Shown: positions 1 through 64,000 of the stretch, in pieces | Layout: the number at the start of each line of letters is the position of its first letter | How positions within the stretch are numbered: position 1 is the stretch's first letter | NCBI GenBank assembly: GCA_963677885.1 | Contig: OY782500.1 | Coordinates: 5,098,136 to 5,162,135 of the forward strand | Reading direction: 5' to 3' | From: Vallitaleaceae bacterium | GTDB lineage: Bacteria > Bacillota > Clostridia > Lachnospirales > Vallitaleaceae | Length of the DNA: 64,000 bases | The notes under the pieces: generated by a model | Databases searched by the model: none | Seen by the model: the letters and a program-made list of their open reading frames with translations, nothing else | What the model was told of the DNA's origin: nothing | Position numbers and translations under genes: made by a program

Positions 1-369
1 GGTATTGGTAATTATGAGCTGGGTAACGGTGATGGAATAGATACAGGCGAAGGTCGGGACCAAATAGAGTCTTCAGATGGTTCTCGGTCAAGTGAAGATC
101 TTGAAGAGTCTGAGACGATTCCTCAGGAAGAAACCGATGAGGTGTCTGATGAGACAGATCAAGGGATGTTCATCTATGTTCGTGAGGAATCCATTTTAAT
201 CGGAACTGATGAACAAGCAGAAGTAACCATTGAGGAATTGGAAGTTGAACTTAAGGCGCTTGAAGAAGGAGCCTTGGTGACCATTATTGATGATGGATCT
301 GTTAAAAGAGTCTATGATGAAGTGGAAGCTTTGGTTGACAGTATGGACCTTAGGAAGGTTGAAGAATAG
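1..369 (+). CDS. 3' end of an acidic hypothetical protein (reading frame open from base 1; stop at 367-369)
   Basis: Frame 1 is open from position 1 through the listed 142..369 ORF. The product is highly acidic (D/E-rich) with no recognisable domain. Confidence 0.4.
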   Translation, partial: GIGNYELGNGDGIDTGEGRDQIESSDGSRSSEDLEESETIPQEETDEVSDETDQGMFIYVREESILIGTDEQAEVTIEELEVELKALEEGALVTIIDDGSVKRVYDEVEALVDSMDLRKVEE

Positions 370-452
370 AGATATAACTATGGGTTATGGATTCCATTAA
401 AATTAATTATGATTGACCCTTGGCTGTAGTCCAAGAATAGTCAATATAAGGG

Positions 453-481
453 TTGACAAGCTATAACAAGATTGATACAAT
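453..481 (+). promoter_or_regulatory. sigma-A type promoter for the ilv leader (TTGACA, 17-nt spacer, TACAAT)
   Basis: TTGACA at 453-458, 17-nt spacer, TACAAT at 476-481. It lies directly upstream of the T-box leader. Confidence 0.5.
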
Positions 482-487
482 GTATTC

Positions 488-780
488 AAATTTACTACTT
501 ATGTAGTTCATGATTAAGTTTATAAGACCATGATAAAGGCAGTGACGGAGACAAGTTTTTGGAATAACTGTTTGCAGAGAATCGGTGGTTGGTGAGAACC
601 GATAACAGAACCGGAAGCGTATCACTCCCAAGCTTTGATAGTGAATCGAGTAGCTAGCAACGTAGAGCCGCGTTAAGGCCAAGGGTTTGTTAGAACCTAG
701 TGAGATACCTGTATAGGTAATTAGGGTGGTACCGCGATTTATACTCGCCCCTACGATGTTGTAGGGGCGGTTTTTATATA
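488..780 (+). promoter_or_regulatory. T-box riboswitch leader of the ilv operon (amino-acid-specific tRNA-sensing antiterminator)
   Basis: Canonical T-box sequence AATTAGGGTGGTACCGCG at 718-735. It overlaps an intrinsic terminator, CGCCCCTACGATGTTGTAGGGGCG plus a T-run, at 746-776. An AGAGA motif lies upstream. The element sits between the promoter and ilvH. Confidence 0.8.
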
Positions 781-903
781 TGTTTGCCCATATTTTTTCA
801 TTAGGTAAACATATCCATTATTTTCAGACGGTTTTTCATGTATAATAATGATGAAGTCTGTAATCTGTGAACTTAGATTACACATATTAAAAGGAGGAGC
901 ATT

Positions 904-1410
904 ATGAGAAGACATGTATTATCAGTATTAGTAAGTAATCACTCTGGAGTTCTAAGTCGAGTCGCAGGTTTGTTCAGCCGTAGAGGATACAATATCGATA
1001 GCTTGTCAGTTGGCGAGACAGAAAATCCGGAAATTTCAAGAATGACCATTGTTGCAAGAGGTGACGATCTTATCATTGATCAGATTATAAAGCAACTGGA
1101 CAAATTGCATGACGTTCTCTTCATCAAGCAATTAAAAAAATCAGATACAACATTGAAAGAATTAGCACTTGTTAAAGTAACGGCTACCAACAAGACCAGA
1201 GTTGAAATTATAGGGATTATTGATATTTTCAGAGCTGAAATTGTTGATGCATCTACTGAGGCAGTTACGGTTGAGATAACTGGAGATTCCGGTGAGATTG
1301 ATACATTTGTCATGATGGTTGAGCCTTATGGTATCAAGGAAATGACAAGAACAGGTGTTATTGCGTTACAGAAAGGTAATCACGATATACAGTCGGATTT
1401 AAACCAATAA
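904..1410 (+). CDS. ilvH: acetolactate synthase small (regulatory) subunit
   Basis: 168-aa product with an N-terminal ACT domain (VLVSNHSGVLSRVAGLFSRRGYNIDSLSV). It is the first gene of the ilv cluster and has an RBS, AAGGAGGAG. Confidence 0.9.
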   Translation: MRRHVLSVLVSNHSGVLSRVAGLFSRRGYNIDSLSVGETENPEISRMTIVARGDDLIIDQIIKQLDKLHDVLFIKQLKKSDTTLKELALVKVTATNKTRVEIIGIIDIFRAEIVDASTEAVTVEITGDSGEIDTFVMMVEPYGIKEMTRTGVIALQKGNHDIQSDLNQ

Positions 1411-2448
<1,038 letters not shown>

Positions 2449-2582
2449 GCAGCTTTTGATTTCGCGGCTTAGGCCGCGAAATCATTTATAAGATATGAGG
2501 AATTCTCCTCCTATGTTATAAGTGATTTAGAATTTATAGAGAGAATATTCTTAATGGAGATTAGGAGATAAGGAGTTTGATT

Positions 2583-4175
2583 ATGGGCAAGAACATTGTA
2601 ATATACGATTCAACCTTAAGAGATGGGGCGCAGGGAGAAGGGATTTCTTTTTCTGTACTGGACAAGCTAAACATTGTAAAAGCGCTGGATGAACTCGGTA
2701 TTCCTTTCATTGAAGCCGGTAATCCTGGTTCAAATCCTAAGGACCTTGAGTTTTTTGAAGAAGTAAAGAAGATGGAACTTAAGCAGGCTAAGCTTGTAGC
2801 CTTTGGTTCTACCAGACGTAAAAATGTTAAGGCCAGTGAAGATAGACAGATTCAGTCCATTCTTCAAGCTAATACAGAATATGTTGCAATATTTGGAAAA
2901 AGTTGGGACTTCCATGTTACTGACATTATCAATACAAGCTTAGATGAAAATTTAAAGATGATTCAGGATACCATTGAGTTTATGAATGAAAATGGTAAAA
3001 AAGTCGTTTATGACGCTGAACATTTCTTTGACGGATATAAGAATAACAAAGAATATGCCTTACTTACACTGGTGACCGCTGCTCAGGCAGGCGTTGAAAG
3101 TATTGTTCTTTGTGATACTAATGGTGGTACGTCGCCATCTGAGATTGCTGCTATAACTAAGGATGTTGTCTCCAAAATAGAAGGATCCATCGGTATCCAC
3201 TGTCATAATGATATAGGAACGGCAGTTGCCAACTCTGTACTTGCTGTGGAAGCTGGTGCTGACCATGTTCAAGGAACCCTGGTAGGTTTTGGTGAACGTT
3301 GTGGTAATGCCAACCTGACACTTATTATAGGAAATCTTCAGGTAAAAGGTGATTATATCTGTATACCTGAGGACCAGATAGAGAACTTAACCGGTGCTGC
3401 AAGACTGGTTGCAGAAACTGCCAACATCGTCCTTGATCCAGGTATGGGATTCGTTGGTAAACATGCCTTTACCCATAAGGGTGGTATGCATATTGACGGG
3501 ATTAATAAGTCTACTAAAAGTTTTGAACATATAGAACCTGAATTGGTTGGTAACTCCAGACGTTTCCTGATGAGTGAAGTTGCCGGAAGAACCCTCCTTC
3601 TTAAGAAGGTTCAGAAAATTGCCCCAGAGATTGAGAAAAATTCACCGGAGACTATTGCTTTAATGGACCGACTTAAGGTCTTGGAACATGAAGGCTACCA
3701 ATTTGAAGGTGCTGAGTCTACTTTTGAACTGATTATCCGTAAGGAACTTGGTAAGTACAAGCCATTTTTTGAACTTAAGTATTTTAAGATTATGGGAGAG
3801 AAACCAAGTGTTGATGAGAACTTTTCTGCCTATGCTATGGTTAAAGTCCATGTGGAAGGTGAAGACAAGATTTGCGCCGCAGAAGGTGATGGTCCTGTCA
3901 ATGCCTTGGATATTGCCCTTAGACAAGCTGTTGAATCCTTCTATCCAAATCTTAAGAAGCTTCATTTGACCGATTATAAGGTAAGGGTTCTTGATTCCAA
4001 GGATGCATCAGCAGCCAAAGTTCGTGTTCTCATTACCTCATCCGATGGGGAGAAGACCTGGACTACCGTTGGTGTTTCTACTGACGTTATCGATGCTTCC
4101 CTTATAGCTCTTGTTGACTCCATTGAGGTTAAGTTAATCAGAGATTTGGAAGAACAGGCTAGACGATTTATGTAA
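2583..4175 (+). CDS. cimA: citramalate synthase / LeuA-family 2-isopropylmalate synthase (Geobacter CimA-like, about 530 aa)
   Basis: IYDSTLRDGAQ HMGL-like N-terminus and a C-terminal LeuA-dimer regulatory domain. Overall colinear, from memory, with Geobacter-type (R)-citramalate synthase. Start chosen at ATG 2583 (RBS AGGAG 7 nt upstream) rather than TTG 2577. Confidence 0.75.
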   Translation: MGKNIVIYDSTLRDGAQGEGISFSVLDKLNIVKALDELGIPFIEAGNPGSNPKDLEFFEEVKKMELKQAKLVAFGSTRRKNVKASEDRQIQSILQANTEYVAIFGKSWDFHVTDIINTSLDENLKMIQDTIEFMNENGKKVVYDAEHFFDGYKNNKEYALLTLVTAAQAGVESIVLCDTNGGTSPSEIAAITKDVVSKIEGSIGIHCHNDIGTAVANSVLAVEAGADHVQGTLVGFGERCGNANLTLIIGNLQVKGDYICIPEDQIENLTGAARLVAETANIVLDPGMGFVGKHAFTHKGGMHIDGINKSTKSFEHIEPELVGNSRRFLMSEVAGRTLLLKKVQKIAPEIEKNSPETIALMDRLKVLEHEGYQFEGAESTFELIIRKELGKYKPFFELKYFKIMGEKPSVDENFSAYAMVKVHVEGEDKICAAEGDGPVNALDIALRQAVESFYPNLKKLHLTDYKVRVLDSKDASAAKVRVLITSSDGEKTWTTVGVSTDVIDASLIALVDSIEVKLIRDLEEQARRFM

Positions 4176-4231
4176 GAACAGCTCCTTTGAGCATAAGAAT
4201 ATATAAGATAAAATGATGAAAGAGGTACAGT

Positions 4232-5302
4232 ATGAACTATAATTTAGCAGTCATTAAAGGCGACGGAATCGGTCCTGATATTGTAGATCAGGCTATCAAA
4301 ATACTTGATAAAGTAGGAGATAAGTACGGACATACATTTAACTATACTGATGTTTTGGCAGGTGGAGTTGCCATTGATGCAACTGGTGAGCCTTTGCCAC
4401 AAGAAACCATTGATGTTTGTAAGGCTTCTGATTCAGTCATCCTTGGTGCAGTTGGTGGATGGCAGTGGGATCACCTTCCAGGTGAAAAAAGACCCGAAAA
4501 AGCCTTGCTTGGACTTCGTGCAGCTCTTGGCTTGTATGCCAATATCCGTCCGGCTATGCTTTATAAAGAGTTAAAGGCAGCTTGTCCAATCAAAGATGAA
4601 ATTATTGGCGACGGTCTTGATATTGTTGTTGTTCGTGAACTTACAGGCGGTATTTATTTTGGTGAAAGAGGCCAGGGAACCGGCGAAAATGGTGACTTTT
4701 CTTTTGACACCATGATGTATTCAGAAAAAGAAGTTGAAAGAATAGCAAGAAATGCTTTTGAAATAGCTATGAAGAGAGGCAAGCGTCTTTGTTCAGTAGA
4801 TAAGGCCAATGTACTAGAGAATTCAAGACTTTGGAGAAAAGTAGTTCTTGAAGTGGCAAAAGACTATCCAGAGGTTGAACTTTCCCACCTTTATGTTGAT
4901 AATGCAGCTATGCAATTGGTTATTAATCCAAAGCAGTTTGATGTTATCGTAACCGGTAATATGTTTGGTGATATTCTTTCCGATGAAGCAAGTATGATTA
5001 CAGGATCAATCGGTATGTTGCCATCAGCGTCTATTGGATCTTCCAAACTTGGTATGTATGAGCCGATTCATGGTTCTGCACCTGATATTGCAGGACAAGA
5101 TAAGGCTAATCCAATAGCGACTGTTTTGTCTATGGCTATGATGCTTCGTTATTCTTTTGATCTGGAAGAAGAAGCTTTGGCTATTGAAAAAGCAGTTGAA
5201 AAGGTTCTTGAAGAAGGTTACAGAACCGGTGATATTATGAGTGACGGTTGTACACTTGTTGGTACAACAAAAATGGGCGAACTACTTTGCGAAAGAATTT
5301 AA
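4232..5302 (+). CDS. leuB: 3-isopropylmalate dehydrogenase
   Basis: 356 aa with isocitrate/isopropylmalate dehydrogenase motifs ([34 protein letters not shown]). Confidence 0.9.
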
Positions 5303-5376
5303 CATAGGAAATTTTTAGGTATAAACGATAACGAATAATAAACCATGACGGTATAAACAAAAAAGGGAGGAAGTCA

Positions 5377-7035
5377 ATGAATAGTGACAGAATGAAAAGC
5401 GGTATTGAACGGGCACCACATCGTTCACTGCTCAAATCAATGGGATATACAAACGAAGAGATCAGAAAACCTCTCATCGGTATTGTCAATTCCCAAAATG
5501 ATATAGTACCAGGACATATACATTTAGATACAATTGTAGAAGCGGTTAAGGCCGGTGTACTCATGGAAGGCGGAACGCCTGCTGAGTTTCCTGCAATTGC
5601 TGTCTGTGACGGACTGGCTATGGGACATAAAGGTATGCACTATTCATTGGTTTCCAGAGAATTGATTGCAGATTCTATTGAGACAATGGCTTTAGCTCAT
5701 GGGTTTGATGCGCTGGTTATGGTGCCAAACTGTGACAAGGTAGTACCGGGAATGCTGATGGCTGCGGCCAGAGTGAATATTCCTACTGTTTTTGTCAGTG
5801 GTGGAGCCATGCTGTCTCTTGAACAAGACGGTAAATATCTGGATCTGAACTCAGTATTTGAGGCCGTTGGAGCTTACAAGGCTGGACTCATCAGTGAATC
5901 AGAGGTTCATGCCTGTGAAGATTCAGCCTGTCCAACCTGTGGTTCCTGTTCAGGTATGTTTACGGCCAACTCCATGAACTGCTTAACCGAGGTTATTGGT
6001 ATGGGACTTCCTGGTAATGGAACTATTCCAGCGGTATTTGCAGAACGTGTAAGACTGGCCAAGTTAGCCGGTATGCAGGTGATGGAGATGCTTGAAAAGA
6101 ATATCTGTCCTAGAGATATTATGAATGAAAAGGCTTTTGAAAATGCCTTGACTGTAGATATGGCACTAGGTTGTTCGACAAATACCATGCTGCATTTACC
6201 TGCCATTGCTTATGAGGCACAAGTTAAATTGGATCTCAATATGGCTAATGAAATCAGTAACAAAACGCCTAACTTATGTAAGTTGTCTCCGGCTGGTCCT
6301 CACCATGTACAAGATTTATATTTTGCCGGTGGTGTACAGGCGGTTATGAAGGAACTTGCCAAGAAAGGACTGATTCACACAGATCTTCAAACGGTTACCG
6401 GTGGTACTGTTGAAGAAAACCTTTCAAGAGCAGGCAATAAAAATCCTGAGGTTATCAGACCTATCGAAAACCCATATTCAGAAACCGGTGGTATTGCCGT
6501 ACTTTTTGGTAACATCGCACCTAACGGCTGTGTGGTTAAACGGTCCGCTGTTGCTCCTGAAATGCTTAAGCATTCAGGTCCTGCCAGAGTTTTTGACTCA
6601 GAGGATGATGCCATCAAGGCAATATACACAGGTAAAATTGTTGCAGGTGATGTAGTGGTCATCCGTTACGAAGGCCCTAAAGGTGGCCCTGGTATGCGGG
6701 AGATGCTGTCTCCAACGTCAGCCCTTGCCGGTATGGGTCTGGATAAGAAAGTTGCTCTGATTACAGACGGAAGATTTAGCGGTGCTACAAGAGGCGCAGC
6801 CATCGGCCATGTATCACCGGAAGCAGCAGAAGGTGGAAATATTGGTCTCGTTTATGAAGGCGACACCATTTCTATAGATATTATGGCAAATTCAATTGTA
6901 CTTGAAGTTGACGAGGAGATTCTTGTTAGCCGCCGTGAGACTTTTGTTCCAAAGGAACCTAAGATCAAAACCGGTTATGTAGCTAGATACGCAAAACTTG
7001 TTACTTCAGCAAGTACTGGAGCTGTACTCAAATAA
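5377..7035 (+). CDS. ilvD: dihydroxy-acid dehydratase
   Basis: 552 aa with ILVD/EDD family motifs ([31 protein letters not shown]) and cysteine ligands. RBS GGGAGG upstream. Confidence 0.95.
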
Positions 7036-7061
7036 GGAAAGCTTTTGAAGGAGGCAATAGA

Positions 7062-8717
7062 ATGCAATTAAACGGTTCTCAAATTTTACTTGAATGTTTG
7101 AAAGAGCAAGGTGTAGATACTTTATTCGGTTTCCCTGGTGGAGCTGTTCTCTACATCTATGATGAATTATATAAGCAATTGGATCACTTTAACCATGTCC
7201 TGACTTCTCATGAGCAAGGAGCTGCCCATGCGGCTGATGGTTACTCGAGATCAACAGGAAAAGTCGGTGTCTGTATTGCGACATCAGGGCCCGGAGCTAC
7301 CAACCTGGTTACAGGCTTAGCCACAGCCTTTATGGATTCTATTCCGATGGTTGCGATTACCGGTAACGTTGGTGTACCTTTACTTGGAAAAGATTCCTTC
7401 CAGGAAGTGGATATCGCCGGTGTAACAGCTCCTGTTACCAAGCACAATTATATCGTAAAAGATGTCAATGAGTTGGCAGATGTTGTTAGGGAAGCCTTTT
7501 TTATCGCTCAAGACGGACGTCCTGGTCCGGTTCTTATAGACATCCCAAAAGATGTCTCTATAAAAATGGCAGAATATACCAAGCAGGAACCAAAAGAAAT
7601 CAGAAGACATATCAAGCATATTCTTGAATCCGATCTGGTTAAAGCTGCTCACATGATATCAGAAGCCAAAAGACCATATATTTTTGCCGGTGGTGGAGTA
7701 GTCCTTTCCGGTGCCAAAGATGAAATGGTTGAATTTGCTGAAAGAGCAGCAGCCCCTGTGACTTGTTCCTTGATGGCCATGGGAGGATTTCCCGGTCAAC
7801 ATAAGTTGTACACAGGTATGATTGGTATGCATGGAACCAAGGCTTCCAACATCGGAGTTCAAAAATGTGATCTTCTGATTGCGGTAGGAGCAAGATTCTC
7901 TGACCGTGTAACCGGTGATACAACTAAGTTTGCCAGAGGGGCAAAAGTGATTCATATTGATATTGACCCTGCTGAGATCAATAAAAACGTTAAAGTTGAC
8001 CATCACATCATTGGTGATGTAAAAGAAGTGATCAGCCGTTTAAATACCTTGTTGAAGCAACAGGATAATAAAGAGTGGCTGGCAGAAGTTGATGAGATTG
8101 CTACTAAGTATCCACTGAAGTATCCAGAAGGTTTAACCGGCCAGTACGCCATTGAGAAACTTTATGAGATTACTGAAGGCAAGGCAATTATTACCACAGA
8201 AGTCGGTCAGCATCAAATGTGGGCTGCCCAGTATTATAAATTTGCTGATCCCCGTATGTTCTTAACATCAGGTGGTCTTGGTACCATGGGTTATGGTACC
8301 GGTGCGGCACTAGGTGCTCAAGCAGGTAATCCGGGACACTTGGTTGTCAACATAGCCGGTGACGGATCCTTTAGAATGAACCTTAATGAGATGATAACCG
8401 CTGCCAGATTCAAGCTTCCGATCAAAGTCCTGGTTATTAACAATCATGTACTGGGCATGGTAAGACAATGGCAGACTATCTTCTATGATAACAGATATTC
8501 CTTTACACACTTGGATGACATTAACTACGAAAGTCTTGCAGATGCCTTCGGAGTCAGCTGCGTAGTCATCGACAAAAAAGAAGACGTAGAGTCCAAGCTA
8601 AAACAAGCCATCGAGATGGAAGGACCGGTCATCATCAACTGCATTATCGACAAAGATGAAATGGTATTTCCAATGGTTGCTCCTGGAGCACCCATCGACG
8701 ACTTAATAACAGAGTAG
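7062..8717 (+). CDS. ilvB: acetolactate synthase large (catalytic) subunit
   Basis: 551 aa with three TPP-enzyme domains (GFPGGAVLYIYD, GPGATNLVTG, GLGTMGYG). Confidence 0.9.
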   Translation: MQLNGSQILLECLKEQGVDTLFGFPGGAVLYIYDELYKQLDHFNHVLTSHEQGAAHAADGYSRSTGKVGVCIATSGPGATNLVTGLATAFMDSIPMVAITGNVGVPLLGKDSFQEVDIAGVTAPVTKHNYIVKDVNELADVVREAFFIAQDGRPGPVLIDIPKDVSIKMAEYTKQEPKEIRRHIKHILESDLVKAAHMISEAKRPYIFAGGGVVLSGAKDEMVEFAERAAAPVTCSLMAMGGFPGQHKLYTGMIGMHGTKASNIGVQKCDLLIAVGARFSDRVTGDTTKFARGAKVIHIDIDPAEINKNVKVDHHIIGDVKEVISRLNTLLKQQDNKEWLAEVDEIATKYPLKYPEGLTGQYAIEKLYEITEGKAIITTEVGQHQMWAAQYYKFADPRMFLTSGGLGTMGYGTGAALGAQAGNPGHLVVNIAGDGSFRMNLNEMITAARFKLPIKVLVINNHVLGMVRQWQTIFYDNRYSFTHLDDINYESLADAFGVSCVVIDKKEDVESKLKQAIEMEGPVIINCIIDKDEMVFPMVAPGAPIDDLITE

Positions 8718-8723
8718 TGTATT

Positions 8724-8750
8724 GCAGCCTTCGGGCTGCTTTTCTTTTTG
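8724..8750 (+). terminator. intrinsic terminator after ilvB
   Basis: GCAGCCTTCGGGCTGC hairpin followed by TTTTCTTTTT. Confidence 0.6.
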
Positions 8751-8763
8751 GGTTTTTTGGGTT

Positions 8764-8912
8764 GGGGGTCCTGGCTTGCCCGGGTCCAGGGCACTTGGCA
8801 CCCGGTCGGTGATTCCCAAATTTGGACATATCCCCATTATGGAGATATGACCATACCAAATTCGTGAGTCAAGGCCCAGATGCCAAGACCCAGGACCCAG
8901 ACAAGCCAGTCG
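8764..8912 (-). repeat. GC-rich hairpin repeat element, copy 5 (minus orientation)
   Basis: The minus strand reads GGCCTTGACTCACGAATTTGG ... CCAAATTTGGGAATCACCGACCGGGTGCC, matching the core of the other copies. Terminal arms GTCCTGGCTTGCCCGGGTCC... and ...GGACCCAGACAAGCCAGTC are mutually complementary. Local GC is far above the flanking sequence. Confidence 0.5.
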
Positions 8913-9130
8913 CAACCAGAAACTCTAAAAGAATAGAGTGAAAAGACTGCGATCCGAGACGCTAGGCTCTTCGAGCCGGCGCGACGACCCTCGTTGAGGG
9001 GAGATACGGTTATGATCTTCAAGTTGATATAAGAACTTCTGATTTATCTAATTTCCGTCGGAAGTTCCCAGCTGGCCGGTTCGGAACGAACCCACAGCGT
9101 CAACAACATATTCCATTCCTGTCTTATGGC

Positions 9131-9275
9131 GACAGGGGGCTGGTCCTTAGGACCTGGTGGTTGGGCTTTGATTCACGAATGTGGTTAGTAGACTTCCCAA
9201 TTAAACAATCTCTCAGCCACATTTGGGTATCACTCGCCCGACCAATAGGTGCCTAAGGACCGGCTCCCGTCCCTC
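9131..9275 (+). repeat. GC-rich hairpin repeat element, copy 1
   Basis: Core GGGCTTTGATTCACGAATGTGG ... CCACATTTGGGTATCACTCGCCCG. Terminal stem GGGGGCTGGTCCTTAGGACC pairs with GGTGCCTAAGGACCGGCTCCCGTCCC. Confidence 0.6.
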
Positions 9276-9379
9276 ATATCACAAGAACGGAAAAAGTTAT
9301 TGACAATGATTCTTCATTAGAATATAATTAGGTTAAGCCTAACTAATTAATTTAAGTTAGAAAAAGTAACAGGCAGGAA

Positions 9380-9832
9380 ATGTCCACAATTTTGGAGGCA
9401 AGGATGAAGGATACTGAACTTCGATTAATGGAAGCATATAAGAATTTATACAAATTGAAGTGTAATAGTGCTGACAAGTTCGATCATCAATGTGAGCTTA
9501 GTGACCTTACTTTGACTCAAATTGAATATCTGAAGATCATTGACAAACATGAATACATAACCCTTAGCGGATTAGCTGAAGCGGTTCATAATTCAAAACC
9601 TACAGTTACAGAAATGGTGAAGAAATTTACTTCTCTGGACTGTGTCTATAAAGTTAGATGTCATCAAGATGGACGTAAGTCCTATCTCAAATTAACAGAC
9701 CGAGGTTTAAAGGTTGCAAGAATGGAAGAGAATGTTTTGAAAGATTTAGTGCAAAAGATCATGACAAGACTGACAGAAGAGGAAGTAAATACCCTTATTG
9801 ACCTTTTCGAAAAACTTGGACGTGAGGAATAA
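9380..9832 (+). CDS. MarR-family transcriptional regulator
   Basis: 150 aa with a winged-HTH MarR pattern (LTLTQIEYLKIIDKHEYITLSGLAEAVHNSKPTVTEMVKKF). Confidence 0.8.
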   Translation: MSTILEARMKDTELRLMEAYKNLYKLKCNSADKFDHQCELSDLTLTQIEYLKIIDKHEYITLSGLAEAVHNSKPTVTEMVKKFTSLDCVYKVRCHQDGRKSYLKLTDRGLKVARMEENVLKDLVQKIMTRLTEEEVNTLIDLFEKLGREE

Positions 9833-9988
9833 TATATTCAAACTTCCAGCGACATAACCTCAGTTGCCAACATGGGACTTGATGCTGTGTCGCCTTTATT
9901 ATACCTAAATTGCCAAAAAGTTTTACTGGCAACATTAGGAAGATATCAGCTGCGAGGACATCCATAAGAGCCTGAAAGGAGAAATACT

Positions 9989-12358
9989 ATGAAAGATCAA
10001 GCATTACATGTTATACCGATTATAGATACCATTATTTTACCATCAACAGATACAAAGCTGTCTGTTGATGAACAGCTGGGACATGAGCTGAAAAACCAAA
10101 TAGATAATGCATCCGGATATGCCTTGGCATTTACCCTTAAAGAAGGAGTAGATAAAAAGCATGTAACAGAGGATAGTTTTTATAAAATTGGCACCTTGGT
10201 TAAACTCAACCGAATTGAACCATCCTCAAACGGATATTTAGTCTATGCCAGAGGTTATGAGCGGGTTGAGGCAGAAGATATCATTATCGCCGATACCAAT
10301 ACCTATGCTACCTATCATGGAGCGCCTGAAGTCGATGACCTTCATGAAGACGGTCGGGCCCAAATGATAGCCTACATCAAAGAAATCATACATGAGATTG
10401 GTGATCACTTTAAGGGAAATGAAGACTATATGAAGCTTCTTGACAGGCAAAAAGAAATCAATAGCCTGATTGGTCATTTGCTTCCTTTCCTTCAGGCCAG
10501 TCTAGATCAAAAATACGAATTGATTCGACATGCGTCCATGAAACAAAGAGGCCTTCTTTTCATCGAGTATCTTGGTAAACAACAGGAGTCTATTGAGTTA
10601 CAGGTTGAAATGGCCAAAAAATATTCCAAGAAGAATAACCAGAACTATCGAGAAGCCATGCTTCGTGAGCAGCTGAAAGCTATCCAGCAGGAGCTAGGTC
10701 AAGATGAAGATGATCCTGGAAGTACAGAAGCCTATCGTAAACGGATTGATGAATCCTTTATGTCAGAGGAAGCAAGAAAGGCGGCAAACAGAGAGCTGAA
10801 AAAATTGGAAACTTCAGGCGGTAATAATTCTGAAGCCCATATTATTCGTAACTATTTAGATTTGATGCTGGACTTACCTTGGAGTTCAGAGATAAAGGAA
10901 GTGGATATTAATGAAGCTAAGAGAGTTCTTGATCGTCATCACTATGGTATGGATAAGGTTAAGGAAAGAATTATACAACATCTAGCCGTCATGAAAATGA
11001 AAAAGAACAAGCAGGGGTCTATCCTTCTTCTTGTTGGCCCTCCGGGAACAGGCAAAACATCCTTAGGGAAAAGTATTGCTGAAGCCCTGGGACGTGAATA
11101 TATCCGAGCCAGCCTTGGAGGTGTCCGTGATGAAGCTGAGATTAGGGGACACAGAAGAACCTATATTGGAGCCCTTCCTGGTAGGATTATTCAAGGCATG
11201 AAAAAAGCGGGAACCAACAACCCTGTTTTTGTCCTTGATGAGATAGATAAACTTTCTATGAGTCACAACGGAGATCCGGCAAGTGCCCTTCTTGAAGTCC
11301 TTGACCCGGAACAAAACAATACTTTTGCAGATCATTACCTGGAAGTTCCTTATGACTTATCGGATGTTTTGTTTGTGGCAACAGCCAACTCCATGAACTC
11401 CATTCCACAGCCCCTCCTTGACCGTTTGGAAGTTATTCAGATATCCTCTTATACAAATCTCGAGAAGCTCAATATTGCCAGGGAACACTTGGTGAAAAAT
11501 TCTATGAAAGACCACGGTCTTGAAGGAGATGAAATTGTATTTGAAGATGAGGCGATCTCTGGTATAATTGACAGATATACAAGAGAAGCCGGAGTCAGAG
11601 GCTTACGCAAACAAATCGATAAAGTGGTTCGGTCAGTCATTGAAAAGATTGTTACCGATGAGGTTAAAGGGCTTTTCACGGTGACTGATGACAACCTTCA
11701 TGATCTGCTTGGAAACAGAATGGCTAGACACAATGAAATCCGTGAATCAGCTTCTCCGGGAGTTGTTACAGGTCTTGCCTGGACACCGGTTGGTGGAGAT
11801 ATTCTTTTCATAGAAGGAACCTTTATGGCCGGATCCGGCAACATGATGTTGACTGGTCAGTTAGGGGATGTTATGAAGGAATCTGCAAGGATTTCCATGA
11901 GCTTGGTGAAATCCCGTCTGTCCGACCAATTGAAAGTTATCGATTTTGGTAAAAATGATATTCATATACATGTTCCTAGTGGAGCGACGCCAAAAGACGG
12001 TCCATCTGCAGGTATTACCATGCTAACCGCCATGGCCTCCCTGGCAACTGGTAAAAAGGTTAAAACTGACCTTGCTATGACTGGTGAAGTAACTCTCAGT
12101 GGTCACGTCTTACCGGTAGGTGGTATCAAGGAAAAAGTCTTGGCAGCCCACCGTGCAGGAATTAAAGAAATCATTATGCCAAAAGAGAATGAAAAAGACA
12201 TTCAGGATGTACCTGAAGATGCAAGGAATGCCATCAACTTCCATTTTGTAGAGCAGATTGAGGAGGTTTTGGAACTTGCCTTGGACATTCATATCAAGAC
12301 TCCGGAAGAACTCTTTATCATTTCAGGACCTGAAAAAAATATTGGCTTCAAGATGTAA
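9989..12358 (+). CDS. lon: ATP-dependent Lon protease (endopeptidase La)
   Basis: 789 aa with LON N-domain, AAA+ Walker A (GPPGTGKTS) and the S16 catalytic Ser motif (DGPSAGITM). Confidence 0.95.
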
Positions 12359-12370
12359 ATGGAGGACTTA

Positions 12371-13666
12371 ATGGATAAGATACATATTGGATTATTAGGA
12401 CTGGGAACAATTGGTTCCGGCGTTTATAGACTGCTTCTTGAGCATGAGGAAGAACTTGAGTTTCAATTGGGAAGTCAGATAGTTATAGAAAAAATTCTGG
12501 TTAGTGATATCAAGAAAAAGAGACAGGTGGATGGTCATGACATACCCCAAAGTCTTTTGACCAGTGACCCGGAAGAAATTTTCTCGGATCCTAAGATTCA
12601 AATTGTTATCGAAGTCATTGGTGGTGAAAACTATGCTACTGAACTGATGACCAAAGCTTTAGAGTCAGGGAAAAGTGTTGTAACAGCCAATAAGGACGTG
12701 ATTGCCACCCAAGGAGTATTTCTCAGTGAGCTGGCAGCCAAAAATCACTGCGATATATATTATGAGGCCAGTGTAGGCGGTGGGATTCCCATTATTCGCG
12801 GTCTGACCGAAGGCCTTGCCTCAGATAAGATTACCCGGATCATGGGTATCGTTAATGGAACCACCAACTATATACTGACTAAGATGTCCAAAGAGAAAAT
12901 GTCCTATGAGGATGCCTTGGCCAAAGCTCAGGCTCTTGGTTTCGCTGAACCGGACCCGACCTCTGATGTGGAGGGCTTGGATGCCGCCAGGAAAATGGTT
13001 ATACTGTCCTCACTAGGATTTTCCATGCCAACAACCTTGGCAGATGTATATACTAGAGGTATATCTAAAATTGACCAAAGTGACATCGAATTTGCAGGTG
13101 ACCTTGGATTTGCCATGAAACTTATTGGATATGCTGATATTGAAGAGGGTCAAGTGGAAATCAGTGTCCAACCGACCTTGCTCCCTTACGAACACCCTCT
13201 GGCTTCTGTTCATAATGAAAACAATGCTGTTTATCTCTATGGAGCAGCAGTTGGAGAAACTATGTTCTATGGTCCTGGTGCAGGTGCTATGCCAACGGCT
13301 ACAGCTATAGTTTCTGACCTGATTACCGTAGTGAAGCGCCTAAAACTTGGAGTCTCAGGTAAGCATATGATCAATTTCAAGAATAAAAGAACAATTAAAG
13401 GCGATGATAAGATCAAGGCCAAATTCTACTTAAGACTTAATGTAAAAGACCAGGTTGGGGTCCTTAAAGATATTACAACTGTCTTTGCTGAAGAGTCCTT
13501 AAGCTTTGAATCGGTCTTACAGAAACCGGCCAAAGATCCGGGAGATGCACGTCTTGTCATTATTACCCATAAGGTTGTTTTAGGGTCCTATGTTAAGGCC
13601 TTGAGGCGATTGAAAGAGCTTGATACGGTTAATGGAATTGAGTCTTCTTTTAGAGTTGTTGGGTGA
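12371..13666 (+). CDS. hom: homoserine dehydrogenase (C-terminal ACT domain)
   Basis: IGLLGLGTIGSGV NAD-binding N-terminus, homoserine dehydrogenase catalytic domain and C-terminal ACT. Start set at ATG 12371 (RBS GGAGG 5 nt upstream) rather than 12359. Confidence 0.9.
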   Translation: MDKIHIGLLGLGTIGSGVYRLLLEHEEELEFQLGSQIVIEKILVSDIKKKRQVDGHDIPQSLLTSDPEEIFSDPKIQIVIEVIGGENYATELMTKALESGKSVVTANKDVIATQGVFLSELAAKNHCDIYYEASVGGGIPIIRGLTEGLASDKITRIMGIVNGTTNYILTKMSKEKMSYEDALAKAQALGFAEPDPTSDVEGLDAARKMVILSSLGFSMPTTLADVYTRGISKIDQSDIEFAGDLGFAMKLIGYADIEEGQVEISVQPTLLPYEHPLASVHNENNAVYLYGAAVGETMFYGPGAGAMPTATAIVSDLITVVKRLKLGVSGKHMINFKNKRTIKGDDKIKAKFYLRLNVKDQVGVLKDITTVFAEESLSFESVLQKPAKDPGDARLVIITHKVVLGSYVKALRRLKELDTVNGIESSFRVVG

Positions 13667-13719
13667 TGGTGTTTGGAGAGTTATGTAGTATGAATTAAGA
13701 AGGAATATGTTTATATAGG

Positions 13720-13866
13720 GACGGCAGGCAGGCTGCATATCCTATCTCGCGGGCAGGTGCCCCACGAATGCGATGAGATCATCTCTAAAGAGATGATGTT
13801 TGACGCATTCGTGACTCAAAAGCCCACGAGACAGGACAAGCAACCCACCTGCCTGTTGTTATATAA
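13720..13866 (-). repeat. GC-rich hairpin repeat element, copy 4 (minus orientation, diverged)
   Basis: The minus strand reads GGGCTTTTGAGTCACGAATGCG ... CATTCGTGGGGCACCTGCCCG, matching the family core. It holds an internal palindrome, CACGAATGCG...CGCATTCGTG. It lies about 50 nt after the hom stop. Confidence 0.5.
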
Positions 13867-14021
13867 AGATATATTTATTAAAAGCATAAGTCATAAAAGA
13901 TAAATACCACCAACCCGAGCTGTGGCTTTGTTGGGCGGGGAGGGTATTGGTTTGATGTTGGTTGAATCGCTGGGTAATATTTAGAAGTATGATTTGTAGG
14001 TAAATATCTGAATAACAAAAA

Positions 14022-14052
14022 AAGCCTCCAGAGCGAGGAGGCTTCAAGACAT
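14022..14052 (-). terminator. intrinsic terminator (mainly for the minus-strand EAL-HDOD transcript; A-run on the other side makes it possibly bidirectional)
   Basis: GCCTCCAGAGCGAGGAGGC hairpin with a T-run on the minus strand and an A-run on the plus strand. Confidence 0.6.
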
Positions 14053-14085
14053 ACTTATTGAATTTTATCTGAGAAACCGGGCGTA

Positions 14086-14257
14086 GACTCCGATTTGTAA
14101 TACACAAGGTGTGGGCTTAGGGTCTTGCTGGCTGGGCTTTGATGCACGAATGTGTTAAGGTTTATCTCATTTGAGTAAACATGAGTCACATTTGGGCATC
14201 ACTCGCCCTGCCAGTAAGAGCCCTAGGCCCGCACCTGTCCCCATTACAAATCGGAAT
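14086..14257 (+). repeat. GC-rich hairpin repeat element, copy 2; its 3' arm overlaps the stop codon of the EAL-HDOD gene
   Basis: Core GGGCTTTGATGCACGAATGTG ... CATTTGGGCATCACTCGCCCTG. Stem GGTGTGGGCTTAGGGTCTTGCTGG pairs with CCAGTAAGAGCCCTAGGCCCGCACC. An outer perfect 11-bp inverted repeat, CGATTTGTAAT/ATTACAAATCG, contains the TAA (revcomp TTA at 14244-14246) of the convergent gene. Confidence 0.6.
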
Positions 14258-15470
14258 TCAAAAATTCATAGAGCTGATTAGCCCAATCCACAGCACCAAT
14301 ATATAGATCAGGAAAAAAAGCAAAGTCCAGGTTAATAGATTTGGCGTATTTTTCGGCTTGATCAAAGTCGCCTTGCTCATAGGCCAAGGCAAGACGAAAG
14401 ACGTTGCTGTAGATGGTTTCTCTGAGTAGGAGTGTATCTTTTATATGTTTGGTAACCGGCAGTTCTGCCAGTGCATCTTCCATTGAGACTTCAAGAAGGG
14501 CATCTATAACCGATAGTAGACCTGTAAGTCTGAGTTCATGTATATGTTGGGAGAAGGCGCTTTTCATAGCGATATTTTCCAGAAATTTCATTCGTTGCAT
14601 AGCAAGGCGCAGTATTTCACTGGGCTTGTCATTGGTCAGTTGATGGATAGTGGCCAGGGTGAACCACTGACTGAAGGCCTCAATACCTAGGATAGAAAGA
14701 CAGTGCTTGATGGAGCTGACATTGTCCACCAGGGAAAATGAGGAATTGACCAGTTTCAGGAGTTTATAGGTTAAGGAAACTTCTGATTCGATGATTTCTG
14801 TTATTTTTTTGTATTTTGGTTCCGGTTCATCCAGTTCTTTCATGATTTCCACATAGTGATAGGCGGCGCCTGATAGACGTTTCTTTTTAACGATCGTTGG
14901 TTTGGCGAAGAAGTAGCCTTGGAAAAATTCAAAGCCGATTCGTTTGGCCCATTCGAATTCTTCTTTTGTTTCGACCTTTTCGGCCAGGAGAATTTTATTC
15001 ATGTCTTTAAGTTCAACACAGATCCGTCGTATATCCATATCAGTATTGGCTCTGAAATCAACTTTGACGATATCAGCCAATTCTAGGATTTCCTTATGGG
15101 GATAGCCGGAGATATAGTCATCTAAGGCAATAATATAGCCGTCTCGTTTGTATTCTTTAATTTTGGTAAGAAGTTCTTTCGTAGGAACGACTGATTCCAG
15201 AAGCTCGATGACCACCTTGTCCTTATTAAGAAGCCTTGGAACATCATCTAAAATCAGCAAAGGGCCGAAGTTAACAAAGGCCTTCTTCTCCTGGGTCAGG
15301 TGATTAAGACCGAATGATAGGTATGAGTTTAACAAAAGTATGGATGTTGCTACAGAATCCCGAAGACTGGCATCATAGAAATTCTTTTCGTTGCTTCGGT
15401 AAAGTAGCTCATATGCGATAACTTCATGAGTACTATCGAAAATTGGCTGTCTGGCGACGTAAACGTTCAT
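14244..15470 (-). CDS. EAL domain (c-di-GMP phosphodiesterase-like) plus HDOD domain protein
   Basis: N-terminal EAL-type fold (QPIFDSTHEVIAYELLYR) and C-terminal HDOD-like region, 408 aa. The last three codons and the stop lie inside repeat copy 2. Confidence 0.75.
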   Translation of the reverse strand: MNVYVARQPIFDSTHEVIAYELLYRSNEKNFYDASLRDSVATSILLLNSYLSFGLNHLTQEKKAFVNFGPLLILDDVPRLLNKDKVVIELLESVVPTKELLTKIKEYKRDGYIIALDDYISGYPHKEILELADIVKVDFRANTDMDIRRICVELKDMNKILLAEKVETKEEFEWAKRIGFEFFQGYFFAKPTIVKKKRLSGAAYHYVEIMKELDEPEPKYKKITEIIESEVSLTYKLLKLVNSSFSLVDNVSSIKHCLSILGIEAFSQWFTLATIHQLTNDKPSEILRLAMQRMKFLENIAMKSAFSQHIHELRLTGLLSVIDALLEVSMEDALAELPVTKHIKDTLLLRETIYSNVFRLALAYEQGDFDQAEKYAKSINLDFAFFPDLYIGAVDWANQLYEFLNSDL

Positions 15471-15583
15471 ATTAAAACCTCCTATACCTTATTATACATG
15501 GCATAGAAGGTTTATTCAACGAAAATGATTATTAACTGGAATAGAAAATAGGACCTAAGACCTATAAAAATTTGTGCATCATG

Positions 15584-16015
15584 CTAGTGGCCTGTCTTCA
15601 AATTTTTAACTAGAATCAGGAAGGTGTAGACACTTAACATGGCCAAAGCAATAGCGCCTGCAATAAAAAGTGTTTCTGATAAATAGGTGGAAAACATGTC
15701 CATGTCATCTTCAATAAAGTAAAAAGCTGTTCTATACATCCCTGCGCCAGGTACTAAGGGGATGATACCTGAAATTTGATAGGTAGTCACCGGATTCTTT
15801 CTGTAAATAGCCAGTAGGTTGGAAAGTATACTAACCACAAGGGCTGCCAGTAAGCTGGCTGCAATTTTTGAATCAATAGCACTTTGACTGATCAGGAACA
15901 TGGCCCAGCCACCGGCGCCAACGATACCGCAGTATATTAATTCCTTTTTGTTGACTTGGAACAATATGGAAAAAAACAAGGTAGCAAAAAATGCTGATCC
16001 GATTTGTATAAACAT
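15584..16015 (-). CDS. threonine/serine exporter family protein, small subunit (ThrE C-terminal-half homolog)
   Basis: 143-aa polytopic membrane protein immediately downstream of, and co-oriented with, the larger ThrE-family gene. Confidence 0.65.
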   Translation of the reverse strand: MFIQIGSAFFATLFFSILFQVNKKELIYCGIVGAGGWAMFLISQSAIDSKIAASLLAALVVSILSNLLAIYRKNPVTTYQISGIIPLVPGAGMYRTAFYFIEDDMDMFSTYLSETLFIAGAIALAMLSVYTFLILVKNLKTGH

Positions 16016-16073
16016 ATATATAGCAGGAAAAACCTGTCCTCCTTCAATTATTTTCTCTAGTATCCTGTAAGTA

Positions 16074-16826
16074 TTAACCTAATATCAACAAGGCAAAACC
16101 AACACCAACAGCGATTGAAATGGCGATGATAAAAGCATCTGCAATACGGGCCACACCTGATATAAGTTCACCGTGGAGAATATCTCTAATCCCGTTGGTA
16201 ATAGCAACTCCGGGTACCATAGGCATGATGGAGGATATGACAACCAAGTCGTAATTACAGGGATAACCGACAACGTTGATAAGAAAGAAGGGTATCACAC
16301 CTGCCAGGAAACCACCCGTTAGGTCAATGAAGAATTTGGATGTTCCTGTATAAAGCAGGAATATTTCCAAAAGGGCAAAAATAACACCTGCCATAAGGGC
16401 TGCGAAAAAGTCAATGGAGTTACCACCAAACACCAGGGCAAAAAAAGCTGAAGATAAACCGGTTGCCACAATCCTCATATAGGATTGGTAGTCAGGTTGA
16501 GCTTTTTCCTGCTCTATGGCATACATAGCTGCTTCCAAGGACATGTCTCCATTGCAGAAGCTTCGTGAGATATGATTGGCACCGGCTATTTTACTTAGGT
16601 TGATGGTTCGGCCCTTGATTCGCCGGACATATGTCAGACAATCAATATCAATATGATCTAAAGTGGCAAAAATGCCAGTAGGAGTTACGAAAGCTTCAGC
16701 TGTTTGACAATTACTGGTGTTAAGTATTCGGCTGATTGTGTCTTCCACCCTAAAAGTTTCGGCGCCGTTCTCCAACATGATTTCGCCGGTTTCCAACGCA
16801 AAATTCATTAATAACTTGTAATTCAT
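16074..16826 (-). CDS. threonine/serine exporter family protein (ThrE N-terminal-half homolog)
   Basis: 250 aa with a soluble N-domain followed by 5 TM helices, the typical two-gene ThrE arrangement. Confidence 0.7.
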   Translation of the reverse strand: MNYKLLMNFALETGEIMLENGAETFRVEDTISRILNTSNCQTAEAFVTPTGIFATLDHIDIDCLTYVRRIKGRTINLSKIAGANHISRSFCNGDMSLEAAMYAIEQEKAQPDYQSYMRIVATGLSSAFFALVFGGNSIDFFAALMAGVIFALLEIFLLYTGTSKFFIDLTGGFLAGVIPFFLINVVGYPCNYDLVVISSIMPMVPGVAITNGIRDILHGELISGVARIADAFIIAISIAVGVGFALLILG

Positions 16827-17053
16827 AATGTCTCCTTTTATCTATGTCTATTGTATAACAGAGGAGAAAAAAGTCAACTATGGAATCTGCCTAAAAATAG
16901 ATAAGCTGAGCTTATGTTCCTTATGCCTTATAGTTATAACTACATAGGGTATGCATGTTTCTTTTTTTGCAAGTCTATGCTATAATACTTTCAGCAATGT
17001 GAATTGTAAATTAAATGTAGCATTTGTTAATCTTGCTATAACGGAGGTAGAAA

Positions 17054-18289
17054 ATGTATTCTTTTGACGAAGTCAAGCAATTTGATCCAGAATTGGCGGT
17101 TGCTATTGACTCTGAAATCAATCGTCAGCGAACTAATATTGAGCTGATTGCATCAGAAAACTTTGTATCTAAAGCAGTCATGGCTGCTATGGGAAGTCCT
17201 TTAACCAATAAATATGCAGAAGGCTATCCAGGGAGAAGATATTATGGCGGTTGTGAAAAAGTAGATATCGCCGAAGATTTGGCCAGAGACAGAGCGAAAG
17301 AAATTTTTGGTGCTGATCACGCAAATGTACAACCACACTCAGGTGCCCAGGCTAACATGGCTGTATGCCTTGCAGTCCTTAAACCTGGTGATAAAATAAT
17401 GGGAATGAACCTGTCCCATGGTGGTCACTTAACCCATGGTAGCCCAGTTAACTTTAGTGGTTTGACATATGAAATCGTTCCTTATGGCGTTAATAAAGAA
17501 GGGTACATTGATTACGAAGAGTTAATGACTATTGCACTTGAAGAAAAGCCAAAGCTGATTATTGCTGGTGCAAGTGCTTATGCCCGTACAATAGATTTTG
17601 CAAAATTCAGAGAAGTAGCCGATGCAGTGGGAGCTTACCTTATGGTGGATATGGCCCACATAGCCGGACTTATTGCAGCTGGTTTGCATCCAAACCCAGT
17701 TCCTTATTCTGATTTTGTAACAACTACTACTCACAAGACCCTTAGAGGCCCTCGTGGCGGTATGATTCTCTGTAAAGCAGAACATGCCAAAAAAATCGAC
17801 AAAGCGGTTTTCCCTGGAACTCAAGGTGGACCACTTATGCATATTATCGCAGCTAAGGCGGTTAATTTCAAAGAAGTGCTTAGTGATGAATTTAAAAGCT
17901 ACCAACAGCAAGTCATCAATAATGCACAAGCTTTGGCAGAAGCCCTTCAGAAACGTGGTATAGACATCGTATCCGGCGGTACTGACAACCACTTAATGCT
18001 TCTGGATCTTAGAAGCCTAAATCTTACCGGTAAAGTTGCAGAGAAACTTCTAGATGAGGTTCATGTAACCTGTAACAAGAATACCATTCCTTTTGACCCT
18101 GAAAGTCCTTTTGTAACAAGCGGTATCCGTTTAGGAACACCTGCTGTAACAACAAGAGGTATGGTCGAAGCAGACATGGATACAATCGCTGAGATTATTC
18201 ACCTGGCTTTAACTGACTTTGACAATAACAAAGAAAAAGCTATTGCCATGGTTGAGGAACTGGTTGCAAAATATCCTTTATACGCTTAA
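17054..18289 (+). CDS. glyA: serine hydroxymethyltransferase
   Basis: 411 aa with the SHMT PLP motif [14 protein letters not shown]. The upstream promoter has an extended -10, TGCTATAAT. Confidence 0.95.
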
Positions 18290-18294
18290 TACTT

Positions 18295-18325
18295 AAGTCT
18301 GTCAGTTTACTGGCAGACTTTTTCA
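18295..18325 (+). terminator. intrinsic terminator after glyA
   Basis: AAGTCTGTCAGTTTACTGGCAGACTT hairpin plus TTTTC. Confidence 0.6.
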
Positions 18326-18462
18326 TTATCAAACCTGTCACCTTTGTAGGTGACAAATTTCTTGAACAAATGATGCCTAGAGCCCTGCTTACCGGGACGG
18401 GAAAGACCAGGGTGTGATATAATACTCTTGACACGTCAATTGAATAACTATGGGGGTAGTTT

Positions 18463-20436
18463 ATGATTGAGAAAACTATATTAGATAATCTTAAGTATTT
18501 GGAACTCTTAAGCAAACAATTTCCAACTATTCACGAAGCTTCTACGGAAATCATTAACCTGGAGGCTATTCTTAACCTTCCAAAAGGTACCGAACATTTT
18601 CTGTCTGATGTTCATGGTGAAGATGAGGCTTTTCTGCACATTGTCAAAAGTGGATCCGGTATCGTTAGAAAGAAAATCGATGATGTCTTCGGAGCCACCA
18701 TTACCAATGCAGAAAAAAGAAAACTGGCAACCCTCATCTATTATCCCAAGGAAGTCCTTAACCGGGTAGGCAAAAAACTAAATGTAGATGAGGAAGAGGA
18801 GAAAGACTGGTATGAGGTGACTCTACACCGGCTTATACTTGTCCTCAGAGAAGTATCCTCCAAATATACCAGGTCCAAAGTTCGTAAGGCCTTGCCAGGA
18901 GAATTTGAATACATTATTGAAGAACTTCTCCATCAGAGAGATAAGGATCCTGATAAAGACCATTACTACAATCAGGTCATATCATCCATTATTGAGATTC
19001 GAAGAGCCAATCCTTTTATCATTGCCATTAGCGAGGTTATCCAGCAGCTGGCTGTTGACCATCTCCACTTGATTGGTGATATCTATGACAGAGGACCTAA
19101 TCCGGATAAAATCATGGACAAGTTAATGGATTACCATTCCCTGGATATTCAGTGGGGGAATCACGACGTGGTCTGGATGGGAGCGGCAGCAGGTTCTGAA
19201 ATCTGTATTTTGAATGTCATTCGAATCTGTGCCAGATATGGTCAGTTGGATATACTGGAAGAAAACTACGGTATTAATCTTTTGTCCATCGCAAGATTTG
19301 CGATGGATCATTATAAAAATATTGAGAAACAGTTTTATCCAAAAACCGATCATTTGATGAGTGATGAAAGCCTCTTGCATGCCCAGATAAACAAGGCCGT
19401 CTCTCTTATGCTCTTTAAAATGGAAGAGGTGGTTTCCGACCGTAATCCTATTTTTCATTTGTCCGATAGGAAGATGTTGTCAAAAGTGGATTTTGTTACT
19501 AACTCGGTTGAAATCAATGGGGTTCAACACCGCCTGATGATTAATGACTGGGGAACGGTCTTTAAGGAGAGGCCGACTCAATTGACTGATGAGGAAAATC
19601 AGGTGATTACCAAGCTTCAGTATTCCTTCCTCAACAATGTCAGACTCCAACAGCATGTTGCCTTTCTTTTTGAGAAGGGTAGTATATACAAGGCATATAA
19701 CGGAAACCTTTTATATCATGGGTGTATCCCCCTCAATGAAGATGGGTCCTACACGGAATTGCCATTTGAAGGTGAACTTTATTCCGGTAAAGCCTTATTG
19801 GATTATTATGAACAGCGTATCCGGCAGATTTACGCCAAGCGGGAATCCATTACAGAGGAAAAGGAAAGAGACTTCTTCTGGTTCCTATGGTCGGGTGCCA
19901 ATTCGTCCTTGTTTGGCAAGACGGCTATGAAAACCTTTGAAAGACTTTTAATCGGTGATAAGGATACCCATGTGGAAGGAAAGAATCCTTATTACAAGTA
20001 TATTTTACAGGAAGATGTCTGTAAGAAAATATTAAAGGACTTCAATCTTAACCCGGATCATGGCAGAATTATCAATGGACATGTACCGGTAAAGGTCAAA
20101 AAAGGCGAGAAACCCGTAAAGTCCGGAGGCCGTTTAATCGTCATTGATGGAGGCCTTTCAAAGGCTTACCAGGATGTGACCGGTATTGCAGGATATACCT
20201 TTATCTTTAATTCCCATGGTATGCTCCTTGCAGCCCATGAGCCCTTTACCTCTGCCGATGATGCCATCAGCAACAATGTGGATATGATTTCAGAACTGTC
20301 CATTGTTGAACATGCAAGCTCAAGAATTTTAGTCGGAGATACGGATATCGGTAGAAAGCTTGCAAGAGATATTGAAGACCTAAAACTCCTTGTAAGTGCC
20401 TACAGATTAGGATTTATTAAAACTTTATTATATTAG
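18463..20436 (+). CDS. fbp: fructose-1,6-bisphosphatase class 3
   Basis: 657 aa. The N-terminus MIEKTILDNLKYLELLSKQFP and the metallophosphatase core (GDIYDRGP, GNHD) are typical of Firmicutes class III FBPase. Confidence 0.9.
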   Translation: MIEKTILDNLKYLELLSKQFPTIHEASTEIINLEAILNLPKGTEHFLSDVHGEDEAFLHIVKSGSGIVRKKIDDVFGATITNAEKRKLATLIYYPKEVLNRVGKKLNVDEEEEKDWYEVTLHRLILVLREVSSKYTRSKVRKALPGEFEYIIEELLHQRDKDPDKDHYYNQVISSIIEIRRANPFIIAISEVIQQLAVDHLHLIGDIYDRGPNPDKIMDKLMDYHSLDIQWGNHDVVWMGAAAGSEICILNVIRICARYGQLDILEENYGINLLSIARFAMDHYKNIEKQFYPKTDHLMSDESLLHAQINKAVSLMLFKMEEVVSDRNPIFHLSDRKMLSKVDFVTNSVEINGVQHRLMINDWGTVFKERPTQLTDEENQVITKLQYSFLNNVRLQQHVAFLFEKGSIYKAYNGNLLYHGCIPLNEDGSYTELPFEGELYSGKALLDYYEQRIRQIYAKRESITEEKERDFFWFLWSGANSSLFGKTAMKTFERLLIGDKDTHVEGKNPYYKYILQEDVCKKILKDFNLNPDHGRIINGHVPVKVKKGEKPVKSGGRLIVIDGGLSKAYQDVTGIAGYTFIFNSHGMLLAAHEPFTSADDAISNNVDMISELSIVEHASSRILVGDTDIGRKLARDIEDLKLLVSAYRLGFIKTLLY

Positions 20437-20541
20437 GACCAAATAGTGGACAAGGACCCTCCTGTATGGTAATTTAGGTATACATTAAGGTTAAAATTTT
20501 ATTGCCAGAAATGGCTTGTATATAGGAAAGAGGTCGTTTTT

Positions 20542-22917
20542 ATGAAATGTTCGGTTTGCCACGAGAACACAGCTGTTGTTTTTGTGACTAAGATGGTTGA
20601 CAACAAGCCTGAGCGCATGGGACTATGTCTCCCGTGTGCCAGTAAACAGGGACTAAGCCCCTTGGATCAGATGATGCAGCAGAGCGGCATGAACCCTGGT
20701 GATTTTGAGAATATTAACAAGCAGATGATGGAGATGTTCGAAGATCCGTCTATTAGTGATTCTATTAATCAGTTTATGGAACAAATGTCAGGCGGAAGCC
20801 CGGTGTTTGGAGCCTTTGCAGGTCATGAACCTGAAGATGCCACCTTTGACCAAGAGGACGAAGACAGTGAAGAAATGTCTAAGATACCGGATGAAAAAAT
20901 TCCTGGTACAGAGGATGATGACAAGAAAATAGACAAGGAAAATCCTTTTAGTCAATTATTTGGCGGCAAACAGACTAAGGTTAAGCCAAAACCTTCCAAG
21001 AACAAGCGAAAGAACCTGGATACTTTTGGTATAAATCTTAGCGACAAAGCTAAAAACGGTGAAGTAGACAGGATTATTGGACGCCACAGAGAAATTGACA
21101 GGGTTATCCAAATCCTCAACCGCCGACAAAAAAACAATCCGGTTCTTATTGGTGAGCCTGGTGTTGGTAAAACGGCAATAGCCGAAGGTTTAGCTGTCAG
21201 AATTTATGAAGGTCAGGTTCCTGTCAAACTTCTGGATGCGGAAGTCTATCTTCTTGATTTGACAGCCCTTGTTGCCGGAACCCAGTTTAGGGGACAGTTT
21301 GAAGGACGGATGAAGGGCATTATCAATGAAGCCAAGTCCAGTGGTAATATTATACTGGTAATTGATGAAGTCCATAACATAGCCGGTGCCGGTGAAGCTG
21401 AAAGTGGGGCAATGAACGCAGCTAATATCTTAAAGCCTGCCCTTGCAAGAGGAGATGTTCAGATTATTGGTGCCACAACCCTGGATGAGTACCGTAAACA
21501 TATTGAGAAAGACTCGGCTCTGGAAAGACGCTTCCAACCGGTTCTTGTTGACGAGCCAAGTGTGGAGGAATCCATTGAAATCATCAAAGGCATCAAAGAC
21601 TACTATGAAGACTATCACAGGGTCATTATTTCTGATGATATCATTGCATTGGCTGTCAACATGAGTGAACGCTATATTCATGACCGTTTCCTGCCAGATA
21701 AGGCTATAGACGTTATTGATGAGGCCGGTTCAAGAGCCAATCTCAAAAATATGGGACTGGTTGAACTGGAAGCCCTTAGAAGTCAGTTGAGTAAAATCGT
21801 CGCTGAAAAAGAAGCAGCAGCAGCCATTGATGATTATGAAAAGGCGGCAGATTGCAGGGTTAGAGAGCTAAAGGTTACCGATAAGATCAAGAACCTGGAA
21901 ATTCAATGTGAAAATGTCCATATTAAGGAAGAAGACATTGCCTATGTCATCGAAGCCTGGACCAATATTCCGGTTCAATCCATTAAGGAAGATGAAAAAG
22001 AAAAACTGATCCAATTAGAAAGACGTCTGTCAAGACGGGTAAAAGGACAGGACCATGCTATTGAACTACTGGCCAAATCCATCCGTCGTAACCGGTCAGG
22101 ATTTAAGAAGAAGAATAAACCGTCATCCTTTATCTTCGTAGGACCTACTGGTGTAGGTAAGACCGAGCTCTCCAAAGCCTTAACTGAAATTCTCTTCGGT
22201 AACGAAGAAGCCATGATTCGTTTTGATATGAGTGAGTACATGGAAAAGCACACCGTATCCAAACTTATTGGAGCTCCTCCTGGATATGTGGGCTATGATC
22301 AGGCTGGACAGTTAACCGAACGGGTTCGAAGACGTCCCTATTCAGTAATCTTACTGGATGAAATCGAAAAAGCCCATCAAGACGTTTACAACCTTCTGCT
22401 TCAAATTCTGGAAGATGGAAGATTAACAGACAGTCAAGGCAGGGTAGTTAACTTTGAGAATACGGTGATCATTATGACTTCCAATGCTGGGACTACAACC
22501 AAGTCCAACAGCATCGGTTATAACAACGATACCAAAACAGCCGGCCAAAATCACGTCAAGGATGCCCTTAAACAATTCTTTAGACCGGAGTTCCTTAATC
22601 GGGTTGATGAAACTGTCATCTTTAACTCCTTAGACAGAGAAATTCTTCATGAGATCGTCGAAGTAATGCTTCGTGAAGTTATTCTTATGGGTAAGGAAAA
22701 GCACATGGATATTATGGTGGCGTCTGAAGTAAAGGACTACTTAGTCAATATAGGCTACGACGACAAATTCGGAGCCAGACCTCTTAGAAGGGCTATTGGA
22801 CGCTATATAGAAGATGAAATTGCTGAGCAGTATATTCATGGAACTATCCAGGACGGAGACAGGGTTGAGGTTTCTATGGATGGTGATAGGGTTTTTGTTT
22901 CTAAGATTGAGCAATAG
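20542..22917 (+). CDS. clpE: ATP-dependent Clp protease ATP-binding subunit, ClpE-like (N-terminal zinc ribbon, two AAA+ modules)
   Basis: N-terminal CxxC...CxxC zinc finger (MKCSVCHENTAVV...CLPCA). Two Walker A motifs (GEPGVGKTA, GPTGVGKTE) and a ClpB-D2-small C-terminus. Confidence 0.85.
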   Translation: MKCSVCHENTAVVFVTKMVDNKPERMGLCLPCASKQGLSPLDQMMQQSGMNPGDFENINKQMMEMFEDPSISDSINQFMEQMSGGSPVFGAFAGHEPEDATFDQEDEDSEEMSKIPDEKIPGTEDDDKKIDKENPFSQLFGGKQTKVKPKPSKNKRKNLDTFGINLSDKAKNGEVDRIIGRHREIDRVIQILNRRQKNNPVLIGEPGVGKTAIAEGLAVRIYEGQVPVKLLDAEVYLLDLTALVAGTQFRGQFEGRMKGIINEAKSSGNIILVIDEVHNIAGAGEAESGAMNAANILKPALARGDVQIIGATTLDEYRKHIEKDSALERRFQPVLVDEPSVEESIEIIKGIKDYYEDYHRVIISDDIIALAVNMSERYIHDRFLPDKAIDVIDEAGSRANLKNMGLVELEALRSQLSKIVAEKEAAAAIDDYEKAADCRVRELKVTDKIKNLEIQCENVHIKEEDIAYVIEAWTNIPVQSIKEDEKEKLIQLERRLSRRVKGQDHAIELLAKSIRRNRSGFKKKNKPSSFIFVGPTGVGKTELSKALTEILFGNEEAMIRFDMSEYMEKHTVSKLIGAPPGYVGYDQAGQLTERVRRRPYSVILLDEIEKAHQDVYNLLLQILEDGRLTDSQGRVVNFENTVIIMTSNAGTTTKSNSIGYNNDTKTAGQNHVKDALKQFFRPEFLNRVDETVIFNSLDREILHEIVEVMLREVILMGKEKHMDIMVASEVKDYLVNIGYDDKFGARPLRRAIGRYIEDEIAEQYIHGTIQDGDRVEVSMDGDRVFVSKIEQ

Positions 22918-22946
22918 ATTAGTAATTCAATACCATTTAATAAAAA

Positions 22947-22988
22947 TGCCTCTTGCACTAATTCTTTTTAGTGTAGGAGGCTTTTCAT
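22947..22988 (+). terminator. intrinsic terminator after clpE
   Basis: GCCTCTTGCACTA...TAGTGTAGGAGGC imperfect hairpin followed by TTTTCATT. Confidence 0.5.
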
Positions 22989-23029
22989 TATGTTTGGGTT
23001 ATTTATGGGAGTATCAAATTAGAGTTGAA

Positions 23030-23093
23030 ATATAGAGCTAGTCACTCCGCCCTTGCGCACTTCGTGAAGCCGGTCTGAGCAACTAGCTCTATA
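23030..23093. repeat. perfect 13-bp inverted repeat (ATATAGAGCTAGT / ACTAGCTCTATAT) flanking a 38-bp GC-rich spacer
   Basis: Read directly from the sequence. It sits at the boundary between clpE and the low-GC islet. Confidence 0.5.
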
Positions 23094-23407
23094 TTTCTGC
23101 TTAACTGGATATGCATAAAATTATAAATTATTGATAAGTTTACATATATAGAGTTAGAAGAAGTGATTTCTAGATATAGTATATAAGTTTTACAAACATA
23201 TACCTTACACAACCAAGAAGCTTAGCAAAAACCATAGAATAATCATAAACGCCTTAGAAATGCAAGATCCTTCAAGGTTCACAATTTTCTATAACTTCCT
23301 GACACTTCTCAGAACTCCATAGGTCTCTCCAGAAATCTTCAAAACGCTAAAATCTCCCACTTCCATTCATGACCCCCAACACAAACCACCCACTACATCA
23401 ATATATG

Positions 23408-23600
23408 ACACAAGGTGTAGGCCTAGGGTCTTGCTGGTTGGGCTTTGGCTCACGAATGCCTCTTGCATTGCTGTATCATTGTTCCTAACCCAGGCATTTG
23501 GGATCCACTCGCCCGACTAGTAAGAGCCCTAGGCCTTGCACCTGTCCGTTATACATTGAATGTCACCCTAGGCCTGCACCTGTCCGTTATAAATCGATTG
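23408..23600 (+). repeat. GC-rich hairpin repeat element, copy 3 (with a 26-bp internal direct duplication of its 3' arm)
   Basis: Core GGGCTTTGGCTCACGAATGCC ... CATTTGGGATCCACTCGCCCGACTAGTAAGAGCCCTAGGCC. The 5' arm ACACAAGGTGTAGGCCTAGGGTCTTGCTGG is nearly identical to copy 2. The 3' arm CTAGGCC(T)TGCACCTGTCCGTTATA occurs twice (23531-23556 and 23567-23592). It ends 8 nt before the stop of the convergent gene. Confidence 0.6.
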
Positions 23601-23602
23601 TA

Positions 23603-24424
23603 TTATTTGTTGTATATTCGAATTTGTTCGTCGAAGGAAACTAAGTTTATAAGATAGTCAGGTAGCTTTATAGAAGTGTAATAGTATTCAGCTTCCTCCT
23701 TACTAATAGCCTCAATATAATTTTTGGAATAATTCTTATCGGGACTTACATACCTTAGCATAAAGTCTACAGCCTTATTATAGGCTATAGCAGCTTTGTG
23801 GATGGATTTGTAGTGGCCGATGGTTACATAACCCTTAAGATGGATTTTGGCCTTGTAAACGAAGGATCCCTTGTGGACAACCTGTTCAACACCAAGGTAG
23901 GGGTTACGGATTTTAATGTTTTCATATCTGAAATTGTTTCGATTACCGTCAATAAAGAGATAATCTTTGCCATAGGAGGCGTAATTCCGGATACCGTAGC
24001 GGGACAGTATATTGGTTTGCATACCGTAGTCATTGACAAAAAGGTAGTTACCCTTGGCGAAAATCTTGTGGGAGGAGTAGAAGAATAGGTCATCAACATC
24101 AAAGATTAGGATCCTGTCCTGGTCCATATGATAGGTGAAATAGTTTTTGGACAGGTAAATAGGGGTCTTGAAATAAAGACCATTGTCCCGGAAGTTCATG
24201 ATGATCACCCATTTTTCATAGTCCATGGACTGGTCCGTATTCATATAGTCATCCAGTTTATAGAGTTTGCGGTCTAAGACCTTCTTAGCCAGTTTATAAC
24301 AGTTTTCTGCAATATTCCGGTCAGAGGATGAGCCTAGGCTGATATGACGGCCCTTATGTGTGATGGAAACCCTGTAGTAGACGTCTCCATTTTTTTTCTT
24401 TGTTTGATAGATACCTTTAGCCAT
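23603..24424 (-). CDS. AP2-domain / HNH_3-like putative homing-type endonuclease (AP2 - HNH-like - AP2 architecture)
   Basis: N-terminal GIYQTKKKNGDVYYRVSITHKGRHISLGSSSDRNIAENCYKLA fits the AP2/integrase-arm pattern (YRV...KGK.I.LG.F...E.A..AY). The central IDGNRNNFRYENIKIRN resembles the HNH_3 motif (HIDGN..NN...NL), but the usual His before IDGN is Phe. A second AP2-like segment is VYKAKIHLKGYVTIGHYKSIHKAAIAYNKAV. The locus has low GC. Confidence 0.55.
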   Translation of the reverse strand: MAKGIYQTKKKNGDVYYRVSITHKGRHISLGSSSDRNIAENCYKLAKKVLDRKLYKLDDYMNTDQSMDYEKWVIIMNFRDNGLYFKTPIYLSKNYFTYHMDQDRILIFDVDDLFFYSSHKIFAKGNYLFVNDYGMQTNILSRYGIRNYASYGKDYLFIDGNRNNFRYENIKIRNPYLGVEQVVHKGSFVYKAKIHLKGYVTIGHYKSIHKAAIAYNKAVDFMLRYVSPDKNYSKNYIEAISKEEAEYYYTSIKLPDYLINLVSFDEQIRIYNK

Positions 24425-24663
24425 TTAGAATCCAATCTCTTACAAATTATTTAATATTTTCTTCATTATACCATTTTCGTATAAAAAAAGGGAGACAAGA
24501 TCTTCCAAATTTCCTATTGGGCAAAATGAATAAAAAATTGCAGAGCCCAAAAAAATGCATAAAAAAACATCATAGGTGTGTTACTTGCTATTGTTTTTGC
24601 CTAAAAAATATGAATAAATAGTCTGAAAACTTTTTAAACTTAACAAAGAGCCGGCATTTCCAT

Positions 24664-24692
24664 TGACTGAATATCTGGATGTAGTATAATAG
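24664..24692 (+). promoter_or_regulatory. strong sigma-A promoter (TTGACT, 17-nt spacer, TATAAT)
   Basis: TTGACTGAATATCTGGATGTAGTATAAT, about 100 nt upstream of the SleB-like gene. Confidence 0.5.
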
Positions 24693-24791
24693 CAAAGACT
24701 TCAAAAAACGGCTATTTTGGACGGCCTTTTTTGGAGTCTTAATTTTTGGTTTGCTACGTGCCAAATAATGTAGTGGATGAAAGGACAAGAC

Positions 24792-25655
24792 ATGAATTTT
24801 TTTAAAAAGTTATTTGAGTTTTTGTTTCACAAAGATCATATAATATCTAAAAAAGTTTATACCTTTGGTGCCGTTGTCGTTACTACCTGTATCGTTAGCG
24901 CTATGATTCTTGGAGCCAATGGATATGCTTCGAGTATGTATAATGATGCTGCTGAAAAAGAGCAGGACATCATCGCTAATGAAGAAGAAATGAAAGAACT
25001 GGAAGTCATGGAGACTGAGGAAGAGGACCTGGTTTCACAGGAATTGCTCCTGTCTGATAATGATTACAGTCGATATGAAAGTGGTTACTGGAAAGATTAT
25101 GTAGACACTTTGGTTTCATCTTCAAACTCGCAGGCGGATAAAAAGACCTTGGCAATAGGACAAGACAAGAATCTTAGTCTTAGCACCTCCGGTAGAGACA
25201 GTGAAGATGGATACGTTACAATTACATCCGCAGATGTTGATGTGACACCAAATCGTGATCCAATTACAATATCTGATTCAGATTATCAAGTATTATTAAC
25301 AATTGTTGAGGCAGAAGTAGGTACAGAGGACCTCTATACCCGTATGATGATTGCCAATACAATTATCAACAGAATGTTACATGACTACTATCCTGATACT
25401 ATTGAAGACGTAGTATTTCAAAATGATGGTAAAGTTTATCAGTTTTCACCAATCCTAGATGGAAGATATTGGGAAGTGGCTGTTTCAAAGAAAACAATCG
25501 AGGCTGTTAACAATGCACTTGCAGGTTACGATAACAGTCAAGGGGCTCTGGCCTTTGTTAACCGTGAAATCACACACCCTGATATTATGCAATGGTTTGA
25601 TAATAACCTGATTTTTGTTACCAAATATGGTAAAGTAGAGTATTTTAGATTTTAA
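24792..25655 (+). CDS. membrane-anchored cell-wall hydrolase, SleB-like (Hydrolase_2) C-terminal domain
   Basis: N-terminal TM helix (VYTFGAVVVTTCIVSAMILGA). The C-terminal region LLTIVEAEVGTEDLYTRMMIANTIINRM...VFQNDGKVYQFSPI...ALAFVN is typical of the SleB cortex-lytic hydrolase domain. Start chosen at ATG 24792 (RBS AAAGGA). Confidence 0.6.
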   Translation: MNFFKKLFEFLFHKDHIISKKVYTFGAVVVTTCIVSAMILGANGYASSMYNDAAEKEQDIIANEEEMKELEVMETEEEDLVSQELLLSDNDYSRYESGYWKDYVDTLVSSSNSQADKKTLAIGQDKNLSLSTSGRDSEDGYVTITSADVDVTPNRDPITISDSDYQVLLTIVEAEVGTEDLYTRMMIANTIINRMLHDYYPDTIEDVVFQNDGKVYQFSPILDGRYWEVAVSKKTIEAVNNALAGYDNSQGALAFVNREITHPDIMQWFDNNLIFVTKYGKVEYFRF

Positions 25656-25976
25656 TAGATCCATTTGCAATCGTAAGAACTGTCGTATAAACTTAGGTTT
25701 ATCTTCAGTTCTTTTTTCTTAAGAAAGAAATTGCTGAAAAAGCAGACAATTCCAGTGGAGCAAGAAGAACAATTCGCCAAGCTTTTGATCTTGAATGTGT
25801 TTGTGTGAAAAACAATTGTTTTCCTGTGGAATATATGTTATACTTTCTCAAAGGTCAGGAAATGACGATTTACCTATAAAGTTTACCTGGCAGATTGAAG
25901 AGTAATGATACACTCTTATATAGTAGGAAATTTGAAATCTGAAAGGAGGAAGTGGTGCTGCTGCATCACATCTAAC

Positions 25977-27464
25977 ATGGAGAAATTACATTATAACAGT
26001 ACAAGAGGACAAGAAGTCGGTCTTACTGCATCTCAGGCTATAGTAAAAGGTCTTGCAAGTGATGGCGGTCTCTTTGTTCCTTCCTATATACCAACAGCAG
26101 ATTTTGATTTTGAAAGTTTGAAGGATAAAAGTTACCAGGAGATTGCCTGCCAGGTGCTGGGACTTTTTCTGGATGATTTTACAGAGGATGAGATTAAGCA
26201 CTGCGTTTACAGCGCTTATGACAGCAAGTTTGATGACCAGGCAATTGCTCCTTTAGTAAAAAAAGGTGATCACTATTATTTGGAACTATTCCATGGCTCG
26301 ACCATTGCCTTTAAAGATATGGCCCTTTCCATATTGCCTTATCTGATGACCACATCAGCCAAAAAGCAGGGGATTACCAAAGACATTGTTATTTTAACAG
26401 CTACATCCGGAGATACAGGCAAGGCTGCCCTTGCAGGTTTTGGTGATGTAGAAGGGACTAAGATCATCGTCTTCTATCCAAAATCAGGTGTTTCCAAGAT
26501 TCAGGAAAGACAGATGATCACCAGTGAAGGTGCCAATACCCATGTTGTCGGTATTACCGGCAACTTCGATGATGCCCAAACAGGTGTGAAAGAGATTTTT
26601 AACGACAAGGCTTTCAACGACAGGTTGGCTGATATGGGCTGTCAGTTGTCCAGCGCTAATTCAATCAATATCGGAAGACTTCTACCACAAGTGGTTTACT
26701 ATGTCTATACCTATTCCAGATTAGTGAAAGAGGGACAAGTAACGAATGGTCAGCCTATGAATGTTGTCGTTCCAACAGGTAATTTCGGTAATATCCTTGC
26801 TGCCTATTATGCAAAAAGAATCGGTACGCCTATTAACCAGCTTGTATGTGCCAGCAACGATAACAAGGTCCTTTTTGACTTTTTTGAAACAGGTACTTAT
26901 GATAGAAGAAGAGATTTTATATTGACTATCTCTCCAAGTATGGATATTCTGATTTCCAGTAATCTGGAACGTTTGATATATGAAATTGCCGGAGAAAATC
27001 CGGATATGGTTAACCACTTGATGGATAAATTGAAGTCTGAAGGTATGTATACCATCACTGCAGATATGAAAAATGAGTTGGTTGATTTTCATCCTGGTTT
27101 TGCCAGTCATGAGGATACTCTGGCAGCAATCGCAAAAGAGTTTTCAGAAAGCTCCTATATGATTGACCCTCATACAGCTGTTGCCAAAGCCGCTTTTGAC
27201 AGTTATACTAATAAGAGAGATGACTTGTCTCCGACAGTAATCGTATCCACAGCCAGTCCTTACAAGTTCACCAAGTCCACTTTGTTGGCCATTGATGCAA
27301 AATATGGGGACATGGATGATTTTGACTTGCTTCATGAACTGGAGAAGATGACCCATGTGGAGATTCCGGCTGCTGTGAAAGATATTGACAAGCGTCCGAT
27401 ATTACATAATACAATATGTGACAAGGAAGATATGCCACAAGTGGTTCTGGATTTCCTGTCATAA
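25977..27464 (+). CDS. thrC: threonine synthase
   Basis: MEKLHYNSTRGQ...GGLFVP N-terminus typical of ThrC, with a PLP lysine region (TIAFKDMALS). About 495 aa from ATG 25977; the track ORF starts 24 codons earlier with no support. Confidence 0.9.
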   Translation: MEKLHYNSTRGQEVGLTASQAIVKGLASDGGLFVPSYIPTADFDFESLKDKSYQEIACQVLGLFLDDFTEDEIKHCVYSAYDSKFDDQAIAPLVKKGDHYYLELFHGSTIAFKDMALSILPYLMTTSAKKQGITKDIVILTATSGDTGKAALAGFGDVEGTKIIVFYPKSGVSKIQERQMITSEGANTHVVGITGNFDDAQTGVKEIFNDKAFNDRLADMGCQLSSANSINIGRLLPQVVYYVYTYSRLVKEGQVTNGQPMNVVVPTGNFGNILAAYYAKRIGTPINQLVCASNDNKVLFDFFETGTYDRRRDFILTISPSMDILISSNLERLIYEIAGENPDMVNHLMDKLKSEGMYTITADMKNELVDFHPGFASHEDTLAAIAKEFSESSYMIDPHTAVAKAAFDSYTNKRDDLSPTVIVSTASPYKFTKSTLLAIDAKYGDMDDFDLLHELEKMTHVEIPAAVKDIDKRPILHNTICDKEDMPQVVLDFLS

Positions 27465-27478
27465 GAAGGAGCAGATTC

Positions 27479-28009
27479 ATGGATGGATTTAAGGGTAGAC
27501 GTAAAGAAGTACCTTATAACCGTATGCTAAAAGATGCACTGGCCCAGGTACCAAAAGGTGCATTCCTTACTGTTAAGAAAAATGGTGAGGTTAACACCAT
27601 GACCATCGGTTGGGCAACCTCTGGGGTTATGTGGGGTAGAAATGTTTTTGTAATTGGTGTGAGGCCAAGTCGATATACATATGGACTGATTGATATGGGA
27701 GATGCTTTTACCATAAGTGTTCCGGTCAATCAACAGTTAAAGAAGCAGATTGGCTACGTTGGCAGTCGCTCAGGCAGGAATGTCGATAAATTTGAAGAAT
27801 CCGGTTTGACACCAGTTCAAGGTATGGAAGTTGATGTACCTATTATAGGAGAATGTGGCTTACACTTTGAATGTAAGGTAATTGCCAAACATCAATTGGA
27901 TCCTGATTTTATTGATGAAGTTATTAAGAACAGACATTATCCTGAAGGTGATTTCCATATGATATTCTATGGAGAAATCCTCAAAAGCTATAAGATTATG
28001 GAAGACTAA
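27479..28009 (+). CDS. flavin reductase-like (FMN-binding split-barrel) domain protein
   Basis: 176 aa. Pattern LTVKKNGEVNTMTIGWATSG...FVIGVRPSRYTYGLI is typical of the flavin reductase / flavoredoxin family. Confidence 0.55.
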   Translation: MDGFKGRRKEVPYNRMLKDALAQVPKGAFLTVKKNGEVNTMTIGWATSGVMWGRNVFVIGVRPSRYTYGLIDMGDAFTISVPVNQQLKKQIGYVGSRSGRNVDKFEESGLTPVQGMEVDVPIIGECGLHFECKVIAKHQLDPDFIDEVIKNRHYPEGDFHMIFYGEILKSYKIMED

Positions 28010-28032
28010 AAGATCCTATGGATATCTTAATA

Positions 28033-28072
28033 AAGAGCTGATATACCACTAGCTGGTATGTCAGCTCTTTCT
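28033..28072. terminator. bidirectional hairpin terminator between convergent genes
   Basis: AGAGCTGATATACCACTAGCTGGTATGTCAGCTCT palindrome with A/T runs on both sides. Confidence 0.5.
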
Positions 28073-28093
28073 ACGTTCATGTTTAAATTGGTC

Positions 28094-28984
28094 TTATTTA
28101 AGATAATTTTTCTGGGGATGAATCTGGGTGGCGTTGAGATGAACAATAACATCGTTAACGGACTCATGTTCCATGAGAAGGTTCTTGACCTGCTCGCTGA
28201 TTTCGTGGCCTTCAAAGATGGAGATATTGCCGTCAACACTAATTTTGACCATAAGCAAAAAAGTAAGGCCAACAGGTTTGCTGGTGATGGTGTCAATATG
28301 ATCCACTCCCTTAACCTGACTGATCTTCTTGACCAATTCGTTTTTAATATCATCGTCCAGAGTTGTGTCCATAAGGACGTAATAGGCACTTGAGAAAATG
28401 GTAAAACCTGTATAAGCAATCCAAATACCAATCAGAAGACCTACAATAGCATCGACGACAAAAAGGTTGAAGTAACCGGTAATAATTGACATAAGGGTAA
28501 AGCTGGTAATAAAAACATCGTTTCTGTGATCTTCAGCATTGGCAAGGGCAAGCAGGGAGTTGTATCTATGGCCTATCTTATTACAATATATAAACAAGCT
28601 TGCCTTAACACCGATTGTAAAGAGAGCAACAATTAAAAGCCAATGGGAATAAATAAAGGTGGCCTGGAACCTAAGGGAGTCGATTGAGGACCGAACGATA
28701 TTGTAGGCTACGATAACCAGCGAAAAACTGATGATCATGGAAAAAATATACTCAGCTTTACCATGACCGTAAGGATGGTCGTGGTCAAAGGGCTCGTTGG
28801 AGATATGATTACCAATATAGGTCATAACCGAGGCGAATACATCTCCGGCACTGTTTAAGCCATCAGCAATCATAGCCTGACTTTTGCTGATAAAACCGAT
28901 GATGAGTTTTAAGATTAAGAGTATGATATTGAAGATGATGCCGAGGATGGCAACTCTTCGTATGGATTGATGTCGTATGTCCAT
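28094..28984 (-). CDS. cation diffusion facilitator family transporter (CzcD-like)
   Basis: 296 aa with 6 TM helices and a C-terminal cytoplasmic domain. CDF signature in TM2 (ADGLNSAGDVFAS) and a His-rich segment (DHDHPYGHGKAEY). Confidence 0.85.
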   Translation of the reverse strand: MDIRHQSIRRVAILGIIFNIILLILKLIIGFISKSQAMIADGLNSAGDVFASVMTYIGNHISNEPFDHDHPYGHGKAEYIFSMIISFSLVIVAYNIVRSSIDSLRFQATFIYSHWLLIVALFTIGVKASLFIYCNKIGHRYNSLLALANAEDHRNDVFITSFTLMSIITGYFNLFVVDAIVGLLIGIWIAYTGFTIFSSAYYVLMDTTLDDDIKNELVKKISQVKGVDHIDTITSKPVGLTFLLMVKISVDGNISIFEGHEISEQVKNLLMEHESVNDVIVHLNATQIHPQKNYLK

Positions 28985-29104
28985 GGTGGTCCTTTCTTCT
29001 CATTATATAGTTCATTATACATAAGTCTAAAAAATTGTTCAAATATGTTTGACACTCATATTTGCAAGTGATAAAATAGTAAGGTAATTAAAAAGTTTAT
29101 TATT

Positions 29105-29123
29105 TAACAATGATTATCAGTTA
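29105..29123. promoter_or_regulatory. candidate Fur/PerR-family operator (19-bp imperfect palindrome TAACAATGATTATCAGTTA) in the rubrerythrin promoter region
   Basis: It lies between a TTGACA-17-TAAAAT promoter (29051-29079) and the rbr RBS. PerR control of rubrerythrin in anaerobic Firmicutes is established knowledge; the site assignment here is inference. Confidence 0.4.
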
Positions 29124-29181
29124 CAAAGAAAGATTACAAATATTGTACGATGAATCATTGTAAAATGCAAGGAGGAAAGTA

Positions 29182-29766
29182 ATGAGTTTAAAAGGTACAA
29201 AAACTGCGGACAATTTAATGAAAGCTTTTGCAGGTGAATCACAAGCTAGAAATCGTTATACCTATTATGCATCAGTAGCTAAAAAAGAAGGTTATGTACA
29301 AATTTCTAACCTCTTCCAAGAAACAGCTGATAATGAAAAAGAACATGCTAAGCGTTTCTTCAAGTTTTTGAAGGAAGACCTTAATGGTGAAGTTCTCGAA
29401 ATCAATGGAGCTGGTTACCCTGTATCCTTAGGTGATACGGTATCCAACCTAAAAGCGGCTGCAGCTGGCGAGAATGAAGAATGGACTGAACTTTATCCTG
29501 CATTTGCTGCTACAGCAGACGAGGAAGGATTCCCAGCAGTAGCTGCAGCCTTCAGATTCATCGCTGAAGTAGAGAAACACCATGAAGAAAGATACTTAAA
29601 GCTTGCTGCTAATGTAGAAAAAGCTGAAGTATTCAAAAAGGGCGAAGAAGTATCCTGGAAATGTAACAACTGTGGTTATATTGCATTTGGTGTGGAAGCT
29701 CCAAAAGTATGCCCAGCTTGTGTGCATCCACAGGCTCACTTTGAACTTCTTTGTGACAATTTCTAA
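29182..29766 (+). CDS. rbr: rubrerythrin
   Basis: 194 aa with an N-terminal ferritin-like diiron domain (E..H motifs) and a C-terminal rubredoxin-like CxxC...CxxC (CNNCGY...CPAC). Confidence 0.9.
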
Positions 29767-29818
29767 GATTGTCTAATGGCATTCAATCCATAATGAAATA
29801 ATCGTTTTTTTATATAAT

Positions 29819-29850
29819 AACCGTCAGCAATTCAGTGCTGACGGTTTTTT
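29819..29850 (+). terminator. intrinsic terminator after rbr
   Basis: AACCGTCAGCAATTCAGTGCTGACGGTT plus TTTTT. Confidence 0.7.
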
Positions 29851-30109
29851 ATATTTTTATGGCTCTAGCCAAATCATGGAAAAGACCTTAAGGATAATAG
29901 ATCTTGTTGAAGACAAGGAGGGATTGATGTGTGGGTATATATAACTACACATATCTAATTAGTATAGCCTATAGTAACATAGTGACCCTTAAGTTTCTGT
30001 ATCTTGTTGTCTAAAATCCTTCCTAATCATTGAAAATAAGTTTTTTTTTGGGTATAATTCAGTAATGGAGTGGTCTATAGACCATATATATAAATAGAAG
30101 GAGTACAAT

Positions 30110-31207
30110 ATGCGGTTCGTGCCAGTTCATGGGTTGATGGAAGGGATGACAGTCGGGAAAAGCTTATACGACATCAACCATAAATTATTGCTGAGTCAAG
30201 GCAATATTATCACAAGAAAATATGTCGATCGAATTGTACAATTAGGATATCAGGGCATTTATATTGATGATGAATTATCAGCAGATATAGAGGTCAAGGA
30301 TGTTATTCGAGACGAGCTCAGGATGAAAGCGATCCAATCATTAAAGGATGCTTTTATTTTTACGGATTTAGAGACCAAAGGGGGACAGGCCCAGGCCAAG
30401 AAGAAAATTGATGTGACCAAGATGATGATTACCAATATTGTTGAGGAAATTATCGAAAACAAGGATACTATGGTCAATCTCATCGATTTAAAGTTTTTTG
30501 ATGATTATACTTTTTTCCATTCGGTGAACGTGGCTGTTTTATCGGTCTTAGTCGGTGTGGAATTAGGTCTTGCCAGAGAACAGCTTTTTAACTTGGGACT
30601 TGCAGGAATCCTTCATGATATCGGCAAGATTTATATTGATAAAGATATTCTCAACAAACCAAGCAAGTTGACTTCAGATGAATATGAAGTCATGAAAAAA
30701 CATTCAGAATTCGGTTACAATTACCTCAAGGAAACCTATGAAATACCATCTGCCTCTTATGTGGCAGTTCTTCAGCACCATGAGCAATATGACGGCCAGG
30801 GTTATCCCGAAGGTAAGAAAGATAATGATATCTCACTGCTGGGTAGAATTATCTGTATGTGTGATGTCTATGATGCCTTAACATCCAATAGACCATACAG
30901 AAAGCAACTGCTGCCTTCAGAGGCAATGGAATATATTATGGCCAACGGGGGTATTATGTTTGACGTTAATCTGACCAAGATTTTCGCCAGAAAAGTTGCA
31001 CCTTTTCCTGTTGGAACTTATGTGAGACTATCCAATGGCTTTTTGGGAATCGTTACAGAGAATTTTGAGGAAGCCTGTATGCGGCCAAGGGTCAAGATTA
31101 TTCTTGATAAGAAAGGCAAGCGTATTATGCCTAGAATTGTGGACCTCAAGAATGACCGTTATTTAAGGAGCGTTACCATTACCGGTATTAATGATCTTTC
31201 TTCATAA
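30110..31207 (+). CDS. HD-GYP domain protein (putative c-di-GMP phosphodiesterase)
   Basis: 365 aa. HD motif ILHDIGK, and the downstream HHEQYDGQGYPEG matches the HD-GYP signature. Confidence 0.8.
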   Translation: MRFVPVHGLMEGMTVGKSLYDINHKLLLSQGNIITRKYVDRIVQLGYQGIYIDDELSADIEVKDVIRDELRMKAIQSLKDAFIFTDLETKGGQAQAKKKIDVTKMMITNIVEEIIENKDTMVNLIDLKFFDDYTFFHSVNVAVLSVLVGVELGLAREQLFNLGLAGILHDIGKIYIDKDILNKPSKLTSDEYEVMKKHSEFGYNYLKETYEIPSASYVAVLQHHEQYDGQGYPEGKKDNDISLLGRIICMCDVYDALTSNRPYRKQLLPSEAMEYIMANGGIMFDVNLTKIFARKVAPFPVGTYVRLSNGFLGIVTENFEEACMRPRVKIILDKKGKRIMPRIVDLKNDRYLRSVTITGINDLSS

Positions 31208-31280
31208 TGACTGCAAGTAGGTCTCTTGGTAATGGATACTATAGATAAATGAATATTTTTTATGACTGGGCCATGCTCAG

Positions 31281-32702
31281 TTGGAAAGGAATGGAGATAT
31301 GGGTATTATTAGAGTAGGAATGGAAGCAGTAGGCGGAACTTTAGCCGATCAATGGCTGGAAAGGGTTGAACCGGCTAATATTAATAATTCAATTGTAGCT
31401 TCCTATGGAGTTGTCAGCCGTAAGGACGAGAAGAGAAACCGAAACCGTAAAGGATCACCACATGTGATTTCCAACGGTTCCTTAATACAGGTTCCTGAAA
31501 ACACCTTTATGATCCTTGTGGACTCCGGCAAGATTATCGCAGCAACCAATGAGGCCGGCTTCTATCAGGTAGACAATTCAAGAGCCCCTAGTATTTTCTT
31601 TGAATCAAGCGGAGAAAATGAAGTGGCAGGTTATAACAATACAGGTAACAATGGAATCGAAAGACCAGGCGGTATTATGAATACAGTCAAGGATTCTTTT
31701 GAACGTTTTAAATTTGGTGGATCTGCACCCTATGAGCAAAAAGTTATTTATATCAATATGCAGGAGATTCCAAACATAAGATTTGGCACTCCTAATCCAA
31801 TTATCTTTGGAGACCGTAAGTTGGTCCCTGGAACCATGATCTCAACAGAAATCAGAGCCCATGGTACTTATTCCATTAAGGTTTCCGACCCGATTTTATT
31901 CTATAGAGAAGTACTGAACAAAACAGGAGACAAAGACTTTGCCAAAGACGATATGGCTGAACAGTATATCGATGAGTTTTTAGCAGCCTTTACAGATTCT
32001 ATCGCAAGCATGGCTTATGAAGACTGCAGCGTTATAGAACTGCCAACCAGACAACGGGAAATCGGTAAGTTTATGGCCCAAACCCTTGATGAGGAATGGT
32101 TAAGCCAGCGTGGTTTCTTTATCAACTCTGTTGCAGTAAGGAACATGACTTACGATGAGGAAACCAAGAAATTTATTGACCAACACAGACAGGATGCCTT
32201 GCTTCTTGATCCAAACCGCCGTGCAGCCCGTATGACTCGCGGTGTTGCTTCCGGTATAGAGAACGCTGGTAAGAATGAAAATGGAGCTATGATGGGATTT
32301 GCCGGCGTTGGTATGGGTATGAATGCAGTGGGTGGAGGTCTATCTGATGTTATGAATCCTGCCACACCACAAGCCCCGGTAAGTCCACAGCCAGTCCCAC
32401 AAGCGGCACCTGGGGCTGATGGTTGGACCTGTACCAAGTGTGGCAATACCAATAATGACGCAGCCAAGTTCTGTTCCGGTTGCGGTAATAAAAAGCCTGA
32501 GCCGGTAGCAGCTGGATCCTGGCACTGTAGTGAATGTGGAACAGCAAATACAGGTAAATTCTGTACTAACTGCGGAAACAAGAAACCTGAAGCAGCAACT
32601 TACCAGTGTAACAACTGCGGTTTTGTTCCGGAAGATCCAAGCAATCCACCTAAGTTTTGTCCAAGCTGTGGTGACAAATTCGATATTACTGACCGTAAGT
32701 AG
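31281..32702 (+). CDS. SPFH/band-7-like (YdjI-like) protein with three C-terminal double zinc-ribbon repeats
   Basis: 473 aa. The N-terminal region resembles B. subtilis YdjI-type SPFH-like proteins. The C-terminus has three CxxC-x(8-12)-CxxC modules (WTCTKCGN...CSGCGNKKPE; WHCSECGT...CTNCGNKKPE; YQCNNCGF...CPSCGDKF) separated by a Pro/Ala-rich linker. Confidence 0.55.
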   Translation: MERNGDMGIIRVGMEAVGGTLADQWLERVEPANINNSIVASYGVVSRKDEKRNRNRKGSPHVISNGSLIQVPENTFMILVDSGKIIAATNEAGFYQVDNSRAPSIFFESSGENEVAGYNNTGNNGIERPGGIMNTVKDSFERFKFGGSAPYEQKVIYINMQEIPNIRFGTPNPIIFGDRKLVPGTMISTEIRAHGTYSIKVSDPILFYREVLNKTGDKDFAKDDMAEQYIDEFLAAFTDSIASMAYEDCSVIELPTRQREIGKFMAQTLDEEWLSQRGFFINSVAVRNMTYDEETKKFIDQHRQDALLLDPNRRAARMTRGVASGIENAGKNENGAMMGFAGVGMGMNAVGGGLSDVMNPATPQAPVSPQPVPQAAPGADGWTCTKCGNTNNDAAKFCSGCGNKKPEPVAAGSWHCSECGTANTGKFCTNCGNKKPEAATYQCNNCGFVPEDPSNPPKFCPSCGDKFDITDRK

Positions 32703-32710
32703 GTGATGTC

Positions 32711-33748
32711 ATGTCAAATATAAAAGAATACGATTGCCCCAATTGTGGAGGGCCTCTACGCTTCAACCCTGAGGAATCAGGGTGGAAGTGTGATTATTGT
32801 TTCAGTCAGTTTGATAAAGAAGAAATCGACAGGATTTATGGGTCTGTTGAAGAGGAAGGTCTTGAGGAAGTCCATGAAGACCTGGATACCTATCACTGTG
32901 AATCCTGTGGTGCTGACCTGATTGCAGAAGAGAATACATCAGCGACTTTTTGTCTCTATTGTAAAAGTCCTACAGTCATTAAACAGCGCTTCAAAGGCGA
33001 ATTTAAACCTTCTTATGTTATTCCTTTCAAAGTAGGTAAAGATGCTGCCAAGGATATGTACCGTCAATGGATCGGTAAGAAGTTTTTTGCTCCTACTGCC
33101 TTTAAGCTGGATGATGAAATTGATAAAGTTACTGGTATGTACGCGCCATTTTGGCTCTTTAACTGTGATGCCCATGGAGAAATGTCCGGTACTGGAAAGA
33201 AGATTTCCTCCTGGCGATCCGGTGATTATGAATATACAAAAACCAAAACCTATCACGTTGAACGGTCCGGTCATATCCATTATGACCGTATACCTGTTGA
33301 TGGTTCCAAGAAACTGGATGATATGTATATGAATATGATAGAACCTTTTGACTATAAGGAATTACGTGACTTTACCATGCATTATTTAACCGGTTTTCTC
33401 GCAGAAAAGTATGATGTAGGTTCTGATGAAACAGTAAAAGTTATGGAAGCCAAGGCCAGAGATTTTGTATCTTCAAGAGTAAGAAGTACAGTCAGTGGCT
33501 ATTCCACTTTTACACCAACCGTGGATACGGCCCACATTCACAACATCGAAGAGCATTATGCTTTAATGCCTATCTATATTCTTATGAATAAGTTCAGAGA
33601 CAAGGAATACATGTTTTTTATTAACGGCCAAACCGGCAAAATTGTTGGAGATGCTCCCATTGACCATAAGCGCCAGGCCTTGTTTTTTGGTGCTGTCTTT
33701 GCTGTTGCATGGATCATTACCGTCATAGGAGGTGCTTTCTTTGGCTAA
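32711..33748 (+). CDS. zinc-ribbon membrane protein (YdjG-like)
   Basis: 345 aa. Two N-terminal zinc ribbons (CPNCGG...CDYC; CESCGA...CLYC) and a C-terminal TM helix (ALFFGAVFAVAWIITVIGGAFF). Confidence 0.5.
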   Translation: MSNIKEYDCPNCGGPLRFNPEESGWKCDYCFSQFDKEEIDRIYGSVEEEGLEEVHEDLDTYHCESCGADLIAEENTSATFCLYCKSPTVIKQRFKGEFKPSYVIPFKVGKDAAKDMYRQWIGKKFFAPTAFKLDDEIDKVTGMYAPFWLFNCDAHGEMSGTGKKISSWRSGDYEYTKTKTYHVERSGHIHYDRIPVDGSKKLDDMYMNMIEPFDYKELRDFTMHYLTGFLAEKYDVGSDETVKVMEAKARDFVSSRVRSTVSGYSTFTPTVDTAHIHNIEEHYALMPIYILMNKFRDKEYMFFINGQTGKIVGDAPIDHKRQALFFGAVFAVAWIITVIGGAFFG

Positions 33749-34535
33749 TAAATCTTTCAGAAGAATATTATCTCTAAGTCTTTTAGTCTTTATGGTCCTA
33801 AGTATGACCCTGGTCTATGCTGAGGGTCAAAGTGTCGTCGATGAAGCCAATCTTTTGGATGGGACTACAGAGCAGACCTTGGAAACTCAGGCAAAGTATA
33901 TTGTGGATACCTATAAAATGGAACCTGTTGTTGTAACGACCAACAACTCAGAAGGCAAAAGCTGGATGGCCTATGCTGATGATTATTATGACTACAATGG
34001 TTATGGAGTTGGCAGTGAAAATGAAGGTATCCTTCTACTGATTGACATGGGGACAGATGATGGTAACAGAGGTTACTGGATATCAACAACCGGGTCAAGA
34101 ACCATTAGCAAGTATGAAAACCAGATTGAAAAGATGAAGGAAGTTGTCCTCAAGTACCTTAAAAAGGGTGACTATGACCGGGCATGTCTTGAATTTATGA
34201 ATATGGTTGAGAATATGGAAGCTTCAGGAAAACCCTATACTTTCGGTCAAAGACTGATGGGTATGGTGACCTCCTGGATTCCTTATGTTGTGGCCCTGGC
34301 TATTGGTGCCATTGCTACAGGTATACTAACCCTTCAAAGTAAAAGCAAGGTTACAGCATCCGGAAGAAATTATGAAGAACCTGGCTCCTTCAAATTGGAG
34401 CGGGAAGTTGACCGTTTTGAACATGAACATACCACAAGAAGGGCTATTCCTAAAAACAACTCCAGCGGAGGTGGTGGAGGCAGCCATACCGGTTCCTCCG
34501 GCACATCCCACGGCGGTGGAGGCGGAGGTTTCTAG
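33732..34535 (+). CDS. TPM-domain protein (YdjH/YgcG-like) with TM anchor and Gly-rich tail
   Basis: Signal/TM segment, TPM-like domain (NLLDGTTEQTLETQAKYIVDTYKMEPVVVTTNN...GILLLIDMGTDDGNRGYWISTTG), a second TM segment, and a C-terminal GGGGGSHTGSSGTSHGGGGGGF tail. It overlaps the previous gene by 17 nt. Confidence 0.55.
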   Translation: MLSLANKSFRRILSLSLLVFMVLSMTLVYAEGQSVVDEANLLDGTTEQTLETQAKYIVDTYKMEPVVVTTNNSEGKSWMAYADDYYDYNGYGVGSENEGILLLIDMGTDDGNRGYWISTTGSRTISKYENQIEKMKEVVLKYLKKGDYDRACLEFMNMVENMEASGKPYTFGQRLMGMVTSWIPYVVALAIGAIATGILTLQSKSKVTASGRNYEEPGSFKLEREVDRFEHEHTTRRAIPKNNSSGGGGGSHTGSSGTSHGGGGGGF

Positions 34536-34555
34536 TTTCAGATCCTTATGTTAAG

Positions 34556-34580
34556 AAAAATGGCTTTTTGCCATTTTTTC
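34556..34580 (+). terminator. intrinsic terminator
   Basis: AAAAATGGCTTTTTGCCATTTTTT. Confidence 0.6.
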
Positions 34581-34726
34581 TTTTCTAATGGTATTCTAAT
34601 GTGGAGTTAAAACTCTTGCAATAAACCTTGTCTATAATAGGCTTATGAAAAGAAAATATAAAAATTTCTATATGACATGCAGACCGGATATGATGCAACA
34701 TAATCTTAGTACGAAGGAGGTGCCAC

Positions 34727-35488
34727 ATGATCATTACAGAGAAAATGATTCGTGAACTTCAAAGACGTGTGGATGTTTCCTATGAAGAAGCCGAAAGGTT
34801 TCTAAAACGAGCAGGGGGAAATATTGATATTGCAGAAAGCTATGCCATGCGAAAGGAAAATTCCATCTGGTCCAGGCTTTTTAGTGAATTAGAGAATATT
34901 ATTGATGCGACCTTAGTTTATCGCTTAAAGATTTATAAGGACGAAGACGTATATACCAATATTCCTGTTATTGTTCTTGTTGTATTACTGGCTCTCATCG
35001 GTGTGGACAAGTCCTTGTTTGTTGGTGTAGTTTTTGTTGTTTGGGCCTTGTTGGCCGATTGCAACCTTAAACTGGATAAGGTAGAAAGGGATACAAGTTT
35101 TACCTTCAACAAGGGAAGTGAAAAGCGGACCAGACAAAGGGTTACCCAGGCGGCTAACAGAACAGAGAGAGTTCAGCGAAATGCTGAGAAGAAAGCCTAT
35201 AAAAAGGTTAGGAAAGCTAGACAAAGCACCAGGAAAGCTGGTATATCTGTAAATATTGATTTTAATCATGATCAGCCAAGTGAAAATGATCAGGTTCATG
35301 AGTCCGGGAACCAGGAACCTGTATTTGATGATGAATATAATAGTTCCCAAGATCAAGTCGAAGAAATTGTTGAACCTTCTGATTCTCAGGAAGCTACTGG
35401 CAAGGTTGAGCCTCAGTATCAGGAAGGTGAATATCTACCGACTGATGATGACGACGATGACTACTATGAAGTTACGATAGAAAAATAG
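34727..35488 (+). CDS. hypothetical membrane protein with N-terminal UBA/EF-Ts-N-like helical domain and acidic C-terminal tail
   Basis: ITEKMIRELQRRVDVSYEEAERFLKRAGGNIDIAESYAMRK resembles UBA-like (DUF4342-type) N-domains. Two TM helices follow, then a K/R-rich and a D/E-rich tail (TDDDDDDYYEV). Confidence 0.45.
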   Translation: MIITEKMIRELQRRVDVSYEEAERFLKRAGGNIDIAESYAMRKENSIWSRLFSELENIIDATLVYRLKIYKDEDVYTNIPVIVLVVLLALIGVDKSLFVGVVFVVWALLADCNLKLDKVERDTSFTFNKGSEKRTRQRVTQAANRTERVQRNAEKKAYKKVRKARQSTRKAGISVNIDFNHDQPSENDQVHESGNQEPVFDDEYNSSQDQVEEIVEPSDSQEATGKVEPQYQEGEYLPTDDDDDDYYEVTIEK

Positions 35489-35495
35489 GCGGAGG

Positions 35496-36185
35496 ATGGA
35501 AATGTCGAATAAGATATTAATTGTAGAAGATGAAAAACGAATCTCCAGATTTTTAGAGCTGGAACTTAAGCATGAGGGATACGAGATTCTTGCAGCCTTT
35601 GACGGACGAACCGGTCTTGATCTTGCTACCAATGAAAACCCTGACCTTATTATACTTGACTTGATGTTACCTGTTATGAGCGGTATTGAAGTATGTCGAA
35701 GAATCAGACAGGCTAAAAGCCAAGTCCCTATTATTATGCTTACAGCCAAAGATGACGTGACAGATAAAGTTATGGGCCTTGATATGGGTGCTGATGATTA
35801 TATGACCAAACCCTTTGCAATTGAAGAACTTCTGGCCAGGATCCGTGTTGCTATTAAGCGAAAAATTGCTGAACCCAAAGAAGAAGCGACTATTCTAGAG
35901 TTTGAGAAACTGATTGTCAACGATCAAAAACGTCAGGTAACCTATGAAGAGGAAATTATCGAACTTACCAAGAAAGAGTATGAACTTCTTAAGTACCTTC
36001 TTGAGAACAAGAACATCGCCCTTGACCGTGAAAAGATACTGGAAAAGGTTTGGGGTTATGACTATTACGGTGATACCAATGTTATTGATGTGTATGTGAG
36101 ATATTTACGATCCAAGATAGATCAAAAATATGGACTGGATATGATAAAGACAGTTAGAGGAGTTGGCTATATCATCTATGATTAA
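35496..36185 (+). CDS. OmpR-family response regulator
   Basis: 229 aa with a receiver domain (ILIVEDE...DLIILDLMLP) and a winged-helix trans_reg_C domain. Confidence 0.9.
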   Translation: MEMSNKILIVEDEKRISRFLELELKHEGYEILAAFDGRTGLDLATNENPDLIILDLMLPVMSGIEVCRRIRQAKSQVPIIMLTAKDDVTDKVMGLDMGADDYMTKPFAIEELLARIRVAIKRKIAEPKEEATILEFEKLIVNDQKRQVTYEEEIIELTKKEYELLKYLLENKNIALDREKILEKVWGYDYYGDTNVIDVYVRYLRSKIDQKYGLDMIKTVRGVGYIIYD

Positions 36186-37671
36186 GAAATTATTTAGGGG
36201 AATCTTCGGATTCCCTGTTTGGTTGATAAAAAAAATCCGAGACTGGATCATACAGATATTTAGAAGTTTTCATCTGTCCATGCGACGAAAGATAACAGCG
36301 GATTATCTGACTATCTATGTTATATCGGCAGTTGTATCGATAGTCATGGTACCCCTTATTTTTATGTTCTTTGAGATAGATGACCATGCTGATGAGGTCA
36401 GTAATGTCCTTAATCAGTACTTCGTATCCTATATTGAAGATGAATATGATTACGAGGATCTGGAGCTAAAGGTAAACCAGGTCTATCTGCGGGAGGAAGT
36501 TTCTCTTAAAGTCGGTATTTCCGAGTCGGGAACAGAGGATAAGTATATCTATACTGGAGACTACAAATCTTATGATTCACCGACTGGTTTCCTTGATTTC
36601 TTTGATAAGCTTTTTGACAAAGGTCGGGTATCCAAGCGGATTATCCGTTATGACCTTTTAAACCCAGACTCTGATCGGCTCCTTAGTTTTTCAGTAGACG
36701 GTTATTACCCCCTAAGGCTTTATATGCCTGAGATGGTAACCCTGGGCATTATACTCATCGTTTTCTACTGTGTTGGTTTTGTCTTTATGTCTATGATCGG
36801 TGGAGCTCGTGTCAAAAACATCCTGAGCCCAATTTTCTTTATGACAAAGACAGCTGAGCAGATTTCAGTTTCCAATCTGGACCTTAGGCTTGATGTTGAA
36901 TCGACCAAGTATGAGCTGAAGGACCTGGCCATAACCCTTAATGACATGCTGGACCGATTAAACAGGGATTACGGTAAGCAGAAGCGTTTTGTTTCCGACG
37001 TATCCCATGAGCTGAGAACCCCAATCAGTATTATTAATGGCTACGCCTCTATGCTTGAGCGCTGGGGAAAAAAGGATGAGGAAATCCTGGATGAATCTAT
37101 TGAAGCCATTAAAGGTGAAGCGGTCAATATGCAGATTCTGGTAGAAAACCTTTTGACCCTGGTAAGAAGTGATAACCAAACCCTTAGATACGAACCAAGT
37201 GAATTTGATATTGGTGAAATGGTCTGTTCCATTGTTAAGGAATTTAACATGGTCAATACCAAAGAACAGTACATTACCTGTGAGTCCAGAGACCATATCA
37301 AAGTCTATTTGGATGAAGCCAAGATTAAGCAAACCATGCGGATTTTCATCGACAATGCCATTAAATATACGCCTGAAAAAGGTGGTATCCAGGTTAAATG
37401 CTATCCTGTAGGTGATGAAGTTTATTTACATGTCAAAGATACAGGGATTGGTATTTCCAAGGAAGACCTGCCCCATCTTTTTGAGCGGTTTTATCGTTCA
37501 GATGAATCTAGGACCAGGCAAACAGGTGGCCATGGCCTGGGTCTTGCTATAGGTAAGGTTATTGTTATCAGCCATCAGGGCAGGATTAGAGTCAAGAGCA
37601 AAATCGGCAAGGGCAGTGAGTTTATCATTATCCTTCCTTTGAGAATGGAAGATCCGGTTCTTGAATCATAA
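36178..37671 (+). CDS. sensor histidine kinase (HisKA + HATPase_c)
   Basis: Two TM segments flank an extracytoplasmic region of about 140 aa. H-box SHELRTPIS, and N/G boxes (DTGIGIS, GGHGLGLAI). ATG 36178 overlaps the response-regulator stop. Confidence 0.85.
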   Translation: MIKKLFRGIFGFPVWLIKKIRDWIIQIFRSFHLSMRRKITADYLTIYVISAVVSIVMVPLIFMFFEIDDHADEVSNVLNQYFVSYIEDEYDYEDLELKVNQVYLREEVSLKVGISESGTEDKYIYTGDYKSYDSPTGFLDFFDKLFDKGRVSKRIIRYDLLNPDSDRLLSFSVDGYYPLRLYMPEMVTLGIILIVFYCVGFVFMSMIGGARVKNILSPIFFMTKTAEQISVSNLDLRLDVESTKYELKDLAITLNDMLDRLNRDYGKQKRFVSDVSHELRTPISIINGYASMLERWGKKDEEILDESIEAIKGEAVNMQILVENLLTLVRSDNQTLRYEPSEFDIGEMVCSIVKEFNMVNTKEQYITCESRDHIKVYLDEAKIKQTMRIFIDNAIKYTPEKGGIQVKCYPVGDEVYLHVKDTGIGISKEDLPHLFERFYRSDESRTRQTGGHGLGLAIGKVIVISHQGRIRVKSKIGKGSEFIIILPLRMEDPVLES

Positions 37672-37713
37672 GCGGTAACCCTATACTCCATAATTTGAAA
37701 TCCCAGTAGGTAA

Positions 37714-37760
37714 AAAAAAGGACTAAACCAGGCTTGTCATTGGTTTAGTCCTTGTTTTTA
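37714..37760. terminator. bidirectional terminator between the kinase and pepF
   Basis: AAAAAAAAGGACTAAACCAGGCTTGTCATTGGTTTAGTCCTTGTTTTT. Confidence 0.6.
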
Positions 37761-37809
37761 TCATTTAATAATGCTAGATAGAGATTAAGGTCTCTTGAGT
37801 ACTCATCTT

Positions 37810-39561
37810 CTATTTGCAGAACTCTTCAATAGATTCTTTAACAAGTTCCAAAGAACCACGGAAGAAATCTGGTTGATGTGAATCGATATTAACAATTTTT
37901 AAAACATCATGGATGGAGTTGCATCCGGTTGCAAGAAGCAGTTCATCATACTTAGGAACGAAGCTTTCACCATCTTCTTGATATAAGGCATAAAGTCCTT
38001 TAGCGAATAAAAGACCGAATGCATAGGGGAAGTTGTAAAAGTTTCTTGGTGCATAGTAGTAATGAGGCTTGCACATCCACATGTAAGGGTGAAGGGTCTC
38101 ATGATCAAGTCCTTCTCCGTAGGCCTTCTTCTGAGCATTGATCATAGCTTCTTTCAATTCTTCAACACTTAGGGAAGCTGTTTTACGCTTTTCAAAAAGT
38201 TCGGTTTCAAAGAGGTATCTGGAGTAAATATCCACGATAACCTGGGTTGCTCCTAATAACTCGTTTTCAATTATGACTTTTGCTTCTTCAGGGCTTGCAT
38301 CTTTAAGAGCAGCATTGAAGACAATGGTTTCACAGAAGATGGATGCTGTCTCTGCAAGTGGCATTGGATATGAAGCGTTGGTTGCAAGGGCATCTTTCAG
38401 GCATTCACCGTGGTAACCATGACCGAGTTCATGGGCAAGGGTTGTCATATCGTTAAAGGAGCCTGTAAAGTTGGACATAACACGGCTCTGTTTTATACCG
38501 TGAAGGTTGGAGCAGAATGCGCCGGCAACTTTTCCTTCTCTTGGGAATGGATCTATCCAGTGATGATCAAAGGCATGGGCTCCGAAGTTTCCAAGTTTTT
38601 CACTAAAGGAAGCAAATTGTTTAACAACAAAGTCTCTGGCCTCGCTATATTCGTAGCGCATGTTGACATCGCCAACCGGGGCAAAAAGGTCATACCATGG
38701 AAGACCCTTTTTGTGACCAAGCATTTCAGCTTTTTTAAGAAGATACTTTCTAAAGTGAGGAAGATATTCTTCAATAGCCGTCATCATGGCATCCAGGGTT
38801 TCTTTGTCCATACGTGAGGTTTCAAGAGTCATATGAAGAGGGGTGTCATAACGTCTTTTAGCTGCAGTTGTAATAACTTCACCTTTGATAGCATTAAGGC
38901 AGGCTGCAGAAGCTTCATCCATTTTTGTGTAAGCCTTAAGCTCGGCTTCATAGGCTGCTTTTCTAACAGTTGCATCAGGATCATAGGCTTTTGAGCGAAG
39001 GACAGTAATGGTTTCTTCTTTACCCTGGTACTCTCCAGTCAAAGTTGATACAATCTTGTTTTGAAGCTTGTTCCAGGCTTTGGAACCGGTATTGGAAAGT
39101 TCTGCCATCAACAGCTCCTCTTCAGTGGATAAGAGATGAGAAGCGGCTTTCTTGCCTTGATGAAGAGCAAAAGCATAATCAGAGAGTCCCTCAGCTTTTG
39201 CAATAAATGCATCTAAATCTTCTATTTCCTTTAGAATAAGATTTACCTTTGCTTCCATTAAGGTTAATTTTGGGAAATGTGCCTGTATCTGCTCGATGAG
39301 TTTTGAAGCATCAGTATTGGAAGTGTCAACTGAATAGGTTAGGGATGCGAAGGCATAGATGCTGGAGATTAAGTCGTCCAACTGGTCTCCGAATCTCATA
39401 TAATTGAGTAAATCTTCAGGAGCTGAATCAGTCTCAGGATCAATAGCATCTACTAAAGCAAGTCCCTTGTCGATAAGTTCCAGGAATTTGTCGAAATCCT
39501 TCTTAAGTTCTGGTGAATCAAAACCTGTATACAGGTCATCTAAGTTCCATCGTTTATCCAT
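37810..39561 (-). CDS. pepF: oligoendopeptidase F (M3B family)
   Basis: 583 aa with the HELGHGYH zinc-binding motif in an M3 context. Confidence 0.9.
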   Translation of the reverse strand: MDKRWNLDDLYTGFDSPELKKDFDKFLELIDKGLALVDAIDPETDSAPEDLLNYMRFGDQLDDLISSIYAFASLTYSVDTSNTDASKLIEQIQAHFPKLTLMEAKVNLILKEIEDLDAFIAKAEGLSDYAFALHQGKKAASHLLSTEEELLMAELSNTGSKAWNKLQNKIVSTLTGEYQGKEETITVLRSKAYDPDATVRKAAYEAELKAYTKMDEASAACLNAIKGEVITTAAKRRYDTPLHMTLETSRMDKETLDAMMTAIEEYLPHFRKYLLKKAEMLGHKKGLPWYDLFAPVGDVNMRYEYSEARDFVVKQFASFSEKLGNFGAHAFDHHWIDPFPREGKVAGAFCSNLHGIKQSRVMSNFTGSFNDMTTLAHELGHGYHGECLKDALATNASYPMPLAETASIFCETIVFNAALKDASPEEAKVIIENELLGATQVIVDIYSRYLFETELFEKRKTASLSVEELKEAMINAQKKAYGEGLDHETLHPYMWMCKPHYYYAPRNFYNFPYAFGLLFAKGLYALYQEDGESFVPKYDELLLATGCNSIHDVLKIVNIDSHQPDFFRGSLELVKESIEEFCK

Positions 39562-39676
39562 TTTAATTACCTCTTTTCTATATGTTTTATGTTTCTATAA
39601 CATTATAAATACTATACCATATATGTATCTAAGATAAAAGGAGTCTTAAGTCGTTTTTTGACTTAAGACTCCTTGT

Positions 39677-42184
39677 TTACATAACAATATCACAAGCGGG
39701 TCGGGCTACAAAGTAACCTTGGGCAAAATCAATACCCATTGATTTGGTTTTGTTAAAAAGCTCTTCATCAGAGACAAATTCAGCCACTGTATATATACCC
39801 ATTTTACTGGCGAAGTCTACGATGGTTTCAGCAACCAGTTCCGCTGAAGAATCATTGTTGAGCTGCTGGATAATGGAACCATCAATCTTAATGCAATCCA
39901 CATTCAGTTTGAAAAGGTAGTGGAAGTTGGAAAAACCGGTTCCGAAATCATCGATAGCTATTTGAGCTCCGTAACGTTTGGTCTCGTTAATAAACCTTGC
40001 TACAGCATCGAAGTTTTCAATACTTTCAGTTTCCACAATCTCAAATATGACATTTTCCGGTTGAGAGAAGGTAGCCAACTGATTGTATATAAAGCTTCTG
40101 GTTTGAGGGTTGGCTATATCTTCCGGTGAAATATTGATGGAAAACTTATAGGGTTTGTCTTCAAAATAATCAAAGGACTTGGCGATGATTGTGGTCGTTA
40201 ACTGGTCATAAAGACCGGCTTTTTTGGCGATGGAAAGGAACTGGAAGGGAGAAACAACGGTTCCGTCTTCCTCTATAAGCCGCATCAGAACTTCAAACCG
40301 GTCAATTCGATCCGTTTCGTTATTATATAAAGGCTGGAAGAAGGGGACAATCCTGTCATCGTCAATAGCGTGTCTGATTTTTGAGGACCAGGTCAGGTTG
40401 GAAATGATGGAGTCCTCAATTTTAAGCTGCTCATTATAGATGAGAAAAGTCATTTTCTCAGCCTTGGCATGTTGTAGGGTCATTGATGTGTTTTCATAAA
40501 GGGCCAGCTTCATATTACTCATAGCAAAGGTAGTATTAATGTAGATTTTCTGGTTCCTGGATACGAAACAGTGATGGTGAATCTTGGTTTGCAACTGTCT
40601 CATCCGGTTGGTAAAAAGTCTGAAGCTGGACTCATGGCTGGTAACGGCAAAAATATCCGAATGTACCCGATAGGTACGGAGTTGGTGGATTGAATTGTTG
40701 TTGGTAATCAGGTCAGCCAATTCTTTTAAAACCTTGTTGCCTATGCTGGCGCCATAAAAGTTGTTGATGTTAATAAAGGCGCTAATATCAATGAGGCAGA
40801 GATGATATATATCATCAGCTTCATTTAGGTCTTCTGACAGCTTGTTAAGGTTAGGCAGGTGGGTTAAGTTATCTGTGTAGTATTGTTCAAGAAGCTCGTT
40901 GGTCTTGTCCATGACCAAACGTTCCAGTGTTCTGTTTAAAGTATTTAACTCCTGAGAGGTGTTTTCAACAAGTTTAAGGAGTACAGAATGTTCAGTTTCC
41001 TGATGGTTCTCCTTAAGCTTTAGTTCGGTAGTTTCTGGTCGAATATAGGATGCCTTACTGCCTGAAACAGCTGTGATGGAAGTTGTTTCTGATGTTAACT
41101 GTAAATGATTGTTATCTGTAGCTATTTCATAATCCGTTAAGAGTCCAAAAACAGGCAGGTTAAAAGAGGACCCTTTCATGTGTTCAAGAAGGTCCAGAGT
41201 TCGTGGTTTTGATGTAAAAGCCAAAAGCTGTTCACAAGGGATTTTAGGCAGATATTTCATAAAGACTTTGTATTCATCAATATAGTGGTTGACATCCCCG
41301 TAACCCAGAGTGATTCGGTCACCGACATTAATGCTTATTTTTGATAGGATGCAGTTGCTTTCGCTGCAAAGGGTTACAGGCGAAGGCAGTGTAGCCCCAT
41401 CTTTCTCTATGACAAAGGGAAACTTAAATCCAAAGTAGTTAATATCATCCCAGATGGTAGACCCTAAATAGGATTCGTAGAATTCTTTTGAGGTAATATC
41501 ATCGATTTCCAGTATCTGGTTTCCCTTTGCCTTGGTGATCACATGCTCTCTTCCAATTGGTATAATGGAGCTTGTATTAAAGGACTGATAGGATAGGGAA
41601 GGGCCGTAATAAACGATACCGATATAACCCTGCTTATAGGAACGCCCATTGTAGTGAATGGAGGCATCATGAATAATGCCGCCGGTCACTTCTGTACTGG
41701 GCAGTACATTTTCTATAGTATCCAAAATGATTTTAGTTTGAGTGTAGGGTAAAGAGGACACCAACTGAATCAAGGAATTTAGATTTGGCTGATTATAGAG
41801 TTCTTTTGGAATTGGAAACTCATTGAACTCATCGTGTCCCTGGTGGATAATAGAACATTTTACATCAGAAAGTACCGTAACCAAAAATGCAATTTGGTTA
41901 CGAAGAGCTTGCCCATTAAATACAATTATTTCTGTCTCTATTCCAATGACTTCTGCATCAAAAAACTCATTGGACAATCCCATTAAAGAGGACAGTGGAT
42001 AATCCTTCTTTGAGGATAGTATTTGAATCAATACGTTGGAACTAGAAGCTACCTTGATGGACTGAAAAAAATCAATTAAAGTAGTTTTGTCTGAATATAG
42101 ATGCTCGAATATAGTCATCTTGTTGCCTGCTTTCGTTATAGTATCTCCCCACGATCCTATGTATATGACAACATTATAAATCAC
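39677..42184 (-). CDS. signalling protein with unknown N-terminal sensor region (about 400 aa), degenerate GGDEF domain and intact EAL domain
   Basis: C-terminal EAL motifs (QPLYNNETDRIDRFEVLMRL, IAIDDFGTGFSNFHYL, DCIKIDGSII). The central GGDEF-like domain carries YRVHSDIFAV in place of the GG(D/E)EF active-site motif. The start (GTG 42184 vs ATG 42118) is uncertain. Confidence 0.75.
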   Translation of the reverse strand: MIYNVVIYIGSWGDTITKAGNKMTIFEHLYSDKTTLIDFFQSIKVASSSNVLIQILSSKKDYPLSSLMGLSNEFFDAEVIGIETEIIVFNGQALRNQIAFLVTVLSDVKCSIIHQGHDEFNEFPIPKELYNQPNLNSLIQLVSSLPYTQTKIILDTIENVLPSTEVTGGIIHDASIHYNGRSYKQGYIGIVYYGPSLSYQSFNTSSIIPIGREHVITKAKGNQILEIDDITSKEFYESYLGSTIWDDINYFGFKFPFVIEKDGATLPSPVTLCSESNCILSKISINVGDRITLGYGDVNHYIDEYKVFMKYLPKIPCEQLLAFTSKPRTLDLLEHMKGSSFNLPVFGLLTDYEIATDNNHLQLTSETTSITAVSGSKASYIRPETTELKLKENHQETEHSVLLKLVENTSQELNTLNRTLERLVMDKTNELLEQYYTDNLTHLPNLNKLSEDLNEADDIYHLCLIDISAFININNFYGASIGNKVLKELADLITNNNSIHQLRTYRVHSDIFAVTSHESSFRLFTNRMRQLQTKIHHHCFVSRNQKIYINTTFAMSNMKLALYENTSMTLQHAKAEKMTFLIYNEQLKIEDSIISNLTWSSKIRHAIDDDRIVPFFQPLYNNETDRIDRFEVLMRLIEEDGTVVSPFQFLSIAKKAGLYDQLTTTIIAKSFDYFEDKPYKFSINISPEDIANPQTRSFIYNQLATFSQPENVIFEIVETESIENFDAVARFINETKRYGAQIAIDDFGTGFSNFHYLFKLNVDCIKIDGSIIQQLNNDSSAELVAETIVDFASKMGIYTVAEFVSDEELFNKTKSMGIDFAQGYFVARPACDIVM

Positions 42185-42374
42185 AATCCTTTATATCTTG
42201 ATTGTGTAAATGGTTGTTTCATCCCTATGTATTTGTTATACTTAATGCAATTGTTACTATTATAATATGCATAATTGAAAAATTCAATTGATGACATACA
42301 AATGTAATAATTAATATTCAGACATAAATGAATGACCTGTCTGAAATAAAAGATATAATATTGGAGGGTTTGAC

Positions 42375-43172
42375 ATGGCTTATTGTCCTCAGTGCAAAGA
42401 AGAATATGAAGATGATGTAAAAGTATGTGGTGAATGTGGTATAGAATTGGTGGCCACACTGGAAGAAGCAAAAATGGAACGGATGCTCATGGTACTCAAC
42501 TCAGAAGAGGAAGTATCAAAAGCTCTTGAATACTTAGCCTATTCAGAGATTGTTTCGGCAGTATACAGGGAAGCAGAGAATGAACACGGCGAAGGCGTCT
42601 ATGTCATCTCCGTTAACGATGATGAATGGTCCAGAGCGACCAAGGTCATGCAGGGCTTTGTTCTTAGCGAAAAGCAGGAACCCAATATGGAAGACTTTTA
42701 CTTCGATGAATACGAAACAATTGATATTGAAGGGGAGTCGGATGTTTCTGAAATAAAGTCCTCTTATCTGGCTTTCATAGGATTAGGTGGTGTTATTGCG
42801 GTCATTGGTCTCCTTGATGTTCTGGGACTTGTTGAAATTCTGCCCGGCAATATGCCAATGATCTTTACTGTTCTGGGAATTATTTTTGTCGTCATCGGGT
42901 TTTATACCAAAGCAGGTATGGGTGACAAAGAGGCTGCGGCTACTCATCTAAAAGAAGAATTTGAACGTCTCTATCAATTATATATCGATCGATATCCTAT
43001 TGAGAAGTTCGAAGAACGTAACCATATCCATCTAGATGATTTAGATGAAGGTGCCAAGTATTTTGCCCTTATGGATATGTTGGTCAAAGAATGTAAGTCT
43101 ATGGACTTAACGGACAACGAACCGATGATGAATACTATTGCTGAGAAGGCTTATCAACAATTAGATCAATAA
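42375..43172 (+). CDS. hypothetical membrane protein (N-terminal zinc ribbon + DUF2007-like fold, 2 TM helices)
   Basis: CPQCKEEYEDDVKVCGECG zinc ribbon and central TM helices (LAFIGLGGVIAVIGLL, IFTVLGIIFVVIGF). It overlaps the LysR gene 3' end by 38 nt, in convergent orientation. Confidence 0.45.
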   Translation: MAYCPQCKEEYEDDVKVCGECGIELVATLEEAKMERMLMVLNSEEEVSKALEYLAYSEIVSAVYREAENEHGEGVYVISVNDDEWSRATKVMQGFVLSEKQEPNMEDFYFDEYETIDIEGESDVSEIKSSYLAFIGLGGVIAVIGLLDVLGLVEILPGNMPMIFTVLGIIFVVIGFYTKAGMGDKEAAATHLKEEFERLYQLYIDRYPIEKFEERNHIHLDDLDEGAKYFALMDMLVKECKSMDLTDNEPMMNTIAEKAYQQLDQ

Positions 43173-44028
43173 ATTTACTGGTGGCTATCCCGACAGGTGA
43201 GTTTTTACTTGTTGCGATAGCCAATTTTCTTGTAGGCAAGGCAACTTTTGTATCAAGAATAAAATAACCGGGATCCGGCCGGTAGACATAATCAGGGATA
43301 AAGGTGATCCCTAGGCCGATTTTGGCCATTTCTACCAGAAGATCAATAGATCCCAGTTCAATGGCCGGTTTTAATGATATATCAGACTTTTCGTACTCAC
43401 TTTGGAGAAAGCGGGTTGTGGAACTCTGCTTGTCCAGAAGGAGGACCGGGTAGGTGGCTATTTCTTCCAGAGGGACAGGTCTTCCTTTGAGTTCTTTATA
43501 AGAGGAAGGTGCAATGACAATATCCTTAAAAGACCTTGTTTCAATGACGTCCATATTGGCAGTCAACTCATCGTTAGGCAGGTTAGTCAGAATAAGGTCT
43601 ACCTGGTTGTTCTTCAATAACTCAACACATTGGATAGAGGTTCTGTTGGTGATCTCAATGTCTATACCCTGATACTTTTCATGAAAGGCCTTTAGGTAAT
43701 CGATGAGATAATATTTGCAGATAGTATCGCTGACACCTATATGGAGATGTCCTCTGGTTAAGTCCTTATATTCAGTCAGCTGCTGCTGGCCTCTTAATAT
43801 TGAGTTTATAGCCGGTTCTATATGTAATAGGAGGGTTTGACCTTCAGGGGTTAGAGAAACCTTCTTGGTTGATCTAAGGAACAGTTTGGTCTCCAGAGCT
43901 GATTCCAGACTTGATATATTTTGACTGACCGCTGACTGGCTGATGAAGAGGGACTGGGCAGCCTTGGAAAAGCTTAATTGACTGGCCACGGCATAAAAAG
44001 TACGGTATAATTCCAGATTGATTTGCAT
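43135..44028 (-). CDS. LysR-family transcriptional regulator
   Basis: 297 aa with an N-terminal HTH (LELYRTFYAVASQLSFSKAAQSLFISQSAVSQNI) and a LysR substrate-binding domain. Confidence 0.85.
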   Translation of the reverse strand: MQINLELYRTFYAVASQLSFSKAAQSLFISQSAVSQNISSLESALETKLFLRSTKKVSLTPEGQTLLLHIEPAINSILRGQQQLTEYKDLTRGHLHIGVSDTICKYYLIDYLKAFHEKYQGIDIEITNRTSIQCVELLKNNQVDLILTNLPNDELTANMDVIETRSFKDIVIAPSSYKELKGRPVPLEEIATYPVLLLDKQSSTTRFLQSEYEKSDISLKPAIELGSIDLLVEMAKIGLGITFIPDYVYRPDPGYFILDTKVALPTRKLAIATSKNSPVGIATSKFIDLIVDKPSQQ

Positions 44029-44155
44029 AATATCTCCTATAAAGCCAACATATTAGAATGACTAATTAATAAAATAAGTAATATTAATTTTACTTCTTAA
44101 TAATAACATGGTAACCTTTGTAAGTAAATAACGCACACACACTTTGGAGGCAAAT

Positions 44156-47100
44156 ATGTCGATAAAACGAATTTTTGTTGAGAAAAAAGAAGGATTCAAC
44201 GTAGAAGCCAAAGGGCTTTTAGAGGATCTCAAGAGTCACCTAAACTTACCTAACCTGGAAAATGTACGTATTCTTCACCGATATGATACGGATCACCTTG
44301 ACCAGGATACATATGAAGCAGCTATCCATACGGTTTATTCAGAACCACCAGCAGACAGAGTGTTTGAAGAGTCTATCGATTTAGATACCAGTCAAGTGGT
44401 TTTTGGAGTCGAATATCTTCCCGGCCAGTATGACCAAAGAGCTGACTCCCTGGTTCAATGTATCAAGCTTATTAACAACGATGCAAAACCTGTAGTTGCA
44501 GTAGCTAAAATCTTTGTACTTACAGGTCAGCTGTCAGACAAAGATATTGACAGCATCAAGCACTACTGTATCAACCCTGTTGATTCAAGAGAAGCTTTCC
44601 TTGAAAAACCTGAAACCCTTGAATTGGAATTTGAAATTCCTAAGGAAGTGGAGACTGTAGAAGGTTTTATCGACCTTGATGAGGAAGGTGTCGTATCCCT
44701 TTGGAAGCAATTAGGTCTTGCTATGACAGAAAAAGACCTTTTACATACACAGAAATACTTTATAGAAGTAGAGAAGAGAAACCCTACAATCACTGAAATC
44801 AGAGCCTTGGATACCTATTGGTCCGATCACTGTCGTCATACTACCTTCCTGACACGCCTGGAAAACATTTCCTTCGACGAAGCTGGCTCTGTTCAACCAA
44901 TCAAGGAAACTTACGAATCTTATCTTAAAGACAGACAAGACGTATACGGCGACCGAATCGGTGACAAACCGGTATGTCTGATGGATATTGCCCTTATGGC
45001 AATGAAAAAAATGCGTCAAAATGGACATTTGGAAGACCTGGAAGTTTCTGATGAAATCAATGCATGTTCAATTATTGTACCAGTTGATATAGATGGTGAG
45101 GACCAGGAGTGGTTGGTCATGTTCAAGAATGAAACTCATAACCATCCAACTGAAATAGAACCTTTTGGTGGTGCTGCCACCTGTCTGGGTGGTGCAATTA
45201 GAGACCCATTATCAGGACGTTCTTATGTATACCAGGCTATGCGTGTTACAGGTGCAGCTGACCCTCGTCTTCCAATTGAAGAGACAATGGCCGGCAAATT
45301 GCCTCAAAGAAAGATTGTAACAGAATCAGCCCACGGCTATTCATCATACGGTAACCAAATTGGTCTTGCTACAGGTCTTGTTAGAGAAATATATCACCCT
45401 AACTACGTAGCTAAGCGCATGGAAATCGGTGCAGTTATTGCAGCGGCTCCCCGTGAAAATGTTATCCGTGAAACCTCAGACCCAGGTGACTACATTATCC
45501 TACTTGGTGGTAGAACCGGTCGTGACGGTTGTGGTGGAGCAACAGGATCCTCTAAAGAACATACAGAAGAGTCTATCCACACCTGTGGTGCAGAAGTTCA
45601 AAAGGGTAATCCACCAACAGAAAGAAAAATTCAACGTTTATTCCGTAATGATAAAGTCAGCAAAATGATCAAAAAATGTAACGACTTCGGTGCCGGTGGT
45701 GTATCGGTTGCAATCGGTGAGCTGGCAGATGGTTTAATTATTGAACTGGATAAAGTGCCTAAGAAATACGACGGACTTGACGGTACAGAACTGGCTATCA
45801 GTGAATCTCAGGAAAGAATGGCAGTTGTCGTTAATCCTAAAGATGCCAAGGACTTCATCCAAGCTGTAGAACTTGAAAACCTTGAAGCTGTTCATGTGGC
45901 TACGGTTACAGAGGAAAAACGTTTAGTCATGAACTGGAACGGCAAATCCATTGTCAATATTAGAAGAGATTTCCTGGATACCAACGGTGCTCCAACAGAT
46001 ATGGATGCCCATGTCCTGGCACCTGAAACTCAAACTTATTTTGACCAGGAAGCTAAAGAAGTTGAGAAGATCTTGGAAAATGGATCTATCATGGATCTTT
46101 TCAAACGTTCACTCTCAGACTTAAACTCCTGTTCCCAAAGAGGGCTTGTTGAAATGTTTGACTCCTCAATCGGGGCCGGATCAGTCTTCATGCCTTTTGG
46201 TGGCAAGACTCAAAATTCACCAATGGAAGCAATGGTAGCGAAAATTCCTGTTCTTGGTGGCGAGACTTCAACAGGTACAGTCATGAGTCATGGCTTTAAT
46301 CCATACCTATCCAGTTGGAGCCCTTACCATGGATCCATATATGCAGTAATCGACTCCGTAGCAAAGGTTGTTGCTACCGGCGGACGATATGATACTATTC
46401 GATTTACCTTCCAGGAATACTTCAAACGTCTGGGCCAGGATGCTTCCAGATGGGGTGAGCCACTGGCGGCCCTTCTTGGTGCTTATTATATTCAGGATGC
46501 CCTTAACCTGCCGTCAATTGGTGGTAAAGACTCCATGAGTGGTACCTTCCATGATATTGATGTACCACCAACCTTAGTTTCTTTTGCCGTTAATGTTGTT
46601 GATGTTAACAAGACCATTTCATCTGAATTCAAGGGCTTTGACCATGATGTGGTCCTTATAGATCTTCCAAGGGATGAAAAGGAACTTCCTGACCTTACAG
46701 CCTTAAAAGAAAACTATACCTGGATTCACGAAAATATTCAAAATGGAAACATTCTTTCTGCCAACAGCCTACCTCAGTTTGGTATAGGAGAAGCTGTTTC
46801 AAAAATGGCCTTTGGTAATGAAATCGGCTTCACCTTTGAAGATTTGGATCCAAAAGATGTGTTTACATCATCCTATGGTTCTATACTGGTAGAGCTTGCC
46901 AAACCAGCTAAAGACCTGGATTTACCAAAAACTGCTAGACTTGTTGGTACAACAACCAAGGATAGATCTATTCGATATAAAGACGCAGTCATTGATACTG
47001 ACCTTGCCTTGTCATGGTGGGAAGAACCTCTTGAAGATATCTTCCCAACCCGTACAAAAGAAAATGGGGCAACCATTGATCAATTAACGATTTCAGATAA

Positions 47101-47926
47101 GGTTTACAGCCTTAAAGACAGAATTGCCAAACCAACAGTTTTTGTTCCAGTTTTCCCAGGAACCAACTGTGAATACGATACACGATTAGCCTTTGAAAAA
47201 GCAGGAGCCAATGTTAAAGAAGTAATCTTCAGAAACATGACACCTGAAATGTCCCTCCAATCCGTTGAAGCCTTTACCCAGGGAATCAAAGAATCACAAA
47301 TGATTATGATTCCAGGTGGTTTTTCAGCCGGTGATGAACCGGACGGTTCAGGTAAATTCATCGCAACCGTATTTAGAAATCCAGCTATATCAGAAGCGGT
47401 TATGGATATGCTTAAGGAGAGAGACGGTTTAATGCTGGGTATCTGTAACGGATTCCAAGCCCTTATCAAGCTTGGATTGGTTCCTTACGGTGAGATCCGC
47501 AACATGTCAGACCAGGCACCAACCCTGACATTTAACACCATTGGACGTCACATTTCAAGAATGGCCACAACCAAGATCATGAGTAATCAGTCACCATGGC
47601 TTGCAGGGGTCACACCAGGAGATATTCATCATATACCATTATCACATGGTGAAGGACGCTTTGTTGCAGATGAAGCTACCATTAAAGACCTGTTTGCAAA
47701 AGGTCAGGTCATGACAACCTATGTCGATGCTTTCGGTAAACCAAGCATGAATGTTATGGATAATCCTAACGGTTCCATGTACGCCATCGAAGGTATCATG
47801 AGCCCAGACGGTAGAGTACTCGGTAAAATGGGACACTCTGAGCGTATCGGTAAAAACGTTGCCAAAAACATCTACGGCAACCAGGACCAAAAATTATTTG
47901 AGTCCGGCGTAAAATACTTTAAATAG
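44156..47926 (+). CDS. purL: phosphoribosylformylglycinamidine synthase, single-chain large form (PurS-PurL-PurQ fused)
   Basis: About 1256 aa with the FGAM synthase N-domain, AIRS/AIRS_C repeats and a C-terminal class-I glutamine amidotransferase (GICNGFQAL). ATG 44156 with RBS GGAGG 5 nt upstream. Confidence 0.95.
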   Translation: MSIKRIFVEKKEGFNVEAKGLLEDLKSHLNLPNLENVRILHRYDTDHLDQDTYEAAIHTVYSEPPADRVFEESIDLDTSQVVFGVEYLPGQYDQRADSLVQCIKLINNDAKPVVAVAKIFVLTGQLSDKDIDSIKHYCINPVDSREAFLEKPETLELEFEIPKEVETVEGFIDLDEEGVVSLWKQLGLAMTEKDLLHTQKYFIEVEKRNPTITEIRALDTYWSDHCRHTTFLTRLENISFDEAGSVQPIKETYESYLKDRQDVYGDRIGDKPVCLMDIALMAMKKMRQNGHLEDLEVSDEINACSIIVPVDIDGEDQEWLVMFKNETHNHPTEIEPFGGAATCLGGAIRDPLSGRSYVYQAMRVTGAADPRLPIEETMAGKLPQRKIVTESAHGYSSYGNQIGLATGLVREIYHPNYVAKRMEIGAVIAAAPRENVIRETSDPGDYIILLGGRTGRDGCGGATGSSKEHTEESIHTCGAEVQKGNPPTERKIQRLFRNDKVSKMIKKCNDFGAGGVSVAIGELADGLIIELDKVPKKYDGLDGTELAISESQERMAVVVNPKDAKDFIQAVELENLEAVHVATVTEEKRLVMNWNGKSIVNIRRDFLDTNGAPTDMDAHVLAPETQTYFDQEAKEVEKILENGSIMDLFKRSLSDLNSCSQRGLVEMFDSSIGAGSVFMPFGGKTQNSPMEAMVAKIPVLGGETSTGTVMSHGFNPYLSSWSPYHGSIYAVIDSVAKVVATGGRYDTIRFTFQEYFKRLGQDASRWGEPLAALLGAYYIQDALNLPSIGGKDSMSGTFHDIDVPPTLVSFAVNVVDVNKTISSEFKGFDHDVVLIDLPRDEKELPDLTALKENYTWIHENIQNGNILSANSLPQFGIGEAVSKMAFGNEIGFTFEDLDPKDVFTSSYGSILVELAKPAKDLDLPKTARLVGTTTKDRSIRYKDAVIDTDLALSWWEEPLEDIFPTRTKENGATIDQLTISDKVYSLKDRIAKPTVFVPVFPGTNCEYDTRLAFEKAGANVKEVIFRNMTPEMSLQSVEAFTQGIKESQMIMIPGGFSAGDEPDGSGKFIATVFRNPAISEAVMDMLKERDGLMLGICNGFQALIKLGLVPYGEIRNMSDQAPTLTFNTIGRHISRMATTKIMSNQSPWLAGVTPGDIHHIPLSHGEGRFVADEATIKDLFAKGQVMTTYVDAFGKPSMNVMDNPNGSMYAIEGIMSPDGRVLGKMGHSERIGKNVAKNIYGNQDQKLFESGVKYFK

Positions 47927-47960
47927 CTAACCTCTAAAGCGAAAGCTTGATTGATATAAA

Positions 47961-47997
47961 AGGGAGTGGGTAAGTGTGCGACCCACTCTCTTTTGCT
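47961..47997 (+). terminator. intrinsic terminator after purL
   Basis: GGGAGTGGGTAAGTGTGCGACCCACTCTC plus TTTTGCTG. Confidence 0.6.
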
Positions 47998-48015
47998 GTC
48001 TGAAAATATTTTTTT

Positions 48016-48441
48016 GGGGGTCAAGTTACCGACTGTGGCCAGGCTGGCGCCTTAGGATGTCTTTCCGGTCGCGGTCAAGGCATTAAGTGGATCTAAGGGT
48101 CAGAGAATTGCCAAAAAGTTATAAGTTGGGCAAATATTGGGTGGGGGTCAAGTTACCGACTGTGACCAGGCTGGCGCCTTGGGATGTCTTTCCGGTCGCG
48201 GTCAAGGCATTAAGTGGATCTAAGGTTCAGAGAATTGCCAAAAAGTTATAACTTGAACAAATCTTGGGTTATGTAATTGAGAAGGGAAGGTTGTGAGCAA
48301 GTGTTCAAGTTGTTAAGGAAATTTCTGCAAGCAGAAATTGGATTATATTTTTGACAAAGCTCTGATCCTAAGATCCACTAAATACATGCCCAAAGCCCGG
48401 CAAGACACCCCAAGGCGCCAACCCGTCCACAGTCGCTAACT
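48016..48441. repeat. junction element R1: two tandem 127-bp units of arm A, the conserved core in reverse orientation, then an inverted A arm
   Basis: Unit A, GGGGGTCAAGTTACCGACTGTGGCCAGGCTGGCGCCTTAGGATGTCTTTCCGGTCGCGGTCAAGGCATTAAGTGGATCTAAGG(G/T)TCAGAGAATTGCCAAAAAGTTATAA, sits at 48016-48142 and 48143-48268. The core holds the palindrome TTTCTGCAAGCAGAAAT (48321-48337). The reverse-complement A arm is at 48363-48441. Confidence 0.7.
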
Positions 48442-48503
48442 TTCGGTTTCGCATTATGTCTTGACGGTTGGTCGTGTGTGTGGGAGTATCCGTATTAATT
48501 ATG

Positions 48504-48533
48504 TTGACAATAATCAAATGATAGATATACAAT
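48504..48533 (+). promoter_or_regulatory. sigma-A promoter for the first GNAT gene (TTGACA, 17-nt spacer, ATACAAT)
   Basis: Read from the sequence; about 25 nt upstream of the ATG. Confidence 0.45.
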
Positions 48534-48558
48534 TTTTTTGGGGAAGGAGCGAGATGTC

Positions 48559-49026
48559 ATGAGTGAGAATTTTTCTATTAGAGAAGATGATTTGACGAAC
48601 GATAGGGTTGTTGAGCTTGTTTTAGATCATAAGAAAGCTATGTTGGCTATTAGTCCCAAGGAGAGTGTCCATGCTTTGGATTTGGAGGAGCTTCGTAGTT
48701 CTGATATAAGTTTTTGGACCATTTGGGATGGCGATGCCTTGATGGGATGTGGAGATTTGAAGGCTTTAAATGAGCTGGAAGGTGAGATTAAGTCTATGAG
48801 AACCCATGTCTCCTATTTGAGACAGGGTATTGCAGGGAAAATGCTTGACCATATTATTAGGAATGCAAAGGCAAGAGGCTATAAAAGACTGTATTTGGAA
48901 ACGGGTTCCAGGGATGAATTTATTCCTGCTCACAAGTTATACGAGAAGTACGGCTTTTCTAATTGCGGTCCTTTCGCTGACTATGTAGAAGATGACCATT
49001 CCCGTTTTATGTATCTAGAACTCTAA
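48559..49026 (+). CDS. GNAT-family N-acetyltransferase
   Basis: About 155 aa with a GNAT acetyl-CoA motif region (LRQGIAGKMLDHIIRNAKARGYKRLYLET). Start chosen at ATG 48559 (RBS GGAAGGAG). Confidence 0.8.
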   Translation: MSENFSIREDDLTNDRVVELVLDHKKAMLAISPKESVHALDLEELRSSDISFWTIWDGDALMGCGDLKALNELEGEIKSMRTHVSYLRQGIAGKMLDHIIRNAKARGYKRLYLETGSRDEFIPAHKLYEKYGFSNCGPFADYVEDDHSRFMYLEL

Positions 49027-49040
49027 AAATAATATAGTAG

Positions 49041-49338
49041 GAGCAAGTTACCGGTCGTGGCTAGGCTGACGCCTTGAGGTGTCTTGCTGGGCTTTGGGCA
49101 TGTGTTTAGTGGACCTTGGATTCAGAGCTTTGTAAAAAATATATTCATATATCTGCTTGCAGAAATTACCCTGACAACTTGGGCACTTGCTCTCAGCAAC
49201 CTGACCTTAATAACTTACCCAAGATTTGCCCAAGTTATAACTTTTTTACAATTCTCTGAACCCTAGAGCCACTTAATACCTTGACCGCGACCAGAAAGAT
49301 ACCTCAAGGCGTCAGCCTTGCCATGACAGGTAACTGTC
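49041..49338. repeat. junction element R2: A arm, conserved core of about 120 bp, inverted full A arm (long hairpin, stem about 85 bp)
   Basis: The 5' arm is CAAGTTACCGGTCGTGGCTAGGCTGACGCCTTGAGGTGTCTTGCTGGGC...TTAGTGGACCTTGGATTCAGAGC. The core is ATATCTGCTTGCAGAAATTACC...CAACTTGGGCACTTGCTC...TTACCCAAGATTTGCCCAAGTTATAACTTTTTT. The 3' arm is the reverse complement of unit A. Confidence 0.7.
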
Positions 49339-49379
49339 AACCACAAAATGACCAAAGACTAATGTAACCAGGAGAGAAA

Positions 49380-49892
49380 ATGCAATTATATAAACCAAAA
49401 TTAGAGGAACTAAACTACAGAATGAATCTCATGTCAGATCCTCAAACCATGTCCTACAACAAGGACCTGGATTTAGACTTTGAAGGGTATCATAAGGATA
49501 CCGGCTGCATCGACTTCCCAAGAGATACGTGGAAGACTTGGTATGATTATTGGATGGAAGCTGAACCCACAAGATTTTATGCCTATTTGAAGGTCAAGGA
49601 TCAACTAGTAGGAGAAGTAGCGCTCAGATATGTAGAGGCTCAAGGTGCCCATATGATCAACATCATTATAGACTCCAGACACAGAGGAAAAGGCTATGGC
49701 AAAGAAGGCCTCCAACTATTACTTAAAGTTGCCTTCAAAGATCTTAACCTAGAAAAAGTCATCGACGACTTCCCCATTACCAGAACTACCTCTATAAACC
49801 TCTTTCAGTCACTAGGATTTCATTCCCAAATCAAAGACAATCTCATCACCTTTTCACTAACCAAATCCCAATACCATGCCTTGAATATTTAG
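49380..49892 (+). CDS. GNAT-family N-acetyltransferase (RimJ/RimL-like)
   Basis: 170 aa. IIIDSRHRGKGYGKEGLQLL matches the GNAT motif A pattern. Confidence 0.8.
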   Translation: MQLYKPKLEELNYRMNLMSDPQTMSYNKDLDLDFEGYHKDTGCIDFPRDTWKTWYDYWMEAEPTRFYAYLKVKDQLVGEVALRYVEAQGAHMINIIIDSRHRGKGYGKEGLQLLLKVAFKDLNLEKVIDDFPITRTTSINLFQSLGFHSQIKDNLITFSLTKSQYHALNI

Positions 49893-49987
49893 TATTAAAT
49901 ATAATCCAATAGGCTATAGTCTGTATCCAAAACAAAAAGCCAATAACTAAAAGCCAACAACGTAAGGAATTTCCCATAACGAAACCG

Positions 49988-50340
49988 AAAGCTCAGGGAC
50001 AGAGACGGCCAGCCATGCCTTGTCACTTGGGTTTTGCACGCTATTTTAGTGAGACTTAGGTTGACGAAGGTGTCAAAAATATATTCAAGTTTCTGCTTGC
50101 AGAAACTACCTCAGCAACTTGGGCACTTGCTCACAGCTATCTGACTTAAATAATTTACCCAAGATTTGCCCAAGTTATAACTTTTTGGCACTTTCATCAA
50201 CCCTAGTCTCACTTAATAGATGTGCACTCCCAGGAGATAAGGCATGGCTGTGCGTCTCTGTCCTTGAGCTTGACAATCTTAATAGATGTGCACTCCCAGG
50301 AGACAAGGCTTGACTGGCCGTCTCTGTCCTTGAGCTTGAC
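49988..50340. repeat. junction element R3: B arm, the same conserved core, inverted B arm duplicated in tandem
   Basis: The 5' arm AGCTCAGGGACAGAGACGGCCAGCCATGCCTTGTC... The core is nearly identical to R2 (AAGTTTCTGCTTGCAGAAACTACC...CAACTTGGGCACTTGCTCACAGC...TTACCCAAGATTTGCCCAAGTTATAACTTTTTGGCA). The 3' arm AATAGATGTGCACTCCCAGGAGA(T/C)AAGGC...GTCTCTGTCCTTGAGCTTGAC occurs twice (50207-50273 and 50274-50340). Confidence 0.7.
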
Positions 50341-50414
50341 ACCTCTCCTTTATTGTCAAACTCCTCCAATCTAGAGTATAATATAAGAGCTATAGAGAAG
50401 AACAGGAGGTAACC

Positions 50415-51113
50415 ATGACATTAGAAATAAAACCCACAGGATTCTTAACCTCTACAGGACTTAAATGGATAGCTATTATTACCATGGTCATTGACCATAT
50501 AGGAGCAGTTCTTTACCCCGTAAACCTTTACCCGGATATGGTCATCTTACGCATTATCGGTAGAATAGCCTTTCCAATATTTGCCTTTTTAATTGTAGAA
50601 GGCTATAGATATACTAGAGACGTACAAAAGTATGGTATAAGACTTTTAATATTTGCCTTACTATCAGAAGTGCCCTTTGATCTGGCTTTTAAGAAGACCT
50701 TAGTCAGTATGGATCACCAAAATGTCTTTTTTACTTTGGCCTTAGGGTTACTGGCCCTATATATTTATGATTATCTTAAGGAGCGGAATGGAGTTTTAGC
50801 TGGTGGAGCCATATTCCTTATAGCTGCCAGTGCTGAAATTCTTAAGACAGATTATGGGATGCTGGGTGTCCTTTTGATTGTTCTTATGTATGCTTTTTAT
50901 GATAAACGGTTTATAGCTGTTTGGATTTTAGTGATTAATGTGTTTTTTGTTATGATTGGCGCCAGTCAGATTCAGTTATTTGCTATTGTGTCCATTATAT
51001 TTATCTGGAATTACAATGGAAAACCTGGAAGACGGATGCGATACTTATTTTATATTATTTATCCGGCCCACATTCTGACCTTATACTTTATATGGCGGTT
51101 GTGGAGGATGTAA
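50415..51113 (+). CDS. traX: TraX-family integral membrane protein (putative acyl/acetyltransferase)
   Basis: 232-aa polytopic membrane protein. The N-terminal LKWIAIITMVIDHIGAVLYP is the TraX-family hallmark. Confidence 0.7.
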   Translation: MTLEIKPTGFLTSTGLKWIAIITMVIDHIGAVLYPVNLYPDMVILRIIGRIAFPIFAFLIVEGYRYTRDVQKYGIRLLIFALLSEVPFDLAFKKTLVSMDHQNVFFTLALGLLALYIYDYLKERNGVLAGGAIFLIAASAEILKTDYGMLGVLLIVLMYAFYDKRFIAVWILVINVFFVMIGASQIQLFAIVSIIFIWNYNGKPGRRMRYLFYIIYPAHILTLYFIWRLWRM

Positions 51114-51162
51114 GCTTTTATGGACATAAGAACCAAGTAGACTTGAACGAGGGAGTAATGAG

Positions 51163-51672
51163 ATGGACTTAGTTAAAGCAGTTGGTAAGGACTATATATG
51201 GCTATTAGACCTCCATACCAGATGTACAAGGGATTTAGACCAGCAAGGGATCTATCAGTGGACGCCGGAATATCCGGGACCTAAAACCATTAAGGCGGCT
51301 ATTGCCAGTGGCTGTCAATGGTTGCTTAAGCATAATGGAGAGTTTGTCGGAGGCGTTGTTCTGAATGAAGTTCAGGACCCTGAGTGGTTAACCATAAACT
51401 GGACCTTTCAAGGAAAAATTCTTGTCATCCATGCTTTGGTCATTGATAAGGCCTTTCAGGGGAAGGGACTTGGGCAGATGGCCTTAGAGGCCATAGAAGC
51501 CTATGCCGGGGAAGAGGGTTATATGGGTATACGAATGGATGTTTTCTCGGAAAATCCAGGTGCCATATATCTTTACAAGAAAAATGGATATACTTTCCTG
51601 GGAGATGTGTTTTTTCAGTCAAAACCTAAAGGCCATGAACGCTATATATGTCTCGAGAAAAAGTTTGCATAG
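51163..51672 (+). CDS. GNAT-family N-acetyltransferase
   Basis: 169 aa. ALVIDKAFQGKGLGQMALEAIEAYAGEEGY is a GNAT motif A. Confidence 0.8.
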   Translation: MDLVKAVGKDYIWLLDLHTRCTRDLDQQGIYQWTPEYPGPKTIKAAIASGCQWLLKHNGEFVGGVVLNEVQDPEWLTINWTFQGKILVIHALVIDKAFQGKGLGQMALEAIEAYAGEEGYMGIRMDVFSENPGAIYLYKKNGYTFLGDVFFQSKPKGHERYICLEKKFA

Positions 51673-51769
51673 GCAGGGATGACTTTGCAAGTCAATATTG
51701 CAAAAAAGGACTAAATATGTTAGAATTGGCCTAATCGAAAAAGGCTAGGATAAGAACCAGTAAATACAT

Positions 51770-52006
51770 GGGATTTTAAGAGAGAAGATGGGTGGTGTAA
51801 ATCTTCATGAAAGTGTATTGAACCTCTCTTTGAGCTTTGAACCGAACGTATAAACCAGTAGGCTTCAACGGATGTCCACCGTTATCAGGAAAGGATATAA
51901 CCGGTCTTTGACCCGGAAAGTATCTATGAGTGCAGATTTGTTCTGAATTTAGGTGGTACCACGGATTAACCATTCGCCCTAAGCTATATAAGCTTAGGGC
52001 TTTTTT
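51770..52006 (+). promoter_or_regulatory. probable T-box leader (variant T-box sequence) upstream of proS
   Basis: AGAGAGA at about 51775. T-box-like AATTTAGGTGGTACCACGG at 51945-51963, with a UGGU bulge candidate for the tRNA ACCA end. Terminator GCCCTAAGCTATATAAGCTTAGGGC plus TTTTTT at 51976-52006. Another 195 nt of hairpin-rich leader lies before the proS start. Confidence 0.5.
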
Positions 52007-52201
52007 GAGCTATTGGAAAGTTCTGATTATAGCAAAATGTTCAGAAGCCAACATTTTGCGTTAAAGAAACTTTCCTGCCGCAACAATTTGGCTGGTTGTA
52101 ACCTTCGGTTACTGCTCGCCTATGCAACCTAGCTGTGCAAAACGAGGCGAAGCCTCTTTGTTCAGCTTTAGGAATGTCCTATAGGACCTAGGAGGAAGAA
52201 G

Positions 52202-53917
52202 ATGAAATTAGTAAATTTAATTGGAGACAGATTTAAGGAAAGACCATCAGACTGTGTTATTGACAGCCACGCTCTAATGATTAAAGGTGGTTACATGAAA
52301 AATGTGGCTAACGGAATTTTTTCAAGCAACCCACCATTAAAGCGGATTACAAGTAAAATCGAAAACATCATTCGTGAGGAAATGAACCGGATTGAAGGAC
52401 AGGAAGTCCTTTTCCCTGTTGTTTTACCTGGTACTTTATGGGAAGAATCAGGCAGATATGAAAGCGTTGGCAGTGAGCTTTTGAGATTTAGGGACAGAAC
52501 AGGTTCCCCAATGGTTCTTGGTATGACCCATGAAGAAGCTGCAGTTCACTTGGTTAGGGATTATGCCAATACATACACCAAGTATCCATTTATGATATAT
52601 CAGATCCAGACTAAGTTCAGGGATGAAGCTAGACCTCGTGCAGGTCTTATCCGTGTTCGGGAGTTTACCATGAAAGATGCTTATTCTTTCCATACGTCAC
52701 AGGAAGATTTGGAAGTTTACTATGACAGATGTCTGGAAGCCTACAACCGTATTTTTGCCCGTGCTGGTGTTCCAGAAGTCATTACCGTAAAATCCGATTC
52801 AGGTATGATGGGTGGTAGTGTGGCCCATGAGTTTATGCTGTTAACCCCAATTGGTGAAGATTCCCTGGCTATTTGTACAGAGTGTGATTATTCTGCCAAT
52901 ATGGAAGCTGCTGAGAATATTGTCAACAATGAAGGTGCTTTTGAAAAAGAAGATTTGACTCTGGTTCATACCCCTAATGCTTCAACCATAGAAGACGTTA
53001 TGTCCTTCTTAAAGAGAGATGTTAAACAGTCCTGTAAGGCTGTTGTTTATCAAAAGAAAAGTGATGATTCCTTTGTCATCGTCTTCACCCGTGGTGATAT
53101 GGATGTGAACGAAGTCAAGCTCAACAACTATCTTGGTGAGGAAGTCTATCCAGCAGTAGTCACAGAAGAATCAGGTATTGTTGCGGGATTTATTGGTGCT
53201 TATGAGTTTGAAGGCAAGGCTCAGCTTCTTTTTGACACCTCTATTAAGGGTCTTGATTCCATGGTGGTTGGCGCTAATAAACTAGACTATCACTATACCG
53301 GATTCAATATGGAAAGAGACTATGGTCAGGTTGAATATGCAGACCTATCCAAGATTCAGGAAGGTTCCATATGTCCACAATGTGGTAAGGAAACCATCAG
53401 CTTAAGCCGTGGTATTGAAGTTGGTAATATTTTCCAATTGGGAACCAAATATACCAAAACCATGGAAATGACCTATGTGGATTCAGAAGGTAATGCCCAG
53501 TACCCAATTATGGGATGCTACGGTATTGGTGTGGGTCGTCTGGCGGCTTCCGTTGCTGAAGCCAAACATGATGAATATGGTCCAATCTGGCCAATGTCAA
53601 TTGCTCCATGGCAAGTACATGTTTGTTGCCTAAGAATAGATGACCAGGAGGCAAAAGACAGGGCAGATGCGATTTACACTGATTTACTTGATGCAGGTGT
53701 TGAGGTTATTTATGATGACAGAAATGTAAGACCCGGCGTTATGTTTTCTGATGCCGACCTTTTAGGCGTTCCACTTCGTGTCATTGTTTCTCCTAGAAAC
53801 CTTAAGGAATCTGTTGTTGAAATCGTATCCAGGGATAAATCCATCCAGAAAAAAGTTGGGTTCGATGATGTAACATCAGAAATCAAAAACTTGATTGCAG
53901 AGATGTTGGCATACTGA
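52202..53917 (+). CDS. proS: proline--tRNA ligase (bacterial type with INS editing domain)
   Basis: 571 aa with class II aaRS motifs, an insertion/editing domain and a C-terminal anticodon-binding domain. Confidence 0.95.
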   Translation: MKLVNLIGDRFKERPSDCVIDSHALMIKGGYMKNVANGIFSSNPPLKRITSKIENIIREEMNRIEGQEVLFPVVLPGTLWEESGRYESVGSELLRFRDRTGSPMVLGMTHEEAAVHLVRDYANTYTKYPFMIYQIQTKFRDEARPRAGLIRVREFTMKDAYSFHTSQEDLEVYYDRCLEAYNRIFARAGVPEVITVKSDSGMMGGSVAHEFMLLTPIGEDSLAICTECDYSANMEAAENIVNNEGAFEKEDLTLVHTPNASTIEDVMSFLKRDVKQSCKAVVYQKKSDDSFVIVFTRGDMDVNEVKLNNYLGEEVYPAVVTEESGIVAGFIGAYEFEGKAQLLFDTSIKGLDSMVVGANKLDYHYTGFNMERDYGQVEYADLSKIQEGSICPQCGKETISLSRGIEVGNIFQLGTKYTKTMEMTYVDSEGNAQYPIMGCYGIGVGRLAASVAEAKHDEYGPIWPMSIAPWQVHVCCLRIDDQEAKDRADAIYTDLLDAGVEVIYDDRNVRPGVMFSDADLLGVPLRVIVSPRNLKESVVEIVSRDKSIQKKVGFDDVTSEIKNLIAEMLAY

Positions 53918-53997
53918 TAGAATTACCTATTTGCTCTTGGGATTTTTGTTGTATAATGGGTTTATACTTATACACATAGACAAAAGGAGGAGGAGTT

Positions 53998-54399
53998 ATG
54001 TCGCATATTGAGGTTTATGATAAAGAAGTGAAAGATGGACTGGTTCGTATCACCCAGGTCAGCGATTCCGTACAGCTGGGTTTTGTTGAATCAATTTTGG
54101 AATCTGAAGGGATTGATGCTGTCATCAACCGTAAGGGTTCCGGATCCTATCTCAACGTGTATTCCGGATTTAATTTTCAGGGTATCGATGTTTTTATTCA
54201 CGAAAGTGACTATGATAAAGCCAGGGATATTCTTGAAAATGTAGAACTTACCCATGAAGAGGATGATGAGGAATACAAGACTTTGGAAGCCCAGTACAAG
54301 GCCTCCAAGAAAAAACATACCAGTTTGCTTTTGGCACCGGTTGCCATTGCCATTGTTGCAGCAGGACTGGCTCTAATTATAAGTTTAATCAAAGGATAA
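53998..54399 (+). CDS. hypothetical protein (DUF2007-like fold, acidic linker, C-terminal TM anchor)
   Basis: 133 aa with a C-terminal TM helix LLLAPVAIAIVAAGLALIISLI. It shares a beta-alpha-beta module with the 42375 ORF. Confidence 0.45.
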   Translation: MSHIEVYDKEVKDGLVRITQVSDSVQLGFVESILESEGIDAVINRKGSGSYLNVYSGFNFQGIDVFIHESDYDKARDILENVELTHEEDDEEYKTLEAQYKASKKKHTSLLLAPVAIAIVAAGLALIISLIKG

Positions 54400-54400
54400 A

Positions 54401-54450
54401 ATTCACGAGACTAGTCACTGGCTAGTCTCGTGATTGTATAATGACGGTGG
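54401..54450 (+). terminator. intrinsic terminator
   Basis: AATTCACGAGACTAGTCACTGGCTAGTCTCGTGATT palindrome, then GTATAATGACGGTGGATG TTTTTTTT. Confidence 0.55.
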
Positions 54451-54510
54451 ATGTTTTTTTTGATATAATACTTTTAGTTGAATATACTTTAAAACCAAAA
54501 GGAGAAAAGT

Positions 54511-56472
54511 ATGAGTTTAGATGGAAGAGTAGATTATGAAGACGCTAGGAAGAAGGGATTAAAAGCCTCCAATGCTGCAAGGTTCAGTGGAGAGAATCCT
54601 TATTTACCGGCGCTTGATAATATGATTAGAAAAGAGACCATACTCTCAGAAGTATCTCTAGGTACTTTTGAGATTCCCATTAATAAAATAAAAGGAACAA
54701 AAACCGTCGGGAGATCATCATCATTTGCTCCAAACTTCTTACCTATATTGTCACCGAATACTGAATTTGGAAGTAAATGGATGAGCCTGTGTCAAGCCCA
54801 CCTCAATGAAGGTATCCGTGATGCTATTAAGGTATACGAATATTTGAACTGGTTTTATGTCGAAGAAGGTAACAAGAGGGTATCCGTTCTTAAATTTCAT
54901 GATGCTGTCTTTATTAATGCGGATGTTACCCGTTTGATTCCTAAGTACGATCCGGAAGATGATACCATAGTTCTCTATTATGAGTTCTTGGATTTTTATA
55001 AGCAGACCCATATTAATTACATATGGATGAGTGAGAAGGAAGGCTTCAAGAAGCTTTTACTTCAGATGAAGAAATATAAGTGGGTAAATGTAGACGGACA
55101 AAGTGATTTTAAATCTGTTTATTACCAGTTTAGAAGAGCTTATTATGATCTTGGTGGAGACGCCCTGCCAAATACAACAGGTGATGCCTTCCTTAAGTAT
55201 TTGGAAATTTATAAATACGATAAAAACCTAACTCCCGATGGAATGAGAAGTCAGATTGAGAAGATGTGGTCGGAGTTTGAACTCCTCAGTAAAGAGGATA
55301 TTTCTGTTGAGGTGTCGACAGATTCCCTTGAGAAGAAAACCTTTCTGGAAGGTCTGGCAACAACCTTTACCTCAATGAAGTCTGCCAATATTGCTTTTAT
55401 TAATTCCAAGTCTCCTGAAGCTTCAAGCTGGACTTACGGCCATGAGATTGGCAGGAACCATATTACCAATATCTTTGGTGACAAGATTGATACCAAGGCC
55501 TTTAACAATGTTCCGGAAGATGACAGGGCCTATGACCATATTGTAGGTGCAGTCAAAGAAGGTTATGACATTATTTTTACGACCAGCCCAACCTTTATCA
55601 ATGCAACCCTTAAGGCTGCTGTTGAATTTACCAATGTTAAGTTCTTTAACTGCTCTGAGAATATGTCCTATAAGAAGGTAAGGACGTATTTTGGCCGCTT
55701 TTATGAACCTAATTTCCTTGTGGGCATGATTGCAGGAGCTATGACCAAGACCAACAATATTGGTTATGTAGTGACTTACCCGATACCTGAGGTGATATCA
55801 AGCATTAATGCCTTTACCATAGGGGCTAGGTTTGTTAATCCCCATGCTACTGTTATGGTTAAATGGGTATCTGACTTTAAGAATGATACATCAGAGGAAA
55901 CCTATGGTATTGATAAACAGTTAAGGGATATGAATGTTGATATTATTTCACATCAGGAATCATCAGATTTATCCACAAAATTACAAAACTCAGGAATTTA
56001 TCTCCTGGATGAACAAGATCCGTCTAATCCTAATAAACACAATTATTTGGCGACGCCAATATGGAATTGGGGAGAGTTTTATGAAAAGATGGTAAGAAAT
56101 ATTATGAATGGAGCCTATACCAAGATTTCCAATCTTATTGGTGCAGGAGAGAAGGCTATTAACTATTGGTGGGGGATGGATACAGAAGTGGTAGATATTA
56201 TCTATTCCAGATCCAGTCTTCCGAAAGAGACGATTCAGTCTGTGAAGTTTATGAAAGAAATGATTATCGAAGGAAATTATCATCCTTTTACTGGACCTTT
56301 ATTTGATAATAAAGGCCAGGAAAAACTTGGTGAAGACAGTCGCTTGACCACTGATGACATATTAACCATGGACTGGTTTGTTGAAGGTGTTCTAGGCTCT
56401 ATACCTTCGATTAATGCCCTTGAGGCTAATCATCCTCTTCTTGAGCTCTTAAGCGTCAAGAAGAAGTATTAG
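54511..56472 (+). CDS. cytoplasmic fusion protein: N-terminal ParB/Srx-like domain + C-terminal BMP (PnrA/Med-like nucleoside-binding) domain
   Basis: No signal peptide or lipobox. The N-terminal region (IPINKIKG...AIKVYEYLNWFYVEEGNKRVSVLK) resembles the ParB/sulfiredoxin fold (IPI.KI ... EGN+R motif). The C-terminal half (IVGAVKEGYDIIFTTSPTFINATLKAAVEF...YVVTYPIPEVISSINAFTIGAR) matches the BMP-family periplasmic-binding fold. Confidence 0.5.
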   Translation: MSLDGRVDYEDARKKGLKASNAARFSGENPYLPALDNMIRKETILSEVSLGTFEIPINKIKGTKTVGRSSSFAPNFLPILSPNTEFGSKWMSLCQAHLNEGIRDAIKVYEYLNWFYVEEGNKRVSVLKFHDAVFINADVTRLIPKYDPEDDTIVLYYEFLDFYKQTHINYIWMSEKEGFKKLLLQMKKYKWVNVDGQSDFKSVYYQFRRAYYDLGGDALPNTTGDAFLKYLEIYKYDKNLTPDGMRSQIEKMWSEFELLSKEDISVEVSTDSLEKKTFLEGLATTFTSMKSANIAFINSKSPEASSWTYGHEIGRNHITNIFGDKIDTKAFNNVPEDDRAYDHIVGAVKEGYDIIFTTSPTFINATLKAAVEFTNVKFFNCSENMSYKKVRTYFGRFYEPNFLVGMIAGAMTKTNNIGYVVTYPIPEVISSINAFTIGARFVNPHATVMVKWVSDFKNDTSEETYGIDKQLRDMNVDIISHQESSDLSTKLQNSGIYLLDEQDPSNPNKHNYLATPIWNWGEFYEKMVRNIMNGAYTKISNLIGAGEKAINYWWGMDTEVVDIIYSRSSLPKETIQSVKFMKEMIIEGNYHPFTGPLFDNKGQEKLGEDSRLTTDDILTMDWFVEGVLGSIPSINALEANHPLLELLSVKKKY

Positions 56473-57209
56473 GAAAAACGAATGTTGTTATTCTTAAGAT
56501 AACGTTTGTATTTACGGTATTCCTTTATGACCGGCTTACCTAAATACCTATAATGGAATATGAAGCCATTAAGAAAACGGCTTATAAATGACTGACTCAG
56601 GAACGGGTCAGTTTTTCCTTTGTAATCAAAAAAATGATAGTTATATCCATTAATGACCATTGTATCACCAATCTCTTGGATTCGATCTGCTTTGTGACCG
56701 TAATTAAGATGTTGGTGTCCATGAATAAAATAGGCTGGTCTATAGTCATCGATTAACTTTTTAAAAGAGGAAAATCCCCGATGGCAGAGGTCATCCCCAT
56801 CGCCATAATCCTTAATGGGGGCATGGGAGACAACAATGTCGATGCCGCCGAATTGCTTAATCATAACTCTCAGTTTTCGGATGCGTCTGCGCATTTCTTT
56901 TTCATTATATTGGAGGTCTCCAGGTTTATATCGGTAGGAACCACCAAGACCAAGGATACGAATACCGTTTTGAACCACAATACGGTCCTCCAGGCTATCG
57001 CAGCCAAGGGGAGGGTCCTTTGTGTAAGCCGTGTCATGATTTCCGTGGACATAGTAAACCCTTTTCCTGGTCATGGTTGTCAGAAAAGATAAGTATTTGG
57101 ATTTAAGGTCACCTGCAGATAGGATAAAATCAACATCTTCAAATAGGGAAGCATCATAATGATCCCAGAGATATTTGGATTCTTCGTCTGCTACGACTAA
57201 TATTTTCAT
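56469..57209 (-). CDS. metallophosphoesterase (calcineurin-like phosphoesterase)
   Basis: 246 aa with the motifs GDL (DFILSAGDL), GNHD and GHQH. Confidence 0.8.
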   Translation of the reverse strand: MKILVVADEESKYLWDHYDASLFEDVDFILSAGDLKSKYLSFLTTMTRKRVYYVHGNHDTAYTKDPPLGCDSLEDRIVVQNGIRILGLGGSYRYKPGDLQYNEKEMRRRIRKLRVMIKQFGGIDIVVSHAPIKDYGDGDDLCHRGFSSFKKLIDDYRPAYFIHGHQHLNYGHKADRIQEIGDTMVINGYNYHFFDYKGKTDPFLSQSFISRFLNGFIFHYRYLGKPVIKEYRKYKRYLKNNNIRFS

Positions 57210-57449
57210 TCATTATCACCTGTTTGTATGTATAACTTCAATATCTATTCATGAAGGTATAGGCTTTCAAGAGTCAGAATGATTATATCATTTTTACCTG
57301 TAATTGAAAACCGTCAATAAGTCGAATCCCTTAGAAGAGGCAAGTCTGGCTTTACATCATATTAACCATGTGCTAAACTACCTATAATTGATTAAGGACA
57401 GTCTTAGCTTAGTCCTAATCCTATGAAGATTATGTTAGGTAGGTGTATT

Positions 57450-58454
57450 ATGAGTGATCAAACAGTAAAAAAACCGAGAATATTTAGTGGGATTCAACCA
57501 TCAGGTACCATTACTATAGGAAACTATTATGGAGCACTGAAAAACTGGGTTCAGATGCAGGATGATTTTGAAAGTCTTTTTTGTGTTGTAGACCTTCATG
57601 CTATTACCGTAAGACAGGTTCCGGCGGACCTTCGTGCCAATACAAGAAAACTTTTAGCTTTTTATATAGCTGCAGGTCTTGATCCCAAGAAGAATCTAAT
57701 ATACCCTCAGTCCCATGTACCACAACATGCTGAGTTGGCTTGGATTCTTAATTGCTTTACCTATATGGGTGAACTTAACCGAATGACTCAATTTAAAGAC
57801 AAATCGGCGAAAAATGAGTCCAATATTAACGCAGGACTTTTTACATACCCTATACTTATGGCTGCTGACATCCTTCTTTTTCAAACAGATGTTGTACCTA
57901 TCGGTCATGACCAAAAACAGCATTTAGAGCTTGCCAGAGACCTGGCTCAACGCTTTAACAATACCTATAGTGATACATTTACAGTACCGGAAGCATACTT
58001 TGGAAAAGTAGGGGCTAGAATTAAGAGCCTCCAGGAACCAAATGCCAAAATGTCTAAATCTGATCCTAATCCTAACGCGACTATTTCTGTTCTTGATGAG
58101 CCTAACGTTATCATCAATAAGATTAAGCGTGCAGTGACGGATTCCATTGGTGAGATTAACTACAGTGATGACCAACCTGGGGTTAAAAACCTTATTGATT
58201 TATACTGTTGTGCAACGGGAGAAAGTCCTGACCAGGCCATGAATCGTTTTGAAGGCCAGAACTATGGTTTCCTGAAAAAAGAAGTAGGTGAGGCGACTGT
58301 AGAGCAGCTTAGGGGTGTTCAGGCTGATTACAGGGAAATTGTTAAGGATAAGAAGCAGTTAGATGATATTATTAAAGCCAACAGTGAAACAGCTTCATAT
58401 CTGGCTGAGAAAACATTACGTAAAGTTAAGAAGAAAGTCGGATTTGTTATTTAA
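57450..58454 (+). CDS. trpS: tryptophan--tRNA ligase
   Basis: Class I HIGH-like (TIGNYYGAL) and KMSKS motifs. About 334 aa from ATG 57450. Confidence 0.9.
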   Translation: MSDQTVKKPRIFSGIQPSGTITIGNYYGALKNWVQMQDDFESLFCVVDLHAITVRQVPADLRANTRKLLAFYIAAGLDPKKNLIYPQSHVPQHAELAWILNCFTYMGELNRMTQFKDKSAKNESNINAGLFTYPILMAADILLFQTDVVPIGHDQKQHLELARDLAQRFNNTYSDTFTVPEAYFGKVGARIKSLQEPNAKMSKSDPNPNATISVLDEPNVIINKIKRAVTDSIGEINYSDDQPGVKNLIDLYCCATGESPDQAMNRFEGQNYGFLKKEVGEATVEQLRGVQADYREIVKDKKQLDDIIKANSETASYLAEKTLRKVKKKVGFVI

Positions 58455-58472
58455 CCGTCAGGTGATATAGAT

Positions 58473-59201
58473 ATGTCAATGCTCATCAAGACCAAGGGAA
58501 TTGTATTACATGAAATGACCATCAAGGACAACGATAAACGAATTATCCTTTTTTCCAAGGAGTTCGGTAAGATGGTGGTTTTTGCCAATGGAGCAAAAAA
58601 AGCCAAAAGTCCTTTGCTGGCAGGTACACAGCCCTTCGTATTTGGTGAGTTTTTTCTATATGAGGGTAAGTCATCCTATACCTTGAAACAGGTCAATATC
58701 GACGAATCCTTTTTTGAACTTAGGCAGGATATGGAAACCCTGGCATACGGTCAGTACTTACTGGAAGTCATCGCATCCGTTATTCAGGAAATGGATGCCA
58801 ATCCGGAACTCCTCAGGCTACTATACGTCAGTCTTATGGCCTTGAAACACCAAACCATCTTACCTGCAGTGGTCAAATCCGTTTTCCAGTTTAGGTCTAT
58901 GAATATGTTGGGATTTGCACCTGATCTTAGTGGATGTATGGAGTGTGGTCAGGGTGAGGGGGCTTTCTATTTGGACCCCAAAGGTGGACTCCTTTGCAGG
59001 GACTGTGGTTCAAAGGGAAGATTTATATCTATGGATGCCCTTTTGGTTCTACGTTACATTCAGCAGGCGCCACTGAAGAAATTATACCACTTCAAACTGT
59101 CAGAAAGTCTATTTAAAGAGATTAATAATCCTATTGACTTCTATTTTAAACATTTTGTGACTGGTGATTATAAATCTCTGGATATCATTGATATATTATA
59201 A
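58473..59201 (+). CDS. recO: DNA repair protein RecO
   Basis: 242 aa with an N-terminal OB-fold (IKTKGIVLHEMTIKDNDKRIILFSKEFGK) and a C-terminal Cys zinc motif (CMECG...CRDCG). Confidence 0.85.
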   Translation: MSMLIKTKGIVLHEMTIKDNDKRIILFSKEFGKMVVFANGAKKAKSPLLAGTQPFVFGEFFLYEGKSSYTLKQVNIDESFFELRQDMETLAYGQYLLEVIASVIQEMDANPELLRLLYVSLMALKHQTILPAVVKSVFQFRSMNMLGFAPDLSGCMECGQGEGAFYLDPKGGLLCRDCGSKGRFISMDALLVLRYIQQAPLKKLYHFKLSESLFKEINNPIDFYFKHFVTGDYKSLDIIDIL

Positions 59202-59355
59202 GCCTGGTTTAGTGGTTTAAAGGATAAAAGCATATAGGAAAATGTAATTTAGCAGAATTTAATGTTTTTTTATTGATTTTTAATGGTCAAGGAAATTTCC
59301 TTGTGATAAAATATGTTTAGAGAGTTAAACATGATATTCATAAGGAGGTAATACA

Positions 59356-59751
59356 ATGGCAGGTTTTTTTGATAATTTAAAAAAGGGCTTAGATAAAGGA
59401 ACTAAAATGGTTAGTGCCAAGTCAAGCCAGGTAATTGAAACTAACAAGGTTAAGTCTGAAATTGCAGCTCTTAAGAAATCAAAAGCAGAAGCGATCACTA
59501 CTATCGGATCTAAAGTTTACGAGGCTAAAGAAGCTTTCACTTATGATTTGGTAGCTGAAGAGGTTGAAGCTATTTCCGGTTACGAAGTAGCTATTGAAGA
59601 AAAAGAAGCTGAACTTGAGAGAATCCGTATTGAGACTGAAACAAAAATGAACGAAATCAAAGCCGATACAGAAGCCGTAACTGTAGAAGAAGTAGACGGT
59701 GCTGTAGAAGTAGATATTGAAGTTCAAGATCACGTTGAAGAGGATAAATAA
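59356..59751 (+). CDS. hypothetical acidic coiled-coil protein
   Basis: 131 aa, E/K-rich with predicted coiled coil. RBS AGGAGG upstream. Confidence 0.45.
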   Translation: MAGFFDNLKKGLDKGTKMVSAKSSQVIETNKVKSEIAALKKSKAEAITTIGSKVYEAKEAFTYDLVAEEVEAISGYEVAIEEKEAELERIRIETETKMNEIKADTEAVTVEEVDGAVEVDIEVQDHVEEDK

Positions 59752-59759
59752 TCGTTTTA

Positions 59760-60671
59760 ATGAAGAAAACTCTAAGTCTTGTTATGAGAATTGCCATGAT
59801 GATATCCATTATGGCAATTTTTATGTCATGTACACACAAAAGTGAAAATTTGAATACTGACTCAGAAGAAATTGTAAGGGTTCAAGACCTGAATCAAGAC
59901 ATGGTATTAGCCCTTGACAAGATTGTAGAAACCAAGGACCTCATGCTTATAGAACTCCAAAATCTTGCTTCTTTTTTAGACCAGGAGAAGCTCTATTACA
60001 AGGGAGCCTTTGAACTGGAAGATTATGATTCCTTTATGGACCAGTCTGCCTATAATCCTTTAGTTATTGAAGACAATTTTTCAAAGGCAAACCAAGATTA
60101 TCTTGATGGTCTTGAAAGTATTTCCAGTCAAGATGAAGACTATTATGGGCTTAATGAGCTCCTTGCCTATGAAGCTTTTTTGGCCCAGTTATTTCAAGAT
60201 ATGATGGCCTATCATTATGCCATGTTGGAAGCAGACTATCATCTAGAGGTCTTTGGCAATGCTATGAATGGTTTGTATGAGCTCCTTATATCCGGTGACC
60301 TGCCATCTGTTGAATATAATGACAGCCTGGATATGATCCTAAGTCAGTACTCCGCTTTGCTTGAAGTTGGAAGTGGGGACAATGATCTTGGGGGTACCTA
60401 TAATAAAGAAGAACTTTCAATTATGATCGGGGAACTGAAAAGTGCTAAAAGTCAGGTGGCCAATCTGGAGGTTGTCAATGCATTTGACCTTGAGTTAAAC
60501 ACCTTGGTTTACCAGATGCTGGATTCAGTTGAAAGAGCTTCTAGCGTCACCTATGAATTTGAAGTTCTCTTAGATAGACTTTCCTATAAAACAGGTGAGA
60601 CACTCATGAATGATTCAGCGGTTGATTTTCTGGAAGAGACTCTAAAAATGAATGCTTGGCCCCTTGAGTAA
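59760..60671 (+). CDS. hypothetical lipoprotein
   Basis: Signal peptide with lipobox (IMAIFMSCTHK), then an acidic alpha-helical protein of about 280 aa. Confidence 0.55.
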   Translation: MKKTLSLVMRIAMMISIMAIFMSCTHKSENLNTDSEEIVRVQDLNQDMVLALDKIVETKDLMLIELQNLASFLDQEKLYYKGAFELEDYDSFMDQSAYNPLVIEDNFSKANQDYLDGLESISSQDEDYYGLNELLAYEAFLAQLFQDMMAYHYAMLEADYHLEVFGNAMNGLYELLISGDLPSVEYNDSLDMILSQYSALLEVGSGDNDLGGTYNKEELSIMIGELKSAKSQVANLEVVNAFDLELNTLVYQMLDSVERASSVTYEFEVLLDRLSYKTGETLMNDSAVDFLEETLKMNAWPLE

Positions 60672-60699
60672 ATGTACCTCTTAGGAGGCAAACAAGATG

Positions 60700-60728
60700 T
60701 TGACGAATCAAAATCTCCATGTTATACT
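60700..60728 (+). promoter_or_regulatory. sigma-A promoter for the glyQS T-box leader (TTGACG, 17-nt spacer, TATACT)
   Basis: Read from the sequence. Confidence 0.5.
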
Positions 60729-60734
60729 CCATTG

Positions 60735-60995
60735 TAATAGAAGAGTAGGTGGTTTTGAGGAAGATAAAGCCGGCTCTTATATGAATAAGAATTATATAAT
60801 TACGTTGATAAAGAAGAGTAATTCGTCATTGTCTTGACCAGTGATTCCGGGCTAGTGTGAACCGGGACAGGAAACCGAATGAAGGCGCTTTGGAGTAATC
60901 TTAATTAAGCGGATACGGATGTATCAATTAGGGTGGAACCGCGGATAGAGTAATCTTTTCGTCCCTTGTCTGGGAGAATTGGATTACTTTTTTTG
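60735..60995 (+). promoter_or_regulatory. glycine-specific T-box riboswitch leader of glyQS
   Basis: T-box sequence AATTAGGGTGGAACCGCGG at 60926-60944. It overlaps a terminator (AGTAATC...GATTACT plus TTTTTTT) ending at about 60995. The classic glyQS context is established knowledge. Confidence 0.85.
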
Positions 60996-61105
60996 TACCA
61001 AATTTTAGACTTATGTATAAGCGCTTATGTCTAGTAAGGAAGTGATCTTCTCCAATCCACACGTTGGATGAACACTATAAAGGCATAAAAGAAAGGAAGA
61101 TGAAC

Positions 61106-62494
61106 ATGGAAAAAACAATGGAAAAAATTGTTGCTTTAGCTAAAGCAAGAGGATTTGTTTATCCTGGATCAGAGATTTACGGTGGTCTGGCTAACACTTG
61201 GGATTACGGTCCATTAGGTGTTGAACTAAAAAACAACGTTAAGAAGGCCTGGTGGCAAAAGTTTATTAAGGAGAGCCCATATAATGTCGGTGTTGACTGT
61301 GCCCTTCTCATGAACCCACAGGTTTGGGTGGCTTCAGGTCATGTTGGAGGATTCAACGATCCACTTATGGATTGTAAGTCCTGTAAAGAGCGTTTTAGAG
61401 CAGACCAGCTAATTGAAGAATATATGAAGGACAATAATATAGAAGTGTCCGATCCTGTAGATTCATGGACCAATGAGCAAATGAAGGAATACATTGATGA
61501 AAAGGGTATTGACTGTCCATCTTGTGGCGCTCATGACTTTACGGATATCCGTCAGTTCAACTTAATGTTCAAAACTTTCCAGGGTGTTACAGAAGATGCT
61601 AAGAACACGATTTACCTTCGTCCTGAAACTGCACAGGGTATCTTTGTTAACTTCAAGAACGTTCAAAGAACATCACGTAAAAAAATTCCATTTGGTATTG
61701 GTCAGATCGGTAAGTCCTTCCGTAATGAGATTACACCAGGTAACTTTACATTCAGAACCCGTGAATTTGAACAAATGGAATTGGAATTTTTCTGTAAGCC
61801 GGGCACCGACCTTGAATGGTTTGCCTACTGGAAAGATTACTGTGTAAACTGGTTACAGACTCTTGGTATGAAAGATGATGTGATGCGTGTTCGTGATCAC
61901 AGTGCTGAAGAATTATCCCATTACTCCAATGCAACTTCTGATATTGAATACCTTTTCCCATTTGGATGGGGCGAACTTTGGGGTATTGCCGATAGAACTG
62001 ATTTTGACTTAATGGCCCATCAAGAGCACTCAGGTCAAGACATGGCTTACTTTGATGACCAGGAAAAAGAAAAATATGTTCCTTATTGTATTGAACCATC
62101 ATTGGGTGCAGACCGTGTAACTTTGGCATTCCTTTGTGAAGCATACGATGAAGAGGAACTTGAAGGTGGCGATGTAAGAAACGTATTACGTTTCCATCCG
62201 GCTCTTGCACCGGTTAAGGTTGGTGTTCTTCCTCTTTCCAAGAAGCTTAATGATCAGGCTACTGATCTTTTTGCAAAACTTTCCAAAACTTACAACTGTG
62301 AATTTGATGACAGAGGTTCCATTGGTAAGCGTTACCGTCGTCAAGATGAGATTGGTACACCTTTCTGTATCACTTATGATTTTGATACTCTTGAAGATCA
62401 GGCAGTAACAGTACGTGACCGTGATACTATGGAACAGGAAAGAATCAAGATCGAAGATTTAAAAGCATATTTTGAAGAAAAATTTGATTTCTAG
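61106..62494 (+). CDS. glyQS: glycine--tRNA ligase (single-chain alpha2 type, GlyQS)
   Basis: N-terminus [36 protein letters not shown] is typical of this type. About 462 aa from ATG 61106 (RBS AAAGGAAG). Confidence 0.9.
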
Positions 62495-62826
62495 GTCTTT
62501 ATGACCAGATAAAAATACAGGCTAAAGCTTCTGAAAACAGAAGCTTTAGCTATGCTCGGTACCAATGTGGTCCCACAGGGCGAAATTGACAACACCTATA
62601 TGAAAAATCCTTCATAAAAATCGACAAGTTAGTTCTTAAAAATCATAGGTTTATAGTCATTTAGTCCAAAAAGAAAGCCAATCAGCAAGTTTACTAAAAA
62701 AGAACTTTAATTCAATAGGTTTTTATGTAATAATAGTAGGCGAGCTTATTATAATCAGGCGCTTTGTCAACTAGATATAACAAAAGCGTCCCAACAATAA
62801 CTATTTTTTATTAGGAGGAAACATTA

Positions 62827-64000
62827 ATGAGCAAAAAATTTGTTTACATGTTTACTGAAGCTGATAAGAGCATGAAAAACCTTCTTGGTGGTAAAGGTGC
62901 CAACCTTGCAGAAATGACAGGTTTAGGACTTCCAATTCCACAAGGTTTTACTGTATCTACTGAAGCTTGTATTCAGTACTATGAAGATGGCGAAAGCATT
63001 AACGCTGACATCGCTGCAGAAATCGAAGCATCACTTGCAAAACTTGAAGAAATGACTGGTAAGAAATTCGGCGACAACGAAATGCCACTTCTTGTATCAG
63101 TAAGATCAGGAGCTAGAGCTTCAATGCCTGGTATGATGGACACAGTTCTTAACTTAGGTTTGACTGATGTATCTGTTGAAGGTTTTGCAGCAAAAACTGG
63201 TAACCCAAGATTTGCATATGATTCATACAGAAGATTTATTCAAATGTTCTCTGATGTTGTTGTAGGTCTTCCAAAGCAACAATTCGAAAGAGTTCTTGAT
63301 GAAATCAAAGAAAGAAAAGGCGTAGAGTCAGACCTTGACCTTACTGCTGAAGATCTTAAAGAAATCATCAACGCATTTAAAGCATTCTATAAAGAGAAAA
63401 TCGGTGAAGAGTTCCCTCAAGATCCTAAATCTCAATTGATGGAAGCTGTTAAAGCTGTATTTAGATCATGGAACAACGAAAGAGCTATCGTTTACCGTCG
63501 TATGAACGATATCCCAGGTTCATGGGGAACAGCTGTTAACGTTCAATCAATGGTATTCGGTAACATGGGTGATACATCAGGTACTGGTGTTGCATTTACA
63601 AGAAACCCATCTACTGGTGAACCAGGTATCTATGGTGAGTACTTGATCAATGCACAAGGTGAAGACGTTGTTGCTGGTATCCGTACTCCACTTCAAATCA
63701 CTCAACTTGAAAACGATATGCCAGAAGTTTATGCTGAATTCATGGCAATCGCTAATAAATTAGAGCTTCACTACAAAGACATGCAAGACATGGAGTTCAC
63801 AATTGAAGACAAGAAGTTATACTTCCTTCAAACTCGTAACGGTAAGAGAACTGCTCAAGCGGCTCTTAAAATCGCTGTTGATCTTGTTGATGAAGGTCTT
63901 TGTACTCCAGAAGAAGTTATCCTTAAGGTTGAGCCTAAGCAATTAGACCAATTACTTCACCCAGTATTCGATGCTGAAGCATTGGCTGCTGCTGAAGTTG
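62827..64000 (+). CDS. ppdK: pyruvate, phosphate dikinase (N-terminal about 390 aa; continues beyond the window)
   Basis: MSKKFVYMFTEA...LLGGKGANLAEMTGLGLPIPQGFTVSTEAC is the PPDK ATP-grasp N-terminus. RBS AGGAGGAA. Not in the ORF track because there is no stop within the window. Confidence 0.9.
   Translation, partial: MSKKFVYMFTEADKSMKNLLGGKGANLAEMTGLGLPIPQGFTVSTEACIQYYEDGESINADIAAEIEASLAKLEEMTGKKFGDNEMPLLVSVRSGARASMPGMMDTVLNLGLTDVSVEGFAAKTGNPRFAYDSYRRFIQMFSDVVVGLPKQQFERVLDEIKERKGVESDLDLTAEDLKEIINAFKAFYKEKIGEEFPQDPKSQLMEAVKAVFRSWNNERAIVYRRMNDIPGSWGTAVNVQSMVFGNMGDTSGTGVAFTRNPSTGEPGIYGEYLINAQGEDVVAGIRTPLQITQLENDMPEVYAEFMAIANKLELHYKDMQDMEFTIEDKKLYFLQTRNGKRTAQAALKIAVDLVDEGLCTPEEVILKVEPKQLDQLLHPVFDAEALAAAEV

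Follow-up and report, generated by a model that had tools for sequence, protein, structure and literature searches.

Among the described repeats that come closest to the elements reported here, BIMEs join two REP subtypes in opposite orientation. RNA-folding MITE-like repeats such as ERIC/YPAL, the Correia elements of Neisseria, the pneumococcal BOX/RUP sequences, and bcr1 of Bacillus cereus are co-transcribed as long RNA hairpins for which the orientation to the transcript matters, and some of them are substrates of RNase III or RNase E. Single-locus hairpins are relevant as well, e.g., one in the rplL-rpoB spacer of E. coli that is said to have been described by Barry, Squires & Squires in 1980 and is reportedly processed by RNase III. 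In Proteobacteria, REP doublets form hairpins (Bertels & Rainey 2011, PMC3116915; PMC3337134).

The hairpin elements that we analyzed in a Vallitaleaceae-type Clostridium relative, a member of a Clostridia lineage, resemble REP/BIME/REPIN sequences in being extragenic palindromes that lie mostly near gene ends and occur mainly as inverted doublets (all clear copies are in (-)(+) pairs), in the importance thought to reside in the single-stranded hairpin, in long vertical persistence, and in carrying no transposase inside the element. However, the units span ~145-230 nt instead of ~20-40 nt, their inner core rather than their ends is most conserved, the members of a pair lie 218-318 nt apart and each fold alone and not with their partner, there is no GTAG-type 5' motif, and copy number is apparently low. 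The definition of a REP as a short (~20-40 nt) palindrome with a conserved 5' tetranucleotide does not describe units of 139-145 nt, and no RAYT (Y1_Tnp) match was found among the ORFs of the 64-kb window, i.e., the whole stretch of DNA under analysis. Elements of the ERIC/Correia/BOX/RUP/bcr1 type are likewise palindromic intergenic repeats of 100-170 nt, but their terminal inverted repeats are conserved, a target duplication (TA etc.) is usual, and near-identical copies are numerous, whereas the copies described here show no duplication, are 65-75% alike, are paired with fixed polarity toward genes and have orthologs under strong purifying selection. The elements are best read as a new palindromic repeat family that is lineage-restricted and rare. 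We favor, at a probability of roughly 0.5, that this is a REP/BIME- or MITE-like family of mobile origin which the host has retained as a strand-specific hairpin, probably of RNA.

Five sites in the window match the core GGGCTTTGRNNCACGAATG with ≤3 mismatches, at 8859-8877(-), 9163-9181(+), 13806-13824(-), 14134-14152(+) and 23440-23458(+), against a chance expectation of 0.25; this number was reached in none of 100 shuffles. A covariance model built from the copies, as the preliminary description had proposed, recovers the same five at 105-147 bits and nothing further in the 64 kb, and both searches bear out the five hairpins located there. They are c1 at 8769-8907(-) (109 bits; RNA fold -90 kcal/mol, z -8.7), c2 at 9131-9275(+) (124 bits; -82 kcal/mol, z -9.1), c3 at 13716-13858(-) (105 bits; -92 kcal/mol, z -14.5), c4 at 14102-14243(+) (147 bits; -85 kcal/mol, z -9.9), and c5 at 23408-23550(+) (133 bits; -74 kcal/mol, z -7.7). 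The units measure 139-145 nt, or 170-230 nt counting outer arms, and their GC content is 52-55% rather than the ~60% first given (vs ~40% for the window). Within one genome, pairwise likeness is only 65-75%, which speaks against a recent burst. The 13720 copy, c3, has a 1-nt insertion in the core and belongs to a separate subtype, to which the (-) copy of another genome also belongs (70% identity with L001 4183-4338). Copy c5 had been drawn out to 23600, but 23566-23602(+) lies outside the hairpin and is a tandem duplicate of its 3' end (direct repeat D15, which takes in the outer arm and the final ~22 nt of the 3' arm) that is single-copy in a sister strain (39-nt gap in the L012 alignment). 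A candidate left partner of c5 at 23027-23097 is the center hairpin of a 370-nt quasi-palindrome (22875-23245) whose arms are 70% complementary over 180 columns and take in the ClpB-like 3' coding end; with a covariance model score of only 14 bits (E 0.37), its membership in the family is doubtful. The segment 22918-23120 differs from the sister strain by 2.5%. A second family of giant palindromes is present in the same window.

Each of the five copies forms a single long, near-perfect hairpin of ~145 nt (-74 to -92 kcal/mol as RNA, z-scores -7.7 to -14.5). The claim that arms stay complementary while stems vary holds: across seven copies, 93.8% of cells are paired, vs 75% in shuffles and 31-46% with slid partners, both sides have changed in 30 of 44 pairs, and none of 500 shuffles matches the real copies on any covariation measure. 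The stem sequences listed earlier are real, but they had been assigned to the wrong copy numbers, with GGGGGCTGGTCC belonging to the 9131 copy, GTCCTGGCTTGCCCGGG to the 8764 copy and GGTGTGGGCTTAGGG to the copies at 14102 and 23408. The 3' half of the inner palindrome, given as CCACATTCG, is in fact CCACATTTG and pairs via G.U, and the closing stem is ~35-45 bp long, not 20-30 bp. From its base, the hairpin starts with a short outer stem rich in AT, continues with a C-rich asymmetric bulge (3' ...CCYGTCCCC) and a G/T-rich:C/A-rich main stem of 35-45 bp made of degenerate heptads, and leads through the conserved core (GGGC-UUU-GAUNC-A-CGAAUG / CAUUUG-G-GNAUC-ACUC-GCCC), in which internal loops and G.U pairs are fixed, to a tip that evolves freely. 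Of the conserved terminal inverted repeats expected of a classical MITE, the copies share short ends, (A)ACAGG... / ...CCYGTCCCC, and outer arms rich in AT, but the greater part of the 35-45 bp stem varies from copy to copy.

The sister strain (contigs L011-L013) carries c1 (L013 662-800), c2 (L013 1021-1165), c5 (L012 2104-2245, with stems identical but for one G.U<->G:C change), and as much of c3 as can be seen, namely one half, each at the site it has in the window; for c3, on L011, the 3' arm is identical over 45 nt and the contig breaks off within the hairpin. Stems and core show changes at 11 of 381 sites (2.9%), apical loops at 26 of 85 (31%), and third codon positions at 535 of 2559 (21%; first and second positions 1.3%), i.e., stem and core change ~7 times slower than synonymous sites. 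The center of the c1/c2 spacer (8954-9046) differs by 29%. In the same spacer, a 52-nt block at 9047-9098 that consists of three mini-palindromes (TTCCGTCGGAA, CCAGCTGG and GGTTCGGAACGAACC) has a single difference. By this comparison, stems and core are retained by the host, and the proposal of a hairpin under selection instead of chance repeats gains from the orthologs a line of evidence independent of covariation. A single mismatch would be cheap in so long a stem, and the 7-fold slowdown therefore hints at sequence-specific recognition of the hairpin, which the model proposed below does not name. The strong conservation in the sister strain fits oddly with full absence in the next relatives.

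These relatives document a patchy distribution. The syntenic relative L003 (hom 89% identical) gives no covariance model match, has intergenic regions of 229, 190 and 143 bp vs 663, 578 and 686 in the window, and keeps only a 44-nt remnant in which the 3' ends of c1 and c2 are fused; no copies were found in L006-L008 (80%) and L004 (76%). Orthologous sites are thus polymorphic: the window and the sister strain have the copies, L003 has none or a remnant, and L004 and L006-L008 have none. Within the GTDB set, the family occurs in just one further genome, a Vallitaleaceae MAG whose pair (L001 4189-4329(-) and 4648-4788(+), covariance model) occupies the rplL-rpoB spacer, a locus unrelated to those in the window. 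This is the same spacer as that of the E. coli hairpin mentioned above, which differs in being a single-locus feature without sequence relation and not a dispersed family; a long duplex would be a natural processing or attenuation site there.

As judged from the sequences compared, copies at unrelated loci point to a mobile, REP/BIME- or MITE-like origin with past spread. We infer this mobility from distribution alone, since no target-site duplication, transposase or autonomous copy was seen: neither single copies nor pairs have direct repeats on their two sides (the flanking sequences are inverted), and the ORFs of the 64-kb window include no transposase, in line with the earlier statement that none is nearby. 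A purely selfish transposon without host function, be it a MITE or the two ends of some other element (Tn3-like, for example), non-autonomous and dependent on a transposase encoded elsewhere that recognizes the hairpin, would explain the patchiness, the absence from syntenic relatives, the unrelated locus in another genome and the decayed remnant in L003. It would also fit the conserved termini (ACAGG.../...CCYGTCCCC), the GGGG...CCCC outer ends of pairs, the duplicated end of c5 and the location of c4 directly against the EAL gene. We nevertheless regard it as unlikely because the orthologs are not decaying as a dead MITE would (2.9% in stems, against 31% in the loops of the same copies and 21% at synonymous sites), direct target duplications and a transposase in 64 kb are missing, and copies that are 65-75% alike indicate no recent burst. 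Between c3 and c4 lie a host terminator and a repeat-2 remnant, both also present in the element-free L003; this pair is therefore not one composite element. The MITE-like interpretation offered earlier fits the patchy distribution, but no target-site duplication or autonomous partner was found, and the orthologs do not decay neutrally.

Head-to-head pairing, polarity toward genes and palindromy into the flanks had all been overlooked. Copies form head-to-head pairs with one member at each edge of one intergenic region, and in the three clear regions (c1/c2, c3/c4 and the L001 pair) they stand in (-)(+) order with 5' ends facing across spacers of 218, 219 and 318 nt; by simple arithmetic, the chance of this orientation in all three is 1/64. 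Only c5 has no more than a doubtful partner. The 3' end (CCYGTCCCC) of every copy points to the nearest gene, and the window copies flank the borders ilvB/MarR, hom/EAL and ClpB/273-aa gene. Copy c2 is found 27 nt upstream of the -35 box of the promoter that serves MarR-Lon-hom (TTGACA-17-TATAAT, 9300-9328), c3 lies 50 nt past the hom stop codon, and c5 is downstream of the stop codon (23603-23605) of the minus-strand 273-aa gene. The 3' end of c4 abuts the stop codon of the EAL/HDOD gene (14244-14246), and its 13-bp outer arms are at 14090-14102 and 14244-14256 (TCCGATTTGTAAT/ATTACAAATCGGA). From a comparison of EAL C-termini, c4 may supply the last EAL codons.

With four of the five window copies beginning 0-50 nt past a stop codon (ilvB, hom, EAL and the 273-aa gene), the copies could be cis-acting RNA in the mRNAs of flanking genes that is read in gene direction, i.e., a 3'-UTR stabilizer, an oversized terminator or a processing site. 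The hom and 273-aa genes have no other predicted terminator nearby, and the scan lists canonical terminators only at 8724, 14045(-) and 22948. However, c1 and the 23062 palindrome sit beyond canonical terminators, and c2 and the (-) copy of L001 are upstream of genes and outside 3' UTRs. No hairpin is followed by a U-tract; the stems end in CCCC and AT-mixed sequence instead, and we rejected intrinsic terminators on this ground. The strand itself also speaks against mRNA elements. Mismatches within copies are G.U rather than A.C by 40 to 7 on the favored strand, and it is this strand that runs antisense to the transcripts of ilvB, hom, the EAL gene and the 273-aa gene. Only eight copies from two lineages plus orthologs are available, and the G.U counts are in part inherited and not independent. 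On the mRNA strand, the wobbles turn into 40 A.C vs 7 G.U, and ortholog changes that are neutral on the favored strand open or close mismatches there. The antisense strand does still fold, at ~-65 to -69 kcal/mol. Altogether, the earlier suggestion of 3'-UTR RNA elements had the wrong strand, and we consider this explanation improbable.

The bias has further signatures. Four wobble pairs are kept in 5-6 of 7 copies, and among 11 stem changes between orthologs, five interconvert G.U and Watson-Crick pairs on the favored strand and one is of A.C type. As RNA, the favored strand folds better than its antisense (-82/-90 vs -65/-69 kcal/mol), and it is also the more stable one when folded as DNA. 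As far as these substitutions tell, the changes that the stem tolerates (G.U <-> G:C/A:U) leave the fold of one particular strand intact; a single-stranded DNA form would also fit, being equally compatible with the G.T bias. A double-stranded DNA element, either a cruciform or a protein-bound palindrome such as a BIME-like topological/gyrase site or a recombination site, is suggested by long near-perfect palindromes at transcription-unit borders including convergent gene ends, by sequence conservation of both arms, and by a core in which GGGC NNN TGAT N C N C N AATG can be read as a half-site present twice in inverted orientation. Yet a duplex or cruciform function is strand-symmetric and predicts no bias of G.T over A.C, whereas the copies have 40 v 7 and fixed wobbles, and two other palindromes in the window serving as controls are unbiased (G.U vs A.C 10 v 12 and 10 v 8). 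Furthermore, the half-sites are 30-40 bp apart across the variable tip, and polarity to genes is fixed. We therefore think a double-stranded element quite unlikely.

Palindromy also runs into locus-specific flanks. In self-inverted alignment, that of c1 reaches 8721-8953 and mirrors the ilvB terminator region (outer arms p ~0.008-0.03), that of c2 reaches 9099-9304 and mirrors sequence upstream of the MarR promoter (in L013, its outer arm GTCAACAACTTT agrees 12/12 with the sequence ahead of the promoter), that of c3 reaches 13681-13896, and the ClpB 3' coding end is mirrored within 22875-23245. Together with the other giant-palindrome family, this might suggest that the palindromes arose locally through replication errors (fold-back or template switching), with arms matching by construction and no family-level mobility. 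However, a ~45-nt core and stem subtypes common to unrelated loci in two genomes call for common descent rather than generation on the spot, copying from arm to arm would remove the fixed G.U pairs, and the paired double changes predicted between sister strains are absent from the main stems. By these comparisons, in-place generation appears largely refuted as the origin of the core and survives only for the outer arms; as an account of the whole family it is very improbable.

Searches against Rfam, tRNA, phage, plasmid, viral and metagenome data all failed to identify a known family. The Rfam gathering scan of the whole window found only three T-boxes, all elsewhere, the E≤10 scan of 8500-14500 only chance miRNA/snoRNA-type matches well below threshold, and ARAGORN no tRNA or tmRNA genes in 8000-24500; there is no CRISPR-type regular short-repeat array. 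Earlier statements that the copies are no known RNA family, tRNA, T-box or CRISPR repeat were thus correct. Integron attC recombination sites similarly keep structure over sequence, use one folded strand and have fixed extrahelical features, but the copies lack R''/R' boxes (RYYYAAC/GTTRRRY) at the base, have opposite orientations and no integrase, and no cassette array was seen around the focal copies. IS200/IS605 ends or PATEs were rejected since the favored strands of pair members are opposite, not the same. Although the outer ends of pairs read GGGGAC.../...GTCCCC, a Tn3-derived TIME (38-bp GGGG... terminal repeats plus 5-bp duplication) is contradicted by differing 5-bp flanks (ATATA/ATTAC, GGGTT/TCATA and TGTGT/ACCTA) and by the host sequence in the c3/c4 spacer.

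Under the favored reading of a host-retained hairpin of mobile origin, the working form would be the favored single strand, most likely RNA from transcription that starts out in the intergenic region and proceeds into the gene. Such transcription is assumed because no promoter for this strand was found in any spacer and U-tracts are missing. The long duplex with its conserved internal loop could be a processing or blocking site, possibly cleaved in RNase III fashion or bound by a protein, which would shield genes from read-in or antisense transcription. The flank palindromy would be a by-product of hairpin-templated copying (fold-back or template switching). Function alone gives no account of the paired arrangement of copies.

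A bolder proposal, to which we assign little likelihood, is that the hairpins were placed by an undescribed DNA mechanism in which a single-stranded hairpin joins DNA ends or gaps near gene ends and primes fold-back synthesis. This would be a hairpin-capping type of transposition or repair, of which we know no case in bacteria. If true, it would account for outward polarity, two copies per region, the absence of target duplications and the inverted host flanks, with the ilvB terminator, the MarR promoter-upstream sequence, the last EAL codons and the ClpB 3' end as the flank copies.

Five copies of the hairpin element are present in the window, c1 at 8769-8907 (-), c2 at 9131-9275 (+), c3 at 13716-13858 (-), c4 at 14102-14243 (+), and c5 at 23408-23550 (+). 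The core GGGCTTTGRNNCACGAATG occurs with ≤3 mismatches at exactly five sites in the window (chance expectation 0.25), and a covariance model built from the hairpin copies (R1) returned the same five when the 64 kb were scanned with filters off, at 105-147 bits and with no further match. Pattern scan and covariance model thus confirm the places and strands reported in a preliminary description. Each copy folds into one long hairpin with an RNA dG of -74 to -92 kcal/mol (z -7.7 to -14.5 versus dinucleotide shuffles). In an alignment of seven copies, i.e., the five of the window and two from one other genome, standard pairs fill 93.8% of cells compared to 75% with shuffled partners and 31-46% with partners slid. 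Both sides have changed in 30 of the 44 pairs and no shuffle reached the observed measures, which bears out the covarying terminal stems of that description. The copies are related by common descent, and the fold and covariation of this family are real. Some details have to be corrected: the quoted stem sequences do occur but had been assigned to the wrong copy numbers, the 3' half of the inner palindrome is actually CCACATTTG and pairs via G.U, and GC content is 52-55% instead of about 60% (versus about 40% for the window).

On the favoured strand, i.e., the one matched by the covariance model in each copy, the base of the hairpin is an AT-rich outer stem of about 12-45 bp. Above it, an asymmetric junction places 5' A(C)A opposite 3' UCCC(C), followed by a main stem with a G/T-rich 5' arm and a C/A-rich 3' arm that measures 35-45 bp and not the 20-30 bp first proposed for the closing stem. 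In the core, GGGC/GCCC closes an internal loop UU(U) / (A)CUC, after which come a short helix GAUNC/GNAUC, an A.G mismatch, a distal helix CGAAUG../..CAUUUG with a fixed G.U, and a tip of 25-35 nt. All copies show a 7-nt periodicity of GGGYYTN units in their 5' arms (e.g., window 14103-14143; lag-7 autocorrelation z 3.4), suggesting that the long stems grew by short-unit repetition; their G-runs also give the favoured strand G-quadruplex potential. Two subtypes can be distinguished. One comprises c3 and the minus-strand copy on L001, a contig from a Vallitaleaceae metagenome-assembled genome (MAG), with a common 3' arm ...GAGATAGGATAT...GCCTGCCGTCCC, while c2, c4, c5, and the plus-strand copy on L001 have GGTGTGGG-type arms, with c1 closer to this second group.

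The window consists of housekeeping DNA of a Clostridia-type Firmicute, and the nearest named relatives of its proteins are Vallitaleaceae. Its genes and hairpins are arranged as ilvD, ilvB, [c1, c2], MarR, Lon, hom, [c3, c4], EAL/HDOD(-), two ThrE genes (-), glyA, class-3 FBPase, ClpB-like, [palindrome, c5], and a 273-aa gene (-). The spacers of the c1(-)/c2(+) and c3(-)/c4(+) pairs measure 218 nt and 219 nt, and a third pair in the MAG (L001 4189-4329(-)/4648-4788(+), spacer 318 nt) lies within the rplL-rpoB spacer. In all three pairs the 5' ends stand head-to-head and the 3' end (CCYGTCCCC) points towards the adjoining gene; by our own arithmetic, the chance of head-to-head orientation in three regions is 1/64. 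The copies are paired with a fixed polarity towards genes, though for c5 the sole candidate partner, a doubtful one, lies about 300 nt upstream. This is the centre (23027-23097) of a 370-nt quasi-palindrome at 22875-23245, which we reject as a true family member because it scores only 14 bits. The spacers of the four regions are mutually unrelated (global-alignment z -0.4 to 2.3), and the c3/c4 spacer holds two features that occupy the same location in the element-free syntenic relative L003, the terminator of the EAL gene and 24 nt left over from an unrelated 105-nt repeat. We have therefore dropped a composite transposon with a conserved interior and read a pair as separate insertions, one at either edge of an intergenic region. 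Among relatives, gene content differs at the very borders that bear hairpins in the window (8700-17000): ilvB, hom, and glyA are contiguous in L004, which lacks MarR-Lon and EAL/ThrE, and in L006 the EAL gene is replaced by a 723-aa gene.

Orthologous copies were available from a sister strain in Logan assemblies of runs SRR22103804/5, with contig L013 covering ilvB-c1-spacer-c2-MarR-Lon, L012 the whole ClpB/273-aa region with c5, and L011 hom up to its end inside c3; the sister-strain EAL fragment comprises the N-terminus only and leaves c4 outside the comparison. Between window and sister strain, 535 of 2559 third codon positions in six genes differ (20.9%) and 1.3% of first and second positions, compared to 11 of 381 positions in main stems and cores (2.9%). 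Stems and core thus evolve about 7 times slower than synonymous sites (Fisher p 5e-15, even with stem differences over-counted at 23). The tips drift freely, with 26 of 85 apical-loop positions changed (30.6%), and divergence reaches 29% in the centre of the c1/c2 spacer and 15% in the outer arms. Stems and core are under purifying selection, as the preliminary description had proposed for the hairpin; a dead MITE would not give slow stems beside drifting tips. Some non-coding sequence outside the copies is similarly conserved. A 52-nt block at 9047-9098 in the fast-changing c1/c2 spacer shows 1 difference versus 29% alongside; it contains three mini-palindromes, TTCCGTCGGAA, CCAGCTGG, and GGTTCGGAACGAACC, and may serve c2 as a promoter-like element or be a protein site. 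Likewise, non-coding 22918-23120 (terminator and palindrome centre) is conserved like stems (2.5% difference), while 23121-23215 differs by 37%. At window 23527-23604, the 3' end of c5 is present as a 39-nt tandem duplication whose two copies differ at few bases, and L012 has a single copy that looks like a hybrid between them.

The arms tolerate mismatches in a strand-biased manner. Transition-type mismatches between arms of the seven copies comprise 40 G.U(T) versus 7 A.C on the modelled strand, a bias with z about 4.8 by our own arithmetic if events were independent, although they are so only in part. Four wobbles persist in 5-6 of 7 copies with covarying neighbouring pairs, and the 11 stem differences from the sister strain include 5 G.U<->Watson-Crick exchanges on the modelled strand, 1 of A.C type, and 5 transversions, one of which mends a G.A mismatch. 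The modelled strand also folds more stably than its complement, both as RNA (-90/-82 versus -69/-65 kcal/mol) and as DNA (-44/-44/-33 versus -34/-36/-27). Other giant palindromes of the window have no such bias (10 versus 12 and 10 versus 8). A function as duplex or cruciform predicts no strand asymmetry, contrary to the 40 against 7 observed, and copying from one arm to the other would remove the fixed wobbles and leave paired double changes, of which the main stems contain none. A replication-strand cause is at odds with the presence of both orientations on one replichore with positive GC skew throughout, and under transcription-coupled deamination the bias should run the other way. The asymmetry is most simply read as selection on one folded strand. 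Because polarity follows genes and not replication, RNA is more likely than single-stranded DNA, and we infer that the hairpins work as RNA of the favoured strand. A transcript of this strand would lead from the intergenic region into the adjoining gene; it would be antisense to the ilvB, hom, EAL, 273-aa, and rplL mRNAs, whereas for MarR and rpoB it would be in the sense direction. We detected no promoter for it and no divergent promoters in the spacers; some 5' outer arms carry -10-like TATA boxes without a consistent -35. The preliminary description is partly supported, the hairpin being under selection and MITE-like in distribution, but it missed pairing and polarity, and its 3'-UTR RNA element has the wrong strand, the favoured fold being antisense to the ilvB, hom, EAL, and 273-aa mRNAs.

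Self-inverted alignments run past the family-conserved part at 8721-8953, 9099-9304, 13681-13896, 22875-23245, and L001 4147-4375. Tested alone, the outer arms give p about 0.008-0.03 for c1, 0.012 for c2, 0.0005-0.003 for the 23062 palindrome (22875-23245), and 0.02-0.03 for L001(-), and those of the remaining copies are not significant. The mirrored sequence takes in the ilvB terminator, the last ClpB-like codons, and an A-rich stretch directly upstream of the MarR -35 box (12/12 match in the sister strain) that is found in L003 and recognisable in element-free L006. The right arm of 22875-23245 repeats the last ClpB-like codons and the terminator in inverted form, at 70% identity. At c4, a 13-bp outer arm forms the last EAL codons and stop codon; since EAL homologues end 1-9 residues past FL(N/S), these codons may be host sequence, but the outer arms of c5 and L001(+) resemble this one, which suggests that the sequence belongs to the element or reflects a target preference. 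The EAL/HDOD protein ends in ...QLYEFLNSDL* in the window (14244-14300) and in ...QLFAFLDKIAEEQSLSISISEN* in L003 (11487-11560), with divergence beginning exactly at the start of the c4 outer arm. We read the mirroring as a putative by-product of hairpin-templated copying, through fold-back or template switching.

An exact pattern scan of 185,579 species genomes (GTDB set) found one true locus, L001, besides a chance match in a Brevibacillus coding region. Scans of JGI metagenomes gave no true copy (two chance matches were rejected by the covariance model), three pattern scans of viral contigs gave no copy, and blastn with c4 had no match in plasmids and phages. No ORF of the 64-kb window matches a transposase or recombinase, Rfam has no match for the family at the gathering threshold or at E<=10, and a tRNA/tmRNA search found none, all in agreement with the preliminary description, which saw no transposase nearby, no known RNA family, and no tRNA. 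L003 (hom 89% identical) is fully syntenic, with intergenic regions of 229, 190, and 143 bp versus 663, 578, and 686 in the window, and has no covariance-model match. At its first site (6840-6885), however, a 44-nt remnant, GTTGGGTGTCTTGGTTTGCGTGGGTCCAACCCGCGTCCCTCAAC, combines the outer 29 nt of c1 with the last 15 nt of c2 and still folds into a small hairpin; it is what a deletion between the c1 and c2 hairpins left behind. The element is absent from relatives at 80% and 76% identity, and relatives have lost copies. The family is old enough to be common to two Vallitaleaceae lineages at different loci, yet patchy, which points to past mobility plus loss, and we infer a mobile origin. It is likely under-represented in public contigs because assemblies break inside hairpins, as with the short-read contig L011, which stops mid-c3 at the equivalent of window 13760.

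Among known systems, the family is most like REP/BIME/REPIN and the RNA-folding MITE-type repeats ERIC, Correia, BOX/RUP, and bcr1. However, its unit size and end conservation do not fit REP and no RAYT was found in the 64-kb window; unlike MITEs, it lacks a target duplication, its copies have short termini and AT-rich outer arms in common but differ over most of the 35-45 bp stem instead of conserving a long terminal repeat, and no autonomous partner lies in the window. Paired hairpins lie on opposite strands and not on the same strand as IS200/IS605 ends do, the 5-bp duplication of Tn3-type miniature elements is absent at the pairs, and the R boxes of attC are lacking. Terminators were dropped for want of a U-tract, and K-turn, C/D box, hammerhead, hairpin ribozyme, and attC did not fit the core by eye. 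As the defining features of each named system failed, we file the family as a palindromic intergenic repeat outside any named family: it is an undescribed, strongly constrained hairpin family of few copies with an unusual paired, gene-facing arrangement.

The window carries further repeats and structured RNAs. A second, unrelated family of giant hairpins (48010-48445, 49040-49340, and 49985-50345; same orientation, about 300-430 nt, RNA dG -126 to -173 kcal/mol) brackets two small GNAT acetyltransferase genes (48538-49026 and 49380-49892) in a cassette-like layout, followed by TraX and another GNAT; its arms vary among copies yet remain complementary, with no G.T/A.C strand bias. The dispersed repeat of about 105 nt, AGAACAAAGAGGCTYCGCCTYGTTCGC...GGAAAGTTTCCTTAACA...GATGTTTCTACTCATAAAATTCA, is common to three genomes (window 52059-52163(-), between a T-box leader and proS; remnant 14054-14077; L001 4868-4975; L003 11373-11470(-) and 15640-15740(-)), and the 24-nt remnant adjoins c4 at the position of a complete repeat in L003. 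Three T-box leaders (Rfam RF00230, 94-117 bits) precede the ilv operon, proS, and another aminoacyl-tRNA synthetase gene at 533-755, 51738-51984, and 60796-60969.

The long duplex of the hairpins, with its conserved internal loop, might stop or process transcripts that read into a gene from outside, through RNase III-type cleavage or protein binding, a role to which we give roughly one chance in four. It would explain one inward-pointing copy per gene edge, the occurrence at both 5'- and 3'-adjacent positions, the MAG pair in the rplL-rpoB spacer, and why the fold of only one strand is protected. The rplL-rpoB spacer of E. coli is processed by RNase III. To our knowledge, REP/BIME-like systems are essentially undescribed in Clostridia. 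Should the favoured strand be transcribed, a mobile repeat would have been turned, in Clostridia, into a new class of cis-acting RNA hairpin by which gene borders are marked and perhaps shielded. The family would then also be a clean case for the REPIN debate, a dispersed repeat maintained by the host at a nearly non-synonymous rate. The paired layout with its fixed polarity, and the palindromes growing into host flanks, bear on the origin of long hairpins and on their survival in bacterial chromosomes despite hairpin-cleaving nucleases.

Follow-up and report, generated by a model that had tools for sequence, protein, structure and literature searches.

We found that an EAL-HDOD gene in a Vallitaleaceae genome takes its last three codons and its stop codon from copy D of a repeat family, a near-perfect 167-nt hairpin read from the sequence at positions 14089-14255 of the window, by which we mean the whole 64 kb stretch of DNA analysed here. 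The family is so far undescribed. In our best reading, which we hold with moderate confidence, it is an interspersed repeat of paired hairpins, non-coding, restricted to a lineage and of a MITE/REP/BOX-like kind, that sits on the gene end by accident. The family would then spread or persist as a selfish element selected for its single-stranded sense fold, and the overlap of copy D with the stop codon would be incidental.

Copy D and the end of the EAL-HDOD gene

The EAL-HDOD gene (14244-15470, minus strand) is a c-di-GMP signalling gene of 408 aa, with PF00563 and PF08668 assigned on an identical database protein (P0001). Copy D is an R-type hairpin module whose sense form lies on the plus strand, delimited from the sequence, by RNAfold and by a covariance model that matches 14086-14257 (172.7 bits, E 7e-47). 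Its parts are an outer stem rich in AT, a bulge of GUCCC, a long GC-rich stem that covaries, the conserved core and an apical loop that varies, and the predicted fold has -102.7 kcal/mol for the sense and -90.0 kcal/mol for the antisense form (RNAfold). The 5' outer arm (TCCGATTTGTAAT, 14089-14101, plus strand) is the perfect 13-nt complement of the 3' outer arm (ATTACAAATCGGA, 14243-14255), and the latter is coding on the minus strand, where it reads TCC GAT TTG TAA, the Ser-Asp-Leu-stop of the ORF 14244-15470, with the TAA at 14244-14246 inside the outer stem. An earlier note on this DNA had described a repeated hairpin element that supplies the last codons and the stop of this gene. Both points are borne out, the first by the core pattern, nhmmer and covariance model searches given below and the second by the place of the last three codons and TAA in the outer stem. 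The outer inverted repeat reported there is also present, at 13 bp when the sequence is read and not the 11 bp given.

The terminal sequence of D recurs where nothing is encoded. The end of D (...GTCCCCATTACAAATCGGAAT) aligns with the non-coding ends of copy E (GTCCGTTATACATTGAAT) and of a tandem duplicate of the end of E (GTCCGTTATAAATCGAT). The terminal 10-mer of D (TTACAAATCG) is identical at 9/10 positions to that of the duplicate (TTATAAATCG), with the GTCC motif equally far away in both, and is similar to that of E (TTATACATTG), which is likewise non-coding. Because the same terminal sequence occurs in the non-coding E and its duplicate, the Leu and Asp codons and the TTA that is read as the stop belong to the element, and on this comparison of sequences the codons S-D-L-stop are repeat sequence. 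Alternatively, S-D-L-stop could be ancestral, the distal hairpin arm having become complementary to it secondarily with the gene end not remodelled at all; the tails YEDL, SEEL, YTDL and YEEL, which are seen in orthologues, none of them known to carry the element, would fit this. We consider it highly improbable in view of the terminal match to E and its duplicate and of the AT-rich outer stem of this type in all copies, and a 13/13 complement that arose by drift would be implausible.

For the protein, the effect judged from the sequence is trivial or neutral, amounting to three residues and a stop with nothing conserved gained or lost. Among 132 full-length homologues, the tail beyond the conserved W-x-E-x-L-F-x-F-L/M motif has 1-25 residues (median 4), and the closest orthologues end in FLSEN, FLSE, FLNS or LLEHS. 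The tail of the window protein, NSDL, has 4 residues, a length typical for the protein family, and the remodelling of the gene end that had been envisaged earlier is thus minimal. The overlap with the stop codon would be tolerated because the C-terminal tail is unconstrained. If exactly 14089-14255 were excised, on the assumption that these are the boundaries, the gene would read ...EFLN-VYARFLR-TAA and would end 18 nt before the terminator stem.

This terminator stem belongs to an intrinsic-terminator-like site at 14045-14011 on the minus strand, inside the spacer between copies C and D, which consists of a 9-bp stem (14045-14021) followed by the T-run TTTTGTTATT. The site lies beyond D, which places the element between the EAL-HDOD gene and a terminator-like site, as had been claimed. 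The predicted 3' UTR is accordingly about 200 nt long, 155 nt of which is hairpin, and EAL transcription would be expected to pass through the antisense form of D to the terminator-like site in the spacer. Relative to the orthologous locus L013 described below, the site falls within extra DNA, so it may have come with the C-spacer-D block and may not be the ancestral terminator. The hairpins as such were ruled out as intrinsic terminators because they lack a U-tract after them, no T-run following any copy on either strand.

Copies, fold and strand bias of the repeat family

The core pattern gave five matches in the window (0.00 expected), and nhmmer and the covariance model likewise detected five copies, with E-values of 1e-33 to 1e-47. 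Besides D, these are copy A (8763-8916, minus strand), beyond the predicted ilvB terminator at 8724-8749; copy B (9118-9290, plus strand), the partner of A, which ends about 10 nt before the promoter of a marR-family gene; copy C (13706-13872, minus strand), the L-type inverted partner of D, which starts 40 nt past the hom stop codon; and copy E (23395-23563, plus strand), an R-type module downstream of a minus-strand AP2-like gene (23603-24424). Two more copies were found in a Vallitaleaceae MAG, on contig CAXXSW010000004.1 (locus L001), namely G (4173-4348, minus strand; covariance model) and F (4636-4804, plus strand; core pattern and covariance model), which brings the total to seven. With lengths of 154-173 nt, five copies in 64 kb and no conserved ORF, the repeats are small, non-coding and multicopy like MITEs, which span about 100-400 bp, and they are far more diverged than is usual for active MITEs, at pairwise identities of 41-66%. 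By identity, C and G form an L-type (66%) and B, D, E and F an R-type (56-66%), with A as an outlier.

The AP2-like gene encodes 273 aa with two AP2-like segments recognised by eye and without a Pfam match. It is syntenic beside clpB in relatives, and its product is 67% identical to the protein at relative locus L011. No evidence of an HNH domain was found to justify the HNH label previously attached to this gene.

In each copy, folding gives a hairpin of 57-67 base pairs. Across an alignment of six sequences, 26/44 consensus stem pairs are changed on both sides, compared with 9.5 +/- 2.3 pairs in column shuffles (0/500 reach 26) and 4-13 in slid controls. The conserved part is the middle of the stem and not the termini. 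In copy D this core occupies 14134-14208 on the plus strand and is composed of GGGCTTTGATGCACGAATG, a 36-nt variable apex and CATTTGGGCATCACTCGCCC; the pattern matches the five window copies and F. Its consensus, GGGCYTTGAY.CACGAATG ... CATTTGGG.ATCACTCGCCC, includes a fixed asymmetric internal loop and G·U pairs at fixed positions, and its two halves are imperfect inverted repeats of each other inside one hairpin. The core is nearly invariant between the two species, and the core halves of B and F are identical. A K-turn or loop-E motif was considered for the core by eye and did not fit. The outer stem that follows the conserved GUCCC bulge is AT-rich in every copy and has complementary ends (13/13 in D); from copy to copy these ends vary in sequence, with no more than a loose TTATAAAT-like consensus in common.

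The two strands of the hairpins are not equivalent. We define the sense strand as the strand carrying the core, which for D is the plus strand, opposite to the EAL mRNA. The sense fold is stabler than its complement by 12-20 kcal/mol in every copy. When the arms were compared in a strand-neutral way, with Watson-Crick pairs alone counted as matches, the mismatches of the sense strand were G·T in 41 cases and A·C in 11, with the same direction in 7/7 copies (p = 4e-5, indicative only as the cells are not independent). This bias and the stabler sense fold suggest that a single-stranded sense form, either RNA or DNA, is under selection.

A function as host RNA could explain the strand bias and the conserved core equally well. 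The hairpins might be a family of sRNAs, or cis-acting leaders or insulators, copy D then being an RNA gene antisense over the EAL end. Strong covariation at low sequence identity, the wobble pairs at fixed positions together with the sense-strand bias, and the near-invariance of the core between two species all speak for such a role. However, there is no promoter-like site in the spacers and no U-tract after the sense hairpins, trans-acting sRNAs do not usually contain near-perfect duplexes longer than 60 bp, the family has no Rfam relative and no copy in the syntenic DNA of the six relatives, and sense transcripts from A, C, D and E would enter housekeeping genes antisense. A host RNA is therefore unlikely in our estimation.

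Paired arrangement, neighbouring genes and relatives

The copies form three clear inverted pairs in which an L-type module on the minus strand is followed by an R-type module on the plus strand, A/B, C/D and G/F, separated by 201, 213 and 287 bp respectively (200-290 bp overall), and E has a degenerate partner at best. We note, with low confidence, that a short hairpin with a core-like loop (GGCTTCACGAAGTG) at 23025-23100 on the minus strand, about 295 bp left of E, may be such a degenerate partner; it scores just 10.5 bits and its core is deleted, and it was left as a possibility. The A/B pair is not orthologous to the pair in L001, since the neighbouring genes differ and the latter lies between rplL and rpoB, in an intergenic region of 1061 bp (3977-5037) that houses it.

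Within the three pairs, the spacers share no mutual similarity in either orientation and include no plausible ORF and no promoter-like site; the C/D spacer (13873-14088), for example, has no ORF and is unlike the others. They are not strikingly structured either (best z = -2.6). A composite transposon with a conserved middle is ruled out by these unrelated, ORF-free spacers without marked structure. Two of them have a GC content of 47-48%, against 24-37% typical of intergenic gaps without repeats or T-box leaders. There are three T-box leaders in the window (533-755, 51738-51984 and 60796-60969), the only matches in it above the Rfam gathering threshold, and they lie upstream of an ilv/leu cluster, a prolyl-tRNA-synthetase-like gene and the gene at 61064. 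G-poor, C/A-rich tracts resembling rut sites (G 9-14%) were seen at 23255-23394, at 13900-13960 on the minus strand and at 4500-4620 of L001. A C/A-rich leader was rejected as a feature of the family; it occurs upstream of C, E, F and partly B, and is absent at A, D and G.

Five of the copies are antisense to a gene whose 3' end faces them (A to ilvB, C to hom, D to the EAL-HDOD gene, E to the AP2-like gene and F to rplL), and the other two are in sense orientation upstream of a gene (B before marR and G before rpoB). In the earlier note, the antisense orientation of four of the five window copies had been taken to suggest either an insertion preference for gene 3' ends or a 3'-UTR stabiliser or processing site. 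The count is correct, but it is no evidence for a 3'-UTR function, because the orientation follows from the (-)...(+) pairs, in which incoming genes meet the antisense form and outgoing genes have the sense form upstream. The flanks of the pairs are gene 3' ends in 6/8 cases, which is not significantly more than 50% (one-sided binomial p ~0.15).

As a 3'-UTR module, the hairpin would block 3'-to-5' exonucleases or serve as an RNase III processing site and so tune expression of the upstream gene. Copies C, D and E do follow stop codons by 40, 0 and 3 nt, the antisense form folds at -67 to -90 kcal/mol, most pair flanks are gene 3' ends, and for ERIC, BOX and Correia repeats an influence on the mRNAs transcribed with them has been reported or proposed (PMC2229807, PMC3049150). 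Against this, the orientation is explained by pair geometry, the 6/8 flanks do not reach significance, the structure is better kept on the strand absent from these mRNAs, and relatives have the same genes without the element. Furthermore, the transcripts of ilvB and rplL are predicted to terminate before A and F are reached (for rplL at 5025-4998 and 4899-4887 of L001), and B and G end just short of strong promoter-like sites. The promoter-like site after B (9300-9328) is a perfect sigma-70 site (12/12) that is conserved in relative L011, and the one after G (4160-4132 of L001, before rpoB) matches at 11/12 positions with an extended -10. Two of the three clear pairs, A/B and G/F, are thus in terminator-promoter gaps and probably outside the flanking mRNAs. 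This placement and the fold bias towards the opposite strand leave the stabiliser or processing-site reading unsupported, and we think it improbable.

The promoter of the marR-family gene itself is a perfect TTGACA-17-TATAAT, and the palindrome TTAGGTTAAGCCTAACTAA comes after it (9293-9360 in the window; 14211-14290 in L011). Promoter and palindrome are conserved in L011, the EAL protein of which is 61% identical, and copy B ends exactly at the start of this conserved block. From its sequence and position, the palindrome is probably an autoregulatory operator of the marR-family gene.

We compared six syntenic loci from relatives whose EAL proteins are 58-66% identical over their full length. 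At L013, hom and the EAL-HDOD gene are convergent as in the window, with a gap of 22 bp versus 577 bp in the window, and in the other five loci the gap past the EAL gene is 13-132 bp. Similarly, clpB and the AP2-like gene are 17 bp apart in L011 and 97 bp apart in L012, versus 685 bp in the window. The covariance model found no copy in the ~104 kb of syntenic DNA from the six relatives. On presence or absence, the comparison of orthologous EAL-HDOD loci that the earlier note had proposed shows the element in the window and in none of the six syntenic relatives, the nearest complete orthologues being at most 66% identical. Since relatives are without it at the orthologous site, most plainly in the 22-bp hom/EAL gap of L013, the element behaves like an insertion, with empty and filled sites as expected of a MITE, at an EAL protein identity of 58-66%. 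From sequence comparison, the empty sites would fit either insertion or loss, and either one block or two hairpin insertions into an older, longer spacer. The course of events that we favour would have brought the C-spacer-D block, in the window lineage, between hom and the EAL-HDOD gene, which are convergent, with the right end of the block on the last EAL-HDOD codons, and its AT-rich outer stem would now provide Ser-Asp-Leu-TAA. Selection on the single-stranded sense form would keep fold and core, and its simplest source would be the means by which the family is propagated.

A closer relative is represented by SRR22103809 (L015), with 89% nucleotide identity on a contig of 1068 bp that stops 230 bp short of the stop codon. 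The gene call for its EAL-HDOD homologue gives 247 aa and closes with ...SSFPW in place of the ...SSFSLVDN of the window, which might reflect a frameshift or a faulty assembly in the relative.

Beyond these loci, the family is rare. A core pattern equivalent to 21 bases found one true extra locus, L001, in 596 Gb of genomes, only chance matches in metagenome contigs and nothing in viral contigs, and blastn found nothing in plasmids or phages. In Rfam 15 no copy reaches a gathering threshold; at E<=10 there were generic miRNA-hairpin matches only, far below threshold, and no match to any attC model in the library.

A second, larger hairpin family is present in the window at 48015-50345. Its three hairpins (48142-48446 on the minus strand, 49040-49340 and 49985-50280 on the plus strand) are ~300 nt long, fold at -137 to -155 kcal/mol and are stabler on one strand (G·T 16 versus A·C 4), with outer stems that covary. 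They have the same (-)...(+) geometry, flanking the GNAT acetyltransferase ORFs 48538-49026 and 49380-49892, and the family was not found in any of the loci from relatives. Homology of the two families was considered and rejected, the resemblance being limited to a local CTTGCTGGGCTTTG stretch in an unconvincing alignment. Tandem duplications of the 3' arm or 3' end occur at three places across both families (48015-48268, 50212-50341 and 23564-23600; 127, 64 and 37 nt), and suggest a common slippage or abortive-insertion process. The last of these is a duplicate of the final 37 nt of E on the plus strand, and 3 nt separate it from the stop codon of the AP2-like gene.

Pairing on opposite strands, the conserved centre, the divergence of the copies and the 3'-arm duplications keep three alternatives alive, the sense-strand RNA and the 3'-UTR module discussed above and attC-like recognition sites. 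In attC sites, structure is conserved over sequence, recognition is strand-specific and single-stranded, and the sites lie at ORF 3' ends; they are 57-141 nt long, with R/L boxes at the base and extrahelical bases, in co-oriented arrays beside intI. If the present hairpins were single-stranded DNA recognition sites of an attC- or REPIN-RAYT-like kind that bound mobile segments, with the spacers and the GNAT genes as cargo, one could account for a structure kept over sequence, for a strand bias in which G·T is the best-tolerated DNA mismatch, for the constant (-)...(+) geometry in both hairpin families, for the unrelated spacers of which two are unusually GC-rich, and for the 3' arm being tandemly duplicated at three places. 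We nevertheless regard this as quite improbable, as there is no recombinase or HUH gene nearby and no Rfam match including any attC model in the library, the conserved sequence is mid-stem and not at the hairpin base, and the sense strands of a pair are opposite, unlike attC arrays or IS200/IS605 ends. Identity with attC itself is ruled out by model, geometry and context, the present hairpins being arranged in inversion and conserved mid-stem in a Firmicute host, with no integrase in the window. By analogy, the 170-nt and 300-nt hairpins might together be strand-specific sites of an undescribed Clostridia recombination or foldback-transposition system with inverted L/R boundaries and small cargoes, which we think distinctly unlikely.

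The same pair geometry also counts against the interspersed-repeat reading that we prefer, because the sense strands of paired modules are on opposite DNA strands. It fits neither a single-strand (IS200/IS605-like) transposon nor double-strand recognition of terminal inverted repeats, for which no G·T bias is expected. The divergence of the copies, the conservation of mid-stem rather than termini, and the lack of a target-site duplication and of a transposase, recombinase, reverse transcriptase or HUH gene in the window count against our preferred reading as well.

Relation to known repeats and meaning for the lineage

A repeat-encoded stop codon is already known from BOX repeats, which overlap the very 3' ends of 36 pneumococcal genes and supply their stop codons, with no evidence that the proteins are truncated, and which have been proposed to act on co-transcribed mRNAs (PMC3049150); by this analogy, the present overlap is not novel in kind. 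The likeness to BOX, and also to RUP and SPRITE, extends to their being non-coding, strongly folding, intergenic repeats of Firmicutes. However, BOX is modular (boxA-boxB(n)-boxC) with >100 fairly similar copies, whereas the present family is made up of individual long hairpins with 41-66% identity, a conserved mid-stem core and an arrangement in inverted L/R pairs, and has no sequence similarity to BOX.

MITEs such as Correia/NEMIS and ERIC/IRU are 100-200-bp imperfect palindromes whose transcripts form long stem-loops, and co-transcription with neighbours, effects through RNase III or RNase E and ORF fusions are described for them (PMC2229807). They have conserved terminal inverted repeats, a TA target duplication and high similarity between copies; in Correia/NEMIS, found in Neisseria only, the conserved terminal repeat is 26 bp long and an IHF site is optional. 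By contrast, the present family has variable termini with ends unrelated in sequence, a conserved centre and a Vallitaleaceae host. When the flanks were read, no TA or other target-site duplication was found at any hairpin or pair. The Correia-type likeness drawn in the earlier note does not hold for this reason, and also because the copies are 41-66% identical rather than near-identical.

REP/BIME and REPIN elements are palindromic, intergenic repeats with two inverted half-sites that form a single-stranded hairpin, and they are maintained as long-lived populations in lineages. REPs are 20-40 nt long, carry a conserved tetranucleotide of the GTAG type and are associated with a RAYT gene; the present hairpins differ in their length of ~170 nt and the absence of a GTAG motif. 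There is no transposase, recombinase, reverse transcriptase or HUH gene in the window, the proteins of which are housekeeping and regulatory only. The family is thus akin to MITE, REP/REPIN and BOX repeats in kind and homologous to none of them.

For the EAL-HDOD gene the overlap matters little, given a C-terminal tail without conservation. Its influence, if any, would fall on the 3' end of the mRNA or on the termination of translation at the foot of a hairpin of -90 kcal/mol, and RNase III cleavage of the 65-bp duplex, 3'-end protection and ribosomes melting the base of the stem at termination are plausible secondary effects on the EAL mRNA. The wider meaning concerns the family. Drifted sequence with a kept fold, a mid-stem core, strand bias and L/R pairs go beyond ordinary MITE biology, and the family provides a test case for telling selection by the host from selection by an element's own propagation on an RNA or single-stranded DNA fold. 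If the recombination reading were true, the hairpins would be a functional analogue of attC cassettes with another geometry, with the 200-290-bp spacers and the GNAT acetyltransferase genes as cargo. For annotation, the present case is a warning that repeats can be the source of gene ends and terminators in this lineage.

Follow-up and report, generated by a model that had tools for sequence, protein, structure and literature searches.

Homing endonucleases in which NUMOD4, HNH_3 and AP2 domains are combined are found in phages, giant viruses and cyanobacteria; in PMC10448857, they are cited as the HNH-AP2 homing endonucleases of Magnani et al. (2004), a group that includes the 'IPA-HNH' homing endonucleases. 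CapR and the plant AP2 factors are precedents for the reuse of homing-endonuclease DNA-binding domains as transcription regulators (PMC10448857). A further precedent is provided by the CasPR anti-CRISPR silencers, which contain CapR and AP2 domains and require the latter for site-specific binding and silencing (bioRxiv 10.64898/2026.02.23.707548). Here, we describe AP2L (the name used by us), a bacterial protein of 273 amino acids that in our judgment is probably the domesticated, catalytically dead descendant of an endonuclease and a probable chromosomal DNA-binding regulator. We found no literature on the AP2L family, for which neither Pfam nor NCBIfam has a family-level model and whose database entries are named 'hypothetical' or 'AP2/ERF domain-containing'.

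The AP2L gene was studied in a window of 64,000 nucleotides (the whole stretch of DNA that was analyzed) from contig OY782500.1 of a Vallitaleaceae bacterium. It is flanked by clpE, with which it is convergent, and by a gene for a SleB-like hydrolase, from which it is divergent. The elements of this interval are as follows:

22948..22981, plus strand: intrinsic terminator of clpE
23027..23097, no strand assigned: stand-alone hairpin; perfect arms of 16 bp, loop of 39 nt partly paired
23098..23407, no strand assigned: non-coding spacer with a C-rich plus strand
23408..23551, plus strand: copy 3 of a hairpin repeat of the ~145-nt type (covariance model R1, 141 bits)
23575..23601, plus strand: duplicated tail of the 3' arm of copy 3 (repeat D8), strain-specific
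23603..24424, minus strand: AP2L gene (open reading frame of 273 amino acids plus stop)
24465..24473, minus strand: probable extended -10 element of AP2L, TGGTATAAT, read from the sequence
24663..24690, plus strand: sigma-70-type promoter of the divergent SleB-like gene (TTGACT, 16-nt spacer, TATAAT; 11/12 matches)

The preliminary description of this DNA had correctly recognized the open reading frame on the minus strand, for which we found homologues with E-values down to 1e-163, and the non-coding nature of the DNA next to it, as there is neither a credible open reading frame nor a tRNA gene between positions 23098 and 23602. In the protein, an AP2 domain, a helical linker, a degenerate NUMOD4/HNH_3-like core, a second AP2 domain and C-terminal helices follow each other, and the corresponding segments map to the window as follows:

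24272..24424, minus strand: N-terminal AP2-type domain, residues 1-51, three beta strands and then a helix (hhalign 97.8%)
23900..24271, minus strand: central domain, residues 52-175 (conservation; weak hhalign match to NUMOD4+HNH_3)
23909..23965, minus strand: HNH_3-like remnant, residues 154-172, DYLFIDGNRNNFRYENIKI (Pfam HNH_3 E 0.076; hhalign)
23747..23899, minus strand: C-terminal AP2-type domain, residues 176-226

Searches of the single AP2L protein against Pfam, NCBIfam, PHROGs and PADLOC returned almost nothing. The Pfam scan of the window protein yielded no AP2 match, and its sole match was to HNH_3 (PF13392; residues 157-170) with 13.1 bits, which is below the cut-off of 24.8 bits; PHROG_99 ('HNH endonuclease') matched residues 3-69 with an E-value of 0.015. 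Eleven of 35 homologues gave Pfam AP2 matches (the best with 6.4e-8), and nine of the 35 gave weak HNH_3 matches, none of which reached an E-value of 0.01 or lower. We used hhalign with a target profile of 25 real NUMOD4-HNH_3-AP2 proteins that had been fetched with a consensus-like probe. Against the AP2 domains of these proteins, the N-terminal domain of AP2L scored a probability of 97.8% (E 1.2e-12) and the C-terminal domain one of 95.8%. The AP2L family profile matched the AP2 domain of the plant factor WRI1 with an E-value of 8.6e-6. It is through its homologues, the family profile and hhalign that AP2L is recognized as an AP2 (PF00847) protein. In the AlphaFold2 model (pLDDT 91.4, pTM 0.76), a three-stranded antiparallel sheet lies on a C-terminal helix at both ends of the protein, as is characteristic for the AP2 fold. 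The top structural matches in BFVD are viral HNH/AP2 endonucleases, with alignments of 250-290 columns and E-values as low as 6e-11. The central domain is weakly collinear with NUMOD4+HNH_3 (hhalign probability 3.3%, P 0.013, 99 columns), and no convincing fold match was found for it in the PDB. Hence, the AP2 - HNH_3-like - AP2 order proposed in the preliminary description holds for both ends when sensitive methods are used and weakly for the middle, and it is not recovered by Pfam from the single protein.

The AP2 domains of AP2L are clearly homologous to those of the NUMOD4-HNH_3-AP2 homing endonucleases, the group in which the best whole-protein structural matches are found. Its central segment is collinear with their NUMOD4+HNH_3 part, including the pattern x-I-[DN]-G-[ND]..[DN]-x-R-x-x-N-[IL]; unlike these enzymes, AP2L carries an extra AP2 domain at its N-terminus. 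Sequence identity between AP2L and the plant AP2/ERF factors (ERF1, TEM1 and the double-AP2 protein WRI1) is only about 20-27%. While the AP2 domains of the plant factors are separated by a short linker, those of AP2L are parted by a folded domain of 125 residues.

The segment DGNRNNFRYENI is present in AP2L, and F157 precedes its I-D-G-N sequence. This residue is placed by hhalign opposite to the catalytic His of the D-H-I-x-G-N motif. The replacement of the catalytic His by Phe, already pointed out in the preliminary description, is a property of the family as a whole, since of 179 members, 167 have Phe at position 157 and a single one has His. The neighboring position 156, which corresponds to a metal-binding Asp, carries R, L, I or V in most of these 179 proteins. 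In the AlphaFold2 model, the second AP2 domain begins where the helix with the last metal ligand is expected. AP2L differs from the NUMOD4-HNH_3-AP2 homing endonucleases in its sub-threshold HNH_3 match, the exchange of His for Phe, the loss of the adjacent Asp and the absence of the last-ligand helix; the His general base and the metal ligands in a beta-beta-alpha-metal core, by which HNH_3 enzymes are defined, are not found in it. The sequence V-V-D-H-K-D-G-N..N-L of the HNH_3-type enzyme I-HmuI (PDB 1U3E) resembles Y-L-F-I-D-G-N..N-I of AP2L. A comparison of the AP2L family profile with I-HmuI by hhalign gave no significant match. The catalytic residues of I-HmuI, which we take to be His75 as the general base and Asp74 and Asn96 as metal ligands, are without equivalents in AP2L.

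We suggest that the AP2L product would descend from a homing endonuclease of the NUMOD4-HNH_3-AP2 type and would have kept an AP2 DNA-binding module at each end together with a degenerate nuclease scaffold. In the course of this descent, Phe would have taken the place of the general-base His, the adjacent metal-binding Asp position would have become variable, and the second AP2 domain would now begin in place of the alpha-helix with the last metal ligand. We infer that AP2L binds DNA and does not cleave it: it would be a sequence-specific binder of double-stranded DNA lacking nuclease activity, probably a transcription regulator, whose two AP2 domains, mounted on a rigid central domain, might read a bipartite site.

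The central domain also contains a family-specific motif, F-D-x-D-D-L-F-Y-Y-x-x-H-K-I (residues 108-121), in which D109, D111, D112 and H119 form an almost invariant acidic/His pattern across the family; D154, R142 and Q136 are almost invariant as well. Judged from this conservation, the D109/D111/D112/H119 motif might have newly acquired a function in catalysis or ligand binding. One could imagine that AP2L has remained enzymatic, as a nuclease or as another phosphoryl-/nucleotidyl-transferase, that it uses a new site formed by D109, D111, D112, H119 and K120, that it is targeted to the chromosome by its AP2 domains and that it has a possible role in repair, recombination or defense. The near-invariance of FDxDDLFYYxxHK, D154, R142 and Q136, the absence of a close structural match for the central domain and the nuclease descent of the family are in keeping with such an enzyme. 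However, a predicted helix and the edge of a strand carry the conserved acidic residues, whose role could equally be structural, no profile or fold match links AP2L to any catalytic family, the defense-system models of PADLOC give no meaningful match, and the genomic context is one of housekeeping rather than of defense or repair. We consider an enzymatic function of AP2L unlikely.

The preliminary description had placed the gene on a low-GC islet and took it for a homing-type endonuclease associated with element mobility or a recent horizontal insertion. Our profiling of base composition and codon usage against the window does not bear this out. The whole interval has a GC content of 0.374 vs 0.403 for the window; this deficit stems from the promoter region of 352 bp at 24425-24776 (GC 0.304), and the spacer downstream of AP2L has a GC content of 0.39. 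The AP2L gene itself (GC 0.389) is of normal composition and does not show the deviation expected of a genomic island: its GC3 of 0.50 and its share of C-ending codons are the highest among the 36 long open reading frames of the window. Nor do the borders carry hallmarks of mobility, as there is no tRNA gene and the flanks are clpE and the SleB-like hydrolase gene.

Homologues of AP2L fall into 4180 clusters at 90% identity and into only 280 at 50%, and they are mostly of a uniform length of ~265 amino acids. An orthologue of this size is present in several hundred genomes of the Lachnospiraceae and Vallitaleaceae. At least 575 AP2L stretches were confirmed in species genomes, and the best 80 of these at least 575 matches stem from 80 different assemblies. 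Among 87 loci, thrC is located within 3 kb of AP2L in 60 and a SleB-like gene is found nearby in 52, both almost always in divergent orientation; about a quarter of the 87 loci have neither neighbor. The distances between AP2L proteins parallel those between the ThrC proteins of 64 genomes (Mantel r 0.71, p <= 0.001). With a pN/pS of 0.013/0.308 (about 0.04), AP2L is under purifying selection comparable to that on ClpE (0.011/0.388). AP2L is furthermore present at the same site in relatives, with 92% identity in L001/L008, 64% in L009 and 97% in L092, and in many others, so that the gene is not missing from this site as that of a genomic island would be. In the close relative L092, the frame of AP2L is shifted by a run of seven instead of eight A residues (A7, not A8); this points either to an error in the assembly or to the dispensability of AP2L.

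A search of plasmids for AP2L gave no match, and its only 'phage' matches are unverified fecal scaffolds; MT837267, the one scaffold examined, bears leuCD, a LysR regulator and LeuRS. Carriage of AP2L by phages or plasmids was accordingly rejected, as there was no plasmid match and no true phage copy. Homing endonucleases of the NUMOD4-HNH_3-AP2 type are sporadic in phages, introns and inteins, whereas AP2L appears to occur as a single chromosomal copy, to keep its synteny and to be passed on vertically; it shows nothing of the selfish distribution of HNH_3 homing endonucleases. We read AP2L as an old gene that belongs to the chromosomal core of the Lachnospirales (Lachnospiraceae and Vallitaleaceae), is inherited vertically and is not mobile, a view that is part of our favored explanation and shares its better-than-even standing.

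These data bear directly on the idea of a freestanding homing endonuclease, still active or inactivated only recently, that resides on an acquired low-GC islet and either mobilizes itself or acts on the hairpin repeat. Its appeal derives from a domain order like that of the HNH-AP2 homing endonucleases and from the repeats next to AP2L, which are absent from relatives. Set against this are the normal composition of the gene, its synteny across two families, its co-divergence with ThrC, its low pN/pS, the family-wide loss of the catalytic His, the lack of phage or plasmid copies, and the repeat itself, of which the search of 84 homologous loci gave no copy, while relatives free of it still possess AP2L. 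A gene of normal composition that is conserved in synteny across a family is also the very outcome that the preliminary description had named as contrary to its proposal. On synteny, composition and distribution, the idea is already refuted, and we regard it overall as highly improbable. Hence, a false lead is removed, as there is no mobile endonuclease islet at 23095-24776.

With respect to a regulatory function, the -10 element TGGTATAAT is located 41-49 nt upstream of the ATG of AP2L, and of 83 orthologous upstream regions, 36 contain TGnTAnAAT at about this position. Both this element and the promoter of the SleB-like gene are kept in L001 and L009. A search for an operator upstream of AP2L by k-mer enrichment, -10-anchored alignment and three-species footprinting revealed only the promoters and an A/T-rich block that resembles an UP element. 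Korbel and co-workers are said to have concluded in 2004 that conserved divergent gene pairs with one DNA-binding partner usually reflect regulation; the conserved synteny with thrC may also be merely a retained ancestral gene order. We infer a regulatory role for AP2L, and its likeliest targets would be the divergent SleB-like hydrolase gene and thrC, and/or its own promoter. A more far-reaching version, which we advance tentatively and rate at somewhat below even chances, is that AP2L is a lineage-wide bacterial AP2 factor that controls cell-wall hydrolase and threonine synthase genes and in which the dead NUMOD4-HNH_3 core serves as a rigid spacer or dimerization module.

Instead of acting on specific genes, AP2L might be a more general binder of nucleic acids, be it a nucleoid-associated or architectural protein or one that binds structured RNA or single-stranded DNA. 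Two independent DNA-binding modules, the lack of a conserved operator in our searches, and the top rank in GC3 and C-ending codons among 36 open reading frames, which may mean good expression, would fit such a role. Against it stand the known AP2 domains, which recognize particular double-stranded sites, and the conserved arrangement of AP2L in divergent pairs with thrC and the SleB-like gene; in addition, AP2L is not tied to the hairpin repeat. There is, in our opinion, only a small chance that this alternative applies.

A gene-specific regulator of endonuclease descent would have followed the same route as CapR of the PLE satellites and CasPR, in which a DNA-binding domain derived from an endonuclease is reused without cleavage. 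CapR and CasPR are encoded by satellites and prophages and act in conflicts between such mobile elements, whereas AP2L is a core chromosomal gene with housekeeping neighbors; unlike both, it has no CapR domain. AP2L would then be a clean case of the domestication of a homing endonuclease into a probable DNA-binding regulator within bacteria, and this step is the one postulated for the origin of the plant AP2/ERF factors. If true, that proposed origin would have a bacterial parallel in AP2L, one that is chromosomal and vertically inherited, and AP2L would represent an undescribed class of regulators in hundreds of Lachnospirales species from the gut and the environment. The family is under strong purifying selection across the Lachnospiraceae, a dominant family of the gut.

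What distinguishes the window from some of its relatives is the non-coding DNA downstream of AP2L. The gap between AP2L and clpE comprises 685 bp here, 143-156 bp in L001 and 49 bp in L009; a non-coding stretch of ~540 bp is missing in the latter two. The comparison with relatives hence supports an insertion as far as this stretch is concerned and contradicts it for the gene, which the preliminary description had included in the islet. The ~540 bp of non-coding DNA, with the 71-nt hairpin and the repeat copy, is what was inserted in recent ancestry. Both hairpin elements would have come with it into the convergent clpE/AP2L spacer and would have no family-wide tie to the gene. The 71-nt hairpin, described previously as a 13-bp inverted repeat at the left border of the islet, is real; its perfect arms extend over 16 bp (23027-23042 and 23082-23097) and enclose the 13-bp core at 23030-23042 and 23082-23094. 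The folding energy of this hairpin is -36 to -38 kcal/mol (z about -6); it is 98.6% identical in L092, and its site is absent in L001 and L009. No partner of this hairpin exists beyond AP2L, as it is a self-contained inverted repeat. The spacer at 23098-23407 resembles nothing else in the window or the fetched loci and is the least conserved segment in the comparison with L092 (83.8% identity).

At the orthologous site, the hairpin repeat is absent from L001 and L009 and present in L092, and a covariance model run on 84 homologous loci (965 kb) found no copy of it. Because of this lack of copies and the short spacers of L001 and L009, we consider the repeat as independent of AP2L; a link between the two was rejected, and with it the idea that an endonuclease acts on the adjacent repeat. 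With the gathering threshold of Rfam 15, the whole window contains only three T-boxes elsewhere and the hairpins are unmatched; E-value searches of Rfam 15 with the repeat and the 71-nt hairpin gave only miRNA-type matches at chance level. A blastn search of plasmids and phages with the repeat found nothing, and three chance matches from a pattern scan of JGI metagenomes were rejected by the covariance model. The paired hairpins were discarded as copies of one composite element, since the spacers between the pairs are unrelated, and no obvious target duplication was seen at the copies of the repeat.

Five copies of the hairpin repeat are located within 15 kb of the window, all of them intergenic and in both orientations. 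In these respects, and as an imperfect palindrome of ~145 nt with a GC content above that of the genome and with presence/absence differences between relatives, the repeat is like REP/BIME, ERIC and MITE-like repeats. It differs from them in compensatory changes in 24 of 45 pairs among only five copies, in a clear preferred strand of each copy, and in the lack of an Rfam family and of kin in plasmids, phages and JGI metagenomes. It is a covarying, strand-specific and separate unexplained element. Copy 3 folds at -76.9 kcal/mol on the plus strand vs -57.2 on the minus strand. The duplication of part of its 3' arm, noted before, is real (23537-23563 vs 23575-23601, 89% identity) and is absent in L092; the distance to the AP2L stop codon, previously given as 8 nt, varies with the end point chosen for the repeat, and the duplicate at 23575-23601 ends 1-2 nt from this codon.

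Synonymous sites are saturated between the window and L001, yet intergenic DNA is 82-91% identical, and GC3 is near 0.26 in L001 vs 0.42 here. An artificial recoding of the window was considered and rejected, as its divergence from L092 is ordinary and L001 has a different base composition.

The interval between clpE and the SleB-like gene, in which no tRNA was found, is arranged as follows.

20542-22917, plus strand: clpE
22948-22981: intrinsic terminator of clpE
23027-23097: self-contained hairpin (71 nt)
Between this hairpin and copy 3: non-coding spacer of about 310 nt
23408-23551, plus strand: copy 3 of the hairpin repeat
23575-23601: short duplicated piece of the 3' arm of copy 3
23603-24424, minus strand: AP2L open reading frame, 273 amino acids
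352 bp between the AP2L gene and the SleB-like gene: AT-rich region with two divergent promoters
24777-25655, plus strand: SleB-like (Hydrolase_2) gene, followed by thrC

We recovered the open reading frame, the inverted repeat, copy 3 with its duplicated arm and the Phe residue in front of I-D-G-N as given in the preliminary description, with coordinates that differ by one or a few bases. A low-GC islet, as which the interval had been described, is absent: the GC content of the window is 0.403 and that of the interval 0.374, a value depressed by the promoter region (0.304), while the AP2L gene itself has 0.389. With a GC3 of 0.50, this gene ranks first among the 36 long open reading frames of the window, and its share of C-ending two-fold codons amounts to 0.55 versus a mean of 0.35 (sd 0.08), a difference partly due to a tendency that minus-strand genes show in general. 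A 13-nt exact match of the ATGCCTCTTGCA type exists between the clpE terminator stem (22945-22957) and the apical part of copy 3 (23455-23467); with an E-value of 0.016 within the three spacers, it may be due to chance.

AP2L homologues are numerous and closely similar in size. A word-index search yielded 4180 clusters at 90% identity, nearly all of 260-275 amino acids and without names, and an exhaustive search only 280 clusters at 50% identity; they form one compact family. Our scan of GTDB species genomes gave at least 575 confirmed stretches. The 80 best each come from a different assembly, belonging to Lachnospiraceae, Vallitaleaceae or unclassified Clostridia; among the matches listed, the closest (92% identity) is that of a Vallitaleaceae MAG. 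Of 87 loci, 60 have thrC and 52 have the SleB-like gene within 3 kb of the AP2L gene, nearly always upstream and on the opposite strand, and in genomes lacking the hydrolase (Butyrivibrio and others) thrC directly adjoins the AP2L gene. The pairwise distances of AP2L follow those of ThrC (Mantel r 0.71, p <= 0.001, 64 genomes). In comparison with the homologous locus L092, which is 91.7% identical to the window over 5.9 kb, pN/pS is 0.013/0.308 for AP2L and 0.011/0.388 for ClpE. Collectively, these comparisons characterize the AP2L gene as a core gene kept by purifying selection. Normal composition and conserved synteny are the very findings that the preliminary description had itself set against its idea of mobility or horizontal transfer, an idea that was therefore wrong.

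A plasmid-borne homologue was not found. Three matches (MT837267.1, MT836856 and MT837534) stem from human faeces and carry the GenBank label 'UNVERIFIED: Bacteriophage sp.'; the one examined, MT837267, has genes for a LysR regulator, leucyl-tRNA synthetase and aconitase-family proteins of the leuC/leuD type, and is therefore a fragment of a bacterial chromosome rather than a phage. In the L092 orthologue (Logan contig SRR22103804_77213), a run of seven A residues replaces the eight present at 24386-24393 (gene orientation, codons ~9-13); this shifts the frame, and the gene is called from an internal start as 198 amino acids. The possible explanations are an assembly error in the homopolymer, a pseudogene or phase variation.

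It is the DNA beside the gene that appears to be new. The AP2L gene is 143-156 bp away from clpE in the Vallitaleaceae MAG (loci L001/L008), with an ordinary bidirectional terminator, and 49 bp away in locus L009, versus 685 bp in the window, and this 685-bp stretch does not align to either. The long version also exists in the closer relative L092. Since the spacer is short in L001 and L009 and long in L092, about 540 bp of non-coding DNA came into this convergent spacer once the L001 lineage had split off, with the gene already in place. Between the window and L092, the 71-nt hairpin is 98.6% identical, copy 3 is 91% identical, with differences mostly in the loop, and the spacer is the least conserved segment (83.8%). 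A duplication of about 38 bp of the 3'-arm end (23554-23601, beside the stop codon) is present in the window and missing from L092; it is therefore a recent event at the level of the strain. The 71-nt hairpin has perfect, AT-rich arms of 16 bp. Within its loop lie CACTCCGCCC and CACTTCGTGAAGCC, similar to the pair of conserved boxes in the 145-nt family but with their order rearranged; this hairpin may be a degenerate relative of that family.

A covariance model built from the copies of the approximately 145-nt repeat identified five in the window, all intergenic and GC-rich.

8768-8909, minus strand: repeat copy
9131-9276, plus strand: repeat copy
13715-13858, minus strand: repeat copy
14102-14244, plus strand: repeat copy
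23408-23551, plus strand: repeat copy (copy 3)

At two loci a minus- and a plus-strand copy are 220-245 nt apart, with unrelated intervening spacers. Each copy folds better on its own strand, by 15-20 kcal/mol, because of G-U pairs. Compensatory changes occur in 24 of the 45 pairs among the five copies, paired cells amount to 85.8% versus 30-47% with the partners slid, and the sequence of the upper stem is conserved (TGGGCTTTGA..CACGAATG and CATTTGGG..CAC..GCCC). No relatives were found in Rfam, plasmids, phages, JGI metagenomes or 965 kb of homologous loci (84 loci). The repeat is a real structured element specific to this lineage; that it is REP- or MITE-like and acts as a single strand is our guess. 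The position of copy 3 beside the AP2L gene is incidental. Elsewhere in the window, about 2.4 kb of mostly non-coding DNA (47930-50410) are dense in other large repeats, among them tandem pairs of 127 nt (48015-48269) and 66 nt (50212-50341) and several inverted repeats of 90-176 nt; these are unrelated to the hairpin family, as the covariance model has no match there. T-box leaders at 533-755, 51738-51984 and 60796-60969 are the only Rfam families in the window at the gathering threshold.

The preliminary reading of AP2L as an AP2 - HNH_3-like - AP2 protein is largely right, even though the HMMER check on the window protein was nearly negative (AP2, no match; HNH_3, 13.1 bits, E 0.076 over 14 residues). 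An AlphaFold2 model built with 35 homologues (pLDDT 91.4, pTM 0.76) places a three-stranded sheet and a helix at both ends (residues 5-51 and 179-226), and the family profile matches the AP2 domain of WRI1 (E 8.6e-6). With 25 aligned NUMOD4-HNH_3-AP2 endonucleases, fetched with a consensus-like probe, as the hhalign reference, the N-terminal domain matches the endonuclease AP2 domains at a probability of 97.8% (E 1.2e-12) and the C-terminal domain at 95.8% (E 7.8e-9); the two match each other at 95.8%. Both AP2 assignments are solid. The central domain (residues 52-178) aligns weakly but collinearly with NUMOD4+HNH_3 over 99 columns (probability 3.3%, P 0.013, versus 0.44 in the control against the AP2 part); the HNH_3 assignment is plausible, though not significant on its own. 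AP2 (11/35) and HNH_3 (9/35) are the commonest weak Pfam matches among the homologues. The best whole-protein matches among viral structure predictions are annotated HNH or AP2 endonucleases (E down to 6e-11, 250-290 columns), with low TM-scores of about 0.28, a level to be expected when proteins are flexible and multi-domain. AP2 - degenerate NUMOD4/HNH_3 - AP2 is thus the most probable architecture.

In the alignment, F-I-D-G-N..N-F-R-Y-E-N-I of AP2L stands opposite H-I-x-G-x..D-N-R-V-E-N-L of HNH_3, and F157 therefore faces the catalytic His. Of 179 aligned family members, 167 have Phe at position 157, 3 have Met, 3 have Tyr and 1 has His; at position 156, where D-H would have its metal-binding Asp, the residue is R, L, I or V. 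The N of N-L (N169) is retained in 167/177, and in the model the second AP2 domain starts where the HNH helix with the last ligand would sit. Alignment and model thus indicate that the active site has been lost in the whole family. The central domain also has a nearly invariant motif of its own, F-D-x-D-D-L-F-Y-Y-x-x-H-K-I, and might conceivably harbor a new enzymatic site. Overall, AP2L is a compact protein of three modules, namely two AP2 domains and a putative nuclease-derived core devoid of catalytic residues.

Such a protein would bind specific double-stranded DNA via its two AP2 domains and would not cut it. The conserved divergent pairing suggests that AP2L might regulate itself and/or its two partners, the SleB-like gene and thrC; where one member of a conserved divergent pair is a DNA-binding protein, the arrangement usually reflects regulation, as Korbel et al. 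(2004) reportedly found. Reuse of endonuclease DNA-binding modules as regulators has precedents in CapR and the plant AP2 factors (PMC10448857) and in the CasPR silencers, which contain AP2 (bioRxiv 10.64898/2026.02.23.707548). The AP2L family, conserved across Lachnospirales, is best understood as a dead HNH-AP2 endonuclease that has been domesticated. We found no literature on this family, which is well conserved but so far undescribed.

Our analyses of the upstream region recovered promoter elements and A/T-rich blocks but no operator. An extended -10 element (TGGTATAAT, 24465-24473) precedes the AP2L gene, and the promoter of the SleB-like gene is at 24663-24690. Between the latter and the start codon, an 18-bp hairpin (24695-24740, plus strand; AAGACTTCAAAAAACGGC ... 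GCCTTTTTTGGAGTCTT; -20.6 kcal/mol, z -5.1) is followed by a U-rich run and is nearly unaltered in L001 despite saturated synonymous sites; it might serve as an attenuator in the leader or as a palindromic operator. Most intergenic regions within 18200-29300 are conserved far above synonymous sites, being 82-91% identical to L001 (pS 0.67-0.82) and 96-99% identical to L092 (pS 0.31-0.39); GC3 is about 0.26 in L001 versus about 0.42 in the window. The SleB-like gene is a low-pS outlier (0.31 against L001, 0.095 against L092), for which recent recombination or constraint at the nucleotide level could be responsible.

Follow-up and report, generated by a model that had tools for sequence, protein, structure and literature searches.

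Our results suggest that the three elements R1, R2 and R3, which bracket two acetyltransferase genes, GNAT1 and GNAT2, between housekeeping genes, mark a small gene-gain site. The explanation that we prefer, and to which we give roughly even weight, is that they are members of a previously undescribed family, confined to one lineage, of large, structured palindromic repeats akin to ERIC, bcr1 and MITEs. An earlier note on the same DNA, a stretch of 64 kb (the window), had likened them to the attC sites of integrons; this analogy was not supported.

The elements are modular hairpins

The three related elements lie where the earlier note had placed them, and the inverted-repeat pairs (I1-I3, I7-I9) confirmed that R1 is the reverse complement relative to R2 and R3 (Table 1). 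All copies are found within 2.4 kb, with none elsewhere in the 64 kb. They are imperfect hairpins of ~290 nt, or 365-430 nt where an arm has been duplicated, giving the family a size range of 290-430 nt. The arms measure ~100 nt each, rather than the about 85 bp first given, and enclose an unpaired or weakly paired centre of ~92 nt; the block common to all three copies, previously described as a core of about 120 bp, is ~190 nt and consists of the centre plus ~41-58 nt per arm. As had been claimed, each core holds the palindrome TTTCTGCTTGCAGAAA (with one mismatch in R2), which occurs nowhere else in the 64 kb; 0.15 occurrences were expected by chance, and none of 100 shuffles had as many. The internal core hairpin, also correctly recognized, reads CTTGGGCA/TGCCCAAG in R2 and R3 and CTTGAACA/TGTTCAAG in R1, where GG>AA is offset by CC>TT, a double compensated change.

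Table 1. Features of the purL-proS region (window coordinates)
Feature	Position	Strand	Description
PurL	44144-47926		
R1-GNAT1-R2-GNAT2-R3 indel	48006-50367		2.36 kb; L008 counterpart 29 nt, 8296-8324
R1	48016-48451	(-)	type-A hairpin element; sense strand is minus; stem starts 48023; palindrome 48322-48337
R1 outer motif	48016-48025		GGGGGTCAAG
R1 tandem duplication	48015-48141/48142-48268	(-)	3' (sense-right) arm and part of core; two 127-nt units, 94% identical
R1 5' extension	48440-48451		CGAAACCGAAAG; plus strand reads CTTTCGGTTTCG
GNAT1 promoter-like site	48504-48533	(+)	TTGACA-18-TACAAT, sigma-70, 11/12 matches
GNAT1	48559-49026	(+)	generic GNAT acetyltransferase, 155 aa; inside indel
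R2	49045-49342	(+)	type-A hairpin; arms 49045-49145 and 49236-49336; palindrome 49150-49165
GNAT2	49380-49892	(+)	generic GNAT acetyltransferase, 170 aa; inside indel
R3	49980-50343	(+)	type-B hairpin; palindrome 50090-50105
R3 5' extension	49980-49991		CGAAACCGAAAG
R3 tandem duplication	50212-50275/50278-50341	(+)	outer 3' arm; 64-nt unit present twice, 92% identity
R3 3' motif	50332-50343		GAGCTTGACACC
traX promoter	50353-50382	(+)	TTGTCA-18-TATAAT; conserved in L008, identical in L021; resident sequence
traX (TraX)	50415-51113	(+)	resident
GNAT3	51163-51672	(+)	resident
T-box leader of proS	51738-51984		
ProS	52202-53917		

The copies have diverged (68-90% identity), and the two arm types proposed before were recovered. 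Type A arms (R1 against R2) are 78-90% identical, whereas the type B outer arms of R3 share just 25-32% with type A, a random level; within every copy, 80-82 of ~101 arm positions nevertheless pair. No chimeric A/B sites were seen. The tandem duplication of one arm in R1 and in R3 was equally evident, and 5 of the 6 differences between the R3 units fall inside one 12-nt patch. R1 and R3 also have in common the 12-nt 5' extension and a CTTGAC 3' motif just beyond the stem, which recurs at the internal junction of each duplication; the 3' end of R2 has CTGTCAAC instead. No target-site duplication was visible at any of the three elements. The copies are modular, with a sequence-conserved apical module of ~190 nt (16-bp palindrome, 10-bp internal hairpin and inner stem), an outer stem of ~45-60 bp that varies freely but pairs, and short conserved single-stranded ends, 5' CGAAACCGAAAG and 3' CTTGAC. 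They matched no Rfam family, even at E up to 10, and searches of plasmid and phage DNA and of genome and metagenome patterns gave no match.

The fold is selected on one strand

We found the fold of the elements to be under selection on one particular strand. R2 forms a single long hairpin with an RNA MFE of -137 kcal/mol (z = -12.6; 0/100 shuffles as good). The inner arms carry 6-7 double compensated pairs. R1 and R2 differ by 18 changes per arm, and 9 of these fall on the same pair, against 3.2 expected (permutation p = 0.00085), with pairing kept in 8 of the 9. The proposal that structure is kept more than sequence was thus borne out for the stems, both in pairing against identity and in the R1/R2 compensation. 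When the two strands were folded, the sense strand was favoured in R1, R2 and R3 with both RNA and DNA parameters, the margin over the antisense strand being 18 kcal/mol in R1. Read on the sense strand common to the copies, the stems hold 16 G.U against 5 A.C pairs, and this G.U excess tracks the orientation of the element, not the chromosome strand. R1 and R2 have conserved asymmetric internal loops, and the centre, likewise asymmetric, is common to all three copies. Selection probably acts on the elements in a single-stranded, likely RNA, form, and we infer that the favoured strand works as RNA.

GNAT1 and GNAT2 are unrelated to each other. GNAT1 has a strong promoter-like site of its own (Table 1); none was detected for GNAT2, and no plus-strand terminator-like site was predicted in the GNAT1-GNAT2 gap. 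Since R2 is sited between GNAT1 and the promoterless GNAT2, it is probably co-transcribed. The favoured strand of R1 is antisense to every nearby gene, and therefore co-transcription cannot explain R1. No copy has a sense-orientation promoter-like site upstream, and no -35/-10 pair is reconstituted within the stems of R1 or R2; the left arm of R3 holds a weak 9/12 match, TTGTCA-16-TATTTT (50020-50047), within chance frequency. Note that GNAT2 has a GC skew of -0.13, atypical among the plus-strand genes here.

The repeats and two GNAT genes form an indel

The locus was compared with that of L008, the closest fully syntenic relative (~80% nt identity), and of L021, a closer relative (~90% nt). 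Because L008 has purL, traX, GNAT3 and proS contiguous and lacks R, only R1-GNAT1-R2-GNAT2-R3 is an indel and traX-GNAT3 is resident. The indel has the purL terminator on one side and the promoter of traX on the other, and the empty site in L008 has no residual R site. The region is accordingly a site of gene-content change, as the hotspot idea had it, with 29 nt in L008 in place of the whole segment. The view of traX plus GNAT as a further cassette had to be abandoned: the pair is syntenic in both L008 and L021, with the same promoter in relatives without R.

In L021, the corresponding position holds an R3 orthologue. Across core and inner arm (50157-50242), 85/86 bases are identical, against 0.66-0.74 at 4-fold sites, about 0.8 in neutral spacers and 0.90 in the T-box leader, whereas an outer-stem patch of ~23 nt is only ~50% identical. 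The L021 orthologue has one 64-nt arm unit, compared to two in the window. The nearest non-self homologue of GNAT1 anywhere in the protein database is 65% identical, and the L021 sample gave none closer, though L021 has R3.

Possible nature of the elements

Repeats of the ERIC/bcr1/Correia type are, like R, non-coding imperfect palindromes that are intergenic, multi-copy and found in both orientations; they also share presence or absence between related genomes, compensatory upkeep of the fold and likely co-transcription with their neighbours (PMC3184786). In particular, bcr1 is transcribed and its fold is kept by compensatory changes, and ERIC acts on mRNA decay (PMC3184786). However, at 290-430 nt R has two to three times their length (about 100-170 nt), shows no target-site duplication, is clustered rather than dispersed within the 64 kb, and combines a conserved apex with fully exchangeable outer stems; its termini are not its most conserved part, and an orthologous copy is conserved above synonymous sites.

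If R is such a repeat family, its copies would have arisen via duplication or transposition-like spread in the clade of the window and L021, presumably after or around the split from the L008 lineage. R2 and R3 are in sense orientation, either within the transcription unit of GNAT1 and GNAT2 or behind it, and the ~100-bp duplex may there serve as a hairpin for mRNA processing, stability or insulation, for instance as a target of RNase III. The copies and the two GNAT genes would together make up the 2.36-kb insertion, which looks like a composite, repeat-bounded unit because inverted R ends form both borders, and the repeats may have promoted or accompanied gene gain via ordinary or illegitimate recombination, not integron-type site-specific exchange. 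MITE-bounded composite units include integron mobilization units and TIME-COMP elements. The array resembles these in that inverted non-autonomous repeats (R1 vs R2/R3) bound a short gene segment that is an indel relative to a relative, but there is no target-site duplication, no cognate transposase was found in the window, and a third repeat copy lies inside. Dispersal is a hallmark of MITE/REP families, and the clustering of the copies in 2.4 kb of the 64 kb, like the lack of a visible target-site duplication, counts against our explanation. The identity of the R3 core between genomes exceeds even that of the T-box leader; it could instead come from recent recombination or from a sequence-specific protein or RNA function.

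The integron interpretation, in which R would be folded single-strand recombination sites for a recombinase encoded elsewhere and GNAT1 and GNAT2 mobile single-gene cassettes, is in our judgement very unlikely. It accommodates the presence, between structured sites, of small genes that stand singly, are unrelated to one another and belong to a class often seen in integron cassettes, as well as the strand-biased fold, the outer stem kept in structure over sequence, the indel bounded by R ends and the distance of GNAT1 from its best database match; CALINs, arrays without a nearby integrase, also have strand-biased palindromic sites between small accessory genes, and acetyltransferase cargo (PMC4889954). 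The analogy nevertheless does not hold in size, end motifs or orientation: R is 2-4x longer than attC sites, in which short boxes flank a variable part of 20-100 nt (PMC4889954), its ends lack the AAC/GTT R boxes, and R1 is inverted. Nor do the empty L008 site without a residual site, the promoter of GNAT1, the lack of hairpins beside its nearest homologues (65%, 61%) and the lack of chimeric sites fit. In agreement with the earlier note, neither IntI nor any other recombinase or transposase domain was detected in the 64-kb window, where every non-nested ORF of 120 aa or more was covered. R is moreover found in Firmicutes, where integrons are, to our knowledge, essentially unknown. Even less can be said for a plasmid or ICE leading-region remnant, with R as Frpo/ssi-type ssDNA promoters or single-strand origins driving small downstream genes on entry, which we regard as extremely improbable. 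Such promoters likewise form strand-specific stem-loops of ~300 nt that recur ahead of small genes, the energies of R with DNA parameters (-79 to -85 kcal/mol) pass the -75 kcal/mol threshold of the published screen (PMC12672017), and a TraX-family gene adjoins; but R1 and R2 lack promoter hexamers in their stems, R3 offers just its chance-level match, R1 points the wrong way, and traX is a resident gene that keeps its synteny in L008, where R is absent. The elements are set in core chromosome among housekeeping genes, no relaxase, oriT or conjugation genes are found in the 64 kb, and plasmid and phage DNA gave no match.

The conservation of R3 bears on two further explanations. Stand-alone ncRNA genes, with the ~190-nt apical module as a mature trans-acting RNA freed from a long, sequence-free processing stalk (the outer stem), in the way that RNase III frees rRNAs, would account for the conserved module beside a free outer-stem patch, for outer stems that covary or are replaced, for the G.U bias and strand-specific fold, and for the conserved internal hairpin with its compensated change. 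We find this fairly unlikely: there is no Rfam match, no sense-orientation promoter-like site precedes any copy, three diverged paralogues at one locus are unusual for a trans-acting RNA, and tandem arm duplications fit repeats better than RNA genes. Functionless foldback junk, that is, palindromes decaying after inverted duplication, with arms complementary via arm-to-arm gene conversion only, would suit the clustering and the lack of visible target-site duplication, and the arm duplications and outer-stem block substitutions do resemble replication or repair accidents at palindromes. Yet it is strongly disfavoured by the 85/86 identity of core plus inner arm, where neutral sites reach ~70%, and the conserved asymmetric loops and centre and the orientation-following G.U excess also count against it, because gene conversion would erase them; we consider it unlikely.

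A second hairpin family in the window

Long, covarying, strand-biased hairpins of the same style also lie at 8.7-23.6 kb, between housekeeping operons. They show 22/45 covarying pairs and conserved G.U pairs, and the sense fold is better in four of the five hairpins with RNA and DNA parameters, Hb being equal under RNA parameters. The alternative in the earlier note, that R is a second MITE-like family like these, held for style, but homology could not be shown: nhmmer profile searches in both directions gave no match. Long inverted repeats (arms of at least 30 nt) number eight reported arm pairs in the window, covering five elements, whereas some 135 kb from related genomes contained none. 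As the relative lacks this second family in each of the three orthologous spacers, large structured hairpin repeats come and go in this lineage.

Architecture of the R1-R3 repeats

Each of the three repeats between purL and proS (R1, R2 and R3; 290-430 nt) folds as a single long imperfect hairpin. For R2, the RNA minimum free energy is -137 kcal/mol (z = -12.6). The arms are about 100 nt long, with 80-82 of about 101 positions paired, and they enclose a centre of about 92 nt. This centre holds a 16-bp palindrome, TTTCTGCTTGCAGAAA, and a 10-bp hairpin, AACTTGGGCA/TGCCCAAGTT, whose R1 version is TTGAACA/TGTTCAA, a double compensated change. The palindrome is present at three sites in 64 kb, all of them in R repeats, when 0.15 sites were expected, and none of 100 shuffles matched this. 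The three copies cluster in 2.4 kb, the rest of the 64 kb having none, and a profile built from them gave no further match in the window. The ORFs inside the repeats are chance ones; their translations match repetitive, unrelated proteins and have no real homologues.

The centre and about 41-58 nt of each arm are common to all three repeats (68-90% identity). Beyond this shared part, two unrelated outer stems are found: type A, common to R1 and R2 (about 80% identity), and type B, present in R3, which is 25-32% identical to type A, the level of random sequence. As the earlier note had described, the arms of each repeat remain complementary despite the different types, R1 is reversed relative to R2 and R3, and R1 and R3 each have a tandem duplication of one arm; just the sizes of the arms and the core had to be corrected. 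The duplicated arm is the 3' one in both repeats, with a length of 127 nt in R1 and 64 nt in R3. Beyond the stem, R1 and R3 have in common a 5' extension of 12 nt, CGAAACCGAAAG, and a 3' CTTGAC motif that is also present at both internal duplication junctions. R2 has CTGTCAAC in place of this motif.

Coordinates of the hairpin repeats and of the genes of the purL-proS interval
Feature	Positions	Strand or orientation	Remarks
Second-family hairpin	8757-8915	-	
Second-family hairpin	9099-9304	+	
Second-family hairpin	13715-13860	-	
Second-family hairpin	14082-14256	+	
Second-family hairpin	23395-23560	+	
purL	44144-47926		Left flank of the array
R1	48016-48451	Reverse	Non-coding, before GNAT1
GNAT1	48559-49026		Acetyltransferase, Pfam-confirmed
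R2	49045-49342	Opposite to R1	Non-coding, before GNAT2
GNAT2	49380-49892		Acetyltransferase, Pfam-confirmed
R3	49980-50343	Opposite to R1	Non-coding, before traX
traX	50415-51113		Pfam-confirmed
GNAT3	51163-51672		Acetyltransferase, Pfam-confirmed
proS	52202-53917		Under T-box control; right flank

Evidence for selection on the folded strand

R1 and R2 differ by 18 changes per arm. Nine of these fall on the same base pair, compared to 3.2 expected (permutation p = 0.00085), and pairing is kept in eight of the nine. On the strand of the common orientation, 16 G.U pairs are observed versus 5 A.C oppositions, and this is the strand with the better fold in all three copies, using either RNA or DNA parameters. 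The favoured strand tracks the orientation of the element and not the chromosome strand, and thus mutation bias does not explain the asymmetry. Moreover, R1 and R2 have kept the same asymmetric internal loops, and none of the three copies has a symmetric centre, which argues against simple arm-to-arm homogenisation. Most likely, the R repeats are selected in their single-stranded form.

The R repeats bound and subdivide a 2.36-kb insertion

By the named relatives of its ProS, the host belongs to the Lachnospiraceae. In the closest fully syntenic genome (L008 and L020; ProS 93% identical, about 80% nt identity), the gene order is purL-traX-GNAT3-proS, with a purL-traX spacer of 155 bp, and the region 48006-50367 of the window is represented by 29 nt in L008. 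The traX promoter is conserved in this relative. Since traX and GNAT3 are syntenic here without any R repeat, they are resident genes, contrary to the idea that they form a cassette unit, and the indel comprises only the R1-GNAT1-R2-GNAT2-R3 block, which is absent from L008 as a whole. Thus, the R repeats delimit an insertion of 2.36 kb with two genes and also divide it internally. Both borders of this insertion are inverted R 3' ends (GGGGGTCAAGTT ... GAGCTTGACACC). No direct repeat (target-site duplication) is visible flanking R1, R2, R3 or the 2.36-kb block, and no R site is retained at the empty L008 locus. The R repeats may have helped to create the insertion. In more distant relatives (ProS 76-81% identical) the purL-proS synteny is lost, so they provide no outgroup to decide between gain and loss.

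A closer relative (L021, a Logan contig; about 89-91% nt identity) has R3: the contig begins inside the orthologous element, directly upstream of traX, which indicates that R3 was vertically inherited in the clade formed by the two genomes. The first 86 nt of L021 run from the 3' portion of the core through the inner arm into the type-B arm, of which they include 25 nt, and are identical to R3 of the window at 85/86 positions. The next 23 nt or so of the outer stem, the diverged patch (AATGCCCACCC...), are about half identical, and the last 10 nt (TGAGCTTGAC) are identical. Note that between these genomes identity is 0.74 (traX) and 0.66 (GNAT3) at 4-fold degenerate sites, about 0.8 in unconstrained spacers and 0.90 in the T-box region. 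The R3 apical module is thus either under strong sequence constraint or recently exchanged, and the outer stem is free. Most likely, the apical module of the R repeats is constrained in sequence, and the outer stem in structure alone.

L021 carries a single 3' arm, and therefore the R3 arm duplication is specific to the lineage of the window. The end of this contig falls just after a 30-mer common to R2 and R3, a break that suggests the presence of at least two R copies in that genome. The outer right arm of R3 contains a hypervariable patch of 12-23 nt (50243-50265 and 50309-50331; 87-109 in L021), in which five of the six differences between the tandem arm copies fall. The arm sequence flanking the patch is identical in the L021 orthologue, the patch itself about 50%. 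The R3 left arm looks like a mosaic of the two right-arm versions.

Another indel in this neighbourhood involves no hairpin repeats: L008 has an EamA-family transporter gene (12208-13062) between the DUF2007 and Bmp-family genes, which is absent from the window (54400-54510) and from L021. Directly upstream of its proS, a more distant relative carries a tandem pair of IS91-family (Y2 transposase) copies (L019 5121-7829).

GNAT1 and GNAT2

The GNAT proteins of the locus show no mutual similarity, and none belongs to a curated NCBIfam family. The promoter scan identified a sigma-70 promoter for GNAT1 (11/12 match) and found none for GNAT2; across the whole scan, promoter-like pairs occurred at chance frequency (12 found versus 10.1 expected). 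From GNAT1 to R3, the plus strand had no predicted terminator-like site. The absence of such a site, together with the promoterless GNAT2, makes the RNA form of R2 and R3 likelier. In a GNAT1-GNAT2 transcript, the duplex of about 100 bp would be expected to serve as a hairpin for processing, stability or insulation.

The GC skew of GNAT2 is -0.13, when the other plus-strand genes are positive (14 checked in all), and its GC3 of 0.45 is the highest of these 14. This composition suggests a recent acquisition or an inversion. The best protein-database match of GNAT1, the source genome excluded, is just 65% identical, negative evidence which hints that GNAT1 content may differ between the window genome and L021. 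No hairpins were found beside the closest GNAT1 homologues elsewhere, and no relatives of GNAT1 and GNAT2 in viral contigs. One genome with a 61%-identical GNAT1 homologue has IS91-family and tyrosine recombinase genes adjoining a small-GNAT cluster (L017 2511-4491).

A second family of hairpin repeats

The window carries five copies of a second hairpin repeat (146-206 nt), which form a real family (nhmmer E-values 1e-33 to 1e-44) with no Rfam match. The middle of the stem is conserved, TGGGCTTTGA.TCACGAATG / CATTTGGG.ATCACTCGCCCG, the loops are variable and the outer stems covary: compensatory change is seen at 22 of the 45 consensus pairs, and several G.U pairs have been kept. One strand is preferred by 14-20 kcal/mol in four of the five copies, and the remaining one (Hb) has no preference. 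The family sits between housekeeping operons (ilvB / marR-lon-hom / EAL, and clpB / next gene), and none of the three orthologous spacers of L020 contains it, indicating that this lineage gains and loses large, structured hairpin repeats with a strand bias independently of any cassettes. No long inverted repeats were present in about 135 kb of the related genomes, compared to eight pairs (five elements) in the window. In the ilvB-marR spacer, L020 keeps two stretches that match the hairpin pair, one of about 32 nt (outer left edge, first hairpin) and one of about 17 nt (outer right edge, second hairpin), and between these edges 8789-9267 of the window is replaced by 5 nt (L020 6868-6872). Either a deletion left this remnant as its scar, or the outermost stems would predate the elements.

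The 23395-23560 hairpin is followed by a partial tandem copy of its 3' outer arm (23564-23596); duplication of the 3' arm thus recurs in three elements of two families (this one, R1 and R3). Neighbouring hairpins are arranged head-to-head, minus then plus, in all three places where pairs occur (8757-9304, 13715-14256 and 48016-49342), so that their 3' ends face outward. The spacers within the pairs (183 nt, 221 nt and GNAT1) are unrelated, and for this reason we discarded the possibility that the pairs are copies of one composite element. We also dropped the idea of homology between the R outer arms and the second family, with R as that hairpin carrying a nested insert, because the profiles did not cross-match; a short left-arm motif, TGGGCTTTG, reached z-scores of only 2-3.8 between the two, and the right arms gave nothing. 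Both sets of repeats are of the same style and are not demonstrably one family. A separate near-perfect hairpin of about 70 nt (AAATATAGAGCTAGT...ACTAGCTCTATATTT) is located downstream of clpB (23027-23095).

What kind of element are the R repeats?

The earlier note had proposed an integron-like cassette array, and in function there is a likeness, namely structured sites between small accessory genes. Complete integrons need an adjacent IntI, which a CALIN can lack. A Pfam search of the locus genes and of all non-nested ORFs with 120 aa or more in the 64 kb, which covered 48 kb upstream and 12 kb downstream, found no tyrosine/serine recombinase or transposase. The attC sites are built as R''-L''-variable terminal structure (20-100 nt)-L'-R', with short R and L boxes and conserved AAC...GTT triplets at their ends (PMC4889954). 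In contrast to that short variable part and boxes, the R repeats measure 290-430 nt. Their type A ends (AAGTTACC...GGTAACTT) have GTTACCG, unlike the GTTRRRY of attC, and their type B ends (AAGCTCAGG...CCTTGAGCTT) lack its AAC/GTT. Moreover, attC arrays have one orientation and mostly promoterless cassettes, whereas here R1 is inverted and GNAT1 bears a promoter, GNAT2 being promoterless. Given also the bare L008 site and the hairpin-free GNAT1 homologues, membership of R1-R3 in the integron attC/CALIN class is rejected, and an integron-like function would have a low probability. This locus provides no evidence for integron-like cassette systems in Firmicutes. We consider it very improbable that the R repeats are the sites of an integron-like but differently built gene-capture system of the Lachnospiraceae, with its recombinase encoded elsewhere. 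The hairpins of such a system would fold strand-specifically, measure about 290 nt and combine free outer stems with an apical module that is conserved for recognition, and it seems just as doubtful that GNAT1 and GNAT2 are its mobile cassettes. Nor do we give much more than a slim chance to the arm duplications and the hypervariable patch being scars of site-by-site recombination.

The MITE-like alternative raised in the earlier note is supported in kind. The R repeats have inverted arms of about 100 nt, a small non-coding body and insertion polymorphism (absent in L008, about 80% nt identity; present in L021, about 90%). However, the defining details are not supported: no target-site duplication is visible at the R copies, and the copies known from the 64 kb all stand together in one array. 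No cognate insertion sequence was found, nor a transposase among the ORFs searched in the window. A blastn search with the 2.36-kb block against plasmids and phages gave no match. Exact scans for the core pattern returned seven single matches in genome contigs, at chance level (the one inspected was unrelated), five in metagenome contigs, in coding DNA of unrelated organisms, and zero in viral contigs; a literature search on MITEs in Lachnospiraceae retrieved nothing relevant. The Frpo/ssi single-stranded DNA promoters are stem-loops of about 300 nt upstream of small leading-region genes (PMC12672017). The R repeats reach the folding-energy screen used for these promoters (PMC12672017), but this reading was rejected: the R1 and R2 stems contain no -35/-10 pair, the R3 left arm has a weak 9/12 match at chance frequency (50020-50047), and the surrounding genes are those of a housekeeping chromosome. 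An independent RNA gene whose product has a processing stalk would fit the conserved apex and the free outer stem, but promoter and Rfam support are absent: at the gathering threshold the window gave T-boxes only, and a scan of 47900-50450 at E up to 10 gave one chance snoRNA-like match inside GNAT1. Neutral, decaying palindromes are contradicted by the 85/86 conservation and the strand asymmetry.

Structured repeats of the ERIC/bcr1/MITE kind (PMC3184786) offer the closest comparison. As in ERIC/bcr1, the fold of the R repeats is kept by compensatory substitutions (p = 0.00085; core hairpin). Transcription with an effect on the neighbouring mRNA would be suggested by the position of R2, between a gene with a promoter and one without, and by the G.U bias of the sense strand. 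Most likely, R1-R3 represent a new family of this kind, restricted to one lineage and made up of structured palindromic repeats of very large size. If this is true, an unusually large and modular family, from uncultured and poorly studied Lachnospiraceae, joins the structured intergenic repeats, and its orthologous copy, conserved far above neutral and with no Rfam match, is a candidate functional RNA/DNA element. The locus would also be a small, concrete case in which two unrelated acetyltransferase genes were gained amid housekeeping genes with R repeats at every junction, and could help to address a possible role of large hairpin repeats in promoting the gain of genes.

Other elements in the window

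Three T-box leaders are present (533-755, 51738-51984 and 60796-60969). Of these, the second controls proS, and a gene for a class II aminoacyl-tRNA synthetase (61064-62494) follows the third. A 22-nt motif, GAAACTTTCCTGSCGCAACAAT, followed by ...GAGGCGRAGCCTCTTTGTTC, is located after the T-box terminator of proS and before the start of this gene (52066-52087). The same motif is found at a different locus of L020, the hom-EAL spacer (11412-11433), and may represent another small repeat, the third here, with a mobile or regulatory nature.
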